The position numbers and the translations under genes were made by a program. DNA of 47,022 bases from a virus (Duplodnaviria; Caudoviricetes): positions 1-47,022 of the IMG/VR virus record IMGVR_UViG_3300031965_000052. One strand, 5' to 3'. This document shows, in pieces, positions 1 through 47,022 of the stretch (its first letter is position 1; each line of letters starts with the position of its first letter). The notes beneath the pieces were generated by a model that ran no database searches, had not been told where the DNA came from, and saw only the letters and a list, made by a program, of their open reading frames with translations.

Positions 1-90
1 TCGTTTTGACTCTTCGCGACGACGTAGTGCTCGTCGCGCAATATCACCGCCTCGTCCCTCTCCCGCCGCATCTGTTCAAGGGCGTCGGCG
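1..90. repeat. 90-bp direct repeat, copy 1 (copy 2 at 39849-39938)
   Basis: Manual alignment gives 3 mismatches (positions 15, 78, 87), all synonymous, and a 62-bp identical core. Confidence 0.95.
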
Positions 91-242
91 GCTTCAATCG
101 CGGCGTCCCCGTACTGGTCCCGTAGAACCCCCGTGTTCTGGCACATCTCGCACACCCACGGGGCAGCAGACCCAACGTGATTGCAAGGAACGGGCTTGAA
201 CAAATCTCGCACCCGTGCGATCAGGGCGTCGACGTCACTCAT
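1..242 (-). CDS. Partial small coiled-coil cassette protein (3' end runs off the window), paralogue of 39641-40012
   Basis: Manual translation MSDVDALIARVRDLFKPVPCNHVGSAAPWVCEMCQNTGVLRDQYGDAAIEAADALEQMRRERDEAVILRDEHYVVAKSQN; start overlaps the stop of the upstream gene. Confidence 0.8.
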   Translation of the reverse strand, partial: MSDVDALIARVRDLFKPVPCNHVGSAAPWVCEMCQNTGVLRDQYGDAAIEAADALEQMRRERDEAVILRDEHYVVAKSQN

Positions 243-600
243 CGACCTTCTCCTTCTCTAGGCGCTCTAGGACAGTCTCGTAGGAGCGGTCCCAGGGGGT
301 GCGCGCGCGGCTCAGCAGAGCTTCGTACCGGCCGGGCCAGTTCTCGTCGATGAACGCCCGCCATGCCTCCGGGTTATGCGTAAACCAGACGTGATGGCCT
401 TGGCACAGCGACAGGGCGTTTTCCTCGTCCCAGCGGATGCTGTAGTACCTGCGCCCGATCAGATGCGCGGCCTGCAACCCCCCTCCGCACCGGACGCCCG
501 GATACCCTGCGGCCTCGCAATACCCGCGCGCGCGCACGGACAGGGAGAACGCCTTGTCGGCCTTGGTGCGCTGGGTGGAGCGTTTGGGCTTACGTGGCAT
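235..600 (-). CDS. NinG/Rap-like (HNH-fold) recombination endonuclease
   Basis: ADKAFSLSVRAR..C...C...LQAAHLIGRRYYSIRWDEENALSLCQGHH matches the NinG-type pattern; ATG at 600. Confidence 0.75.
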   Translation of the reverse strand: MPRKPKRSTQRTKADKAFSLSVRARGYCEAAGYPGVRCGGGLQAAHLIGRRYYSIRWDEENALSLCQGHHVWFTHNPEAWRAFIDENWPGRYEALLSRARTPWDRSYETVLERLEKEKVDE

Positions 601-844
601 CGTCGGCCTCGGGGGGTCGCCAGGCAAGAGCGGAGAACCGGAAGGGCTCTGCGTAGTCATTCGCCCCATCGTTGCGAGCGACCAGGTGTCCGCCCTCACA
701 ATGAACCTCCCACGCCGACGTGATGGCGTGCACGTCCGCGCGCGCCACGTCAAACGGCGTGTCGGCGATGTATTCGAGGGGCACGCTGAAAGACACATCC
801 AGGAACAAGATCCCTCCACAGATGGGGCAGACGTGCTCGTTCAC
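590..844 (-). CDS. Hypothetical protein with CxxC zinc-ribbon motif
   Basis: MNEHVCPICGG...; GTG start overlaps the whiB stop. Confidence 0.6.
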   Translation of the reverse strand: MNEHVCPICGGILFLDVSFSVPLEYIADTPFDVARADVHAITSAWEVHCEGGHLVARNDGANDYAEPFRFSALAWRPPEADDAT

Positions 845-1140
845 GCGCTCCTCCTTCTCATGGCCTTGCGCTCCTCGGGCGTTGTCATCCCCCAGATTCC
901 TTGATCGTGGCCTTCGTCCAGCGCGAGGCGTAGGCAGGGCTCGCGTAGTGGGCAGGTGGAGCAGATGTCCAGAGCTTTGTTCCTGCGCGCGTGTTCCTCG
1001 GGGTGGGGCCACCACAGGTCGGGGTCGTGAGACGCGCAGGCTGCCGCGCGCCAGTCGGTTTCCAGGTACGTCGATACGGGCACCGGCGTCCAATGTCTTT
1101 CACCACACCCCACGCGCGACCTCCAGCATCTTGCGGTCAT
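841..1140 (-). CDS. whiB: WhiB-family Fe-S transcription factor
   Basis: WRAAAC..DPDLWWP...ICSTCPLREPC...GIWGMTTPEER: four Cys plus the G[IV]WG turn; exact start uncertain. Confidence 0.93.
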   Translation of the reverse strand: MTARCWRSRVGCGERHWTPVPVSTYLETDWRAAACASHDPDLWWPHPEEHARRNKALDICSTCPLREPCLRLALDEGHDQGIWGMTTPEERKAMRRRSA

Positions 1141-1453
1141 GACTTCTGTAGGCCCATAGTGGATCGCGGGTGCGCTCGGGGAAGTCGGTGGCCTTCTGAC
1201 TCCAGCGAATGACGTTGCGGTGGCTGGTCCCTAGTTCCTCCTGGCAGACGTGACGCAGTTCTGCGGGAGACAGGGATTCGACCAGGAGGCGCGCGCAGTC
1301 CGCGCGTGCCCACTCGAACCGGGAGATTGCGGCCGTGTGGTCAAGGATGGAGGCGGCGTAGGGGTTCACGTGCGCGACGCTCTGCCGACCCTCGCCGCAG
1401 ACCGTACAGTCGGCAGAGCGCTGGGCGTCGTAGACCATCGCGTGCTTACCCAC
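1100..1453 (-). CDS. Hypothetical protein (CxxC)
   Basis: Packed operon gene, GTG at 1453 preceded by a purine-rich RBS. Confidence 0.55.
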   Translation of the reverse strand: MGKHAMVYDAQRSADCTVCGEGRQSVAHVNPYAASILDHTAAISRFEWARADCARLLVESLSPAELRHVCQEELGTSHRNVIRWSQKATDFPERTRDPLWAYRSHDRKMLEVARGVW

Positions 1454-1721
1454 CGACCCTCCTCTTCTTCGCTGGTTGTGCGTATTCCTCAATCGGGTGG
1501 CGGGGAGTGTCGCCCAACATCCCGTCGAGATAACCCTTCTCCCACCAGAACGTCGCGCGCTCCTCTTCCCGCGACCGGAAACACCTCGGGGCCGAGGGCA
1601 CGGACCAGCGCACTCCGCAGCGCCAACACTCGATGCCCCAAGCGTGGTCTTCCGGGTGCGGAGCATCATCCGCAGCGTGCCCGTTCGGGCACTTGCGACA
1701 TGGGCAGCGGTAGCGGCTCAC
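1446..1721 (-). CDS. Hypothetical Cys-rich protein
   Basis: MSRYRCPCRKCPNGH...CWRC; GTGA overlap with the upstream gene. Confidence 0.55.
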   Translation of the reverse strand: MSRYRCPCRKCPNGHAADDAPHPEDHAWGIECWRCGVRWSVPSAPRCFRSREEERATFWWEKGYLDGMLGDTPRHPIEEYAQPAKKRRVGG

Positions 1722-1930
1722 GCGACCCGTCCCAAACCCAAAATGGACACCAGTTCCTCGCGCGTGACGACCGCGCCGCCCGGATGCCAATATTCCGCGC
1801 CGGTGCTGTCGAGCCAGTCGGGGAGATGAACCCCCCCGGGACGGAAATACCCGTCGCGGAAGCGCGCGCTGGACAACCATGCCTCGAACACGACATCGCT
1901 CACGCGCGTCGTTGTGGTTTCAAGCATCAC
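1718..1930 (-). CDS. Hypothetical protein
   Basis: 70-aa ORF coupled to both neighbours by 4-bp overlaps. Confidence 0.55.
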   Translation of the reverse strand: MMLETTTTRVSDVVFEAWLSSARFRDGYFRPGGVHLPDWLDSTGAEYWHPGGAVVTREELVSILGLGRVA

Positions 1931-2316
1931 GCCACCCGTCCGTTGAAGTCCGTGGAGTACTTGTGCCAGCCTGCGTCAAGCAGCGCGCGCAGGTCGTCGG
2001 GGTGATATCTCAATTGCTTCCCCACGCGGTAGGCTTTGATGACTCCTCGGTCGTGTAAGAGCCACATGGTTCGACGGCAGACGCCCAGGATCTCTGCCGC
2101 CTGACCGACGCGCACAAGACCCGGGGGGGGAGTTTCTATCTTGGGTAGGGGTTTGCCGATCCATTCCTTCCAGCGCTGGATGAAGCTCTCGGCTGCGATG
2201 TCGGGGACGATGTAAAGACGACCCTCCTTGCGCGCGGGGACGATGCCCTTTCGTATCCAGTTCACGACTGCGCCGGGACTGACGCCGAGCCGCCTGGACA
2301 TCTCCTCGGGGCTCAT
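1927..2316 (-). CDS. Tandem MerR/excisionase-like helix-turn-helix protein
   Basis: Two HTH_17-like repeats: MSPEEMSRRLGVSPGAVVNWIRKGIVPA and VGQAAEILGVCRRTMWLLHDRGVIKAYRVGKQLRY. Confidence 0.8.
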   Translation of the reverse strand: MSPEEMSRRLGVSPGAVVNWIRKGIVPARKEGRLYIVPDIAAESFIQRWKEWIGKPLPKIETPPPGLVRVGQAAEILGVCRRTMWLLHDRGVIKAYRVGKQLRYHPDDLRALLDAGWHKYSTDFNGRVA

Positions 2317-2329
2317 CGGACCTCCGTTC

Positions 2330-2410
2330 TCACTTGACCTTCCGCACTCCAGGGCCGAACACCTGACGGATGACCTTCTCTGCGCGCGCGGTTGCGTCCT
2401 GGGGCTTCAC
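2330..2410 (-). CDS. Small hypothetical peptide (MKPQDATARAEKVIRQVFGPGVRKVK)
   Basis: Fills the gap between genes; GTGA overlap. Confidence 0.4.
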   Translation of the reverse strand: MKPQDATARAEKVIRQVFGPGVRKVK

Positions 2411-3093
2411 TCGCCCCACCCCTCCGGCACGGCCCCCTTCGACACGGCTGCGGCCTCCTGCGGGGACAGAACGTGCTCCACGGGAGGGGGCACGGCGGGA
2501 GGGGGCTCCTGCGGAGGCGGCGAAGGGTTTGCGCGCGCGGGCTTCTCTGTGGCGAGGTCGCGCGCGAGGGCCAGCAGGTACTTGGCCTTCTCCTCGATGG
2601 GCAGGGAGATGATGGACTTGCTGAATCCGCGCGCCGTGAGTTCTTCGGTGGGGAAGGACGCGAGGCTGATGTTGATGCCTGCGTTGATGGCCCATTGGGC
2701 TGAGATCAGCCGCTGGCGCTCCTGCCACTCGGGAGAGTCCCCTCTGGGGGAATCCCCAGAGCGAGCGGGGGTGGGCGTGCTCGCCTTCCCGTTCGAGCCG
2801 TTTCCACCCCCGTTCACCTCGGACTCCAGTTCCAGCACGTCGTAGACCGTCCTGCGCGGCTTACCTGCTGCCGGACCCTTGGTGTAGGCGTCCTGCTTGC
2901 CCGTCACCTTGACCCACCGTTCGACGGTCGCAGCGGCCTTGAGCGCTTCGTACTGCGGGCTCACCTCGTCCTCGGTCCCGTAGACCATGCGGAACACCCA
3001 CACGGCCTTGCCCCCGACCTTGCACCTGCCCTTCTCGGGGTAAGGGTCTTCCCATTCTGTTGCCGGTCCGGATAGATCGAAGAAGTCGTTCAC
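2407..3093 (-). CDS. Hypothetical protein, possibly ssDNA-binding or recombination partner
   Basis: Beta-rich N-terminus, Pro-rich linker, acidic/aromatic C-terminus; lies near the exonuclease gene. Confidence 0.5.
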   Translation of the reverse strand: MNDFFDLSGPATEWEDPYPEKGRCKVGGKAVWVFRMVYGTEDEVSPQYEALKAAATVERWVKVTGKQDAYTKGPAAGKPRRTVYDVLELESEVNGGGNGSNGKASTPTPARSGDSPRGDSPEWQERQRLISAQWAINAGINISLASFPTEELTARGFSKSIISLPIEEKAKYLLALARDLATEKPARANPSPPPQEPPPAVPPPVEHVLSPQEAAAVSKGAVPEGWGE

Positions 3094-3239
3094 GGCTCAC
3101 TCCTTTTCGTGGGCTCGAAGGTAGATACGGCTGCGAACGCGCGCGCGACCTTCTCGGCGCACTCTGAGCAGAAGGCTTGCACGTCCTGATCCAGGGTGTA
3201 GACCCTGGCGGGTTCCGTACGGCAGAGGGAGCAGTTCAT
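3090..3239 (-). CDS. Small zinc-finger protein
   Basis: MNCSLC...FCSEC; ATGA overlap. Confidence 0.6.
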   Translation of the reverse strand: MNCSLCRTEPARVYTLDQDVQAFCSECAEKVARAFAAVSTFEPTKRSEP

Positions 3240-3784
3240 CGCCACACCCTCACTTCGTTCTTGTCCGACCAGATCGCGGAGTCTCGGTACGCCATCCAGG
3301 GACGGTTGCCCCAGGTCTGTTCGACGCAGCAGGGAATGGCGATTACCCGCACCTCGCGCGCGCGCACCTTGCCGATGGCTGCGTTCAGGTCGGCGTGCGA
3401 ATGAACCGCGACGACTAGGGCGAGGTCGGCTTCGATGGGGTCGATGTCCTCGACCGGGAGCGGCAGCACGCTCAGGCGGTGCACACGCATCCACCGGCTC
3501 GCCTGCGGATCAACGGCGGGGTCCACGCTCCAGACCGTCCAGGGGGTGAAGAACGCGAACGTGGCTCCCGTGCGCGGGGACTTCCCGTCGCCGGGGCAGA
3601 TGACCGTCACGGGGTCGTCCTCGGTCCACCCGCTGTGCTGGCGCGCCGCGCACAAGGCCCCGAAGGACTCCGTGACCTCCTTAGCGTTGGGGAACAGCCC
3701 AAGGGCCTGCATGTCTGCCGACGCGCGGGAACTCACGTACTGATCGAGATAGCGACGGTTTCCCGACTTCGTGCGCGCCTTCAC
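3236..3784 (-). CDS. Putative SAM-dependent methyltransferase-like (Rossmann-fold) protein
   Basis: FPNAKEVTES, VICPGDGKSPRTG glycine loop, WSVDP acidic motif, VHSH and IPCC. Confidence 0.5.
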   Translation of the reverse strand: MKARTKSGNRRYLDQYVSSRASADMQALGLFPNAKEVTESFGALCAARQHSGWTEDDPVTVICPGDGKSPRTGATFAFFTPWTVWSVDPAVDPQASRWMRVHRLSVLPLPVEDIDPIEADLALVVAVHSHADLNAAIGKVRAREVRVIAIPCCVEQTWGNRPWMAYRDSAIWSDKNEVRVWR

Positions 3785-4485
3785 GCGACTCGCCCCATAG
3801 CCTCGGGATCACAGCAGGTGGATTCGTCGATGCCGAACTTGCACCACTTCCACCCTTTCCCGCCGAATACCTCGAAGCAGTCGCACGGCAGGTCCAGGTG
3901 AGACGTTGCGGCGTTGAGTTGCGCGCAGCGTTCGATGACCTCTTGCATGTGCGCGCCCGTTACGTCGTCGAGTTGGATGCTCAGGTCGTCCTTGGAGATG
4001 GACATGACCTGCCAGTAGTCCACGTGGTAGTCCGCGCGCTCGGCCAGCAGGGCGCACGCAGCGGCCTGTAGCAGTTGGTTATGACCCGCGACCGTCTCGT
4101 TCTTCTTCGCCGCCCACCAGAAGCTCTTGGAGGACTTGCTCTTGAGTTCGAGTCCAACGATGGAGCCCTCGTGCTTGACGATGAAGTCCGCGTGCGCGCC
4201 GAGGTTCAGATCGTCGTCGGCGAACGGGACCTCGGCTCCGAGCAGGATGCCCATGTCCTTGAACCAGCCCTCGACCATCCTTCCCGTCAAGTGCCCTACC
4301 TCGAAGATGCGCGCCGTGCGCGCGTCGATCGGCAAGCCCGCTACCCCTTGCTCCGTCAGGTACTGCGCGCGCAGGCAGGAACCGATGAGGCTCGCGCGCC
4401 ACCGCTTGCGGCCTGCGACATCGCGGCGGGATGCGTTTACCTGCTCATACAAGTGGGCGTCGATTGCGCTATCGAGGAACATCAT
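3781..4485 (-). CDS. Cas4/RecB-like PD-(D/E)XK exonuclease
   Basis: ASLIGSCLR, G-H helix, GAHADFIV, LELKS, Q helix and C-terminal Cys cluster. Confidence 0.85.
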   Translation of the reverse strand: MMFLDSAIDAHLYEQVNASRRDVAGRKRWRASLIGSCLRAQYLTEQGVAGLPIDARTARIFEVGHLTGRMVEGWFKDMGILLGAEVPFADDDLNLGAHADFIVKHEGSIVGLELKSKSSKSFWWAAKKNETVAGHNQLLQAAACALLAERADYHVDYWQVMSISKDDLSIQLDDVTGAHMQEVIERCAQLNAATSHLDLPCDCFEVFGGKGWKWCKFGIDESTCCDPEAMGRVA

Positions 4486-4684
4486 CGCCCCACTTCGCAA
4501 CCTTGGGTCCGCGCAACAGGTACTCCATCGCGCGGTCGTTCGCAGAGTTGATCCATCGCGGGAGGGGAGCGCCGTCGGCAGGTTCGGGGGGCCGAGCCCG
4601 CGTCTGACGCTCCCATCTCGCACCCGCGCAGACGAAGAACATCATCAGCAACGTCCAGGCGATCAGACCGAGGATGAACATCAC
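4469..4684 (-). CDS. Small membrane protein
   Basis: N-terminal hydrophobic helix FILGLIAWTLLMMFFVCAG. Confidence 0.55.
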   Translation of the reverse strand: MMFILGLIAWTLLMMFFVCAGARWERQTRARPPEPADGAPLPRWINSANDRAMEYLLRGPKVAKWGDDVPR

Positions 4685-5157
4685 GCGCCCCTCTCCCAAG
4701 CCGAAGGCCCCTGATTCGCCGCAGCCGCGTCGTCCCACGCCATCTGCTCTTCGGTCGTCTGACAGCGCGCGCAGCGTCCCTCGTGGTCGCCGTCTAGGTC
4801 TTCACCGCACGCGCAGCGGGAGTCGTCGATGGTCTGCAAGTGCGCCTGTTTCTGGTAGTCGTTGAAGGTGTTGAAGAAGGCTGCGCGCGCGCCGGGTGTT
4901 TCATCCGCTCCCCAGGAGAGGGCCCCTGGGATCGTGCCGGGTTCTCCCCGGCCACCATGCCCGACGCTACGCGCAGAGGTCAGTGTCTCGAAGGGGTCCT
5001 CGACGATGGTGTGCTTGAGCCGCGCGCACGCCTGCGGGTGCATGGCGATCACGAACATCACGTCCCCGTCCTCGATGCGTAGAACGTGGTCGCCGTTCGC
5101 GCGCACCGCATGGGAGAACTGGCAATCCTCAGGCAGCGAGTAGTGAACCAGGCTCAT
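4681..5157 (-). CDS. Hypothetical protein with C-terminal Cys motifs
   Basis: ATG at 5157 overlaps the upstream stop; CAC...CARC. Confidence 0.6.
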   Translation of the reverse strand: MSLVHYSLPEDCQFSHAVRANGDHVLRIEDGDVMFVIAMHPQACARLKHTIVEDPFETLTSARSVGHGGRGEPGTIPGALSWGADETPGARAAFFNTFNDYQKQAHLQTIDDSRCACGEDLDGDHEGRCARCQTTEEQMAWDDAAAANQGPSAWERGA

Positions 5158-5690
5158 GCGGGCACCAACTTTCCTCGAACGACCTTGATGTGCTTGCGGA
5201 CGATGCGCGCGGAGCGCGCCAAGGAGTCCTTTCGGGCGGCGTCGTAGGCGGAGGCGGCGGCGGCGGGGGCGTAGGCGGCGTAGACGGCGGCGGCGGCGGG
5301 GGCGTAGGCGGCGTCGGCGTGGGCGGAGGCGGCGGCGGCGGCGGCGTCGGCGGCGGAACGCACCTGTTCGATGGTGGCTTTGCCCCGAGCCCATGCTGCC
5401 GCAACGCGCAGGGCTTCGGCTGGGCGCTTCTCGCCCGCAGGCACGAACTTGAGCGCCGGGCGCGCGCACTCAACGGCGGCCAGCACGACGGTACGGTGGA
5501 GCGCTCCACCGTAGACAACGTTGCGCGCGGCGAGCCAGAGCATCCAGTCCCCGCGCTCGCACTCCTCCCATGCCTTGACGAGGGAACGAGTGCCCACCCA
5601 TTCGCGGGCTTCTTCGCAGGCGTGCAGGTCCACGAGCTTGTCAGCGAAGGTCTTGCGCTTCGTTGCGCGCGCGATCCCCTTTGCGCTCAT
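5154..5690 (-). CDS. Ala-rich phage protein (Imm5-like region plus AAAYA repeats)
   Basis: ACEEAREW, RGDWMLWL, RPAEALRVAAAWARG followed by an Ala/Tyr repeat tract. Confidence 0.7.
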   Translation of the reverse strand: MSAKGIARATKRKTFADKLVDLHACEEAREWVGTRSLVKAWEECERGDWMLWLAARNVVYGGALHRTVVLAAVECARPALKFVPAGEKRPAEALRVAAAWARGKATIEQVRSAADAAAAAASAHADAAYAPAAAAVYAAYAPAAAASAYDAARKDSLARSARIVRKHIKVVRGKLVPA

Positions 5691-5863
5691 GCGGCACCCC
5701 CCTCTTCCAGATGCAGGATTGCGCCGATCAGCTCGTCGCGGCTCCAGTCCCGCAGGTCCTCCACGCGGAACCCGCGCGCCCAGGCAGCTTTGCGGTACAG
5801 ATGCCGCAGCACCACAGCCGACGAAGCATCAAGGGCTTTGACTCGGGAGTCTCTGGACTTCAT
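5687..5863 (-). CDS. First gene of the leftward early operon, hypothetical
   Basis: AAGGAGGTGG RBS, ATG at 5863, directly downstream of a promoter. Confidence 0.65.
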   Translation of the reverse strand: MKSRDSRVKALDASSAVVLRHLYRKAAWARGFRVEDLRDWSRDELIGAILHLEEGGAA

Positions 5864-5890
5864 GGAACCCACCTCCTTGGGCCTGTGGAC

Positions 5891-5919
5891 AAGATAATCT
5901 CTTGGGAATCAGAAGTCAA
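5891..5919 (-). promoter_or_regulatory. Leftward sigma-A-type promoter
   Basis: TTGACT-17 bp-TATCTT on the minus strand; spacer contains the CTTGGGAA motif. Confidence 0.75.
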
Positions 5920-6247
5920 GAGTGTGGGGAGAAGTTTCTCGGCGAATCAGAGATTTGCCTGGTCCGCGCGCGTATTCAGCGAGAGGACAGGGGGGTGGCC
6001 TTTCGATCTTGACCTTCTGCCACTTTCCCCCGGCAGTCTGGGGGACATCTTTACCGAGTCCTGAAGGACCCTTTACCCGAACTAAGCAGATATATAACAA
6101 GGCTCTATTCGTTGAGCCCCTTAGCCGTTAACCCCTTTAAGGGCTAGGGTTTTCAGCCTGCTCCGTTCGGAGCGCATGGTGTTCTAAGCCTCTGCGCTCG
6201 TCCATCAGAAGCGATCGGGTCGATATATACGGGGCCCGTAAGTTAGA

Positions 6248-6276
6248 GAACCCCCCCAGCAAGGCCGGGGGGGTTC
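6248..6276. terminator. GC-rich hairpin in the divergent control region
   Basis: GAACCCCCCC-loop-GGGGGGGTTC inverted repeat. Confidence 0.45.
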
Positions 6277-6437
6277 AGGTCCTCATGCCGTGTGCGCAGC
6301 GAAGGACCAGAAGAACGGCTGATCTCGTCTTTGCGCACGGGCACAGGGCGGCACATTACACCCATAAGGCCCGATGTCAATAAGAGGAATTCTTGGGAAC
6401 GGGCATCCCAGAACAACGAACAAACCGGAACCCCTTG

Positions 6438-6483
6438 TTGACGCAGGACCTGGGGATTGTGGATAATGCTTCCCAGGAGGTGG
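6438..6483 (+). promoter_or_regulatory. Rightward promoter and RBS of the putative repressor-integrase operon
   Basis: TTGACG-18 bp-GATAAT, then AGGAGGTGG 5 nt before ATG 6489. Confidence 0.6.
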
Positions 6484-6488
6484 TACCC

Positions 6489-6881
6489 ATGGGGCGCAGA
6501 CGTGCTCCTGTCACTACTGCTGTCGGAACGTTGATCCACGAATACCTCGGGCCGAGGACCTATCGGTCCCTGAGACTCCAGATCAAGGCTCAGTTCGGCG
6601 TTGAGAGAAGCGAAGAGGCCATCCGCAACGCTTGTCGTGGTGAGGCAGGCCCGGAGGCGTACCGAGGACTCCAAGCTCCGGGGGGTGGAACGCCGCTCTC
6701 GGAGTTGGTGCGGCGCGCGCTCTACATCCCCGAGGACAAGTTCTGGGATGCACTAGCTGAGGACTGGAAGAAGACCGCTCGCGCGCGTGTCTCCGCTCGC
6801 AAGGGGTATTCTCGGCATTCGCTCTCTCACCAGCGTAAACGCGCAGTATTGTTCCCCCTAGCGCGTTCGCGCGGACCCTAG
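6489..6881 (+). CDS. Putative immunity repressor (divergent HTH-like DNA-binding protein)
   Basis: Position upstream of the integrase and divergent from early genes; helical basic protein (TYRSLRLQIKAQFGVERSEEAIRNACRG); function inferred from context. Confidence 0.5.
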   Translation: MGRRRAPVTTAVGTLIHEYLGPRTYRSLRLQIKAQFGVERSEEAIRNACRGEAGPEAYRGLQAPGGGTPLSELVRRALYIPEDKFWDALAEDWKKTARARVSARKGYSRHSLSHQRKRAVLFPLARSRGP

Positions 6882-6923
6882 TTCAGTTTCACGGGGCAAG
6901 AGCCGAGATAGCGGGGGGAGCCA

Positions 6924-7826
6924 ATGGATCTGGTCCGGGCGTTCACGAGTTGGGGCCTGCACGAGCGCGGGTGGGAACTCACGACCCGCCAGACCTACGC
7001 CCGCAGGGTTCTGGTAGCCGATGCCTGGCTCCGCGCGCACGGGGGCAGAGGGATACGCTGGGCCGACGAAGGCGATCTGCGCGCCTATCTGTTCACCTTC
7101 GACACCGCGCGCAACCGCAACAACGTACGTCAGGCCCTTGTGGCCTTCGGGGTGTTCTGCGCCTTCACGGGTAGGCGCGCGCACAACCCCGCCGTGGGGC
7201 TTCCCCGCCTGCGGGAACCGGAACTCCTACCCCGAGCCCTAGACCACGAGCAAGCCCACGTCCTGTGGACGAACACGCAAGGCGACGCGCGCGCGATGGT
7301 TGGCTTGATGCTCTACGCGGGACTACGTAAGACCGAAGCCCGAACCCTGACGTGGGATCAACTCCACTCCGACCACCTAAGGGTCCTGGGCAAGCGCCGC
7401 AAGGAACGGGCGGTGCCTCTCCACCCTCACCTCAGACACGCCCTGGGGGGCTTGGAGCACGACGCGCGCCACCTGTTCCCCTCCCCACGCCTGCCCGACC
7501 ACCCGCTATCGGACACCGCCTGGCGGGACCGCATCCACGCCACGCGCGCGCACGCGGGGGTGTTCTTCCGCTGTCATGACCTCCGGCACACCTTCGCCAC
7601 CTCCCTGCTGGAGGCCGGAGCGGACCTGCGCCAGATACAGGAACTCATGGGCCACGCGGACCTATCGACCACCAGCATCTACCTACGGGTGCGCCCCGCG
7701 CGCCTAGCGCGCAGCGTCCTGGCTCTGGACTTCACGTCTAAGGCCCCTCAGATGCCCTCAGAGCCTCAGATGCCCCCAGGGCCTCTTGACCCCCACAGAA
7801 CCCCATCTCTGGGCTTTCAGGGCTGA
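6924..7826 (+). CDS. Tyrosine recombinase/integrase, XerC/D-like
   Basis: YAGLRKTE (R), VLGK (K), HDLRHTFAT (HxxR), LMGH and TTSIY (Y) catalytic residues. Confidence 0.95.
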   Translation: MDLVRAFTSWGLHERGWELTTRQTYARRVLVADAWLRAHGGRGIRWADEGDLRAYLFTFDTARNRNNVRQALVAFGVFCAFTGRRAHNPAVGLPRLREPELLPRALDHEQAHVLWTNTQGDARAMVGLMLYAGLRKTEARTLTWDQLHSDHLRVLGKRRKERAVPLHPHLRHALGGLEHDARHLFPSPRLPDHPLSDTAWRDRIHATRAHAGVFFRCHDLRHTFATSLLEAGADLRQIQELMGHADLSTTSIYLRVRPARLARSVLALDFTSKAPQMPSEPQMPPGPLDPHRTPSLGFQG

Positions 7827-7861
7827 GGAAGGAGCCTCAAAACGTTGGGAAATCCAAAGGG

Positions 7862-8122
7862 CTAGCTGGCGATCTGGACGGCGATGGCGCGAGGGCGCTT
7901 CGGGTCCTTTTTGAGATACCCGTGCTCGACCAGCGTCGAGAGTTGCGCGTGGACGCTGGAGGGAGAGGCCAGTCCAACTGCCTCGCCAATCTCGCGGACG
8001 GACGGGGGATAGCCGCGTTCAACGTACATCCGTTGGATGTACTCCAGGATAGAGCGCTGGCGATGGGTCAGGCGGTGCGCCGCGCGGCTCTGGATTCCAG
8101 GGAGTTCCTGCTCATTCATCAT
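7862..8122 (-). CDS. LexA N-terminal DNA-binding domain only (no peptidase domain)
   Basis: [12 protein letters not shown]...[44 protein letters not shown] is a typical LexA winged HTH; the ORF stops before the Ala-Gly cleavage site. Confidence 0.92.
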
Positions 8123-8128
8123 GTCCCT

Positions 8129-8157
8129 AACCTAAACTAATGTTCGGGTATTTTCAA
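8129..8157 (-). promoter_or_regulatory. Leaderless sigma-A promoter containing an SOS (LexA) box
   Basis: Minus strand TTGAAA-17 bp-TAGGTT-6 nt-ATG; CGAAC-ATTA-GTTTA (8133-8146) fits the Gram-positive GAAC-N4-GTTY consensus. Confidence 0.8.
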
Positions 8158-8276
8158 GGGCCTTTCCGGGGAACTGAAACCCCCTGCCGGGGAGGGGCCA
8201 AGTAGGAGGTGGCACACTCAACCCGGAGGGGGCTAGCGGGGAGGATGCGCGCGCGGTCACCCCGAAGGGCTACCCG

Positions 8277-8726
8277 CTAGGCGAGAACGTCGCGGACCTC
8301 TAGCCACAGGGTCGCGATGACATCCGCCGTGGTGGGGGTCCAGCCTGAGGTATCCGCGCGGACCTGTACGTCGTCCCCCGGACGCAGGGCCAGGGCTTCT
8401 CGGTGCGGGTAGGTCTTGTACGCCGTCTGTGTGTCGGTGGCGTTGAGCACCACGTCGAACTCCGCGCCTGCGTCTACCCCGCCGATCAACACCTCGAAGG
8501 TGGCGGTGCCCGCCGTGCGCGCTTCGTTCGAACGAACGGCCATCGCGCGCACCCAACCGGGGAAAGGGATGAGCGCGCGCCCCGGCGAGGTCGTGCCTCC
8601 GAGCCTCAACCCGGCCGTCGCCGTGCCCGCCAGGTCCACGGCGTTGTACTCCATCACGACCAGGTGCGTCTGAGGAGCCGTGAACCGCCCCTGGAGGGGC
8701 GCGGGGTTGGGAAACGCCTTGCCCAT
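8277..8726 (-). CDS. Putative virion structural protein (beta-sandwich-like)
   Basis: Last gene of the structural operon; beta-rich, T/A/G-rich. Confidence 0.55.
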   Translation of the reverse strand: MGKAFPNPAPLQGRFTAPQTHLVVMEYNAVDLAGTATAGLRLGGTTSPGRALIPFPGWVRAMAVRSNEARTAGTATFEVLIGGVDAGAEFDVVLNATDTQTAYKTYPHREALALRPGDDVQVRADTSGWTPTTADVIATLWLEVRDVLA

Positions 8727-8728
8727 GC

Positions 8729-10642
8729 CTAGGCCAACACGCGGAACATCAGCGCACCGCGCCCGCTGTTGGCCGAGCGCCAGCGCAGGGCCGCTTGATG
8801 GATCAGGACCGTGTAGGAGTCCGACGAACGAGGCTTCGGTGCGCCGCCCTTCTCGTACCAGGGCTTGATGACCACGATGCGGTTAGAGGACTCGACCAGA
8901 GCTTCCAACTCAGCCGCCGCCTTCGCAGCCGACACCGTGCGGTGCGGCACGCGCGCGCCTAGATCTATCTCGCAGCGGATGAACTTCGCCTTCCCCGAAG
9001 TGGTAGCGCGGATGGACGCGGAATAGAGCGTTGGGGTGGTGGCTGCGTCCGTGCCTGCCGTCAGGGTGAGGCGGGGCTCCAGGTAGCGGAAGGTGCGCTC
9101 GACGCTCGCGCCCGAGATCGTGAAGGACTTGCGCGTTACGGCCCCGTCTGCGGCGAAGGTGGCCTCCATCGTAGCGGCCGAGGCGTCCGTCGTGACCTCC
9201 GAGCCGTCGTCGGCCTTGAAGGAGAACGCGACCTCCTCGCCTGCCGCCAGAGCCTTGAAGTGAAGCTCCACGTCCAACAGAATCTTCTCGTCGTTGGGAA
9301 GGTCGAAGTCCCAGAGGGGCGCGGCCACCGCAGTCGCGGAGCGGTACTTGTCGTCGCCGGTCGCCAGGGAATAGCGCACGTAGGTCTTGTTGGCCGTGGC
9401 GTCGGCGAACACGGCCGCGAACAACTGCCCCTTCTCCCACACCAGGGAGTTGATTTCCGCCGACGTGAGCCCCGAGTCCGTCACGTCCCCGCGCGCGCGC
9501 AGACTCAGGGACCCCGTGCTGATGTCGTAGGCGAACACGTCCGCGTCGTCGGGATCAGAACCGCCCAGGAGCAGGAGGTTGTCGTTGGCTTGGGTGACGC
9601 ACCGGAACCGCCGTGCTTGCGCGGTGCGAAGCGCGAGGTCTTTGACCGACACGACCGTATCGACGTTCGCGCCCTCTGCGAAGATGAGGGTTGCGGCGTC
9701 CAGCACACCCGCAGCAGCACCGGGCGTATGGCCCGCCATGAACAGAACTCCTGCCGCAACGCGCGCGGCGTCCAGTCGGTCGTCGATGGTGCGGAACGTC
9801 TGGGGCAGGTCGCCCTGTTCCACGAGCGCCGTTCCGTCCCAGACGAACAGCTTCATCTGCTCGGTTCCGCGCCCTGCCACGAGGAACACGCGCTGGCCGT
9901 TGGACGTTGCGGCGATGACCTTATCGACGCCGTTGGCCGTTCCTACCAAGGTCCCAGCACCCGCTGCCTTGAGGTCCGCTTGGTAGAGGTCGATCTTGTC
10001 CGTGCCTTCGCGGAAGTGGTACAGGCGGTTGTCCGCCGCGATGGGGGATTGAGAGGCCGCGCCCCCGCCCCAGGCGGTGACGGTCAGGTCGGTAGCGACC
10101 TTGAACATGTTCGAGGTCGTGCCCACGAACATCTTCGCGCCCGAGACTGCGGGCGGGCCGTTCAGGGAATCGCCCGCGTCCACGGTCGTCGCGGGGTCGG
10201 ACCAGGTGGAGAAGTCGTACTTGAACACGACGACCTCGGGTGACCCGTCTGTGTGGTAGGCGAACACGTTTCCACCCGCTGCCGCCAGGAAGGAGCGGGT
10301 GGTGGCCTCAGGTGAGGCACCAGTTATCAGGCCCTGGCTCTGCGACAGGTCCAGGCCGATGCTCAACTCTCCCGGCGTCAGGACGTTCACCGCGTCCGAA
10401 GAGTCCTGGTACTGCTTGAAGGTGTCGGGGCGCGAGGAGTCGATGAAGCGCGTTCCCTCGCCTCCGCTCCAATCGTCCCACTTCCACGTCAGGATGTCGG
10501 GGCGCGAGGTCTTGGACGGTCGGGACGCGCCCGCGATGTCGGGGTCTTGGATGACGGCGGGGTCTTCGAGGATTTCGTAGGAACCCTCCCCGTCCGCCAG
10601 CGCGTAGGGGATGTCGTTGATCGTGATGCCGCTTGGCCTCAT
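8729..10642 (-). CDS. Tail protein (tail tubular B / stabilisation-protein-like, beta-propeller)
   Basis: 637 aa, WDDWSGGEG N-terminal motif, beta-rich; follows an adaptor-like gene. Confidence 0.65.
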   Translation of the reverse strand: MRPSGITINDIPYALADGEGSYEILEDPAVIQDPDIAGASRPSKTSRPDILTWKWDDWSGGEGTRFIDSSRPDTFKQYQDSSDAVNVLTPGELSIGLDLSQSQGLITGASPEATTRSFLAAAGGNVFAYHTDGSPEVVVFKYDFSTWSDPATTVDAGDSLNGPPAVSGAKMFVGTTSNMFKVATDLTVTAWGGGAASQSPIAADNRLYHFREGTDKIDLYQADLKAAGAGTLVGTANGVDKVIAATSNGQRVFLVAGRGTEQMKLFVWDGTALVEQGDLPQTFRTIDDRLDAARVAAGVLFMAGHTPGAAAGVLDAATLIFAEGANVDTVVSVKDLALRTAQARRFRCVTQANDNLLLLGGSDPDDADVFAYDISTGSLSLRARGDVTDSGLTSAEINSLVWEKGQLFAAVFADATANKTYVRYSLATGDDKYRSATAVAAPLWDFDLPNDEKILLDVELHFKALAAGEEVAFSFKADDGSEVTTDASAATMEATFAADGAVTRKSFTISGASVERTFRYLEPRLTLTAGTDAATTPTLYSASIRATTSGKAKFIRCEIDLGARVPHRTVSAAKAAAELEALVESSNRIVVIKPWYEKGGAPKPRSSDSYTVLIHQAALRWRSANSGRGALMFRVLA

Positions 10643-10646
10643 GGCC

Positions 10647-11543
10647 TCATCGCCTGTAGTAGCCGGTACCGGAGGCGGTGGTGACGTGGGCAGGCCCGAG
10701 CCATTGACGCTTACGACGGGGGAAGCGGCGGTTCAGGACGGCCTTCTCCGTGCGCCGGGCTTCGTCCTGCATCGCCAGGTACCAGCGCGCGTCCCGCTGG
10801 GCTGCGCCGGGCGCGTGGACCCCGCCCTGGTCGATGTCGTAGCGCGAGAGCAGGTAGGTGCCGTACCACTCCAGCAAACGACGCATGGCCCCGTACTCCA
10901 CGACGCGCTGCATCCCCTCCGACAGGTCAGCTACAGCGGGCTTGCGCGCGTACTGGACGAAGATGGTGTTGTTGTTGTCCGGCGCGTAGAGGACCTTGAA
11001 GGCTCGCTTGTGCGTCGGCGCAAGGGTTGCGTCCACCCACCGGGGTTGGCTCACGCGCACGGGCAGCAGGTCTACGTTGCCCGAGTCGGGTTTCTGGTAG
11101 GCGTCCAGGATGTCCTCGGCGGCAGCGTCGATCTCGTACCAGTCGGCCGTCGTGGGGTCGTAGGTCACTTGGGCTTCATAGACCGCGTACAGGTCGGGGT
11201 ACAGGTCGGCGTTGAGCGCGTCGTCGAGAGCTTTGTTGATGTTGGGTGCCCAATGAACGGGGGACTTGACGAACACGGCATCCGCGTCGTGGGTCTGCGC
11301 GGTCGTGCCGTCGATACCCCTTCGGACCGTCAGGGCCGTGGCGGCAGTCGCCGTGACCTCCGCGCGCTCGTAGGTCCCGTCTGCGATCCACTCCAAGCGG
11401 TCCCCCACCTCGTAGCGGTCGGTGGCGTCGGACGCGACCGTCAAGGACGTGGCGGCGGTCGTGAGGGAGTTGGTGTGTACGTCCTGAAACGGAGCAGAGC
11501 CAAGCATCCGCCAGACGTTGAGTACGAGCGCGCTGCTGCTCAC
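10647..11543 (-). CDS. Head-tail adaptor / tail tubular A-like protein
   Basis: LTVRRGIDGTTAQTH motif, INKAL helix; position in the operon. Confidence 0.6.
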   Translation of the reverse strand: MSSSALVLNVWRMLGSAPFQDVHTNSLTTAATSLTVASDATDRYEVGDRLEWIADGTYERAEVTATAATALTVRRGIDGTTAQTHDADAVFVKSPVHWAPNINKALDDALNADLYPDLYAVYEAQVTYDPTTADWYEIDAAAEDILDAYQKPDSGNVDLLPVRVSQPRWVDATLAPTHKRAFKVLYAPDNNNTIFVQYARKPAVADLSEGMQRVVEYGAMRRLLEWYGTYLLSRYDIDQGGVHAPGAAQRDARWYLAMQDEARRTEKAVLNRRFPRRKRQWLGPAHVTTASGTGYYRR

Positions 11544-13201
11544 TTTCGGTCCTTCTCCATCGTCGGCGTCGAGGAATACGTCACAACGACCGCCTCCCCA
11601 GGCTCAAGCCACACGGTTTGATCGGTGGACGTGAAGATGGTGCGGGTGTCCTTGGCGATGTCGGAGACGGTTCCGCCTCGGATGTAGACGGCCTCGGGGG
11701 TGGGGCCTGCGGTGTAGGTGAAGGGCGACGAGCCGACTGAGATGGTGGCAGTGCCCTGCGGGTTGTGGCCGAGGTTCCCCCGGATGGACCGATTGGTGGC
11801 AGCCCCGTTATCTGAGATAGAGCCCAGGATGTTGTCAGCCACCAGGTAGTTGTCGCCCTCGGCCAGAACGAGCGCACCGCCGATGTGGTTGCCGGTGACC
11901 ACGATGTTCTGCGTGTTGGTCGAAGTGCCCGAGCCGGTGCCGATGTTGTAGTTGTCCGTGATGCGGTTGTTCGACAACACCGCATCAACCGTCTGGAACA
12001 GCCAACCGCCTGCTACACCCCAGTCGGCGATGATGTTGCCGGTGATGACGACCCCCTTAGCGAAGTCGAAGGCCACTCCGAACCGCCCGCCGTCGCGCAC
12101 CACATTGCCAGCAACCAAGATGTCGCGGATACGGCGGTCCGTTATGTTGCCGCCGTTGCCCGTGATTCCCCGCGCGTTGTTGTTCGCGGGCGTAATGTTC
12201 GTCAAGACGTTCCCCACGATGGCGAAGCCCCTGCACGTTGTATCGTTGAGGAAGCTGATGTCGATGCCGAACAGAGTGTCGTCGATAACGTTGTCGGCGA
12301 TGACGACATCCTGCCAGTTGCGGATGAACAGAGTGCGGTCCGAGAAGCCCGTGAACTGGTTGCCGAGAATCCGAATGTTAGAGTGCCGCACACCCTCTAC
12401 GCCGCTGTGGCTACCCGCCGCTAGGAATCCATTCTTGAACACACATCCTTCGACGAGGATGTCGTTGCAGGGCGTGTCATCGTATGGTCCAAACCAGGGG
12501 AAGGCCCCTGCTTCCTTCATCAGGTCCAGTTGAATCATCTCCGAGGCTGGGCCAACGGAGGTATCGCTAAGGCGACAATCGCGGACGATGGCGTGTTGGA
12601 CGGCGTTTAGCTCGATACAATGCCACCAAGCAACATCCGAAAGAGAGACATCACGGATGGTAACGTTGGATGCGTGGCCAAACGCTATAATCGTGATGGC
12701 TTTATCTGCTTCTGTCCCGATGCCCGTGCTATTGGCGTCCCACGCCCCACCCGACACGGTGATGTCGGAGTTCGCCGTGTAGCCGCCCGCTACCCCGTCT
12801 GCCTTGTTGCGAAGCATGTTGTCGATGTTCGCGGTGCGCTTGATGGTCGCGTCCCGGTCCAGTTGCAGGTGCGTAAAGTCGCCGATCTCCAGCGCCGTTT
12901 CGATGGCGTAGGTACCCAAGGGGACGAACACCGTCCCCCCGCCTGCGGTTTCCGCTGCGTCCAGCGCCGCTTGGATAGCAGTCGTGTCGTCGGTCGTCCC
13001 GTCCCCGGTGGCTCCGAAGGCCTTGACGTCGAACCACGGTTCCCCGCCCTTGACCCAGAGGTCGTCTACGACCGTGAGGTCTTGGGTGATGGTGGCGTCG
13101 CCCGTGACGGTGAGCGCGCCCGACACCGTGAGGTCCCCGCCGACCGTCTGGTCGCCGGAGTCCGAGAGTCCAGCCGCTGGGCTTAGTCGAGTATCGGGCA
13201 C
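11540..13201 (-). CDS. Tailspike / depolymerase with pectate-lyase-like right-handed beta-helix
   Basis: FDVKAFGATGDGTTDDTTAIQAALDAA..GGGTVFVPLGTY followed by repeated I/V-x-G/D-N beta-helix turns. Confidence 0.9.
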   Translation of the reverse strand: MPDTRLSPAAGLSDSGDQTVGGDLTVSGALTVTGDATITQDLTVVDDLWVKGGEPWFDVKAFGATGDGTTDDTTAIQAALDAAETAGGGTVFVPLGTYAIETALEIGDFTHLQLDRDATIKRTANIDNMLRNKADGVAGGYTANSDITVSGGAWDANSTGIGTEADKAITIIAFGHASNVTIRDVSLSDVAWWHCIELNAVQHAIVRDCRLSDTSVGPASEMIQLDLMKEAGAFPWFGPYDDTPCNDILVEGCVFKNGFLAAGSHSGVEGVRHSNIRILGNQFTGFSDRTLFIRNWQDVVIADNVIDDTLFGIDISFLNDTTCRGFAIVGNVLTNITPANNNARGITGNGGNITDRRIRDILVAGNVVRDGGRFGVAFDFAKGVVITGNIIADWGVAGGWLFQTVDAVLSNNRITDNYNIGTGSGTSTNTQNIVVTGNHIGGALVLAEGDNYLVADNILGSISDNGAATNRSIRGNLGHNPQGTATISVGSSPFTYTAGPTPEAVYIRGGTVSDIAKDTRTIFTSTDQTVWLEPGEAVVVTYSSTPTMEKDRK

Positions 13202-13222
13202 GAGGCTAGGGTGGCTGGTCCG

Positions 13223-13357
13223 TCACCTGCGGGAACGGCGATGGACCAACGGGTGGCGGCGCTTCACCCACCACAGACGAAGCCTGCGGAACAGCCGCTT
13301 GCCGCGCGCGCGCTCGTAGGGTTCGAGCGCATCCCCCAGGATCAGGCGGATAGGCAC
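13223..13357 (-). CDS. Small basic hypothetical protein
   Basis: Manual translation MPIRLILGDALEPYERARGKRLFRRLRLWWVKRRHPLVHRRSRR; abuts the upstream stop. Confidence 0.4.
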   Translation of the reverse strand: MPIRLILGDALEPYERARGKRLFRRLRLWWVKRRHPLVHRRSRR

Positions 13358-13498
13358 CTACTTCACCACCTTGACGTACGCGTCCTCGGTCATCTCCAGC
13401 CGCTTGCGCGCTCGCCGATACTGGAGGCGCGCGACCGCCCGTCCGATGGGCGTTGCTGCGCGCGCGACCTCGCGCTGGAGGCGGATGTAGACGGCCAT
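13358..13498 (-). CDS. Small basic hypothetical protein
   Basis: MAVYIRLQREVARAATPIGRAVARLQYRRARKRLEMTEDAYVKVVK. Confidence 0.45.
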   Translation of the reverse strand: MAVYIRLQREVARAATPIGRAVARLQYRRARKRLEMTEDAYVKVVK

Positions 13499-13509
13499 CT
13501 TCTCTCGTC

Positions 13510-14619
13510 TCAATACCCCACCCCCATCGAACGAAGGTCCGCGTAGACCTGCTTGGGAGGCCAGGAACCGTCGGCGAAGGAATCGGAAGTCCCGACCCGG
13601 ATGATGATTTGCTGCGCGTTCAGCACGTTGCTGTTGCCCGTCGCAACGTGGATGGCATACAGGTCGTCGGCAGCGTGCCCAGCCCCGACGGCGAAACCGG
13701 CATCCGTCGCTAGTTTGAGCCCGGTGCCGGTGAAGGCTGCCTCGGCCTGTGCCGCCCCCTGGACGTTTGCGTTGGTCCCCGAGGTGACGCGACGGAACTG
13801 ACCGTTGGCCGTGTCCAAGAGGATGGTGATGCCCCTGAGCCCATACGATATGTTCGCGCCTGCTGCCGTACAGTCCAGTTGCGCGCGCGTGGTGATGGGC
13901 GCGTCGGTCCACGGGGCTGCGTAGCCCGGCTCGTTGTTGAGCGCCGAGCCCCCGCCGTTGGCCGTCAGGAAAGCGAAGGACTCCAGGGCGCTTGAAGCGG
14001 CCACGTTCACGAAGATTTCCCCGCTCACGTCCGGCGCAAGGTCCAGGGCCTTCTCGTGGGAGAACACGAACGAGCCGTGCGCGCGGTCGGTGAGGGACTG
14101 GTAGTAGGTTCTCGTGCCTCCCAGAGGCTTGTAGCGGCCCTGCGCGCGCTGTTCCAGGAGTTCGGGCTTGCCGTCCACGATGATGAACTCAGACGGATCA
14201 AGGTGCTGGCAGAAGTTGCGCCACCCCCACAGAGAACGAGAGGCAAGCTGCGCGGCCGTGGGGAGCGAGCCCTTCAGGGAGGGCGTCAACGGGACGGGGA
14301 AGCCCGTAGGGTAGACCACGCGCACCTGGTCGGTGTTCACCGCGCCCCCCAGGTCCAGGTCTGGACTCAGGGGGTAGAAGGTCCACGTCTCGCCCGAGAC
14401 TACGACCCCTGCTTCTGTCCAGGCGTTGACCATGATGCCGCCGAAGTCGGCAGCCTCGATGGTGTAGCGCCCGTACCCCTCCAGGATGACCCCCTGGACG
14501 TTGATGGACTTCACGGTCGCACTGGGGCTCAGGGAGGTCCAGGCGGTCGGGTTGTTCGGTAGGTCCAGAAGGGTCCAGTCGGCGTCGTCGCCGAGTTGAA
14601 CCAGCGCGATGACATCCAT
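13510..14619 (-). CDS. Putative virion/tail protein
   Basis: 369 aa, beta-rich, within the structural operon. Confidence 0.6.
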   Translation of the reverse strand: MDVIALVQLGDDADWTLLDLPNNPTAWTSLSPSATVKSINVQGVILEGYGRYTIEAADFGGIMVNAWTEAGVVVSGETWTFYPLSPDLDLGGAVNTDQVRVVYPTGFPVPLTPSLKGSLPTAAQLASRSLWGWRNFCQHLDPSEFIIVDGKPELLEQRAQGRYKPLGGTRTYYQSLTDRAHGSFVFSHEKALDLAPDVSGEIFVNVAASSALESFAFLTANGGGSALNNEPGYAAPWTDAPITTRAQLDCTAAGANISYGLRGITILLDTANGQFRRVTSGTNANVQGAAQAEAAFTGTGLKLATDAGFAVGAGHAADDLYAIHVATGNSNVLNAQQIIIRVGTSDSFADGSWPPKQVYADLRSMGVGY

Positions 14620-15587
14620 TACGAAGGAACGACGTAGTGGCTCACGCTCACGGTGATCTGCCCGCCCGTGGGGGCGTCGCAGGTGATGCGCAACTCCTCG
14701 CCGTCCCCACCCGCCGCAAGGATGCCCGAACCGTCGCCCTTGACGAAGCCCGTTCCGCCCAGGAGGCCGGGGTGCGAGGCCACCACGCCTGTAACCGAAG
14801 CCCCCGAGGCAGGCTCGGCGGGCACCGAGGCAGTGCCGAAGCCGATACGCACCTGCGGGATGGCGGTCGTAGTCCCGTCGGTCGTCACCATGATGTGCGT
14901 GATGACGTACTTGGACCCTGCGCCGATGGCACCGAGCATGTCGTCGTTGGCCTGCGCGCCGGTCGTCATGTACTCGGTCGTCACGATGTTGGGATGCCCG
15001 CCCACCACGAAGGGGATGCCGTGGCGGTTGGCGTAGGCGTCCGTGCGGTCGGCAGCCGCGACCGCCGTGGGGCTCGCGCCGTGCGCGATGGCCTTGTACC
15101 CCACCTTGACGGGGTTGCCCGAGTCCACTCCGTCGTGGGCGACGTTACCCACCGACTCGAACGTACCGTCAACCGTGATCGAGCCGCCCCCGTCGTCGAT
15201 CGAGAGGGTTCCGCCGTTGTCATCGACGGACACGACGCCCGTGGAGTCATTGGCGACCGTAACGCGCAGCGCTCCGGCTTCCGTGCCTCCGCCGAGCGGG
15301 GTGGCCGTGCCGTTGATGCGCTCCAGGTCTATCTGGAAGCGCCCGTCCGTGTCGCCCTTGGCGAGCGCGCGGGTCGTGCCCCCGTCCGAGGTGTTGGCGA
15401 CCGTTACTTCGTCGTTGTCCTCGTCGAGGTTGACATCCGCGATGCCCGAGACTTCGGCCGACACGTCGAGGCGGTTCTTCGTTCCGTCCTCGGTGATGGT
15501 GATGGGGTTAGCGCGGTCGTCTGCCTCGTTGTAGCCGTGAACGCCCTTGGCCTTGCTTATCTCGGGAACGCCGGACTTGGAGGACAT
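14619..15587 (-). CDS. Putative tail fibre / virion protein
   Basis: G/T/D-rich with SVDDNGG/SIDDGGG repeats and a VAHDGVDSGNPVKVG motif. Confidence 0.65.
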   Translation of the reverse strand: MSSKSGVPEISKAKGVHGYNEADDRANPITITEDGTKNRLDVSAEVSGIADVNLDEDNDEVTVANTSDGGTTRALAKGDTDGRFQIDLERINGTATPLGGGTEAGALRVTVANDSTGVVSVDDNGGTLSIDDGGGSITVDGTFESVGNVAHDGVDSGNPVKVGYKAIAHGASPTAVAAADRTDAYANRHGIPFVVGGHPNIVTTEYMTTGAQANDDMLGAIGAGSKYVITHIMVTTDGTTTAIPQVRIGFGTASVPAEPASGASVTGVVASHPGLLGGTGFVKGDGSGILAAGGDGEELRITCDAPTGGQITVSVSHYVVPS

Positions 15588-15596
15588 GAGCGCCCC

Positions 15597-16004
15597 CTAT
15601 CCCACGAACTCAACGGACAAGTCGTACGTGTACTCCTCACTGGCATCCGCGCGGTCGAGCGTGGTGACGATGTTCCACTCCTGCGGGAGGGCGTCCTTGA
15701 CGAAGTAGATGGGGCCAGTGTCGTCCTCGGTGTCCACGTTGTGCGCGCCCAGGATGACCACGACGTTGCCCGCCGTGGTGCCCGCGATCTGCGTGATGCC
15801 GTCCCACTGCATGTCCACGGCGTTGCCGGAGACGGGGTTCACGTACTGGAACTTCATGTCCGTCAGGGGGGTGGTCCCAGCGGCAGCCGTCACGTTCAGG
15901 TACACGATGGCCGTGCGCGCGAAGCCGGGCGTGGTGATGGTGTCGGTCTGACCCGTCGTCGCTTGTTCCGTTTCCGAACGAACGAGCTTGAAGGAGCGAG
16001 CCAT
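15597..16004 (-). CDS. Putative virion structural protein
   Basis: LNVTAAAGTTPLTD beta-sandwich-like sequence. Confidence 0.55.
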   Translation of the reverse strand: MARSFKLVRSETEQATTGQTDTITTPGFARTAIVYLNVTAAAGTTPLTDMKFQYVNPVSGNAVDMQWDGITQIAGTTAGNVVVILGAHNVDTEDDTGPIYFVKDALPQEWNIVTTLDRADASEEYTYDLSVEFVG

Positions 16005-16014
16005 CTAGGTCCCC

Positions 16015-16386
16015 TTACGTGGCAACGGTGGTTGTCTGAGTCTCCTCGGTGTTCAGGAACAGCAACCACGAGGTACCGTCGCAGAGGGCATAGACGCCCG
16101 CTCCGACCTTCTCCGAGGACGTGGAGAACGCGACGGAGTTCGCGGTGGGGTCGTTGAAGGTCACTACCTCTCCGGCCGTACCCGCGATGGTGACCGTCTG
16201 ATCCGCCACGACGAAGAAGTGCGCGTAGGCCCCGGAGGGCGTGCCCGCAACGGCCGGGAGCGTGAACGTAACAGCCCCGCCCGCGCCGCGGTTGGTGAAG
16301 ATCTTCCCCCAATCGCCGTTGTCGAGCGTGTAGTTCGCGGTCTTGGCCTCAACGATTGGAACGACTTTTCCAGCAGTAGCACCCAT
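16015..16386 (-). CDS. Putative capsid decoration / fibre domain protein
   Basis: KTANYTL..D.GK.F......VTFTLPA...CDGTSW pattern. Confidence 0.6.
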   Translation of the reverse strand: MGATAGKVVPIVEAKTANYTLDNGDWGKIFTNRGAGGAVTFTLPAVAGTPSGAYAHFFVVADQTVTIAGTAGEVVTFNDPTANSVAFSTSSEKVGAGVYALCDGTSWLLFLNTEETQTTTVAT

Positions 16387-16581
16387 CTAACTCTCCTTTG
16401 GGGTTGGCCAGCGTGTGCAATCGCCCTCGTGTCCAGGACGCCGCAGGCACTTGGGCTTCGGGCAACCAGGGTCAGGCATGGCGAAGAACAGCCCACCCCA
16501 CGACGCGGCGGTACGGTCCGAGCGCGCCGTAAGGGGCTTGGCTTTCTCCATCGCCTGCTCGTGCTTCTCGTCAGTCTTCAT
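16387..16581 (-). CDS. Small hypothetical protein
   Basis: 64 aa, C...CLRRPGHEGDC motif; tightly packed. Confidence 0.45.
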   Translation of the reverse strand: MKTDEKHEQAMEKAKPLTARSDRTAASWGGLFFAMPDPGCPKPKCLRRPGHEGDCTRWPTPKES

Positions 16582-16584
16582 CCA

Positions 16585-17361
16585 CTACCTCGCACAAGAG
16601 ATAAACAAGTAGTCAACCTCGACCACTTGGTTATCAACGTCGCCTCGGGTGAGCACGTCCACGAACGGCGTGAGCGCGACGGTTTCGGTAACGCCCGTGG
16701 TGTCCGAGCCGATGAGCGCCGGAAGGGCCTGGTCGCTCTCCGAGTCGTCGAAGTAGTAGAAGCACTGGCCGAGCGCGTCGATCTCGATGCGGAGCACGGT
16801 TGCGGTTGCGGCCGTGGGTGCTCCCGCACCGCTGACCAGATCGCCGTCCGCGTTGGTGTCCACGTTCAGGCCGAACCACTCGTCGGTGTCGGCGTCCGTG
16901 TCCACGATCCACGCGGCCGCGTCGGTAGCGGTTGAAGTGATGGCGTCGGAAGCCCCGAGGTCGAAGGGGCCTTCGTTCTTCACGTCGGTGAACCCGGCCG
17001 AAAGCCGGATTGTCGTAACGACCGGGGCAGACAGTCGCGTCTCGAACACCAGCATCCGCCCGCCGACCGCGCGAGAAGGCGTCCAGAGGATCTCGCCGTT
17101 GATGATCTCCTCGTCGTCGTCGCCCGTTCCCTTGGTTCCCGCGATCCACCCGCCGTGTCCCGCGACCGGATCACCTGCGGTGGTGCTGATGGCGAAGTCC
17201 GTTCCGCCTGTTGCCTGGGGGGAGGAGGCGACCCAGAGGTCGGTGTTGAGCGTATCCCCGAGGAAGTCGTCGAAGATGTACGGGGCGGGGGGGCGCTTCT
17301 GGTCGATACCCCAGTTGCCCACGATCCGCTTGCGTTCGTATTGAATGGCACCTGAGCCCAT
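16585..17361 (-). CDS. Putative virion protein (lectin/jelly-roll-like)
   Basis: FDDFLGDTL...W start and VDY end, acidic and beta-rich. Confidence 0.6.
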   Translation of the reverse strand: MGSGAIQYERKRIVGNWGIDQKRPPAPYIFDDFLGDTLNTDLWVASSPQATGGTDFAISTTAGDPVAGHGGWIAGTKGTGDDDEEIINGEILWTPSRAVGGRMLVFETRLSAPVVTTIRLSAGFTDVKNEGPFDLGASDAITSTATDAAAWIVDTDADTDEWFGLNVDTNADGDLVSGAGAPTAATATVLRIEIDALGQCFYYFDDSESDQALPALIGSDTTGVTETVALTPFVDVLTRGDVDNQVVEVDYLFISCAR

Positions 17362-17961
17362 CTAACTCGCCTTTCTCTTCGGCGTCCCGGCCCTTGCGGC
17401 CGAGACGAGTGATGGTTCTTCGGAGTCTGCGCGCGCGGTCACGGCGTGGTTGTACTCTCCGTGCCACCCGAGCGTTGTCTTGCGGCGGTCCTTCTCCTGC
17501 TGTTTCTGGCCAGCCTCGATGAACAGCCTCTCCGCGAGCGCGCGGCACTGGCCGTACACGTCGGGGTCGCCGGGCTTCCACCCGAGCGTCGCGAGCTTGT
17601 ACTGGATGCTCTTGGGCCACACGGGATATCCGTGCGCGCGGTAGGACACCATCGCCTCTTGCACCAGGCGCTCGAACAGGACGCGGAACCGTTCCTGCGC
17701 CGTCCTGCGCTTGACCTCCGGCAGCCCCTCGTGGAGCTTGGCGACAAGCTGGTCCTCGGTCTTGCGGTCCTCGCCCGCGACCTGCTGGTTGTAGCGGCCG
17801 TCAGGAGTCTTTGAGGATTGATCCCACTTGACCAGCCCGGCCGTGCCGTCAGAGTTCGCCTGCGCGACGTAGCCCCGACGCCCCCTCTCCTGCGCGAGCG
17901 CGCGCAGGTCCTTGACCTTCGTCTCGCGGACGAAGCGGTCGAGTTCGGAGCGGTCCACCAA
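17362..17961 (-). CDS. Hypothetical protein
   Basis: 199-aa ORF abutting its neighbours. Confidence 0.65.
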   Translation of the reverse strand: MVDRSELDRFVRETKVKDLRALAQERGRRGYVAQANSDGTAGLVKWDQSSKTPDGRYNQQVAGEDRKTEDQLVAKLHEGLPEVKRRTAQERFRVLFERLVQEAMVSYRAHGYPVWPKSIQYKLATLGWKPGDPDVYGQCRALAERLFIEAGQKQQEKDRRKTTLGWHGEYNHAVTARADSEEPSLVSAARAGTPKRKAS

Positions 17962-17962
17962 G

Positions 17963-18595
17963 CTACACCAGCTGCTTGTCGAGAATGGCGGCCTGAATCT
18001 TGTCAGAGCGCACGGAGAACTGGCCGACCTCCCACGTTTCCTCGGAGTCCGACACCTTCACGAGCTTGGCCTCCACCTCGCGGCAGAACCACCCGTTCTT
18101 GAACTGCTGGATGTCCTCGCGGTAGCACTCGCGGAACATGCACCGCATCTTGATCCCCTCGGGGTAGGCGGGGGAGCGGAGTTGCTGCGGGTAGATGAAC
18201 CCCCTGCGCAGCGCGCGGTCTATGCCCTTGCCCTTGTTCATCCCGCTCGCGTGGGTGACGGACACCCAGTTGGGGGTGGGGACGAACTCGGAGATGGTTT
18301 CCGTTCCGGTGATGCGCTTGCGGCCGGTAGGCTTGTCGTCCTCGATCTCGTCCTCGTAGACGGGGCGTTCGGTCTTGCGCTCCGCCACGGAAACGTAGGG
18401 GTCGTGCTCGCACGTCAGGTACCAACCGGGCTCCAGGTACACCGCGCCACCCGCTGCGTCCTCGCAGGTCGCGCAGATGGGCCGCAGCATCTTCAACTCG
18501 CGCGAACAGGGCTTGAGTCGCACGGCCTGCTTGCCCCTGTACGACACGCCCTGGTGGAACAGTTCCTTCTCCTTCGTGCTTGCCCTAGGGCTCAT
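17963..18595 (-). CDS. Hypothetical Cys-containing protein
   Basis: 210-aa ORF with CxxC motifs; ATGA overlap. Confidence 0.65.
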   Translation of the reverse strand: MSPRASTKEKELFHQGVSYRGKQAVRLKPCSRELKMLRPICATCEDAAGGAVYLEPGWYLTCEHDPYVSVAERKTERPVYEDEIEDDKPTGRKRITGTETISEFVPTPNWVSVTHASGMNKGKGIDRALRRGFIYPQQLRSPAYPEGIKMRCMFRECYREDIQQFKNGWFCREVEAKLVKVSDSEETWEVGQFSVRSDKIQAAILDKQLV

Positions 18596-18921
18596 GCGGG
18601 CCTCCCGAGTCGGCGAACCTGATCGAGTGCCTTGCGGACGTGCGCGAGGCCGTGCGCGGCGGCGGTGAGCGCGTGCTTCACCGCGTCGGAGTTCGGCCCC
18701 GAGGGGTAGTTGGCCGCCGCCTCGCGCGCCGGGGCTTCCAGAGCGAGCAGCCCGCCGATGACATCGACGGTCTGGGTGTCCTTGTTCTTGGGCTTGCGGG
18801 CCTTGAGGCGGCTGTTCTCCTCGCGCAGAACCGTTACCTGCTCGCGCAGGTCGGCGGCGTCCGCCTGCGCCTCAGCCACCCGCTGGGCCGCTGCGTCCGT
18901 GCCCTTGCTTCGGAATGCCAT
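18592..18921 (-). CDS. Hypothetical coiled-coil protein
   Basis: 109 aa, RBS GAAGGGAG. Confidence 0.65.
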   Translation of the reverse strand: MAFRSKGTDAAAQRVAEAQADAADLREQVTVLREENSRLKARKPKNKDTQTVDVIGGLLALEAPAREAAANYPSGPNSDAVKHALTAAAHGLAHVRKALDQVRRLGRPA

Positions 18922-18931
18922 GTCTCTCCCT

Positions 18932-18968
18932 TCCCGGAGGCCGGGGGGCCGAAGCCCCCCAGCCGGGA
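18932..18968 (-). terminator. Stem-loop with C(UUCG)G tetraloop downstream of the capsid gene
   Basis: Minus strand GGGGGGC-TTCG-GCCCCCC (18943-18960) with outer TCCCGG/CCGGGA arms; no U-tract. Confidence 0.6.
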
Positions 18969-18973
18969 ATGAT

Positions 18974-19801
18974 TCACACGAGGATCGTCTCGCCCGCAGC
19001 GTCGCGGATCTCTACCGATCCGTAGCGTTGGGTAACAACGACCTCGGTGCCCGGAAGCGAAGCGTCTCGCTCCGTCTCCGTGCGGATGGGGCGGATCTCG
19101 TACAGACCGAGCGCCACGCCCTTGATGAACACCGCGCCTCCGGTGGAGGTCACGAGCGAGGTTTGGAACACGCCCGCAGGGCCGACGTTGAACCCGGCGT
19201 AGCCGCCGAGCGTCGCCATCTGCGTCTCCTCACGGTTGGTGTGGATGGACGCACCGGAGGTACCAACGTCATCGCGCACGTCGCCGACCTGAGCCGGGTC
19301 GAGCACGAACACAGCCTCGCCCGTCTGGTCGCGCTGCTCCAGTTGGTTGAGCGCTTCCAGCAGCGTCGCCCAGGTCGTGGGGACCCCGGCCGAGCCGGTG
19401 GTGTTGGAGAAGTCGTCGAGCAGCGCCGTGGCGTCTGTCTCGAACCGCTCCAGCACCGAACGCACGAGCACGTTGCCGAACACCGAGTAGCTGTCGAACA
19501 GGCTGATCTCGTCCAGTTCGTCGGTGACGGTCGCCATCGCGCCCTTAGCCGTTGCGGTGGCCGTCTCGTCGGTGGAACTGATGGCGGTGTTGGTCAGGCC
19601 CGTGCCTTCGCTGTACGACGCGCTCGCAGCACCGGGGTCGGTGATGATCGGGAAGTCGTAGGCGTTGGCCTTCTCGGGACCTGCGTAGCGGAAGAAGGAG
19701 CGCATGACGTTGTACGGACGCGCCTCTTCCAGGATCTGCGCGCTCACCCAAGACGTGAAGAGTGAGTCTGCCTGAGTGGAGGTGGTGGTTTCATTGCCCA
19801 T
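18974..19801 (-). CDS. Major capsid protein (HK97-fold)
   Basis: 275 aa after the scaffold; YSEGTGL E-loop, VTDEL, VVTQRYG C-terminal pattern; followed by a stable hairpin. Confidence 0.85.
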   Translation of the reverse strand: MGNETTTSTQADSLFTSWVSAQILEEARPYNVMRSFFRYAGPEKANAYDFPIITDPGAASASYSEGTGLTNTAISSTDETATATAKGAMATVTDELDEISLFDSYSVFGNVLVRSVLERFETDATALLDDFSNTTGSAGVPTTWATLLEALNQLEQRDQTGEAVFVLDPAQVGDVRDDVGTSGASIHTNREETQMATLGGYAGFNVGPAGVFQTSLVTSTGGAVFIKGVALGLYEIRPIRTETERDASLPGTEVVVTQRYGSVEIRDAAGETILV

Positions 19802-19812
19802 CGAAGGTTCCT

Positions 19813-20277
19813 TTATGAGGGGGACTGCATCCGCCCCTCTTGAATCAGACGCAGGGCTTCAGCTTGATCCCGAATGCCGATATCTCGGATTTCTGCCGCC
19901 GTGTAGGTCTTGCCTGGGGCAGGGGCCTGACCTCCGACGCCTGCCGCGAAGCTCTTCGCGGCCTCCACCTCTGGGGATGGGGCGTTCTCGGTCGTCTCTT
20001 CCTGCGTCTGCGGTGGTGCCACCTTCGAGAGAAGCTTCTCGATGGCCTCAACGTTCAGACCGGCGATGTCGTCTGGTTCTAGTGCGGGGAACTTCGCCTT
20101 GAGCCCGGCGAACTCCGCGGCTTGCGCGCGCTCCCGGTACTTCTTGTTCTCGGTGACGAGCCTTTTGACCTCAGCCTGGGCCTCGACCTGCTCTGCCTCG
20201 ATGGCTGTGAGCCGGGTCTTTAGGTCCTGGACTTCCTGGTCCTCTTGAGCCTCCTGGCCCTCTTCCTCGTCTGCCAC
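19813..20277 (-). CDS. Capsid scaffolding protein
   Basis: Acidic coiled coil (ENKKYRER) immediately upstream of the capsid gene. Confidence 0.75.
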   Translation of the reverse strand: MADEEEGQEAQEDQEVQDLKTRLTAIEAEQVEAQAEVKRLVTENKKYRERAQAAEFAGLKAKFPALEPDDIAGLNVEAIEKLLSKVAPPQTQEETTENAPSPEVEAAKSFAAGVGGQAPAPGKTYTAAEIRDIGIRDQAEALRLIQEGRMQSPS

Positions 20278-20370
20278 GGCGACGCTCCCTTCCCCTATGG
20301 GGGGATTTCTTGAGCAACTTGCTCGCTCCGAAGGGTTCCCTAGGCGTCACGCGCGCGCTACGATGGGCGC

Positions 20371-20637
20371 ATGGAAGGCAAGCTCTTTGGATGGGATCGG
20401 ACCCCGTGGTGGGCATTCCTGCTGCTCGTGGGAGCAGGGGCGGGGTTGATGCTGATCGGCGCGCACTTCGTCCCCCACGGCTGGAACGATTCGGGCGTCT
20501 TTGGAGCCTGGACCTCGGACAACGGAATGGGGTCGGTGGGGCTCCTGGTGGCCCTCGCGGGCGCCGTGGGGATGGTCCGGTGCGCCTGGCGCGCGACGTA
20601 CGTGGCTAGAACCCGGCTGCTGTACCGCCCCCGGTAA
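20371..20637 (+). CDS. Two-helix membrane protein on the opposite strand (moron-like)
   Basis: Hydrophobic segments WWAFLLLVGAGAGLMLIGA and VGLLVALAGAVGMV; TACGAT -10 box 6 nt before ATG. Confidence 0.55.
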   Translation: MEGKLFGWDRTPWWAFLLLVGAGAGLMLIGAHFVPHGWNDSGVFGAWTSDNGMGSVGLLVALAGAVGMVRCAWRATYVARTRLLYRPR

Positions 20638-21496
20638 TCGGGCGTCCCTGCTCATCCAGTCCGATCCTTTGACTCGGGGCCTCCTGCTCCAGGCTCGCCT
20701 GCCGGTTGCGCAGTTCTCGTTCAACCTTCTGGCGGATGGCCTCACGGCCGGGACCGCCGAACTCCAGAATCTCCTGCTCGCGCTGCGAGATGCCCGCCTG
20801 ACGTAGCTCCACTCCCGCGAGACGTAGCTGCGCCGAGATGGACCCAAAGCCCTCCTCGATCGCTTCAAGGTCCAAGACACCAGCCGTGGTCTTGGCGAGC
20901 TTCGCTGCGCGCTTGGGGTCGATCCTGATCCCCGCGTCCTTGGCGGTCTGCTGGAACAGCGCGCCCTCGTAGACGGCGTAGAGTTGCCTGTCTCCGCGTC
21001 CGGTGAAGAAGTCGATGGCGTCCTTGCGGGTCTTGATGCGCGGGATGCGCCCCGGCACTTCGTTCTTGCGGCGCAGGTCGTTGATGCGCTTGATCTGCTT
21101 GTTCAGGAAGTCGATGGTTCCGGGGTTGGAGTTGACCAACTGCACCCCTCGGGCGCGGACGGTGAACTCCTGGGGGTCCACGCCCTTAGACACCAGCGCG
21201 CCCATCTGCGCGCGTGACAGACCGAAGCCGAACTGCGCGGCGGTGGAGCGGAACTGCTCCTGGCGCGAAACGTACTCAGCCGGTGAGACGCGCAGGGTCC
21301 CGTCTTTGCGCTTGATCCCAGGGAACCGCTTGGCGAACGCCTTGGAGTTGATGATGAGCGCGTAGGCGTAGGCTCCGGGGTCCTGGGGGAAGTCGCGGAT
21401 AGCCCGGTCGAGGAACTTGTCCACGTCGAACGGGAACGGCAGTTGCGTGCGGAGGATCTTGCGCATCCGCTGGCGTTCGGTTCTCTTCTTAGCCAC
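20606..21496 (-). CDS. Putative internal virion protein
   Basis: 296 aa, helical and basic, in the block between portal and scaffold. Confidence 0.6.
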   Translation of the reverse strand: MAKKRTERQRMRKILRTQLPFPFDVDKFLDRAIRDFPQDPGAYAYALIINSKAFAKRFPGIKRKDGTLRVSPAEYVSRQEQFRSTAAQFGFGLSRAQMGALVSKGVDPQEFTVRARGVQLVNSNPGTIDFLNKQIKRINDLRRKNEVPGRIPRIKTRKDAIDFFTGRGDRQLYAVYEGALFQQTAKDAGIRIDPKRAAKLAKTTAGVLDLEAIEEGFGSISAQLRLAGVELRQAGISQREQEILEFGGPGREAIRQKVERELRNRQASLEQEAPSQRIGLDEQGRPITGGGTAAGF

Positions 21497-21505
21497 GATT
21501 CATCC

Positions 21506-21829
21506 TCAACCTAAACTGCCGAACTTTTCCGCGAGCGACAGGCCGATGCTCAGGCGCTCCTCGTTGTAGCGGGGGGAGAAGCGGAACGCGGGCTTCGCGC
21601 GCTCGTTCGCCTCGAACTCGAAGATGTTCATGCCCTTGGCCGCGATGCCCCGCAGGTAGCCAGGAGGGGGCGCGACGCCCCACAAACCCATGTAGGTGGA
21701 CAGCAGATGAGCCTCGTAGGACGCCTGGCCCGCGCTCTTGGACGGTCCGGACGACGTCGTACCCCCGGACGTTGGGGTCGTGGGCGTGGGGTTGGTGAAG
21801 TCCGGGGGCTTCGGGGGTGCCTTAGACAT
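21506..21829 (-). CDS. Hypothetical protein
   Basis: 107 aa, packed operon. Confidence 0.6.
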   Translation of the reverse strand: MSKAPPKPPDFTNPTPTTPTSGGTTSSGPSKSAGQASYEAHLLSTYMGLWGVAPPPGYLRGIAAKGMNIFEFEANERAKPAFRFSPRYNEERLSIGLSLAEKFGSLG

Positions 21830-21831
21830 TC

Positions 21832-24800
21832 TCAGTCCCCCCTTCCGAAGAACAGGAACGGATAGAACGCGCGCGAGGAGTCGGCGGGGAAGTCCACGTC
21901 TGCGTCCGACAGGAACGTGTTGCGCTGGAGGTTCGTGAGGAAGGTGTGCAGGCCCTTGTCCGCGCGCCGGTAGCCTTCGACGTAGGACACGAACTGTCGG
22001 TAGACGCCCAAGCCCCCGCCGCCGATGCTGGAGGGTTCGAGTCCTTGGGCTTCAAGTGCCGCACGTGCTTGGTTTGCCACCTGCGTCACCCGCTCCCACG
22101 CTTTGCGGACGCCGGGGTTCTTGACGACATCGAAGGCATCCAGGCGCTTGTAGACCGGCTGCTGGCTCAATCGGTACTCCTTGCGCACCCCGTAGTACGA
22201 CGCGAGGTCCCCTTCCCACGCCTCGATGGCATCGCGGATGTTGGTGGCTTCCTTCTTCGATTCGGACCAGTTCTGCTTGCGGATGTACTCCGTCGCCTGG
22301 TCGCGGGTCTTGAACACCTGCGTCCAGAACGTCTCGGCCTTCTTGTTCTTCTCCAAGCCCACGATGTCGCGCTGCTCGGACGTGAGCCATCCGATCTTGC
22401 CCTGCGCCCACGACCGACGCTTCGCGACCTTGCCCGCTTCGTCGAGCTTGTAGTAGGCCATCACCTGCGGGTGTGGCATTTGCTTGCCATCTATCACCGG
22501 GGGGTTGTAGTTCCGGTCTAGTTCCCCCAGCATGTCGCGCCCGCGCTTGCGCTCTTTGTCGGTGTGCCCCGGGCCCGTGAAGGTGTTGAAGATGCGCTCG
22601 CGCTCGGCGTAGTAGTCGTCCACCCCGTCGTAATAGGCGATCTCGGTCGCCTCGAAGGAGTCCTTGGGGATTCGCTGGCTGGTCATCGACTCGAAGGACC
22701 GCCCTAGCGCGGCGCGCAGAGCGCCCAGATCCTTCTGCTCGTCCGAGGAGAACCAGTCGAACGCTTCAAGGTCGCGCATGATGAAGAACGCATCGCGCGC
22801 CAGGGCTTCTGCGGCCGTGGGGTTGTCCTCGCCCTCGCCCGCCATCGCGAGCTTGCGGTTCTTCTCCCATTGGGCGGACCACACGGGGTTCAGGAACTCT
22901 AGGTTGGCGATGCTCGTGCGCGCGCGGTCGCGAATCTCCGCGACCTCGGAGCCGTGGTTGCGCATGATGTCGAGCCAGTTGTCTCCCAGGTTCGCGATGT
23001 CCCGCCGTTCACGCGCGCGCGCGGCGGTGAAGCTCATGGTGCCCAGGGCGTAGTCCACGTAGTCGGGTCCGAGCGACTGACGCAGACCCTCGGCGGTGGA
23101 CTCGATGTAGGCGCGCAGGGTTTCGTCCTTGACCTGCTCGCCGTCCAGACGGTAGGTCTTGGAGATGAACTGGAGTTCGCGCAGCGGGTCCTCGTCGATC
23201 CATTCGGTGAACAACTCCCGGCCTGTCGCAGCGTCCACGCGCTCCATCAGCGCGCGCATGTCGTCGGCCTCGTCCGCGCCGGGCCACACGAGATGAGGCT
23301 GGATGGGCGACACCATCCCCAGCAGGCCCCAGCGGAACATCTTCCACTTCGCGTCAGACTTGGCCTCGTCCCACATGTCCTGGTACTCACGCTGGAACCC
23401 GCGCGCGAGCGCCGCGCGCTCCTTCGGGTCCGTGACCTTGGACGCGGCCTCGGTGCGCGCTAGCAGGTCCTCGATGCCCGCGCGGTTGGTGCGGAACACG
23501 TTGATGACGAAGTTGGCGTCCTGCGTGGCTTCCTGCTCCGGTCCGAGTTGGTCGAAGAGCGGGATGGTCAAACCAAAAGCCTTCATCGCGCGGCGAAGCC
23601 CTGCGGGGGAGGAGTTCGCGTCGATCCCGAACACCGACGCCGACTCCAGCAAGCCCTTGAACGCCTCGGCGGCCCCGTCGATGCCGGGGATGTCCGCGTC
23701 CGCCAGGAGGGCCGTGCCGATCTCGGGGATGGGTCCGATGCCGGGCCACCCGAACAGGATGTTCGCGCTCGACACGGCGGCTTCGCCCGTCATGCCCTCC
23801 ACGCCTATCCAGGTGCCGAAGAAGTTCTTGAGCGCGTCGTTTGCGAACACCTCGACGGTGTTTCCGTCCGCGTCGGTTGTCTCTCCGATGACGCCCGCGC
23901 CCTTGAGCGCGTCGTGAATGATCTTGACCTTGCGCGCGAGGATGGCGTGGCCCACTCCGACGCCCTGCGTCGCGGGGATGGTCACGGCCCAGCGGGTCCA
24001 GACTTCCTTCCAGGCGGGGAAGAACGGCAGGAAGTTCCGCACCATCCGGTCGGTTGCGGTGCGCTCCGAGAGGTCGTAGAGCAGGGAGCCCACTTGCTGG
24101 ATGCCGAACTGCCGCGCCTGCGCCTCGGCTGCCTTTTTGGGCACACCGTAGGACGTGAGGCGCGCGACCTCTTTCTTGTAGAAGAACTTGAACGCGGGCG
24201 CGCGGTTCAGGTAGTTCGTGGGCTTGGAGCCCAGGAAGTCCATCATCGTGCGCACCATGCCGTTGTTGCCGTTGGCACCTCCCAAAGCCCGTTCGTAGGC
24301 CCCGTGGTAGGGCACGAGTTTGGGCAGGTCGTCCGAGCCCTCGACGAAGTGCTGGCGGAGCGCGGCGGAGATGTCGTCGTCCACCCGCAGGCTACGCGCG
24401 CCGCGCGCCCCGGCGATACCCGTCAGTTTCCCCGAAGCCACCCCCGCGCGCAGCACGTCCGAGTTCCCGATGATCCCCGTGAGCGCGGTGTCCGCGACCT
24501 CGACGTAGCGCGCCCATTCGTCGGGACCGACGGCGTCTACCTCCAGGGTCCTTTTGACCACGAGGTCCATGTGCTCGCGGTATGCCTTGCCCTTGCCGCT
24601 CATCAACCAGTCGAGCGCGTCGTCCTTTCCCCAACGCGCGAGGTTGCGCGCGAGTTCGTCGGTGTGCAGAGACTTCAAGTTCTCCGAGAGAGCATGGTAG
24701 AACTCCGACGACCCCTGCTCGACCATCGAGTCAGGCCTGGGAGTGCGTCGGCCCATGATGCGCGAGGACCGCATCAACGCTTCCTCGGGAACCTCGATGT

Positions 24801-27456
24801 TCGCGCCCGCGCGGCGCATACGCATGAGGAAGTTCAGCGGGGATTCTTCGATGGGAAGCGCTCCCACGGACACCAGGCGCGCGACCTCCTCGGGGATAAC
24901 GCGGAGCGGCCAACCCAACCGCAGCAGGACCAGCGGCTTCCAGACCGCGCCCGTGAGGAACGTGATCGCCACCTGCGCGCCCTGGATGGTGTCCGCGAGC
25001 AACATGCCCGGCCTGCCGCCCCCGACGTTCTGCGCGAGGCGCGAACGTCCATAACCTCGAAGGAAGGACTGCATCTGCCCCAGGTACGAGCGCGCGTCCG
25101 CGACCGCGTTCATGTTGGGGATGGGGACGGAACCCGTCACCTGATATCCCCAGACGGGCTGAGCGTAGGGCACGCCGTCCGAGGACACGCGCGACCAACC
25201 CTCCAGAGCCTTCACTCCGTCGCCGCCGTAGATGGATGCGCTGCCTCCGGTAACGGACGTGAGTTCTTGGATGAACCCGCGCGGCAGTTGCCGGTCCGCG
25301 TGCTTGAGCATGTCGAGGAACGCATTGAACGCTTCCTCGTGCGACGTGGCGTTGATGAACGTGGTCGTTTGCTTGTCGATGATGTTCTGCGGGATGCCGT
25401 AGACGCGCCCGATGTCGATCATGTCCCGCGAGGACTTGAGCATGTCCTCGGGCTTCAACGACAGAGCCTCTTGCGGGATGCGACCCACGGGACGGCGCAC
25501 CACATCGCGCACTTTGCGGCCTGCCGCGCGCGCCGTCTCGCGCGCACCGCGGCGGGGGATGGCAGCGGCGGGGTCGTTCAGAAGGATGGACGCGACGTCG
25601 TCGGCCCAGTTCTCCTTCGTCGCCGCGCGGATGATGGCGTTGTAGGGCGTGCCCCGGTCCCCACGTCGCAGGGACTCCTTCATGCGGTGCCAGGTGGAGC
25701 GCGCGGGGTCGCCGGGGATGATGGTCAGGGCTTCGTCCTTGCCCAACCCTCGGATGATGGTCCGGCGCTCGGTCGCGATGGCGCTCTTGGACTGCTTGAT
25801 GAAGTCGTCGAACTCTTGACCCTTCGGGACGGGAAACGTCTCGGGGGTCGCGTCTTTCAAGATGCGGTCTGCTTCGTCCAGGCGATTGAGTTGCGCCTGC
25901 GAGCGGGAAATACTGATCTCGTCCAGTCGCCCGTACATGCGGTCCACGAAGATGCGCTTGAGTTGATCGGGACTCTCCGCGCGCGCGAGCACCCGCAGGG
26001 CATCGGGAGGCAGGTCGTAGCGCTTGAGTAGCGGAGCAAGGTTCTCAAAACCCTCGTGCGTCGCCGACGCGCGCATCTTCTCGACGTCGCTCCACAGACG
26101 ACGAAGCGTCTGGTTGACGGAGCCGAGTTCCACGAACTCCTCGGGGGTCTTGACGGCAAAGAGCTTGGCGAAGCGCCCGCGCATCCCCTTGGCGGCGGCG
26201 ATGCCGGGAGCCTTGGCCGCGAGCTTCGCGCCCGCAAGGAACTCTCCCGCGATGTTCGTGGGGTCAAGGAAGATGCGGGAAGCGAAGTCGATGGTCGCGC
26301 TGGAGACATCGAAGGGCCGGGAACCGATCTCCAACCCTGCTTCGATAGCAACCGAGCGCCCGATGCCGAACGCCTGAGAGCGCTTCCAGTTAGCCGCCAG
26401 GTCCGGTGCCTCGCCCTGGAGCACTTGCTGCGCGCCCTGGATGCCCGTCGCCGCAGGCACGCTCACGGCGTGGTACAGACCTTCTAGTCCCCCCAAAGCA
26501 TTGAGCCCCACGCGCAGGGGGCCGTCGGAAGCATCGAGCGCTTCCCCCACCACTTCATCCACGCGCGCCGCTAGTTCCGGATCTTCCAGCGCGCCCGCCA
26601 GTTCGGGGTCACTTACTCGCTGGAGTTGCGCCGAAGGGTCAGATATCTTCCCCGCGCCCGCCGTCAGGCTGGGGATGATGCCGCTGATGCCGGGGATGCG
26701 CCGGGGCTGTTGCAGGGCTTCGATGCCTTCGGAGAAGGCCGCGAGGATCTGCTCGTCCGCGAGCGGCCCGCCCTCCAGCACGGCCTCACGACCAAGCAAC
26801 TGCTGCGCCTCCTGGAACGTCAGGAACTTCGCGAGGTTGTGGACCGTCAGGTCTTGGGTCGCCAGGTCCTCGAACTGCTCGACTCCGATCAACTCCGCCA
26901 CGGCAGCGTCCGACACCTCGCCGCCGAGCATCTTGTCCATCTCGGCAAGCACACCCTGACGGATGGACGGGTACTTGGCCTCGATGGCTTCCAACGCGCG
27001 GTTCTCTGCTTCCACGGCTTCGCGCGCGCGCGCGGTGGCAGCGTCCTTCTGCGCGCGGGTCGGGGGAGGCATCCCCGTCATGGCGGTCCAGGACAGCCCC
27101 TCCGCGAGTTCTGCTATCTCCTCGTCGGTGACGGGGGAGGCCGCGACTTCCAGCGCGAACGCCGGTCCCATCTGCGGCAGGGACGTGGTGGCGATGGCGA
27201 ACCGACGATCAAGGAAGCGCCACCATTCCTCACCTGTCGCGGGAACGAGAGACAGGGGGTCGATGCCCAAGTCCTCGGGCACGCTGGGCGCGGGGGGCGC
27301 GAACTTGCGTATCTCGGGTGCGTCGAAGGTCGCTTGCTGTTTGCGCTTGCGCTTCTCGCTTGCGATGAAGGCTTGGTCGCGCGCGTCCGCAGGCTGCTCG
27401 TGCGGCTCGGGTTCGATGCCGAACTTGAGCGCCTGCGGGTCGGCCTGGTGCGGCAT
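21832..27456 (-). CDS. Very large putative internal virion / DNA ejection protein
   Basis: 1874 aa, mostly helical; RNFLPFFPAWKEVWTRW segment typical of podoviral ejection proteins; no obvious tape-measure periodicity. Confidence 0.7.
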   Translation of the reverse strand: MPHQADPQALKFGIEPEPHEQPADARDQAFIASEKRKRKQQATFDAPEIRKFAPPAPSVPEDLGIDPLSLVPATGEEWWRFLDRRFAIATTSLPQMGPAFALEVAASPVTDEEIAELAEGLSWTAMTGMPPPTRAQKDAATARAREAVEAENRALEAIEAKYPSIRQGVLAEMDKMLGGEVSDAAVAELIGVEQFEDLATQDLTVHNLAKFLTFQEAQQLLGREAVLEGGPLADEQILAAFSEGIEALQQPRRIPGISGIIPSLTAGAGKISDPSAQLQRVSDPELAGALEDPELAARVDEVVGEALDASDGPLRVGLNALGGLEGLYHAVSVPAATGIQGAQQVLQGEAPDLAANWKRSQAFGIGRSVAIEAGLEIGSRPFDVSSATIDFASRIFLDPTNIAGEFLAGAKLAAKAPGIAAAKGMRGRFAKLFAVKTPEEFVELGSVNQTLRRLWSDVEKMRASATHEGFENLAPLLKRYDLPPDALRVLARAESPDQLKRIFVDRMYGRLDEISISRSQAQLNRLDEADRILKDATPETFPVPKGQEFDDFIKQSKSAIATERRTIIRGLGKDEALTIIPGDPARSTWHRMKESLRRGDRGTPYNAIIRAATKENWADDVASILLNDPAAAIPRRGARETARAAGRKVRDVVRRPVGRIPQEALSLKPEDMLKSSRDMIDIGRVYGIPQNIIDKQTTTFINATSHEEAFNAFLDMLKHADRQLPRGFIQELTSVTGGSASIYGGDGVKALEGWSRVSSDGVPYAQPVWGYQVTGSVPIPNMNAVADARSYLGQMQSFLRGYGRSRLAQNVGGGRPGMLLADTIQGAQVAITFLTGAVWKPLVLLRLGWPLRVIPEEVARLVSVGALPIEESPLNFLMRMRRAGANIEVPEEALMRSSRIMGRRTPRPDSMVEQGSSEFYHALSENLKSLHTDELARNLARWGKDDALDWLMSGKGKAYREHMDLVVKRTLEVDAVGPDEWARYVEVADTALTGIIGNSDVLRAGVASGKLTGIAGARGARSLRVDDDISAALRQHFVEGSDDLPKLVPYHGAYERALGGANGNNGMVRTMMDFLGSKPTNYLNRAPAFKFFYKKEVARLTSYGVPKKAAEAQARQFGIQQVGSLLYDLSERTATDRMVRNFLPFFPAWKEVWTRWAVTIPATQGVGVGHAILARKVKIIHDALKGAGVIGETTDADGNTVEVFANDALKNFFGTWIGVEGMTGEAAVSSANILFGWPGIGPIPEIGTALLADADIPGIDGAAEAFKGLLESASVFGIDANSSPAGLRRAMKAFGLTIPLFDQLGPEQEATQDANFVINVFRTNRAGIEDLLARTEAASKVTDPKERAALARGFQREYQDMWDEAKSDAKWKMFRWGLLGMVSPIQPHLVWPGADEADDMRALMERVDAATGRELFTEWIDEDPLRELQFISKTYRLDGEQVKDETLRAYIESTAEGLRQSLGPDYVDYALGTMSFTAARARERRDIANLGDNWLDIMRNHGSEVAEIRDRARTSIANLEFLNPVWSAQWEKNRKLAMAGEGEDNPTAAEALARDAFFIMRDLEAFDWFSSDEQKDLGALRAALGRSFESMTSQRIPKDSFEATEIAYYDGVDDYYAERERIFNTFTGPGHTDKERKRGRDMLGELDRNYNPPVIDGKQMPHPQVMAYYKLDEAGKVAKRRSWAQGKIGWLTSEQRDIVGLEKNKKAETFWTQVFKTRDQATEYIRKQNWSESKKEATNIRDAIEAWEGDLASYYGVRKEYRLSQQPVYKRLDAFDVVKNPGVRKAWERVTQVANQARAALEAQGLEPSSIGGGGLGVYRQFVSYVEGYRRADKGLHTFLTNLQRNTFLSDADVDFPADSSRAFYPFLFFGRGD

Positions 27457-27858
27457 CTACTCGGCCTCTAGGCTTCGCAGACCCGCCGCAAGGTTGCGCA
27501 TGCCTTCGCTTGCCCCAGGTTGTGAGGCGATGAAGTCCAAGATGGGCCTCCAGCGTGCGAGCGCGCGCATGTCGCGCACGTCGGCGCTCGTGTCCGCACC
27601 CATAAGGGCTTGGAAGGTTTCGGGATCAACGCCCTCGCCGTCCTCTTCCTCATCGAAGTCCGGCTCCTCGAAGTCCCCGAGGGTCTGGGGCGAAACCTCC
27701 AGCGTCGGCTCCTCGACGGGTTCGGGAGGCTGCGAGACGGGCGAGGGCTCCTGCGCGAGGTCCCCGCCCGTCTGTTGGATGAAGGACTCCTGTTCCGAGC
27801 GCGCGCCTCTAGCCTGTCCCTTCGGAACCTTGTCGTTCCTCTCGGCTACCGGAGACAA
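27457..27858 (-). CDS. Hypothetical acidic protein downstream of portal
   Basis: 133 aa, abuts neighbours. Confidence 0.65.
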   Translation of the reverse strand: MSPVAERNDKVPKGQARGARSEQESFIQQTGGDLAQEPSPVSQPPEPVEEPTLEVSPQTLGDFEEPDFDEEEDGEGVDPETFQALMGADTSADVRDMRALARWRPILDFIASQPGASEGMRNLAAGLRSLEAE

Positions 27859-27924
27859 TCAGTACCCCTTCTTGACGGGCTTCTTCGGAGGCTTGCGCGG
27901 GGGCTTGCGCTTCTTCTTGGGCAC
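27859..27924 (-). CDS. Tiny Lys/Pro-rich peptide MPKKKRKPPRKPPKKPVKKGY
   Basis: GTG overlaps the upstream TAG; fills the gap exactly. Confidence 0.5.
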   Translation of the reverse strand: MPKKKRKPPRKPPKKPVKKGY

Positions 27925-28112
27925 TAGAGCGCGGCCACCCGCTCGGCCTCGATGCGGCGAAGCTCCTCGTCCACGTCCAGGATGAGCCCCGAGCGCTCCA
28001 TCGCGGTCCTGCGCGACATCAACCCGGAGGCGACCAACTGCATGTCGTGAAGCCGCTGCGTGAGCACGTCGTCCACCAGGAACTGCGACGTACTTGAACC
28101 TCCTGCACACAT
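27924..28112 (-). CDS. Small protein resembling the portal C-terminal segment
   Basis: GLMSRRTAMERSGLILDVDEE versus portal GLISRRTAMEKHSLVEDVVDEE; RBS AAGGAGGG. Confidence 0.6.
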   Translation of the reverse strand: MCAGGSSTSQFLVDDVLTQRLHDMQLVASGLMSRRTAMERSGLILDVDEELRRIEAERVAAL

Positions 28113-28122
28113 GGCACCCTCC

Positions 28123-29871
28123 TTAGAGCGCTACTCCTAGCTCTTCTAGCTCCGGTAGTGCCCCCACGCCGGGAACATTCGTGGTATCCCCGCCTCCCCC
28201 GCGCGCGATGCCCGAGGCTTCGGCGAAGGATTCCATTCCAGCGGGAGCGTTGTTCTGCGGCTCGGGTGGAGCGGTGATGGCTCCCAGTTGCGCCAGGACC
28301 GTCAGTTGCGTTTCCGAGTCCTTGTCCAAGGCGGTGATGAACTGCGCGCCGGGTTGGAAGTTGCCTTGCGCGGCCTGCGCGTTGATGAACTGCATCCCCG
28401 CCGCGAGCATCTGCTCTTTGAGCAACTGCTTCTCTTCGTCCACGACATCCTCGACAAGAGAATGCTTCTCCATCGCGGTCCTGCGCGAGATGAGCCCGTT
28501 GCCTGCGGCTTGGTTGAGCCTGATCTCGTGAGAGAACTGGTCCCCGCCCGCCGCGCCCCCGAACTCGACGCGCACGCCGTAGTCACCCTTGATGTCCTCT
28601 GAGGGCTTGTAGGACTCGCTGAACCGCTTGTTGTTCTGCGAGCCGATGATGTACTTGGCTTCTCCGGTGTCCAGGTACTTCTCGTCCACCTCCAAAGCAA
28701 GCGAAAGGGCTTCACCCCAGGATTCGGCTTCGATGCGTTGCAGGTGCGCGATCTCGGTCGCGAGGTTGCCTGTGATTGCGTTCACAAAAGCTGCACTCGC
28801 CACTGACTGGGAGATTTGACCGGCGCGCGCTTCCGGATAGACGGCTGCTTCGCGCGCGTCGCTGCGGGACTGGTTCAAGATGGCGAAGAGTTGCGCTGCG
28901 GGTCCGTCGGGAGGCATACGGCGCATGAACCCATCGGCCGAGCGCGAGTGCAGCACGGCTCCCGTTCCCCAATCCTCGGGATTCTCCATGTTGTATTCCA
29001 CCGGCTGCGAGGCCACCATCTCGGCGGCTGCGTCGAGCATGAGGTTCAGGATGCGGTTGTTGGACTCCAGAACTCCTAGGGTCTGGTCGAACACTCCACG
29101 GAACTGTCCGTCGAAGGTGGGGCGCGCGCCGATGACGGCCGGGACGCGACTCAGGAGGTTCTTCGAGTGCTTCAGTTCCACCGCGCGCTTGGTTCCGTTG
29201 GGGTTCGTGATCTCCGCCACGCGCACGAACTCCGAGGAGTCGTAGTACTCGATGACGCTCACGAGGTCCGCTTCACCCTTGCGCGATGCCTTCGATGGCT
29301 CTAGAGCCAACTCGGGGTAGTCCTGCGCTAGCACGGCGCGCGAGGCTTGGTACGCAACAAGGAGGTTCTTCACGTCCCGGTCGGGGCTCCAGATGCGGTC
29401 CGGGTAGGCCCAGCGGGGGTCGATGCGCCGGATGCGCGCGCAGTCTGCGTCGGGCATCACGACCTTGTAGGAGACGCCCGCGACCATCAGGTCGATGAAG
29501 TACCGCGCCGCCTGGAGGGGATAGCGGTTCTTGGCGCGGATGAACTCCGCGATTCGTTCCCGCTTCTCCGCTCGCGGTCGGGCGCGCTCCGAGGCGGGGT
29601 CGCACCTCACGCTCGGGATGACCGAGGACGCCATCCCTGCGGCGTCGTCGATCTTGAGTTGGATGATGTTCGGGACCTTGGGCATCTCCACGACCGCCGA
29701 GGAGTCGGGGAACACCACATGCCAGTCCCCGCGCGCGAAGGCATCCACGCGCGCCACGCGGTCGTGATGGTTGCGCCAATGCGTCACGCGCGACTCGTGC
29801 TCGGAGATGTAGGCGCTCGCCATCTTTCGCTCGGCGAGAAGTTGCGTCAGGTCCGTGAAGGTGTCAGCCAC
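28123..29871 (-). CDS. Portal (head-tail connector) protein
   Basis: 582 aa directly after terminase; IRRIDPRWAYP and VIEYYD patterns of podoviral-type portals. Confidence 0.85.
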   Translation of the reverse strand: MADTFTDLTQLLAERKMASAYISEHESRVTHWRNHHDRVARVDAFARGDWHVVFPDSSAVVEMPKVPNIIQLKIDDAAGMASSVIPSVRCDPASERARPRAEKRERIAEFIRAKNRYPLQAARYFIDLMVAGVSYKVVMPDADCARIRRIDPRWAYPDRIWSPDRDVKNLLVAYQASRAVLAQDYPELALEPSKASRKGEADLVSVIEYYDSSEFVRVAEITNPNGTKRAVELKHSKNLLSRVPAVIGARPTFDGQFRGVFDQTLGVLESNNRILNLMLDAAAEMVASQPVEYNMENPEDWGTGAVLHSRSADGFMRRMPPDGPAAQLFAILNQSRSDAREAAVYPEARAGQISQSVASAAFVNAITGNLATEIAHLQRIEAESWGEALSLALEVDEKYLDTGEAKYIIGSQNNKRFSESYKPSEDIKGDYGVRVEFGGAAGGDQFSHEIRLNQAAGNGLISRRTAMEKHSLVEDVVDEEKQLLKEQMLAAGMQFINAQAAQGNFQPGAQFITALDKDSETQLTVLAQLGAITAPPEPQNNAPAGMESFAEASGIARGGGGDTTNVPGVGALPELEELGVAL

Positions 29872-32677
29872 GCGCTAACCTTGCCTCGCGCGTCCCGCGC
29901 TCCCCACGCTCCCGCCCTGCTGGGCGCATCCACGGACGCCGCGACACCAGCGGGTCTTGAATCCTGCGGTGAGTGTTCTGTCGCTCGCGGTTCAGGACGT
30001 TCACGCTGAACCAGAGCGCCATCGCGAGGTCCCAATGGCTCCCGTGGTGAGACGTGGCGCGCGGACGCCAGCCCAACAGGTCGTCGCACAGGGGCTTCAT
30101 CCTTCGCTGGGCGTCCAGGTCCCCCCAGGCGATCTGGAGCTTGCCCGAGGCCATCTTGGACGCCACCAACCCCATTCCGACTCCGGGGTCGTGCTTGTTC
30201 GCGCCCGTCTGGAACGGAACCGGGCGCGCCCCTTCCTCGTAGATGAACCTCTGGACGTGAGGAACGTCTGAGAACAGGTGAGAACCACCTTGGGCTTCGA
30301 TGATGACCTGCTTGGGTTTGTGCCGGTAGACATGACGTTGGAGCATCTCGAAGAGTCCGTCGTGGCGGGGGTTGCGCTTGGCCTCGCAGTCGATGACGCG
30401 CATGGTCCCCGAAGCCCGATCCCAGGCAACAACAACCAGTCCGGCAGTCTCGGAGCGCGCGGGGTCAAGGGAGATGATGCGTTCCCATTCCTCGGGCGCG
30501 TCGGTGAACGGCCCCTTGGACATATCCACAAGGTCCACGGGGAACATCGACGTTCCCTCGGGGGTGGGGTTGTTGAGCATCATCATCTCGAACTCGGCGG
30601 GCGTCATGTCCTCCGCCAGCTCTTTCAGCTCCGAGACGGAGTACATGTCCTCGCACAGAGACGTTCCGTCTGCGTTGTAGGCGGACTGCATGTCCAGCAT
30701 CCAGCCCTTTCGTTCCATCAGGTGTGAGTACACGTCGTCGTGCCCACAGCGGTTGCCGATGCACACAACCTTGCCCCCGTCGTTCAACCGGGTTCTCAGG
30801 GTGGTGTTCACGGCGCGGAGGATCTTCTTACGCTGGTCTGTTGAGTTTGTGGGGTCGTCGATGTCGTCCAAGATGATGAGGTCCGCGCGCGCGCCGAGGA
30901 TCTTGCCTGTGATGCCTACTCCTTTGACCGAAGGGTCACGCTCGGTAGACGTTCTCCCGCGAACGTAGAACGACAGCGCCCCCCAGCGCATAGCCCGGTT
31001 GTCCGACTTGCCGATCCACCCCCCCCAACGAGCATGCAGGTCCGGGTAGAGCCTTTCATCCGTCAGAGTCTGTTGGATGGCGTAGATGCGGTCCTTCGCC
31101 AGCCCCTCGGAGCCGCAGACGTAGAGAATCCTTGCGTTGGGGTTGCGGCATAAGGTGTAAACAACGAACTGCTCCAAGAGCTTGGTGTTGTGCGTCAGCA
31201 CCCCGCCCGTTCGGTATGTCTCGTCCTCGGTCTGTATCGCGACGGTGGGGCGCGGACCCAGGTTGGTGACGCTGGCTACGACATCGGTGAGGACGCCGGG
31301 GAAAGAGGTGGGCTTGTAGGTCTTGATCCACCCGTCCACGCGCTCGCGCTTTGCCCCAACGGGATTCAGAACACGCAGTAGTCGCCAAGCGTTGTCCCCG
31401 GAGTACGTGAGCCGCCACGACTCGTACTCTTTGCCGTTCAAGATGGTGGGCTTGCGCTTCATGTGCCCCGCCGCGCCGAACCGCGCCGCGAGCGACTGGA
31501 TCTCAGACACCAACCGCTGGTTCGCCAAGCCCCACTCGACCCGCAGGACCTCTGGTCGGTGCGTAGCCTTGCGTCCATCCCTGACAGCGAACCACTTGTG
31601 CCGGTCGGTGACAGAGCCGTCGGTGTCCAGCAATCCCGACAGGTACGCCGCGACCGTATCCGCATCCCCGCGCAGGATGGCCTCGGGCGTGGTCTTTTGC
31701 TTCGCTCCCTTGTTGTAAAGCCCCCAGGAGCGGAAGTAGGCGCGCGAGCCGCTGCGGAAGTGCCGTTCGACGTGATTGGCCTTCTGCCGGTCCGTCCACT
31801 CCCACCCGCGCGCTGCGGCGAAGGTGGCCGTGGCTTCAAGCACCGCAGGATCGGCGTTTGCGAAGGAGCAGTTCCCCGACGACAAGCATCCGTCACCGAT
31901 CATCGCCCCCAGGAACCAAGCCTCCTCGGGCGGGACGCGCCCCTGGCCGTGTACCGCATCCACCTCAACCGTATGACCCGTCATCTCCGAAGCCACGATC
32001 CACCCGGAGGGCGTCCAGAAGGGGTGGTTGCCGGTGACGTAAATCTCGCGCCCGTGCTTGGTGGCGACCAGGTAGGTGTCCCGAACGCCGTTGTCGGAGA
32101 CGGCTTCTACCCTCGTGGGGCCGTTGATCCCCAGAACCTTGTCCCCGGCGCGAACGTCGGCATGGCGCTTGCTCGACCCGTCGGCCATATCGACCAACTG
32201 CTCGGTCCAACCACACTTGGCGAATCTCACGGGCCAGATGGCCAGGATGCGACGGGTTTCGGAGTCAGAGAGCGCATCAACGAAGCGCTGCATGTAGGGG
32301 TAGGTCACTCCCACGTCCTGCTGCCTTAGGGTCAAGGGGTTCTCTTCCACTACTGACAGGAACTCGGCACGAAATGCAGCGAAGGTTCCGGTGTCGGGAG
32401 GCCCTTGGCCTTGATGGATGACCGCGCGCAGAGCCTTTACCTGTCGCAGCCAGTCTGTGTCTCTTTTGGCGTACCACTCCAGGGCTGATCTGGTCAGTCC
32501 AAGGTCGATAGCCACCGCATCCCAGGTGAGTTGAGGATTCTCCCGCCACAAGTCCAAGGCCCGCGCGCGCGCCCAGGCGGCAAAAGCCCTCGTGCCCTTC
32601 TTATGACCCGTAGTGGTTGCAATCATGTGCGTGTGGGCTGAAGCGCCCTTGCGGGCGGACGCACCCTTGCGTGGCAT
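29864..32677 (-). CDS. terL: Terminase large subunit with N-terminal HTH-like extension and an intein
   Basis: Walker A PVRFAK/T, GARADLIILDD Walker B, IGNR coupling motif, ISLDPA nuclease motif, DLAMALWF. Confidence 0.93.
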   Translation of the reverse strand: MPRKGASARKGASAHTHMIATTTGHKKGTRAFAAWARARALDLWRENPQLTWDAVAIDLGLTRSALEWYAKRDTDWLRQVKALRAVIHQGQGPPDTGTFAAFRAEFLSVVEENPLTLRQQDVGVTYPYMQRFVDALSDSETRRILAIWPVRFAKCGWTEQLVDMADGSSKRHADVRAGDKVLGINGPTRVEAVSDNGVRDTYLVATKHGREIYVTGNHPFWTPSGWIVASEMTGHTVEVDAVHGQGRVPPEEAWFLGAMIGDGCLSSGNCSFANADPAVLEATATFAAARGWEWTDRQKANHVERHFRSGSRAYFRSWGLYNKGAKQKTTPEAILRGDADTVAAYLSGLLDTDGSVTDRHKWFAVRDGRKATHRPEVLRVEWGLANQRLVSEIQSLAARFGAAGHMKRKPTILNGKEYESWRLTYSGDNAWRLLRVLNPVGAKRERVDGWIKTYKPTSFPGVLTDVVASVTNLGPRPTVAIQTEDETYRTGGVLTHNTKLLEQFVVYTLCRNPNARILYVCGSEGLAKDRIYAIQQTLTDERLYPDLHARWGGWIGKSDNRAMRWGALSFYVRGRTSTERDPSVKGVGITGKILGARADLIILDDIDDPTNSTDQRKKILRAVNTTLRTRLNDGGKVVCIGNRCGHDDVYSHLMERKGWMLDMQSAYNADGTSLCEDMYSVSELKELAEDMTPAEFEMMMLNNPTPEGTSMFPVDLVDMSKGPFTDAPEEWERIISLDPARSETAGLVVVAWDRASGTMRVIDCEAKRNPRHDGLFEMLQRHVYRHKPKQVIIEAQGGSHLFSDVPHVQRFIYEEGARPVPFQTGANKHDPGVGMGLVASKMASGKLQIAWGDLDAQRRMKPLCDDLLGWRPRATSHHGSHWDLAMALWFSVNVLNRERQNTHRRIQDPLVSRRPWMRPAGRERGERGTREARLARG
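31187..32215 (-). mobile_element. 343-aa intein with LAGLIDADG homing endonuclease
   Basis: Begins CGWTEQLVDMADG, block B VTGNHPFW, FLGAMIGDG and YLSGLLDTDG, ends VLTHN followed by Thr. Confidence 0.95.
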
Positions 32678-32719
32678 GTCGTCAGGGTGAAGGAGTGGTC
32701 CCGCAGGTCCCCGCAGGGG

Positions 32720-32983
32720 TTAGCGCTTGATCCTGCCGCCGCCCCCGCCCCAGGAAGCCGTAGACACCTTGGGCTCAACCCCGCAGCGAGAACATGCGCG
32801 CCGGGGCTGCTCCACCCCTTCGGGGACCCCTTCGGGGTCCGGCAGAAGGTCTGAGCGGAACTCGGCGAAGGTTCCGGAGATCGCCGCAACGAGCCAGGCG
32901 TTCACCGAGCACCCCGCCTCGCGCGCGCCGCGCACGACCGAGTCATGCAAACCCTCAGGGAGTCTCAGAAGGAACCGGTGCAT
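32720..32983 (-). CDS. Ribbon-helix-helix (Arc/HicB-like) DNA-binding protein
   Basis: MHRFLLRLPEGLHDSVVRGAREAGCSVNAWLVAAI. Confidence 0.75.
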   Translation of the reverse strand: MHRFLLRLPEGLHDSVVRGAREAGCSVNAWLVAAISGTFAEFRSDLLPDPEGVPEGVEQPRRACSRCGVEPKVSTASWGGGGGRIKR

Positions 32984-33030
32984 GATATCATGATATCACC
33001 CAGATGATATCACCGGGGGATGTGATATCA
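32983..33030. promoter_or_regulatory. Four TGATATCA palindromes, probable RHH operator
   Basis: Copies start at 32983, 32991, 33005 and 33023, directly at the RHH start codon. Confidence 0.75.
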
Positions 33031-33338
33031 CTTCGCGGGGTCCCCTTCGGGGAGGACAGAGTTCATTGATCGCCTGGTTCTCGTCGTTGGTCTCTGCGGG
33101 GCGCTCTGCGAGGAATCCCTCCTTGCAGAACATGTAACTGCGCAGGTCACGGCCCGTAGCATCCGGAAAAATAGGACCGCGGATTCCCCCCCACCTCCCT
33201 ATCTCCCCATTATGCGACCCCGGCACCCCCCCTCCCCGTGCCATATGCCCCTCCCACCCCCCGGGAAGGCTTAAAACCCCCCCTACCCGGGCTGGGGTAC
33301 CCCACCAGGCGTTAGGACTACATAAGGGAGGGGGTAAT

Positions 33339-33374
33339 ACCTTCGGTCATACCGTGAGCACCTTCGGTCATACC
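33339..33374. repeat. 15-bp direct repeat ACCTTCGGTCATACC x2
   Basis: 33339-33353 and 33360-33374, 21-bp period. Confidence 0.85.
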
Positions 33375-33645
33375 CTTCGATGCGGGGTGTGCCCTGTCCC
33401 CTCTCTCCCCTTGATCTGCTCTGTCATCGAGTGGTGAAGCGCGCGCGTCCACCTGCCCCGGCCCCTTGCCTGCCTGCGTCCACCCCCTGCCCTGGTCCTT
33501 GGCCTGGTCCTCTGTCCCTCCTGTCCCTGGTGTGCGCGCGCCTCACCCGGTCGGGACGGGGGACCAGGAGGGCCAACTAGGGAGCCCCTTCTAAGACCTG
33601 ACCTGCCCCTTCGTGAATATCAACCATGTAGTTCGTCCCAAGGTG

Positions 33646-33690
33646 TTGACCAGGGGATTCCCCAGGTGTAGCCTTGGGAACAGGAGGTGG
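33646..33690 (+). promoter_or_regulatory. Promoter and RBS of the plus-strand cassette
   Basis: TTGACC-17 bp-TAGCCT, then AGGAGGTGG before ATG 33696. Confidence 0.75.
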
Positions 33691-33695
33691 TACGG

Positions 33696-33890
33696 ATGGC
33701 ACTAAGCAGCGACGTCGAGGTGCGCGGGACGACCGCCATCGTCGGTCAGAGCGTCTACACAGCACGCTTGGCTTTCGGCAAGGCTATCTGGAGACACGTT
33801 GGAGGCCCGGACCTTGGCCCCATCAGCATGAACCGTATCGGGCTCACGTCGGACCTAGCGCGCGCGCTACTGGACGAGGTGTCGGCATGA
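33696..33890 (+). CDS. Hypothetical early protein
   Basis: Strong RBS; ATGA-coupled to the next gene. Confidence 0.65.
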   Translation: MALSSDVEVRGTTAIVGQSVYTARLAFGKAIWRHVGGPDLGPISMNRIGLTSDLARALLDEVSA

Positions 33891-34183
33891 GGGCGCAGGA
33901 GAAGCGCGCGCAGCACACGCCCGGACCGTGGCGTGTCGCGGGTGGGGCGAACGGCTACTGGTTCGTAGAAGCGTCGACGCCTGAACGGCGGAACTACCGC
34001 ATCGCATCGGTGCCCGTTGACGGGGACCAGGACGAGGGGAGCGCTTGCCTGATCGCCGAAGCACCCCGCATGTACGACGCGCTCAAGGCTATCGCAGCGA
34101 TGGCGGGCGCAGACGACCCGGCGCAGGCGCTCGCGTTGGCCGTGGCCGTGGCAACGGTAACGCTTGAAGGGGGGCAGCCATGA
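33887..34183 (+). CDS. Phage protein with HTPGPW motif
   Basis: HTPGPWRV...ACLIAEAPRMYDALK, a pattern common in small phage early proteins. Confidence 0.75.
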   Translation: MRAQEKRAQHTPGPWRVAGGANGYWFVEASTPERRNYRIASVPVDGDQDEGSACLIAEAPRMYDALKAIAAMAGADDPAQALALAVAVATVTLEGGQP

Positions 34184-34329
34184 GGGCGCGCGTGTCCTTC
34201 GCTGTTCGGTCTTGGGCTATGAGACGACGTGCGCGCGCGTGGATTCGGGCTTGGGATGCAGGACAGTCGGCGAACGAGATCGTGGGCGCGTACCGTGCGC
34301 GCCGGGTTCTAGAAGGGGTGAGGACATGA
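34180..34329 (+). CDS. Small hypothetical protein
   Basis: 49 aa, ATGA overlaps at both ends. Confidence 0.5.
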   Translation: MRARVSFAVRSWAMRRRARAWIRAWDAGQSANEIVGAYRARRVLEGVRT

Positions 34330-34835
34330 GTGCATTCATGGTTGACCGAGAGCACATCGACGCCCTGGTCCGGGCTGGACTGGCGGACGTAACCCATCGG
34401 CTCCGGTGGATCAACCCGGAGGTGCGCGCGCAGGTCGAGACGGCCAACGGGCACGTAAACCCCGAGGACTGGTCCTCCGTGTGGGCCGAGCTTCGCCACG
34501 ACACCGCCGACAGCGTTGGGGAAATGCTGATCTCGGCGAACCTCCTCAGCGTCACGCACCGCTACCCCGACACCCTGGAGGGTGGGGGCGTGCCGGGACC
34601 GTGCGAGGAGTACTGGCGGGACTCCTACAGCTACCCGATGAACGGCCCGGACTTCTCCCCGGTGGTCATCCTCAAAGCGATCGCCTGCTACGAGTACCAG
34701 TCCTGCGAACACCCCGAGTGGGAGCGGAGCGAGGCGCGCGCGTTCTGCGAAGCCCTGCGGGACTACACCATCGTCCGCCTGCCGGGCTACGACGATGCCC
34801 CGTGGGGCATCTACCCCGTGGAGGTGGGAGCATGA
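34326..34835 (+). CDS. Conserved hypothetical phage/plasmid protein
   Basis: MSAFMVDREHIDALV...LKAIACYEYQSCEHPEWERSEA...APWGI. Confidence 0.75.
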   Translation: MSAFMVDREHIDALVRAGLADVTHRLRWINPEVRAQVETANGHVNPEDWSSVWAELRHDTADSVGEMLISANLLSVTHRYPDTLEGGGVPGPCEEYWRDSYSYPMNGPDFSPVVILKAIACYEYQSCEHPEWERSEARAFCEALRDYTIVRLPGYDDAPWGIYPVEVGA

Positions 34836-35011
34836 ACTCACGCACCGTGAGCGCCATCTACCAGGGGAGGACGTATCACATCCCCGAGCCGTGGATCGTT
34901 GGCTACTGCCAGAGTGCGCGCGCGCAACGTGAGCCGGATCAGGTCATCGACGCGGTAGTGTACTGGGCCTGGCAGACGGAACTTGCGGAGCGGGAGGAGG
35001 TAGGAGCATGA
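34832..35011 (+). CDS. Small hypothetical protein
   Basis: 59 aa, ATGA overlaps, RBS GGAGG. Confidence 0.55.
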   Translation: MNSRTVSAIYQGRTYHIPEPWIVGYCQSARAQREPDQVIDAVVYWAWQTELAEREEVGA

Positions 35012-35175
35012 GAGCGGAGAAGAGGCGCGCAGTATCTTGTGAGGAGTGTGGTGGGCCGGTTGAGGTTTGGGCGGATAACTCAGATGGCGTCACCGTGAAC
35101 TTCGCCTGTGATAATCCCGCTTGTAAGTCTGGCAAGCCCCCCTGGGACACTCCTCGGCAGGAGGTCAAAGCGTAA
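35008..35175 (+). CDS. Small zinc-ribbon protein
   Basis: Manual translation MRAEKRRAVSCEECGG...CDNPAC... Confidence 0.55.
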   Translation: MRAEKRRAVSCEECGGPVEVWADNSDGVTVNFACDNPACKSGKPPWDTPRQEVKA

Positions 35176-35190
35176 CCGCACCACCCCCCT

Positions 35191-35220
35191 GAGAGCCCCG
35201 GCTCAGGCCGGGGCTTTCCC
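35191..35220 (+). terminator. Intrinsic terminator between convergent genes
   Basis: AGCCCCGGC-TCAG-GCCGGGGCT followed by a short T run. Confidence 0.75.
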
Positions 35221-35266
35221 TATGCCCGGACCTGGGTTTCGACCCGCCTGGGGCGACTCAAGGGCT

Positions 35267-35476
35267 CTAGGAGGCCGCGTAGCGCGCGCACCAGGAGCAG
35301 GTCCCGAATCTGTGGGGGGTGTCGTAGTGGGTCAGAAACTCGGCCTTCGCCGCAGGGGTCCAGCCACCCGTGGGCCGCTCCTCCGCGCACGGGCAGTTGT
35401 CCTCCTCCTCCCCGCCGTCCAGGAGGATGAACCCAGAGCCGTCGCAAATCGCAAGCGGGCACGCTTTCCTGACCAT
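35267..35476 (-). CDS. Small Cys-rich protein
   Basis: CPLAICDGSG...CPC...CSWC. Confidence 0.5.
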   Translation of the reverse strand: MVRKACPLAICDGSGFILLDGGEEEDNCPCAEERPTGGWTPAAKAEFLTHYDTPHRFGTCSWCARYAAS

Positions 35477-35499
35477 GGGGGTGAGCCTAACACGTGAGC

Positions 35500-35706
35500 C
35501 TAGAAGCCGTCCCCTGGGTGGTAGGTCTGCCAGCGCGCGAGGTCGGAGAAGAAGGAGTTCTCCCACGCCCACCGTCCGCCCGAGTAGGTGTTGCCGACGA
35601 ACGTGTTGTCGCGCGTGCGGAAGATGGCGGTCGAGCCCACGTCCTGAACCGCGCCCGTGGCGGCTGAATCACGGACCACGTTGTCGTAGACCTTCACGTC
35701 CTCCAC
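35500..35706 (-). pseudogene. Fragment resembling the C-terminus of a beta-helix protein
   Basis: DVKVYDNVV...DNTFVGNTY...WQ pattern without an N-terminal portion. Confidence 0.4.
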
Positions 35707-35746
35707 GATCGAGGCCCCGCAGTACCAACCTTCCCCGCACGAGAGC

Positions 35747-36234
35747 TTAGGCCGGGACGACCCGCCACTCGACCTTCAGGATTCCGACCGACAAGGGCGC
35801 GAGCGCCTGGAATGCAGCGCGCGACAGATCCAGATCGCGACGAGCATCCCCATAGGGACCACGATCTCGGACCGCGACAACAATGCGGCGCGCGCCGTAT
35901 CGGACCTCGATGAGCGTCCCGCAGGGAAGCGTCTTGTGCGCGGTGAAGACCACGCTGCCGTCGTGGGGCGTGAAGGTGCCGCCTCTGTCGTAGCAACCGT
36001 GCGGGGTGTCCCCGTACCAGGCCGCGACCGTGCCCTGCCAGGGGCCCTCGTCACGTTGTACGGGGCGCACGCTTCGTCGAGGTCGAGGGCGGACTGTGGG
36101 AGCAATCGCACGTTCGTCTGCGGATACGACTGCTCGATGCCCCGGATCAGGTTCAGGTCCGGGCGGAATGGTGGGGCTCCCGCAGGAGGCGAGTAGGGCG
36201 AGCGCAATGCTCGCTGCGGTCGTCGTGTGGGCAT
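35747..36234 (-). CDS. RlpA-like double-psi beta-barrel lytic transglycosylase, probable lipoprotein; start unresolved
   Basis: AAWYG, TAHKTLPCGTLIEV, VRDRGPY, LDLSRAAF; the frame stays open upstream of GTG 36070 to a lipobox IALALLASC (Cys codon 36182-36184). Confidence 0.85.
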
Positions 36235-36278
36235 TCAGGCCAGCCCTCGCCCGGCGCAGGAAAGCGGTCGATCCCGAC

Positions 36279-36917
36279 TCACTCCGCCGTTCCCGTCACC
36301 TTGTGCTTGTGCGCGCCCCCGTGGTCGGCCTTGTGCGCGCGGAAGTTCTTGACCACGCGCGCGAGTGCCAGCGCGGTCGTGTCCGCCTCCTTGGCTTCCT
36401 TGACGAGGTTCTTGAGGAACTTCTCCTGCTCGTCTGTGAATGCCATCTCGTACTCCTTCTTGTTGATGAACCTGCGCCAGTTGTCACCGGGGCAGGCTGT
36501 GGACGACACCGCAGAATGGGGCAGAATCTCCTTCGCTAAGGGTTTGCGGCTTGCCATGCGCGCGCGCACCCACTCGAACATCTCCCTGCGATTGGCCGTT
36601 ACCTTCGGGTTGGTCCCGATGAAGCACAGGGCCAGATGCGTGGTGTTCGCGTCCCCGTGCGCCTGCGACAGCGACCCGAACCCATGACCTTCGTACAGAT
36701 ACCCGTGGGGACAACCGAGCCACGAGTACGCAATGGTCTGGTATCCCTGCGCGATGTGGTAGTCCTGGACGGCGCGCACGGAACTGAGACAGGAGGAGTG
36801 CTTCGCGGGTTCAGCGGAGGCGGTGTGGTGGACGATGAAGCCTTTGATCTTGGACCCGATAGGCGTGGTGGGGCGCGCGATGACGCGGCCCCACTCGGAC
36901 GCCCGAACGAACTTCAT
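36279..36917 (-). CDS. Endolysin, N-acetylmuramoyl-L-alanine amidase (Amidase_2/PGRP-like)
   Basis: IVHHTAS, QDYH..GY.TIAY, YEGHG, AH, PH....TACPG zinc ligands; ATG at 36917. Confidence 0.92.
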   Translation of the reverse strand: MKFVRASEWGRVIARPTTPIGSKIKGFIVHHTASAEPAKHSSCLSSVRAVQDYHIAQGYQTIAYSWLGCPHGYLYEGHGFGSLSQAHGDANTTHLALCFIGTNPKVTANRREMFEWVRARMASRKPLAKEILPHSAVSSTACPGDNWRRFINKKEYEMAFTDEQEKFLKNLVKEAKEADTTALALARVVKNFRAHKADHGGAHKHKVTGTAE

Positions 36918-37003
36918 CAGAGTCTGTCGATCAGCTTGAACAGCAGCACAACGCACACGACCACGACGACCAGGGTGACGAGCGCGCCTGCCAGTCGGTT
37001 CAC
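36917..37003 (-). CDS. Single-helix membrane peptide (lysis cassette)
   Basis: MNRLAGALVTLVVVVVCVVLLFKLIDRL; GTGA and TGATG overlaps. Confidence 0.55.
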   Translation of the reverse strand: MNRLAGALVTLVVVVVCVVLLFKLIDRL

Positions 37004-37161
37004 CGACGCACCCACAACCCGCCGACGACGTGCGCGCCCGCCAGGAACGCAAGCCCAACTGCCGTCAGGGCGTGGTCATCGCCGACATCGAAGAACCCGA
37101 CGATGGCGAAGAACACCACGGCGACAATCGCCAGGATGGCACCGAGCGTAGTTCCGTTCAT
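37000..37161 (-). CDS. Putative holin (two transmembrane helices)
   Basis: MNGTTLGAILAIVAVVFFAIVGFFDVGDDHALTAVGLAFLAGAHVVGGLWVRR; RBS AAGGAGGAGG; upstream of the endolysin. Confidence 0.65.
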   Translation of the reverse strand: MNGTTLGAILAIVAVVFFAIVGFFDVGDDHALTAVGLAFLAGAHVVGGLWVRR

Positions 37162-37182
37162 TGTCCTCCTCCTTCTATCGGT

Positions 37183-37629
37183 TCACGGACATAACGGTTC
37201 CGGCACTTCGCACGGCGTCGGGCTTGGACTCGGACTAGGCTCGGGCGTAGGTGCGTCTTGACCGTCCTCACCGTCCTCGCCGGGATCGCCTTGATCGCCC
37301 TTGTCTCCCTTGATGGACTCGCCGTCCTGGCCGTCTCTACCGTCCCGACCATCCTTGCCGTCGCGTCCGTCACGGCCTGCTGGTCCCGACGGACCAACGG
37401 CTCCCAAGGGTCCGGGTGGTCCTTCGCGCACGAGTACCCCGAGTTCGGTCAGCAGCGTGTTGATCTCGCGTGGGCTGCGCGCTTCGACCAGTTGCGCGGC
37501 AACAGATTGCAGATGCGCGAGTTCGGCTGCTTGCTCGGTGGCAACGTCCCCCAGGTGGCGCACCTGGAGCAGCGCCCACGCGAAGGTCAGGATAGACACA
37601 ACGATCAGCGCGGCTCTTAGGAGCTTCAT
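37183..37629 (-). CDS. Membrane-anchored collagen-like protein
   Basis: N-terminal TM, G-X-Y repeats (GPPGPLG..GRDGRDGKDG..GDKGDQGDPGEDG), PS/PT tail. Confidence 0.85.
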   Translation of the reverse strand: MKLLRAALIVVSILTFAWALLQVRHLGDVATEQAAELAHLQSVAAQLVEARSPREINTLLTELGVLVREGPPGPLGAVGPSGPAGRDGRDGKDGRDGRDGQDGESIKGDKGDQGDPGEDGEDGQDAPTPEPSPSPSPTPCEVPEPLCP

Positions 37630-37988
37630 CGCTTCGCCTTGGCCTTCTTAGTCGCCTTGCGCGCGCGCCCTACACTCAGGTCCGCCGCCGTGAGGAGTTC
37701 TTTCAAGTCGGCGATCTCCTTGTGCATCTCGGTGATGCGCGCGTCTGCTCTGTCGGCGCGGTTGCGCTGTTCGGCTAGGTTGTTGTTCGCCAGGTCGTGC
37801 GTACTGACTCCCACGGCTGCGATCCCGTCCAGCTTGCTCGCCTGTGTGTCGCCTTGTTTGCGGAGCGCGTAGAGCTGCGTGATTATCAGAACCGCGATCG
37901 AGGTCAGCGAACCGATCAGCGCGATCCACACCGCGTTGACGCTGGGTGCGATCTCTTGGGCGACCACCGGGGCCTCCATGAGGGCCAT
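37626..37988 (-). CDS. Membrane protein with coiled coil (lysis cassette)
   Basis: TM VWIALIGSLTSIAVLIITQLY followed by a coiled coil. Confidence 0.7.
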   Translation of the reverse strand: MALMEAPVVAQEIAPSVNAVWIALIGSLTSIAVLIITQLYALRKQGDTQASKLDGIAAVGVSTHDLANNNLAEQRNRADRADARITEMHKEIADLKELLTAADLSVGRARKATKKAKAKR

Positions 37989-38012
37989 GCGCCCATCGTG
38001 TCCAGGCGGTCA

Positions 38013-38372
38013 CTACCCCTCTGGGGCTTCTTCCGGTCCCCAGGTTGCCTGCTTGCACAACTCTGTCAGTTGGTCGAACATCGCTTCGGCCGTGGGGGAG
38101 TGGTTGCGCGCGCGCAACCAGTCGATCAAGGCGCACATCTCCTCCTGGAGTTCCAGCAGGTCTGCGTCGGGGGACAGGGGTTCGTCGGGGCGATGACGTT
38201 CTTTGTCTCTTTGCCTTCTCTTGCGCTCGCGCCAGTTCTGTCTGCGCGCGCGGTCCCTCGTGTGGTCGTTGTCCACGTACTCCGCGTGTCGCTTCTCCTC
38301 CGCGCAGACCAAGCACAACCCCGTGTCCGGTAGGGGGTAGTTGCGCCCGCAGACGCAGAGGCGACGGGTCAA
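38013..38372 (-). CDS. Hypothetical zinc-binding basic protein
   Basis: CVC...CLVC then an Arg-rich helix. Confidence 0.55.
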   Translation of the reverse strand: MTRRLCVCGRNYPLPDTGLCLVCAEEKRHAEYVDNDHTRDRARRQNWRERKRRQRDKERHRPDEPLSPDADLLELQEEMCALIDWLRARNHSPTAEAMFDQLTELCKQATWGPEEAPEG

Positions 38373-38668
38373 GCCTCCCAGACCCCCGGAAGGGTTTCCT
38401 GTCGGGGTGGGTGGACCTCGACGATGGTGACGGGATCTGCGCGCCCGGTGTCAGGAGCGCAGGTCTGGACGTACACCAACCCTTCTCCGAAGGGCTTCAA
38501 GGCTGCCGCGGCTTCCACCTCGTAGTAGGCCGTGACCTTCAAGATGGTGCCCGCCTGGTAGGGCTTCTCGGGCGCGGGCAGTTCATGACCAAGGACGCGG
38601 AGCTTGTTGTCCGTGGCGGGGATGTAGAACCCCGTGAACGCGGGCTTGAGGTGCGCTACTGCTTCCAT
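38369..38668 (-). CDS. Hypothetical protein
   Basis: RBS AAGGAGG, 99 aa. Confidence 0.6.
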   Translation of the reverse strand: MEAVAHLKPAFTGFYIPATDNKLRVLGHELPAPEKPYQAGTILKVTAYYEVEAAAALKPFGEGLVYVQTCAPDTGRADPVTIVEVHPPRQETLPGVWEA

Positions 38669-38690
38669 GCTTCCTCCTTGGGTCGGTCAC

Positions 38691-39029
38691 TCATCTTGGG
38701 TTCCTCTCTAGGGCTGCGCGGAGGTCTACGGCGGACTCGATAATGTGTCTCTGCTCTCCCCCCGGCTCTTGACGCAGCATGGCAAACTGCGTTCTCAACG
38801 CTTCGATGTGAGAGAGGAGCGCGCGCGCCGCCTCCGTCAACTCGGCTACTCGTCGCTCGGCGTTCTCTAATTCGGCGAGGAGGGAGTCGGCGAGGGTGAG
38901 GGCTTCATCCACGTCGCTCATCAACGGCGACCAATGGGGCGGCACCTGGCTCTCGTGCCACTTCTTAGAGCGCAGGTTGTTCTTGTTGCGGATGCCTTCC
39001 AGCCGCGCGCGCACGTCCTGCTTACTCAT
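38691..39029 (-). CDS. Cassette protein with coiled coil (Ead/Ea22-like architecture)
   Basis: MSKQ...AERRVAELTEA...RAALERNPR. Confidence 0.7.
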   Translation of the reverse strand: MSKQDVRARLEGIRNKNNLRSKKWHESQVPPHWSPLMSDVDEALTLADSLLAELENAERRVAELTEAARALLSHIEALRTQFAMLRQEPGGEQRHIIESAVDLRAALERNPR

Positions 39030-39246
39030 CTTGGTTTCCTCCGAGGGTTCGCCGAGACAGGTCAACATCGAAGGGGGCATCCGTGAGTTCGGTGTGCGGT
39101 GCTGCACCCATCGAGCATCGGCGGCAAAGCAGGGTGAGATACCAGCGATCAGTCTCAAACTGGTCATGCGTGGAGCGTTCGACCTTCGCTTCCCGTCTGC
39201 ATCGCGCGCCCCGCTCGTCGAGACGCTGGCACCGCTGCTCACTCAT
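39022..39246 (-). CDS. Cassette protein, Cys-containing
   Basis: MSEQRCQR...CRRC...RRTLGGNQDE; bounded by junction repeats. Confidence 0.65.
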   Translation of the reverse strand: MSEQRCQRLDERGARCRREAKVERSTHDQFETDRWYLTLLCRRCSMGAAPHTELTDAPFDVDLSRRTLGGNQDE

Positions 39247-39346
39247 GGGTTCCTCTCAGGGGTTGCGCCGTTCGTTATGACTCACAGACGAGATAGGGAT
39301 TGGCGAATTTCACGTAGACATGGGTGCGTGTGTACGTGTTACTCAT
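39239..39346 (-). pseudogene. Truncated cassette gene
   Basis: MSNTYTRTHVYVKFANPYLVCES then a stop at 39275, just before the next, degenerate junction. Confidence 0.5.
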
Positions 39347-39644
39347 CTTGGGTTCCTTCCAGGGTTGCGCGGGCGAACTCTTGAACGCTAACGATGGCGA
39401 CGTAGTTGCCTGATTCGCCTTCGTCCTCGTACTGTTTGACGAGAGCGGGCGCGGCTCCATCCGCTAGTGTCCGCAGCGCGCGCTCCAACTCCGTTACTCG
39501 TTGCTCGGCGCGAGCATGGGCGTCTACGACGGCGCGTAGGTCAGACACCTGCACCGACGCACGGACGGTCACCCTCGTTTCAGCGTCAATGGCGTGATTC
39601 AATACCCGCCCTATCGCTTCTTGCAGCACGTCCTGCTCACTCAT
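39339..39644 (-). CDS. Cassette protein with coiled coil
   Basis: MSEQ...AEQRVTELERA...RATLEGTQDE. Confidence 0.7.
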   Translation of the reverse strand: MSEQDVLQEAIGRVLNHAIDAETRVTVRASVQVSDLRAVVDAHARAEQRVTELERALRTLADGAAPALVKQYEDEGESGNYVAIVSVQEFARATLEGTQDE

Positions 39645-40012
39645 CTTGGGTTCCTCTCCAGGGTTGCGCGGGCTGCGGTGCGCGCACTCTCCAGGGCGCA
39701 GCCGGGGCACCCCAAGGCGTGCAAGGCGCGCGATGTGGTCACGTTTCCCTCGTGCGCGAAGGCGTGGCCGGGATTCGCGCTTGTTTCCAGTAGAACCCCG
39801 AGCGCCTCCCTCAACTCCGCCACTCGTTGCTCGGCGGCTTCGGCGCGGTCGTTTTGACTCTTAGCGACGACGTAGTGCTCGTCGCGCAATATCACCGCCT
39901 CGTCCCTCTCCCGCCGCATCTGTTCGAGGGCGTCCGCGAGGCGGGTGACGATAGATAACAACGTGTATTTCCGCGCCTCTGCGATAAGGGCTAGAATCTC
40001 AGTGTCTCCCAT
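39641..40012 (-). CDS. Cassette protein with coiled coil spanning the segment A/B junction
   Basis: ADALEQMRRERDEA...AEQRVAELREA...RATLERNPR. Confidence 0.75.
   Translation of the reverse strand: MGDTEILALIAEARKYTLLSIVTRLADALEQMRRERDEAVILRDEHYVVAKSQNDRAEAAEQRVAELREALGVLLETSANPGHAFAHEGNVTTSRALHALGCPGCALESARTAARATLERNPR
39849..39938. repeat. 90-bp direct repeat, copy 2
   Basis: Matches 1-90 with 3 mismatches. Confidence 0.95.
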
Positions 40013-40173
40013 TTCATTCCCTCCTTCACGTAGATTAACACACCATACCGGGTCTCAGCACGCGGCCAATACTTGCCGTCCTCCCCCTGGATGTACTCCG
40101 GGGGCAGGTCGGTCCCGGCTATGACAAACTCCTGCCCGTCATACCGTCCTCCGAAGACACGGAGGTAGGTCAA
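39991..40173 (-). CDS. Small hypothetical protein
   Basis: MTYLRVFGGRYDGQEF..., with a GGxxDG motif; TTG start after an AGGAAGAG RBS. Confidence 0.55.
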   Translation of the reverse strand: MTYLRVFGGRYDGQEFVIAGTDLPPEYIQGEDGKYWPRAETRYGVLIYVKEGMKWETLRF

Positions 40174-40192
40174 GGGGTACTCTTCCTGCTGC

Positions 40193-41923
40193 CTAACCCT
40201 TTGCACTGACCCAGTCCTTTCCTACATGTGGGGTACAGTTGACCACCCAGGGTACCCGGATGTCTAGCTGGGTCTCCGCGTGTGTTACCGAATCCGCGAA
40301 CACCTGTACACACTGGTCGGCCTGGTCCTCGGGGACCTCGCAGACAATTTCGTCATGGACCTGCAACAGCATGGGTATGTTCAAGGAGTACATGTGGTTC
40401 ATCATGTACTTCATGATGTCAGCCACACTCCCTTGAATGACCGCGTTGATGGCCTGTCTCTCAGCCCGGTGACGCAGGCCCCAGTTGCTACTGTTGATGG
40501 CGGGCAGGTGGCGGATGCGCCCGCCGAGGGTGACCACATATTCGTTCCGGCGACAGTATGTCAGCACCCGTTCCTGCCATTCGTACACCGCAGGGAACTG
40601 GGCGCGGTGCTTGTCTAGCACCTCTTGGACAAAGGCCACGGACTGGTCAGGGGCATACTTCTCCTTCACTGTCTTAGCCTTAGCCAAGTAGTTGATGGAG
40701 AAGTTGATGTTCTTCGCTAGGTCCCTGTCCACTGACACCAGGTCAGCGGTGGTCTGGTGGATGTCCTCCCCATTCTCGAATACCCGGCACAGTTCAGGGT
40801 CGCGGGACACGTAGGCCAGCAGGCGGTACTCCACCTGGTCCAGGTCCCCGACCACCAGCACCTTGCCAGGGTCAGCAACGAAGAAGGACCTTAAGAGTCG
40901 TCCGTATTCTCCTCGTCGGGGGATGTTCTGGAGGTTGGGGGAGTTCGAGGAGAGTCTTCCGGTGACGGTTCCGGTGGAATTGAATCGTCCGTGAAGGCGT
41001 CCAGCAACACAGAAAGTCGGGAAGGTGACCAGGTAGGTGCCGTGAAGCTTATCGAGTTCTCTCCATCGTAGGAGCCTTCCCGCCACCGGGTCCAGTGGTC
41101 CAACCTGTTGTAGAGTCTCCTCATCCGTTCTTGCCTGGCCTCCGGCAGTCTTACCGGGCGGGCGCAGCCCTCTCCCTTGTCTTTCAACCTCGACAGTCTT
41201 AAACTTCTGCCGACCCGTGCTGTATTCTCCATCCTCCCTCCTCTCCGTGTCTACCCATGTGTCAGTGAACAAGACTTGCCCAACCTGCTTCGGGCTGTTG
41301 AGGTTGAACTCATACCCTACCTCCTTGAACAGTTCTTCCTTTAGTGCTGATGCCTCTACTTGCACCTGGTAGTCTGTCTCGGCCAGGCGCTGAAGGTCCA
41401 GCCGGACCCCGCGCTGTTCCTTCCCGAACAGGGCGCGGTCGAAGGGGACCTCAACCTTTAGGTACCAGTCCTGCAGGGGCTTGGGAAGCAGGGTCCAGAA
41501 GAAGGGGACCAACGCCTTGGTCGCCTCGGCGTCTGCCATACAGTACCGTAGGACCTCGTCCTGCGGCGCGTCCACGATGTGGGTCTTGTAGTCCCGCCAG
41601 TAGGTGACCCCTTCGCGTACCTTGATGGGGTCCTCTAGGCTATAGCCTAGGTACCGCTCGGTCAGGGGCTTAAGACCATGGGCCATTTCCTCTTGGTACA
41701 ACCAGGCCAGCATCAATGAGTCGTACTTCAAGGGGGCGGGGTATGCCCCCAACACCAGGTAGTCGTTCCTCCCACCATGGGTGGCTACCGTCGAAAGGCT
41801 GTTAAAGGTGGTGAGGGCTGTGTCCTTAGAGAACGTGGAAGCATGTCCGTCAGTGAAGCAGGCGAGGTAGTAGCCACAGCCACACTTGCACCACTCGCTA
41901 TCGAAGCCGACCAGGCTTTCCAT
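40193..41923 (-). CDS. polA: Family A DNA polymerase with 3'-5' exonuclease domain
   Basis: GFDSE (ExoI), YCMAD (ExoIII), TGRLSSNSPNLQNIP, motif A DLDQVEYRLLA, motif B RDLAKNINF, motif C VHDE; likely ATG at 41923. Confidence 0.95.
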   Translation of the reverse strand: MESLVGFDSEWCKCGCGYYLACFTDGHASTFSKDTALTTFNSLSTVATHGGRNDYLVLGAYPAPLKYDSLMLAWLYQEEMAHGLKPLTERYLGYSLEDPIKVREGVTYWRDYKTHIVDAPQDEVLRYCMADAEATKALVPFFWTLLPKPLQDWYLKVEVPFDRALFGKEQRGVRLDLQRLAETDYQVQVEASALKEELFKEVGYEFNLNSPKQVGQVLFTDTWVDTERREDGEYSTGRQKFKTVEVERQGRGLRPPGKTAGGQARTDEETLQQVGPLDPVAGRLLRWRELDKLHGTYLVTFPTFCVAGRLHGRFNSTGTVTGRLSSNSPNLQNIPRRGEYGRLLRSFFVADPGKVLVVGDLDQVEYRLLAYVSRDPELCRVFENGEDIHQTTADLVSVDRDLAKNINFSINYLAKAKTVKEKYAPDQSVAFVQEVLDKHRAQFPAVYEWQERVLTYCRRNEYVVTLGGRIRHLPAINSSNWGLRHRAERQAINAVIQGSVADIMKYMMNHMYSLNIPMLLQVHDEIVCEVPEDQADQCVQVFADSVTHAETQLDIRVPWVVNCTPHVGKDWVSAKG

Positions 41924-42120
41924 TCTTGCACCCCCTTCACAGTGACAACAGCATCCAATATGTTCAGCACGTAGAACCCATGCAGCCCTAACTCCCAGTT
42001 CACCCAGATGAACGCGGGGATGGTGGCGGCTTTCCACCACCAGCCGTCAGCCTTGAACTTCACCAGCCGGTAGTTCGCCCACACCCTCGCTATGCTTATC
42101 AAGATACTGGCTAACAGCAC
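41785..42120 (-). CDS. Small membrane protein (PnuC-fragment-like)
   Basis: Hydrophobic, Trp-rich GWWW...FIWVNW...G..EWK; 3' end overlaps the polymerase start. Confidence 0.4.
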   Translation of the reverse strand: MLLASILISIARVWANYRLVKFKADGWWWKAATIPAFIWVNWELGLHGFYVLNILDAVVTVKGVQEWKAWSASIASGASVAVATTSPASLTDMLPRSLRTQPSPPLTAFRR

Positions 42121-42262
42121 GCCCTAGCTCCTCTCTGGGGTACAACAGGTCCCACCTGTCCATCAGGTGGACTACCATGGCTAGTATGGTCTCTCTGTCC
42201 AGGGTCAGCGGGTCCGCATCTTTGACCCGCCGCACAACCTCGTTAACTCTCAGGGATGGCAA
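42047..42262 (-). CDS. Hypothetical protein
   Basis: 71 aa, RBS AAGGTAGG. Confidence 0.5.
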   Translation of the reverse strand: MPSLRVNEVVRRVKDADPLTLDRETILAMVVHLMDRWDLLYPREELGRAVSQYLDKHSEGVGELPAGEVQG

Positions 42263-42455
42263 CGCTACCTACCTTCCGAAAGATGCAGACGTGACGCCCG
42301 CTGTCGATAGTACGGGACAGGACGGCCACACCCTGTATGACCTCGGTCACGGTCCACTCCTTGCCGTCGATGTGAAAGACCCGACCCAGTAAGGAGTCGT
42401 TCGTAGAACTTGCGCCTCTCTTCTTCAAGGGCCATACTCCTTCGTAGTTGGTCAC
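42243..42455 (-). CDS. Hypothetical protein
   Basis: 70 aa in a packed operon; start uncertain. Confidence 0.45.
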   Translation of the reverse strand: MTNYEGVWPLKKRGASSTNDSLLGRVFHIDGKEWTVTEVIQGVAVLSRTIDSGRHVCIFRKVGSVAIPES

Positions 42456-42487
42456 GCAGGTAGCGGGTCAGGACAGCAGCAGCTGGG

Positions 42488-42856
42488 CTAGACCTTCCGG
42501 TAGACATAGACGGGAACCCCTGCCTCGGCGGCAATGGACACCATGTGCTTTGTACCCTTCGACTCTCGAAGGTCCTTGTCCACGAAGGCAACGACCAGGT
42601 CGGGCTTGCCCTCCTCTAGCATCTGACGGTTGCGCACGAAGCCAGCACCCCGACCGTGCTTCTTCCAGTTCGCCGGGAAGGCGAGGACCTCCGCGAACAC
42701 CCGCCGCCCCCATGCAGCGGCGAGGCTGTCTGCCCCGCGTGCCGCCCCCTGGATAATAACCGGGGGTCCGCCACCTCGGGCAACAAAGGGGGCTAGGTGT
42801 TCGATGAGGAACTTCTCATCTTTGAAGGTACGGGACCCGCACACCAACAGTCTCAT
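42488..42856 (-). CDS. SLOG-superfamily protein (DUF2493/YspA-like)
   Basis: LLVCGSR, IIQGAARGADSLA, FPANWKKHGRGAGFVRNRQML, SKGTKHM. Confidence 0.88.
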   Translation of the reverse strand: MRLLVCGSRTFKDEKFLIEHLAPFVARGGGPPVIIQGAARGADSLAAAWGRRVFAEVLAFPANWKKHGRGAGFVRNRQMLEEGKPDLVVAFVDKDLRESKGTKHMVSIAAEAGVPVYVYRKV

Positions 42857-43727
42857 CTGTCTCCTCCTCTACCATTCGCATTGACGGCTTCTTCCAGTAC
42901 ACCTTGACCCCCTCGAAGTGGGAGTCCCCATGCCGGTTCTTTAGTACCCCGACTCGGACCTCTCGTTCACGCGCCAGGCGCTCACCGGGGTCCATCTCAG
43001 GGTCAAGCCCAGGTCGCCAGACACCAAGGATGTAGTCGGCGTCAGCCTCGCCCCCATACATGGCATGTTCCATCATGACCGGGAGATGCCCGTGGTTGGT
43101 ACCGTTCTCCCCACGGTTCACTTGGTGAACCATGACCAGGGCAACACCGGCTGTCTTGGCGAACCCCTTCGCATCCTCCGCGAGTCGGGCCACACGCTCG
43201 GCCTCTCCTCGGGGGTAGCCATAGAGGGCCATAAGTTTGAGGTGGTCAACAACCACCATGGACATCGGTTGACCGAGGAGGTTGGAGGTCTCGTCCACCC
43301 AGTTACCCAGGTCGTCCCAGTTGGGGCGGGTGGAGTCGTCAATAGAGAGAGTCCTCAGCACGCTAGCCTCACCCAGCACAGCTGGGGAGTCGGGGTGGTC
43401 CCCGTTCTTGATGAGGGCTTCCTCCACCTGCCACACGGGCAGGCCCAGGTCTGCTGACAAGGCGCGCACTGTCATTTCCTCGCGCCCCATCTCTAGGCTG
43501 GCAAAGTTTACGGCGTGTCCTGTCTTTGCAGCATGAGTGGCAATAGCGGTAGCGACAGCGGTCTTCCCGACACCCGTTCTACCAAGCAGCAGGCACGTAT
43601 GGCCTGGTCGCAGGCCACCCCGAAGCAGGTTGTCAATAGTTGGGAAGCCAGTAGGTATGCGTGTGTTGTCGTCCCTAACGTAGTCACGGGCTTCTCCTAA
43701 CAGCTTGCCGAATAGTTGGACTTTCAT
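42816..43727 (-). CDS. dnaB: DnaB-like replicative helicase (C-terminal ATPase domain)
   Basis: IPTGFPTID, GRTGVGKT Walker A, SLEM, VVVDHL, HQVNR, LKNRHG. Confidence 0.93.
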   Translation of the reverse strand: MKVQLFGKLLGEARDYVRDDNTRIPTGFPTIDNLLRGGLRPGHTCLLLGRTGVGKTAVATAIATHAAKTGHAVNFASLEMGREEMTVRALSADLGLPVWQVEEALIKNGDHPDSPAVLGEASVLRTLSIDDSTRPNWDDLGNWVDETSNLLGQPMSMVVVDHLKLMALYGYPRGEAERVARLAEDAKGFAKTAGVALVMVHQVNRGENGTNHGHLPVMMEHAMYGGEADADYILGVWRPGLDPEMDPGERLAREREVRVGVLKNRHGDSHFEGVKVYWKKPSMRMVEEETDETVGVRVPYLQR

Positions 43728-43811
43728 GTCCCTCCTTCGGGCAACGGGGGGAGGGGAACACACCCCTTCTCCCCCCGCGCGCCCTGGTTGCACCGCAAGC
43801 GTTCCTGTTGT

Positions 43812-44234
43812 CTAACCGCTGAGGTACTCGGGCACCGTCGAAGACGACTGGGCACCGTTCATACCAGCCAGGAAGGCGGTAGCCGTCCGGTTGATGAACT
43901 GGTCGCGGGCCTTGTTGGCCAGCCACTCCACGTAGCTGGGGTCTACCGCGTAGACCTCAGCCAGAGACTTCCCCGCATGCTTGCGGTAGGTCTCCTTCAA
44001 CCGCAACGAACCTGGGTCGGCTGGCGTGCTGCTGCCCCCACTCGGGGTACTCGCAGTGCCACCGTCGCTGTCCTCGATGGAACACAGGTCCTCGAAGACC
44101 TGGCCCTTCACCGAGGAAAGCAGGTCCATCACAGACATCCCTTCTGGAACCTCATTCACACTGATGAGAGCCGACACCACCGTGGCGGCGACGTTCCAAG
44201 AGGTCTGACCGAGACTAGTCTTTCCAAAAGCCAT
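43812..44234 (-). CDS. Hypothetical protein with C-terminal KHxGK...DPSYVEWL domain
   Basis: Motif resembles the exonuclease-X C-terminal/DUF3820-like module. Confidence 0.6.
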   Translation of the reverse strand: MAFGKTSLGQTSWNVAATVVSALISVNEVPEGMSVMDLLSSVKGQVFEDLCSIEDSDGGTASTPSGGSSTPADPGSLRLKETYRKHAGKSLAEVYAVDPSYVEWLANKARDQFINRTATAFLAGMNGAQSSSTVPEYLSG

Positions 44235-45107
44235 TTACTCACCTCCTCCATTATGGTATAACTTCACACACATCTCTGCTGTCGGGGACCACTGATGCTG
44301 CCAGTCTCTGATGTAGTCAAAGCCTGGTGGCATGGGGGGCAGTTCCTTGTCTGCCTCGTAGCGGGCGTAGGCGTCCTGTAGTGTGGTGTAACGGGCCACC
44401 AGCAGGGCCTCCACCTCCTCGTCGGGCCACACGTCGGGCACCCGCACTGGGTGGGTCCCACTCCGCGACGTGTTGGCTACCTGCACGGACTTGGTAACTT
44501 CCAAGGGCATGACGCTGTCCTCTGCTACGTATACCACCCCCAGTCGGTTGATGTTCAACTCGTTGGGCTTCACCCCACCGAGGTCGGGTTCCCACCGCTT
44601 GGCGTTGTTGACCAACCAACGGTAGTCTTGCACCTGGGCACAGTGGTTGTCCCACGGCTTGCCCCAACGGGGGAGCTTCTTCGGGAACTTCCAGTCCCGT
44701 AGCACGGCACCGTCTGGGGTGACAAGCATGTCGTCAATCTTACCGTGTATCTCACACCCGTCCAGTCCAGGGAGGTCAGCCCAGAAGCGAACCTCGGACA
44801 CAGCACCCCGCTGCGCACCCTTCTCCATCAGGGAGTGGAACATGGTGCCCCGCCAGGCCCACCAACGGGCAGTCAGGTCCACCACGTAGTCGTTGTACTT
44901 CTGCAACACAGCACACCGAAGACAGATGGGGTTAAGCATGGTGACACTGATACCCCCCGGACGTGGCTCGTCCTCCACCATGGTACGCAGGATGGGGTAT
45001 GGGACCGGGAAGAACGGGTCGTTCGCGGCCATGTCCAGCAGTTGCTGGCCGGTGTGGGTGTACGTCTTACCACCCTTCGCCTCCCACTTGTACGCGGCTA
45101 CTGCCAA
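44235..45107 (-). CDS. PD-(D/E)XK (RecB/Cas4-like) nuclease
   Basis: SVTML..CLR, RGTMFH, E, HGKID, DWKF, QVQDY. Confidence 0.85.
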   Translation of the reverse strand: MAVAAYKWEAKGGKTYTHTGQQLLDMAANDPFFPVPYPILRTMVEDEPRPGGISVTMLNPICLRCAVLQKYNDYVVDLTARWWAWRGTMFHSLMEKGAQRGAVSEVRFWADLPGLDGCEIHGKIDDMLVTPDGAVLRDWKFPKKLPRWGKPWDNHCAQVQDYRWLVNNAKRWEPDLGGVKPNELNINRLGVVYVAEDSVMPLEVTKSVQVANTSRSGTHPVRVPDVWPDEEVEALLVARYTTLQDAYARYEADKELPPMPPGFDYIRDWQHQWSPTAEMCVKLYHNGGGE

Positions 45108-45108
45108 G

Positions 45109-45897
45109 TTAACCTCTCCTCTCTCTGAGAACCGTTCTCATTAGTTCATCCTCTGACAACGGGTCCTCGAACGTGTCGTTAGCGGTAAGAACCGCCGCCA
45201 CAACAACCTCAGAGGGGAACCCTCTTGACATCAGCCAGTAGGCCAGTCGGTTGAGGCCGTTGTTCCTGCCGTCCGGGGCGTGGCCCGAGTACAAGGACTC
45301 AATCCAGTCCTCACGTCCCTGACCACCTGCGGTGGTGCTGCCCGAGTGTTCTCCCCCTCTACTATATAAACCGTTGAAGGGTACCCGGCGCAACTCACCG
45401 AACTCGAAGTGACTTCTCACCCCCGTCCCCCGGCTTACGCCTAGGGGGATGCGGATGAGGTTGCCCAGCCCGCTGTTACGTTGGGCTTGTTTGGGATACA
45501 CCTCGGCTGTTACCCCAGCCCGTGCTAGCATGGCTGTGCCATACTCTAGCACTAAGCCTGCGTTCACAGGTTCCGTAAAGTGCTGCCAGATGTGGCGTCC
45601 ACGGCCTCCTGTATGCTCGACAAGATACGGCGGTCTTAGTACACCCACTAGTTGTGCGATGGGGGTGGGGTCTAACGTGTCCACGTCCCATACTACGAAG
45701 GTAGTAGTGTCGTCAGCACGCAGAGGGAAGGTACCGATGGTCTTTCTCCCTGCTAAGTGGAGACCCAACACGTCGGCGTCGAGGTGTCCCATGCTTACCC
45801 GCCACCCGTCCTCCGCTTCGTACGCGAACGCTTCGGGGTTGCCAACGAAGTAGTCTTCGAGGAGGAGGACTGCATCCTCACCTGGGCCAGCCGCCAC
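45109..45897 (-). CDS. Archaeo-eukaryotic primase (prim-pol) with PriCT-like C-terminal domain
   Basis: VVWDVD, EHTGGRGRHIW, EVYPKQ, GNLIRIPLG, GRNNGLNRLA; frame is open to 46116, true start uncertain. Confidence 0.85.
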   Translation of the reverse strand: MAAGPGEDAVLLLEDYFVGNPEAFAYEAEDGWRVSMGHLDADVLGLHLAGRKTIGTFPLRADDTTTFVVWDVDTLDPTPIAQLVGVLRPPYLVEHTGGRGRHIWQHFTEPVNAGLVLEYGTAMLARAGVTAEVYPKQAQRNSGLGNLIRIPLGVSRGTGVRSHFEFGELRRVPFNGLYSRGGEHSGSTTAGGQGREDWIESLYSGHAPDGRNNGLNRLAYWLMSRGFPSEVVVAAVLTANDTFEDPLSEDELMRTVLRERRG

Positions 45898-46160
45898 AAG
45901 GCGACCCAGTGCCTCAGCAGAATACGATTCCTCGTCCTCGCTGTCAGCGCTGTCAGGCACCCGTGGCACGTCGGGCACAGAACTCTCAGGTCCGTGTGTT
46001 CCGGGTCGTTGCCCACCCCCTTGACGTGGTGGCCGTGGACTCTCCGTGCTGAATACCCGCATACCTGGCATGCCTTTCCTACCTCCTTGATTAGTTTCTT
46101 GCGGGCAGCCCGCCACTCCTTGGTTTGGTATGGGCTAGGACCCTTGCTACGCCGGGGCAT
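45795..46160 (-). CDS. HNH endonuclease
   Basis: YQTKEWRAAR, CQVCG, HGHH, LRVLCPTCH. Confidence 0.8.
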   Translation of the reverse strand: MPRRSKGPSPYQTKEWRAARKKLIKEVGKACQVCGYSARRVHGHHVKGVGNDPEHTDLRVLCPTCHGCLTALTARTRNRILLRHWVALWRLAQVRMQSSSSKTTSLATPKRSRTKRRTGGG

Positions 46161-46166
46161 GGGGGC

Positions 46167-46703
46167 CTAGCGGCGCTTGCCTGGGTACCGGGCAGCCAGG
46201 GTGAAGCCGAAGCCGAGGGCTAGGAAGAACAGACCTAGCCCCAGGGCACCGTCGCTTACTCCGGTTTGTGCCAGTCTTGGACCATTCTCCACTCGGGCCA
46301 CAGGCGGTCCAGCTTTTCCTGCACCCGTTGGATTCGGCGTGTCTTGCGGCGGAGGTGGCGACGGAGTTTCCGCTGACGCCGTAGGGCTAGGCGTAGGGCT
46401 TTGCGTTGGTGTCGGTCCATCTGTGTCCTCCTCGTAAACAACGTAGTACGAGATGTCCTTACCGTCTGGTGTGGTGAAGGTAGTACCTGTCAGCACCCCC
46501 GAGTTGGTGGTAGACCACTTCACACAGAAGGTAGTCTCCTCCTCGAAGGTCACGGTTGGGCCGAAGTGGTTGCCCACCTCTGTCTTGACCCCGCCGCTGG
46601 GGCAATGCAGTCCTGCCGGTGGGGCTGCCACGGCTGTGGCTGGGGACAACACCAGGAGTCCCGCTGCCACCAGCCCCAGCAAAAGCTTACGAGTTACGTT
46701 CAA
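46167..46703 (-). CDS. Secreted cell-wall-anchored protein with LAXTG sorting signal
   Basis: Signal peptide ending AVA, small Cys-bridged domain, PT/PS linker, LAQTG + hydrophobic helix + RYPGKRR. Confidence 0.8.
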   Translation of the reverse strand: MNVTRKLLLGLVAAGLLVLSPATAVAAPPAGLHCPSGGVKTEVGNHFGPTVTFEEETTFCVKWSTTNSGVLTGTTFTTPDGKDISYYVVYEEDTDGPTPTQSPTPSPTASAETPSPPPPQDTPNPTGAGKAGPPVARVENGPRLAQTGVSDGALGLGLFFLALGFGFTLAARYPGKRR

Positions 46704-46900
46704 GCTTCCTCCTTCTTACAACAAGACACGACGGCTTGGCCTTCAAGCCGCATGTGGTGGGCGACTGACTCAATGTTGCGGAGCCGAAGTACCTCTGCAG
46801 TGAGACACGCTATCTCGTCATTAGGAGAGGGGCCTACACCCCCATCGGTTATCTCCCAGTGCTCCTCGTTGCTCACTCCTGTCCTCTCTGCCTCACTCAT
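46700..46900 (-). CDS. Cassette protein starting at the sixth junction repeat
   Basis: MSEAERTG...; ATG lies inside the junction repeat. Confidence 0.6.
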   Translation of the reverse strand: MSEAERTGVSNEEHWEITDGGVGPSPNDEIACLTAEVLRLRNIESVAHHMRLEGQAVVSCCKKEEA

Positions 46901-47022
46901 CTTGGGTTCCTCCGAGGGTTGCGCGCAAACGGTTGATGTCCCCAAGGGACACCCAACAACAGAACTCCTCGGGTGGGGCATCATCAAAGACCACGACTGC
47001 GCGTATCGCCTCCGTCAACTCC
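46893..47022 (-). CDS. Partial cassette protein (5' end off the window)
   Basis: Manual translation ELTEAIRAVVVFDDAPPEEFCCWVSLGDINRLRATLGGTQDE*. Confidence 0.75.
   Translation of the reverse strand, partial: ELTEAIRAVVVFDDAPPEEFCCWVSLGDINRLRATLGGTQDE

Follow-up and report, generated by a model that had tools for sequence, protein, structure and literature searches.

An array of small genes in an uncultured bacterial virus is joined by a repeat of about 30 bp, and we consider it likely that homologous recombination swaps both whole genes and gene segments at this junction and at short in-frame linkers that the genes contain. The repeat, the paralogy of the genes, and mosaics bordered in linkers and junctions were observed directly, and some two dozen further sequences from uncultured viruses are arranged in this way, with genes and gene pieces variously combined. 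The array design is more general than the first-pass annotation of this DNA had seen, and less special than a dedicated cassette system would be.

Phage type and gene content

The window, meaning the whole stretch of 47,022 bases that was analysed, is an entire virus record from an uncultured bacterial virus. Its products include a terminase, portal, capsid, tail spike, amidase endolysin, tyrosine integrase, LexA-like protein, and WhiB. Because of this gene set, the window reads as a temperate phage, and WhiB suggests that the host is probably an actinobacterium. The array is encoded on the minus strand, with the replication block on one side and the lysis genes on the other, and the tyrosine integrase (6924-7826) is remote from it, adjoining the LexA-like gene. 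Recombination-type genes in the window comprise a Cas4-like exonuclease and a Rap-like nuclease, together with a possible OB-fold protein (weak match); scans of 56 and 27 ORFs returned no match to a RecT/Erf/Sak-type annealase. The sole capsid relative (G006, 74%) has only head genes in common with the window and carries no array. We also observed that the N-terminal region of the terminase large subunit (29864-32677, 937 aa) matches primase/helicase families, and that the intergenic region 6243-6480, upstream of the integrase, contains short inverted repeats and is a candidate attP or immunity region. GCGC and CGCG are very frequent in 1-39848 (about 20 per kb; 257 GCGCGC), far exceeding their content in both G006 and the 7-kb block described below.

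A conserved junction connects consecutive genes

The junction repeat reported in the first-pass annotation was borne out in six copies, all on the minus strand. A 30-nt probe taken from one copy (39639-39668) gave exactly six matches within 6 edits in the window, all on one strand, and 0 matches in 30 simulated third-order Markov genomes. Over the 27 nt before the start codon, identity was 0.80 among the six copies (15 pairs), compared with 0.43 at 28 other gene starts (378 pairs). Thus, the junction far exceeds a plain RBS and start codon, to which the earlier annotation had allowed that it might reduce.

Following the minus strand, junction 1 (39637-39671) provides the last codons and stop of gene A and the RBS and start of gene B, and junction 2 (39339-39373), a form shorter by 1 nt, ends B and starts ORF C. 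Junction 3 (39236-39270) is a drifted copy with a 3-nt loss that starts gene D; it is not read as a gene end and comes after the stop of ORF C instead of providing it. Junction 4 (39022-39056) ends D and starts gene E, and junction 5 (38687-38721) ends E, its own start opening merely a 12-codon ORF (38656-38694). Most copies thus fit the description of a repeat that closes one gene and opens the following one, the exceptions being those at 39236 and 38687. Junction 6 (46893-46926) is located in the 3' part of a further paralogue at the contig end. It had been counted with the other five, and it probably does not belong to the same phage, given that it lies in a 7-kb block with a foreign signature and half the read depth.

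The two reading outcomes attributed to a 1-nt indel (..ERNPR* and ..GTQDE*) are present. The spacer sequence is kept although it is read in two frames, as NPR* or TQDE*. Protein selection alone would not have this effect, so it seems to be the DNA itself that is conserved. The repeat is also non-palindromic and not attC-like, as previously stated: none of the six copies contains a hairpin or dyad (folding z from -0.58 to +2.09 against shuffles), and the homology-dependent route favored earlier over an attC-like one fits copies that do not fold. A consensus scan, of a type that may miss actinobacterial promoters, detected no promoter- or terminator-like site in 38688-40012.

Several array genes are paralogues with internal linkers

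The DNA between the repeats, which had been described as largely unrelated, turned out to be mostly paralogous: genes A, B, E, and the end gene are paralogues, which leaves C and D as the only unrelated bodies. Gene A (39641-40012, minus strand; 123 aa) consists of a head, linker 2 (ADALEQMRRER), a middle, linker 3 (RAEAAEQRVAEL), a tail, and the junction end. Its paralogues B (39339-39644; 101 aa) and E (38691-39029; 112 aa), both likewise on the minus strand, carry linker 3 at 39486-39510 and 38829-38862, respectively, and the 3' part of the further paralogue (46893-47021, minus strand) carries junction 6. The bodies of these four share a linker of 23-34 nt at 87-92% identity, encoding AE(Q/R)RV(A/T)EL, and all four match one profile, itself built including A, B, and E. 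Between them, ORF C (39275-39346, minus strand; 23 codons) stops ahead of the next junction and is likely a remnant, and gene D (39022-39246, minus strand; 74 aa, containing cysteine) has an unrelated body with a junction end and no PHROG or Pfam match. AlphaFold predicted for A a helix over residues 3-79, a loop, and a second helix over 103-120 (mean pLDDT 83, pTM 0.51). The RA(A/T)L residues at the gene end fall within a predicted helix and may be kept for the protein's sake.

Segment exchange within the gene family

Profile searches extended the family by 20 proteins built alike (P0004, P0008-P0024, P0002, and P0010), in which a start motif, linker 2, linker 3, and an RA(A/T)L end surround three free segments. 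P0002 equals gene A over residues 1-64 and then has a different tail ending like that of E, and P0010 has the tail of the end gene, identical to its 3' part in the window, behind a different head. Both switch at a linker, and their sequences identify them as recombinants of the window's own gene parts. Comparison of 23 family proteins (190, 190, and 231 pairs per segment; 60 shuffles; P0015 cut wrongly) revealed 11 pairs with one segment 90-100% alike and the other segments at most 33% alike (P0001/P0002 share two). As retrieval by shared words favors such pairs, these 11 establish that mosaics exist and do not give their frequency.

Metagenome assemblies provided variants of the array itself. 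In run X1, a contig at depth 7.9 joins 38724 to 39804, and its sides translate to the two linkers bracketing the tail of P0002. In run X2, from a separate study, a 913-bp contig contains A's tail at 97% with the middle segment (exactly 57 nt) skipped or replaced, and continues with 32 nt of linker 2 and then sequence absent from 37000-47022; the comparison was made at 80% likeness, a level at which joints can derive from other organisms. No RNA data set was listed as containing the window. The junction-skipping forms and circles that the first-pass annotation had suggested looking for did not appear: neither direct joins between two array junctions nor closed circles were seen among the contigs of runs X1-X3, which represent 66-87% of each run and drop rare forms. 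Different genes between the same junctions, another outcome it had anticipated, were found in the window's own family (P0002, P0010) and in the other phages described next.

The same design in other viruses

A generic junction pattern identified 87 viral loci, and in 84 of them the reading frame of RA(A/T)L reaches its stop codon within the junction. Once loci with both neighbors alike had been merged (13 groups, 15 loci dropped), 69 distinct contexts remained, in 29 of which the upstream frame matches the family profile (E 0.01). The junction of a locus recurs there in 2-6 copies at 32 of the 87 loci, with none on the opposite strand. Among distinct loci of at least 2.5 kb, 24 of 66 repeat their own junction, compared with 26 of 215 other coupled boundaries (p 3e-5), most of these other boundaries being drifted copies of the same junction.

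Twelve pairs of loci have just one neighbor in common, which is the end of the upstream gene in six pairs and the downstream gene in the other six, and L042 differs from L025 by one additional 245-bp gene between junction copies. Units running from linker 3 to the junction recur in different arrays at 178-191 bp and 97-99% identity (L025/L042, 178 bp, 99%; L057/L083, 191 bp, 98%; L034/L050, 191 bp, 97%); the last of these is the first unit in one array and the last in the other, away from the search centre. In L085, one junction ends six genes. The L006 array has a different junction and two paralogues that are alike just in the linkers (86-90%), and its linker 3 is 81% like that of A. Unrelated genes also close in the local junction, namely D in the window and a poly-Ala gene in L006, as well as in L085. 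RA(A/T)L is kept across phages whose junction DNA otherwise differs. Among 136 array proteins, five exceeded a cut-off in Pfam; two of these are restriction-alleviation proteins of the Lar type, and the others match RyR, YqaJ, and DUF5856.

Several further features of these arrays were recorded. A KKAAPSNKMF-type tail segment precedes four different junction sequences (L023, L060, L084, L085 and P0009), which indicates that segments travel between phage groups. A second, distinct repeated gene end adjoins the RA(A/T)L array in L006 (2473-2737) and L038, and one copy closes a Thy1-family gene. The poly-Ala gene of L006, which differs from its L007 counterpart by 40 nt, looks similar to an Imm5-like protein with an alanine-rich repeat in the window (5154-5690); their alignment was without significance.

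Searches for closer relatives returned little. The exact junction pattern had one chance match in viral contigs (L001) and matched only the window's own contig in metagenomes, and gene A, P0002, and PolA gave chance or distant matches only in viral contigs. No match was confirmed in prokaryote genomes, where one weak match of 54 residues (L011) appeared, and cultured phages yielded nothing for the window array, three family proteins, or two other arrays. One match in a cultured phage, RcapNL, was rejected as an antisense chance hit. Pseudomonas phages share pieces of L062, and the two regions examined contain no such array. Across viral contigs, metagenomes, prokaryotes, and cultured phages, we found no close relative with the full array.

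We then examined where shared blocks end. In 25 pairs, 35 shared blocks gave 70 ends, of which the 13 lying at edges and the 11 lying at the search centre were removed. In the resulting unbiased count of 46 ends, 3 fell at a junction (null 1.5), 7 at a linker (null 2.9), 21 at another gene end (null 11.2), and 15 at none of these (null 30.4). In this small and non-independent set, junctions and linkers are enriched as breakpoints no more than ordinary gene ends. Two points bear on how the loci are read: they were chosen by the junction pattern, which biases borders towards the centre, and the 13 locus groups with both neighbors the same count against shuffling. The earlier proposal of junctions as recombination points for cassettes holds to the extent that swapping of genes and segments is supported. 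The units are often segments between linkers and not whole cassettes, circles and junction-skipping contigs did not appear, and the 46 ends give junctions no advantage over ordinary gene ends.

Is the contig a join of two phages?

The sequence is probably composed of two co-occurring phages connected within a 106-bp repeat that both carry (39820-39925, no strand assigned). This repeat extends from linker 2 to linker 3, and the assembly graph branches at it. Beyond it, a foreign replication block of 7 kb (39980-47022, minus strand) encodes PolA, a DnaB-like helicase, and a primase. GATC occurs 0 times in 39927-47022 versus 145 times in 1-39848, GCGC amounts to 3.4 per kb versus 20 per kb, and the composition changes at 39980-40090. 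In run X1, possibly the source of the window, 37000-39849 lies on a single contig at depth 12 (depth read over 37000-47022), and the block contigs are at depth 5.6-6.8, with breaks at 39849 and 39925. The block also carries a SLOG-family gene and a secreted-looking protein (46167-46703), and its primase is an AEP primase.

The first 90 bases are 97% identical to 39849-39938, and the earliest mismatch opening the other path comes 77 nt past the contig start. A word size of 77 is usual for assemblers, and a split at this distance is expected if an assembler of that word size closed a 39,848-bp circle there. The 5' part of a further paralogue at 1-242 (minus strand) is likely what truly precedes the tail of A in such a circle, and the 5' part of gene A probably belongs to the second phage. 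A reading of contig end and start as one gene with 30 nt missing was dropped on the evidence of P0010. Both the window and an independent X1 contig end at base 47022, just before a difference between A (Ala) and P0002 (Gly), and there may be a fork with two upstream partners at this base.

Somewhat unlikely, by our assessment, is a true insertion of the 7-kb block into phage 1, in which recombination between copies of the 106-bp repeat would have placed the block in some members of the population and no assembly join would be involved. Family members flank the block on either side, reads could span a repeat of this length, and a mixed population would likewise fit the half depth. Against this, the contigs of P0002 (3709 bp) and P0010 (5734 bp) extend the two block ends into sequence absent from the window, the depths pair as 12 against 6-8, the contig starts exactly one usual word size ahead of the path split, and run X2 has A's tail without the block ahead of it. 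Pieces of the block at 99-100% are also present in X2. On either reading, two phages of different DNA signature have a 97% repeat and a junction in common, which in itself suggests that they exchanged DNA recently. A warning for similar assemblies is that repeats of this kind can merge two phages into a single metagenome contig.

Comparison with known systems

The array is best read as a widespread, apparently uncatalogued variant of boundary-sequence recombination that acts on genes and gene segments. Lambdoid boundary sequences were reportedly described originally by Clark et al. 2001. In the boundary-sequence case of Island3 genes 67/68 versus Brujita, neighboring small genes end in about 50-60 bp of common sequence, and general recombination between the copies adds or removes a gene (Pope et al. 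2011, PMC3029335). Like Island3, the array design has neighboring small genes with common ends and gene gain or loss between copies, a border repeat longer than an RBS plus start, and different genes at the same boundary; as for borders, 10 of 46 ends fall at a junction or linker (null 4.4) and 21 at other gene ends (null 11.2). Unlike the single pair in Island3, there are up to six copies per row, a protein family, in-frame linkers that shuffle segments, and many phages.

Other systems share fewer features. The PeSL of T4-type phages are intergenic promoter and stem-loop units of about 100 bp for which mini-circles were shown (Arbiol et al. 2010, PMC2839356). Both systems have repeats between small unknown genes, homologous gain and loss, and expression signals that travel with the gene, whereas the repeat here is 30 bp, coding, and without a hairpin, and the array has no promoter-like site inside. 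The SAS of Cluster K mycobacteriophages are 13-bp sequences scattered over the right half of the genome, and some are accompanied by inverted repeats of 17 bp (PMC3203893). The junction resembles SAS in being non-palindromic, in one orientation, and directly before ATG, and differs in being 30 bp long, half coding, and limited to the array of one gene family; instead of preceding many unrelated early genes, it has six copies only, five of them in one array. Neither do the copies resemble integron attC sites, as the six fold no better than shuffles and the only integrase is of phage type and distant from the array.

Ea22 (lambda and Stx phages; PF13935) offers a parallel at the protein level. 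This small early protein has a coiled coil made of blocks that can be exchanged, and its C-terminal part is unrelated from phage to phage, yet all close with a short common end, '+GE', whose significance is stated to be unknown (PMC7093339, PMC8614690). Like Ea22, the array proteins have a long helix (predicted here), then a variable C-terminal part and a constant end. Membership in Ead/Ea22 was rejected: PF13935 had no match in the window, four array-bearing records, or 17 family proteins, and among the 136 array proteins it had one match, below the cut-off. Apart from this, the family was suggested just by an Atlas lead (0.83). By analogy, the array proteins may work like Ea22, and we do not place them as PF13935 members. 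Our literature search found no description of this gene family; subscription papers and supplements lay outside its coverage and could affect the novelty.

Proposed mechanism and rival explanations

We propose that a family of small phage genes for helical proteins ends in the repeat as common DNA, which also covers the RBS and start of the next gene, and that, with two or three in-frame linkers, this repeat would provide joints for ordinary homologous recombination within and between phages. A crossover between two junction copies would add or remove a gene and leave stop, RBS, and start whole, and one in a linker would keep the frame and create a new head-middle-tail combination; recombination would also keep the copies alike as DNA. 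Such crossovers would occur within 25-120 bp of common DNA, with a phage annealase or host RecA as the assumed recombinase. Phage Rad52-like recombinases are reported to handle short, diverged sequences (PMC3945230). The proteins are most likely early accessory proteins, in which the helix may oligomerise and the variable segments may meet host targets, a function that we infer only from the Ea22 analogy and the Lar neighbors.

The array could alternatively be a by-product of tandem duplication, with the helix and RA(A/T)L under protein selection and non-homologous joining anywhere, of which only joints at gene or domain borders survive. The equal enrichment of breakpoints at ordinary gene ends, the retention of RA(A/T)L within a predicted helix despite differing junction DNA, and the fact that most mosaic borders lack boundary sequences (PMC3029335) all agree with this explanation. 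We nevertheless regard it as improbable, because the same 30-nt DNA closes unrelated genes, the spacer is conserved in two frames, the 97-99% shared units start within a linker and stop at the junction, and the X2 variant alters exactly the segment between linkers.

It is much less probable that the main role of the repeat is to control translation, through binding of a factor from the phage or the host, with recombination secondary. The fixed position before ATG, single orientation, and lack of a palindrome are SAS-like (PMC3203893); yet every copy lies in one array or at a paralogue end and not across early genes, half of the repeat codes for the upstream gene, the start in one copy opens no more than a 12-codon ORF, and the internal linkers show the same kind of conservation without any start. 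Least plausible, to the point of being very hard to credit, is a dedicated site-specific, integron-like cassette system driven by the phage tyrosine integrase. An integrase is encoded, and cassette-sized units do lie between direct repeats, but the copies have no hairpin or dyad, exchange also takes place at linkers of different sequence, junction DNA varies from phage to phage, and the integrase gene sits beside the LexA-like gene, remote from the array.

Implications for phage mosaicism

Whether phage mosaicism arises through built-in short homologies or through random joining and selection is a long-standing question with few published boundary examples. The arrays add a searchable signature, an RA(A/T)L gene end fused with the next RBS and start, of which 69 distinct natural examples are available, and exchange is seen at the scale of gene segments of 60-190 bp. 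The findings also point to a large family of small phage proteins barely known to Pfam and PHROGs. More tentatively, and as a possibility that we hold to be less than even, many unrelated phages may build proteins combinatorially, from small helical genes with up to three free segments between four in-frame linkers, chained by stop-RBS-start junctions and drawing on a traded segment pool, which would let them keep renewing the proteins they direct at host targets, for example defence systems. If this is true, the constant '+GE' end of Ea22 proteins would be such a junction.
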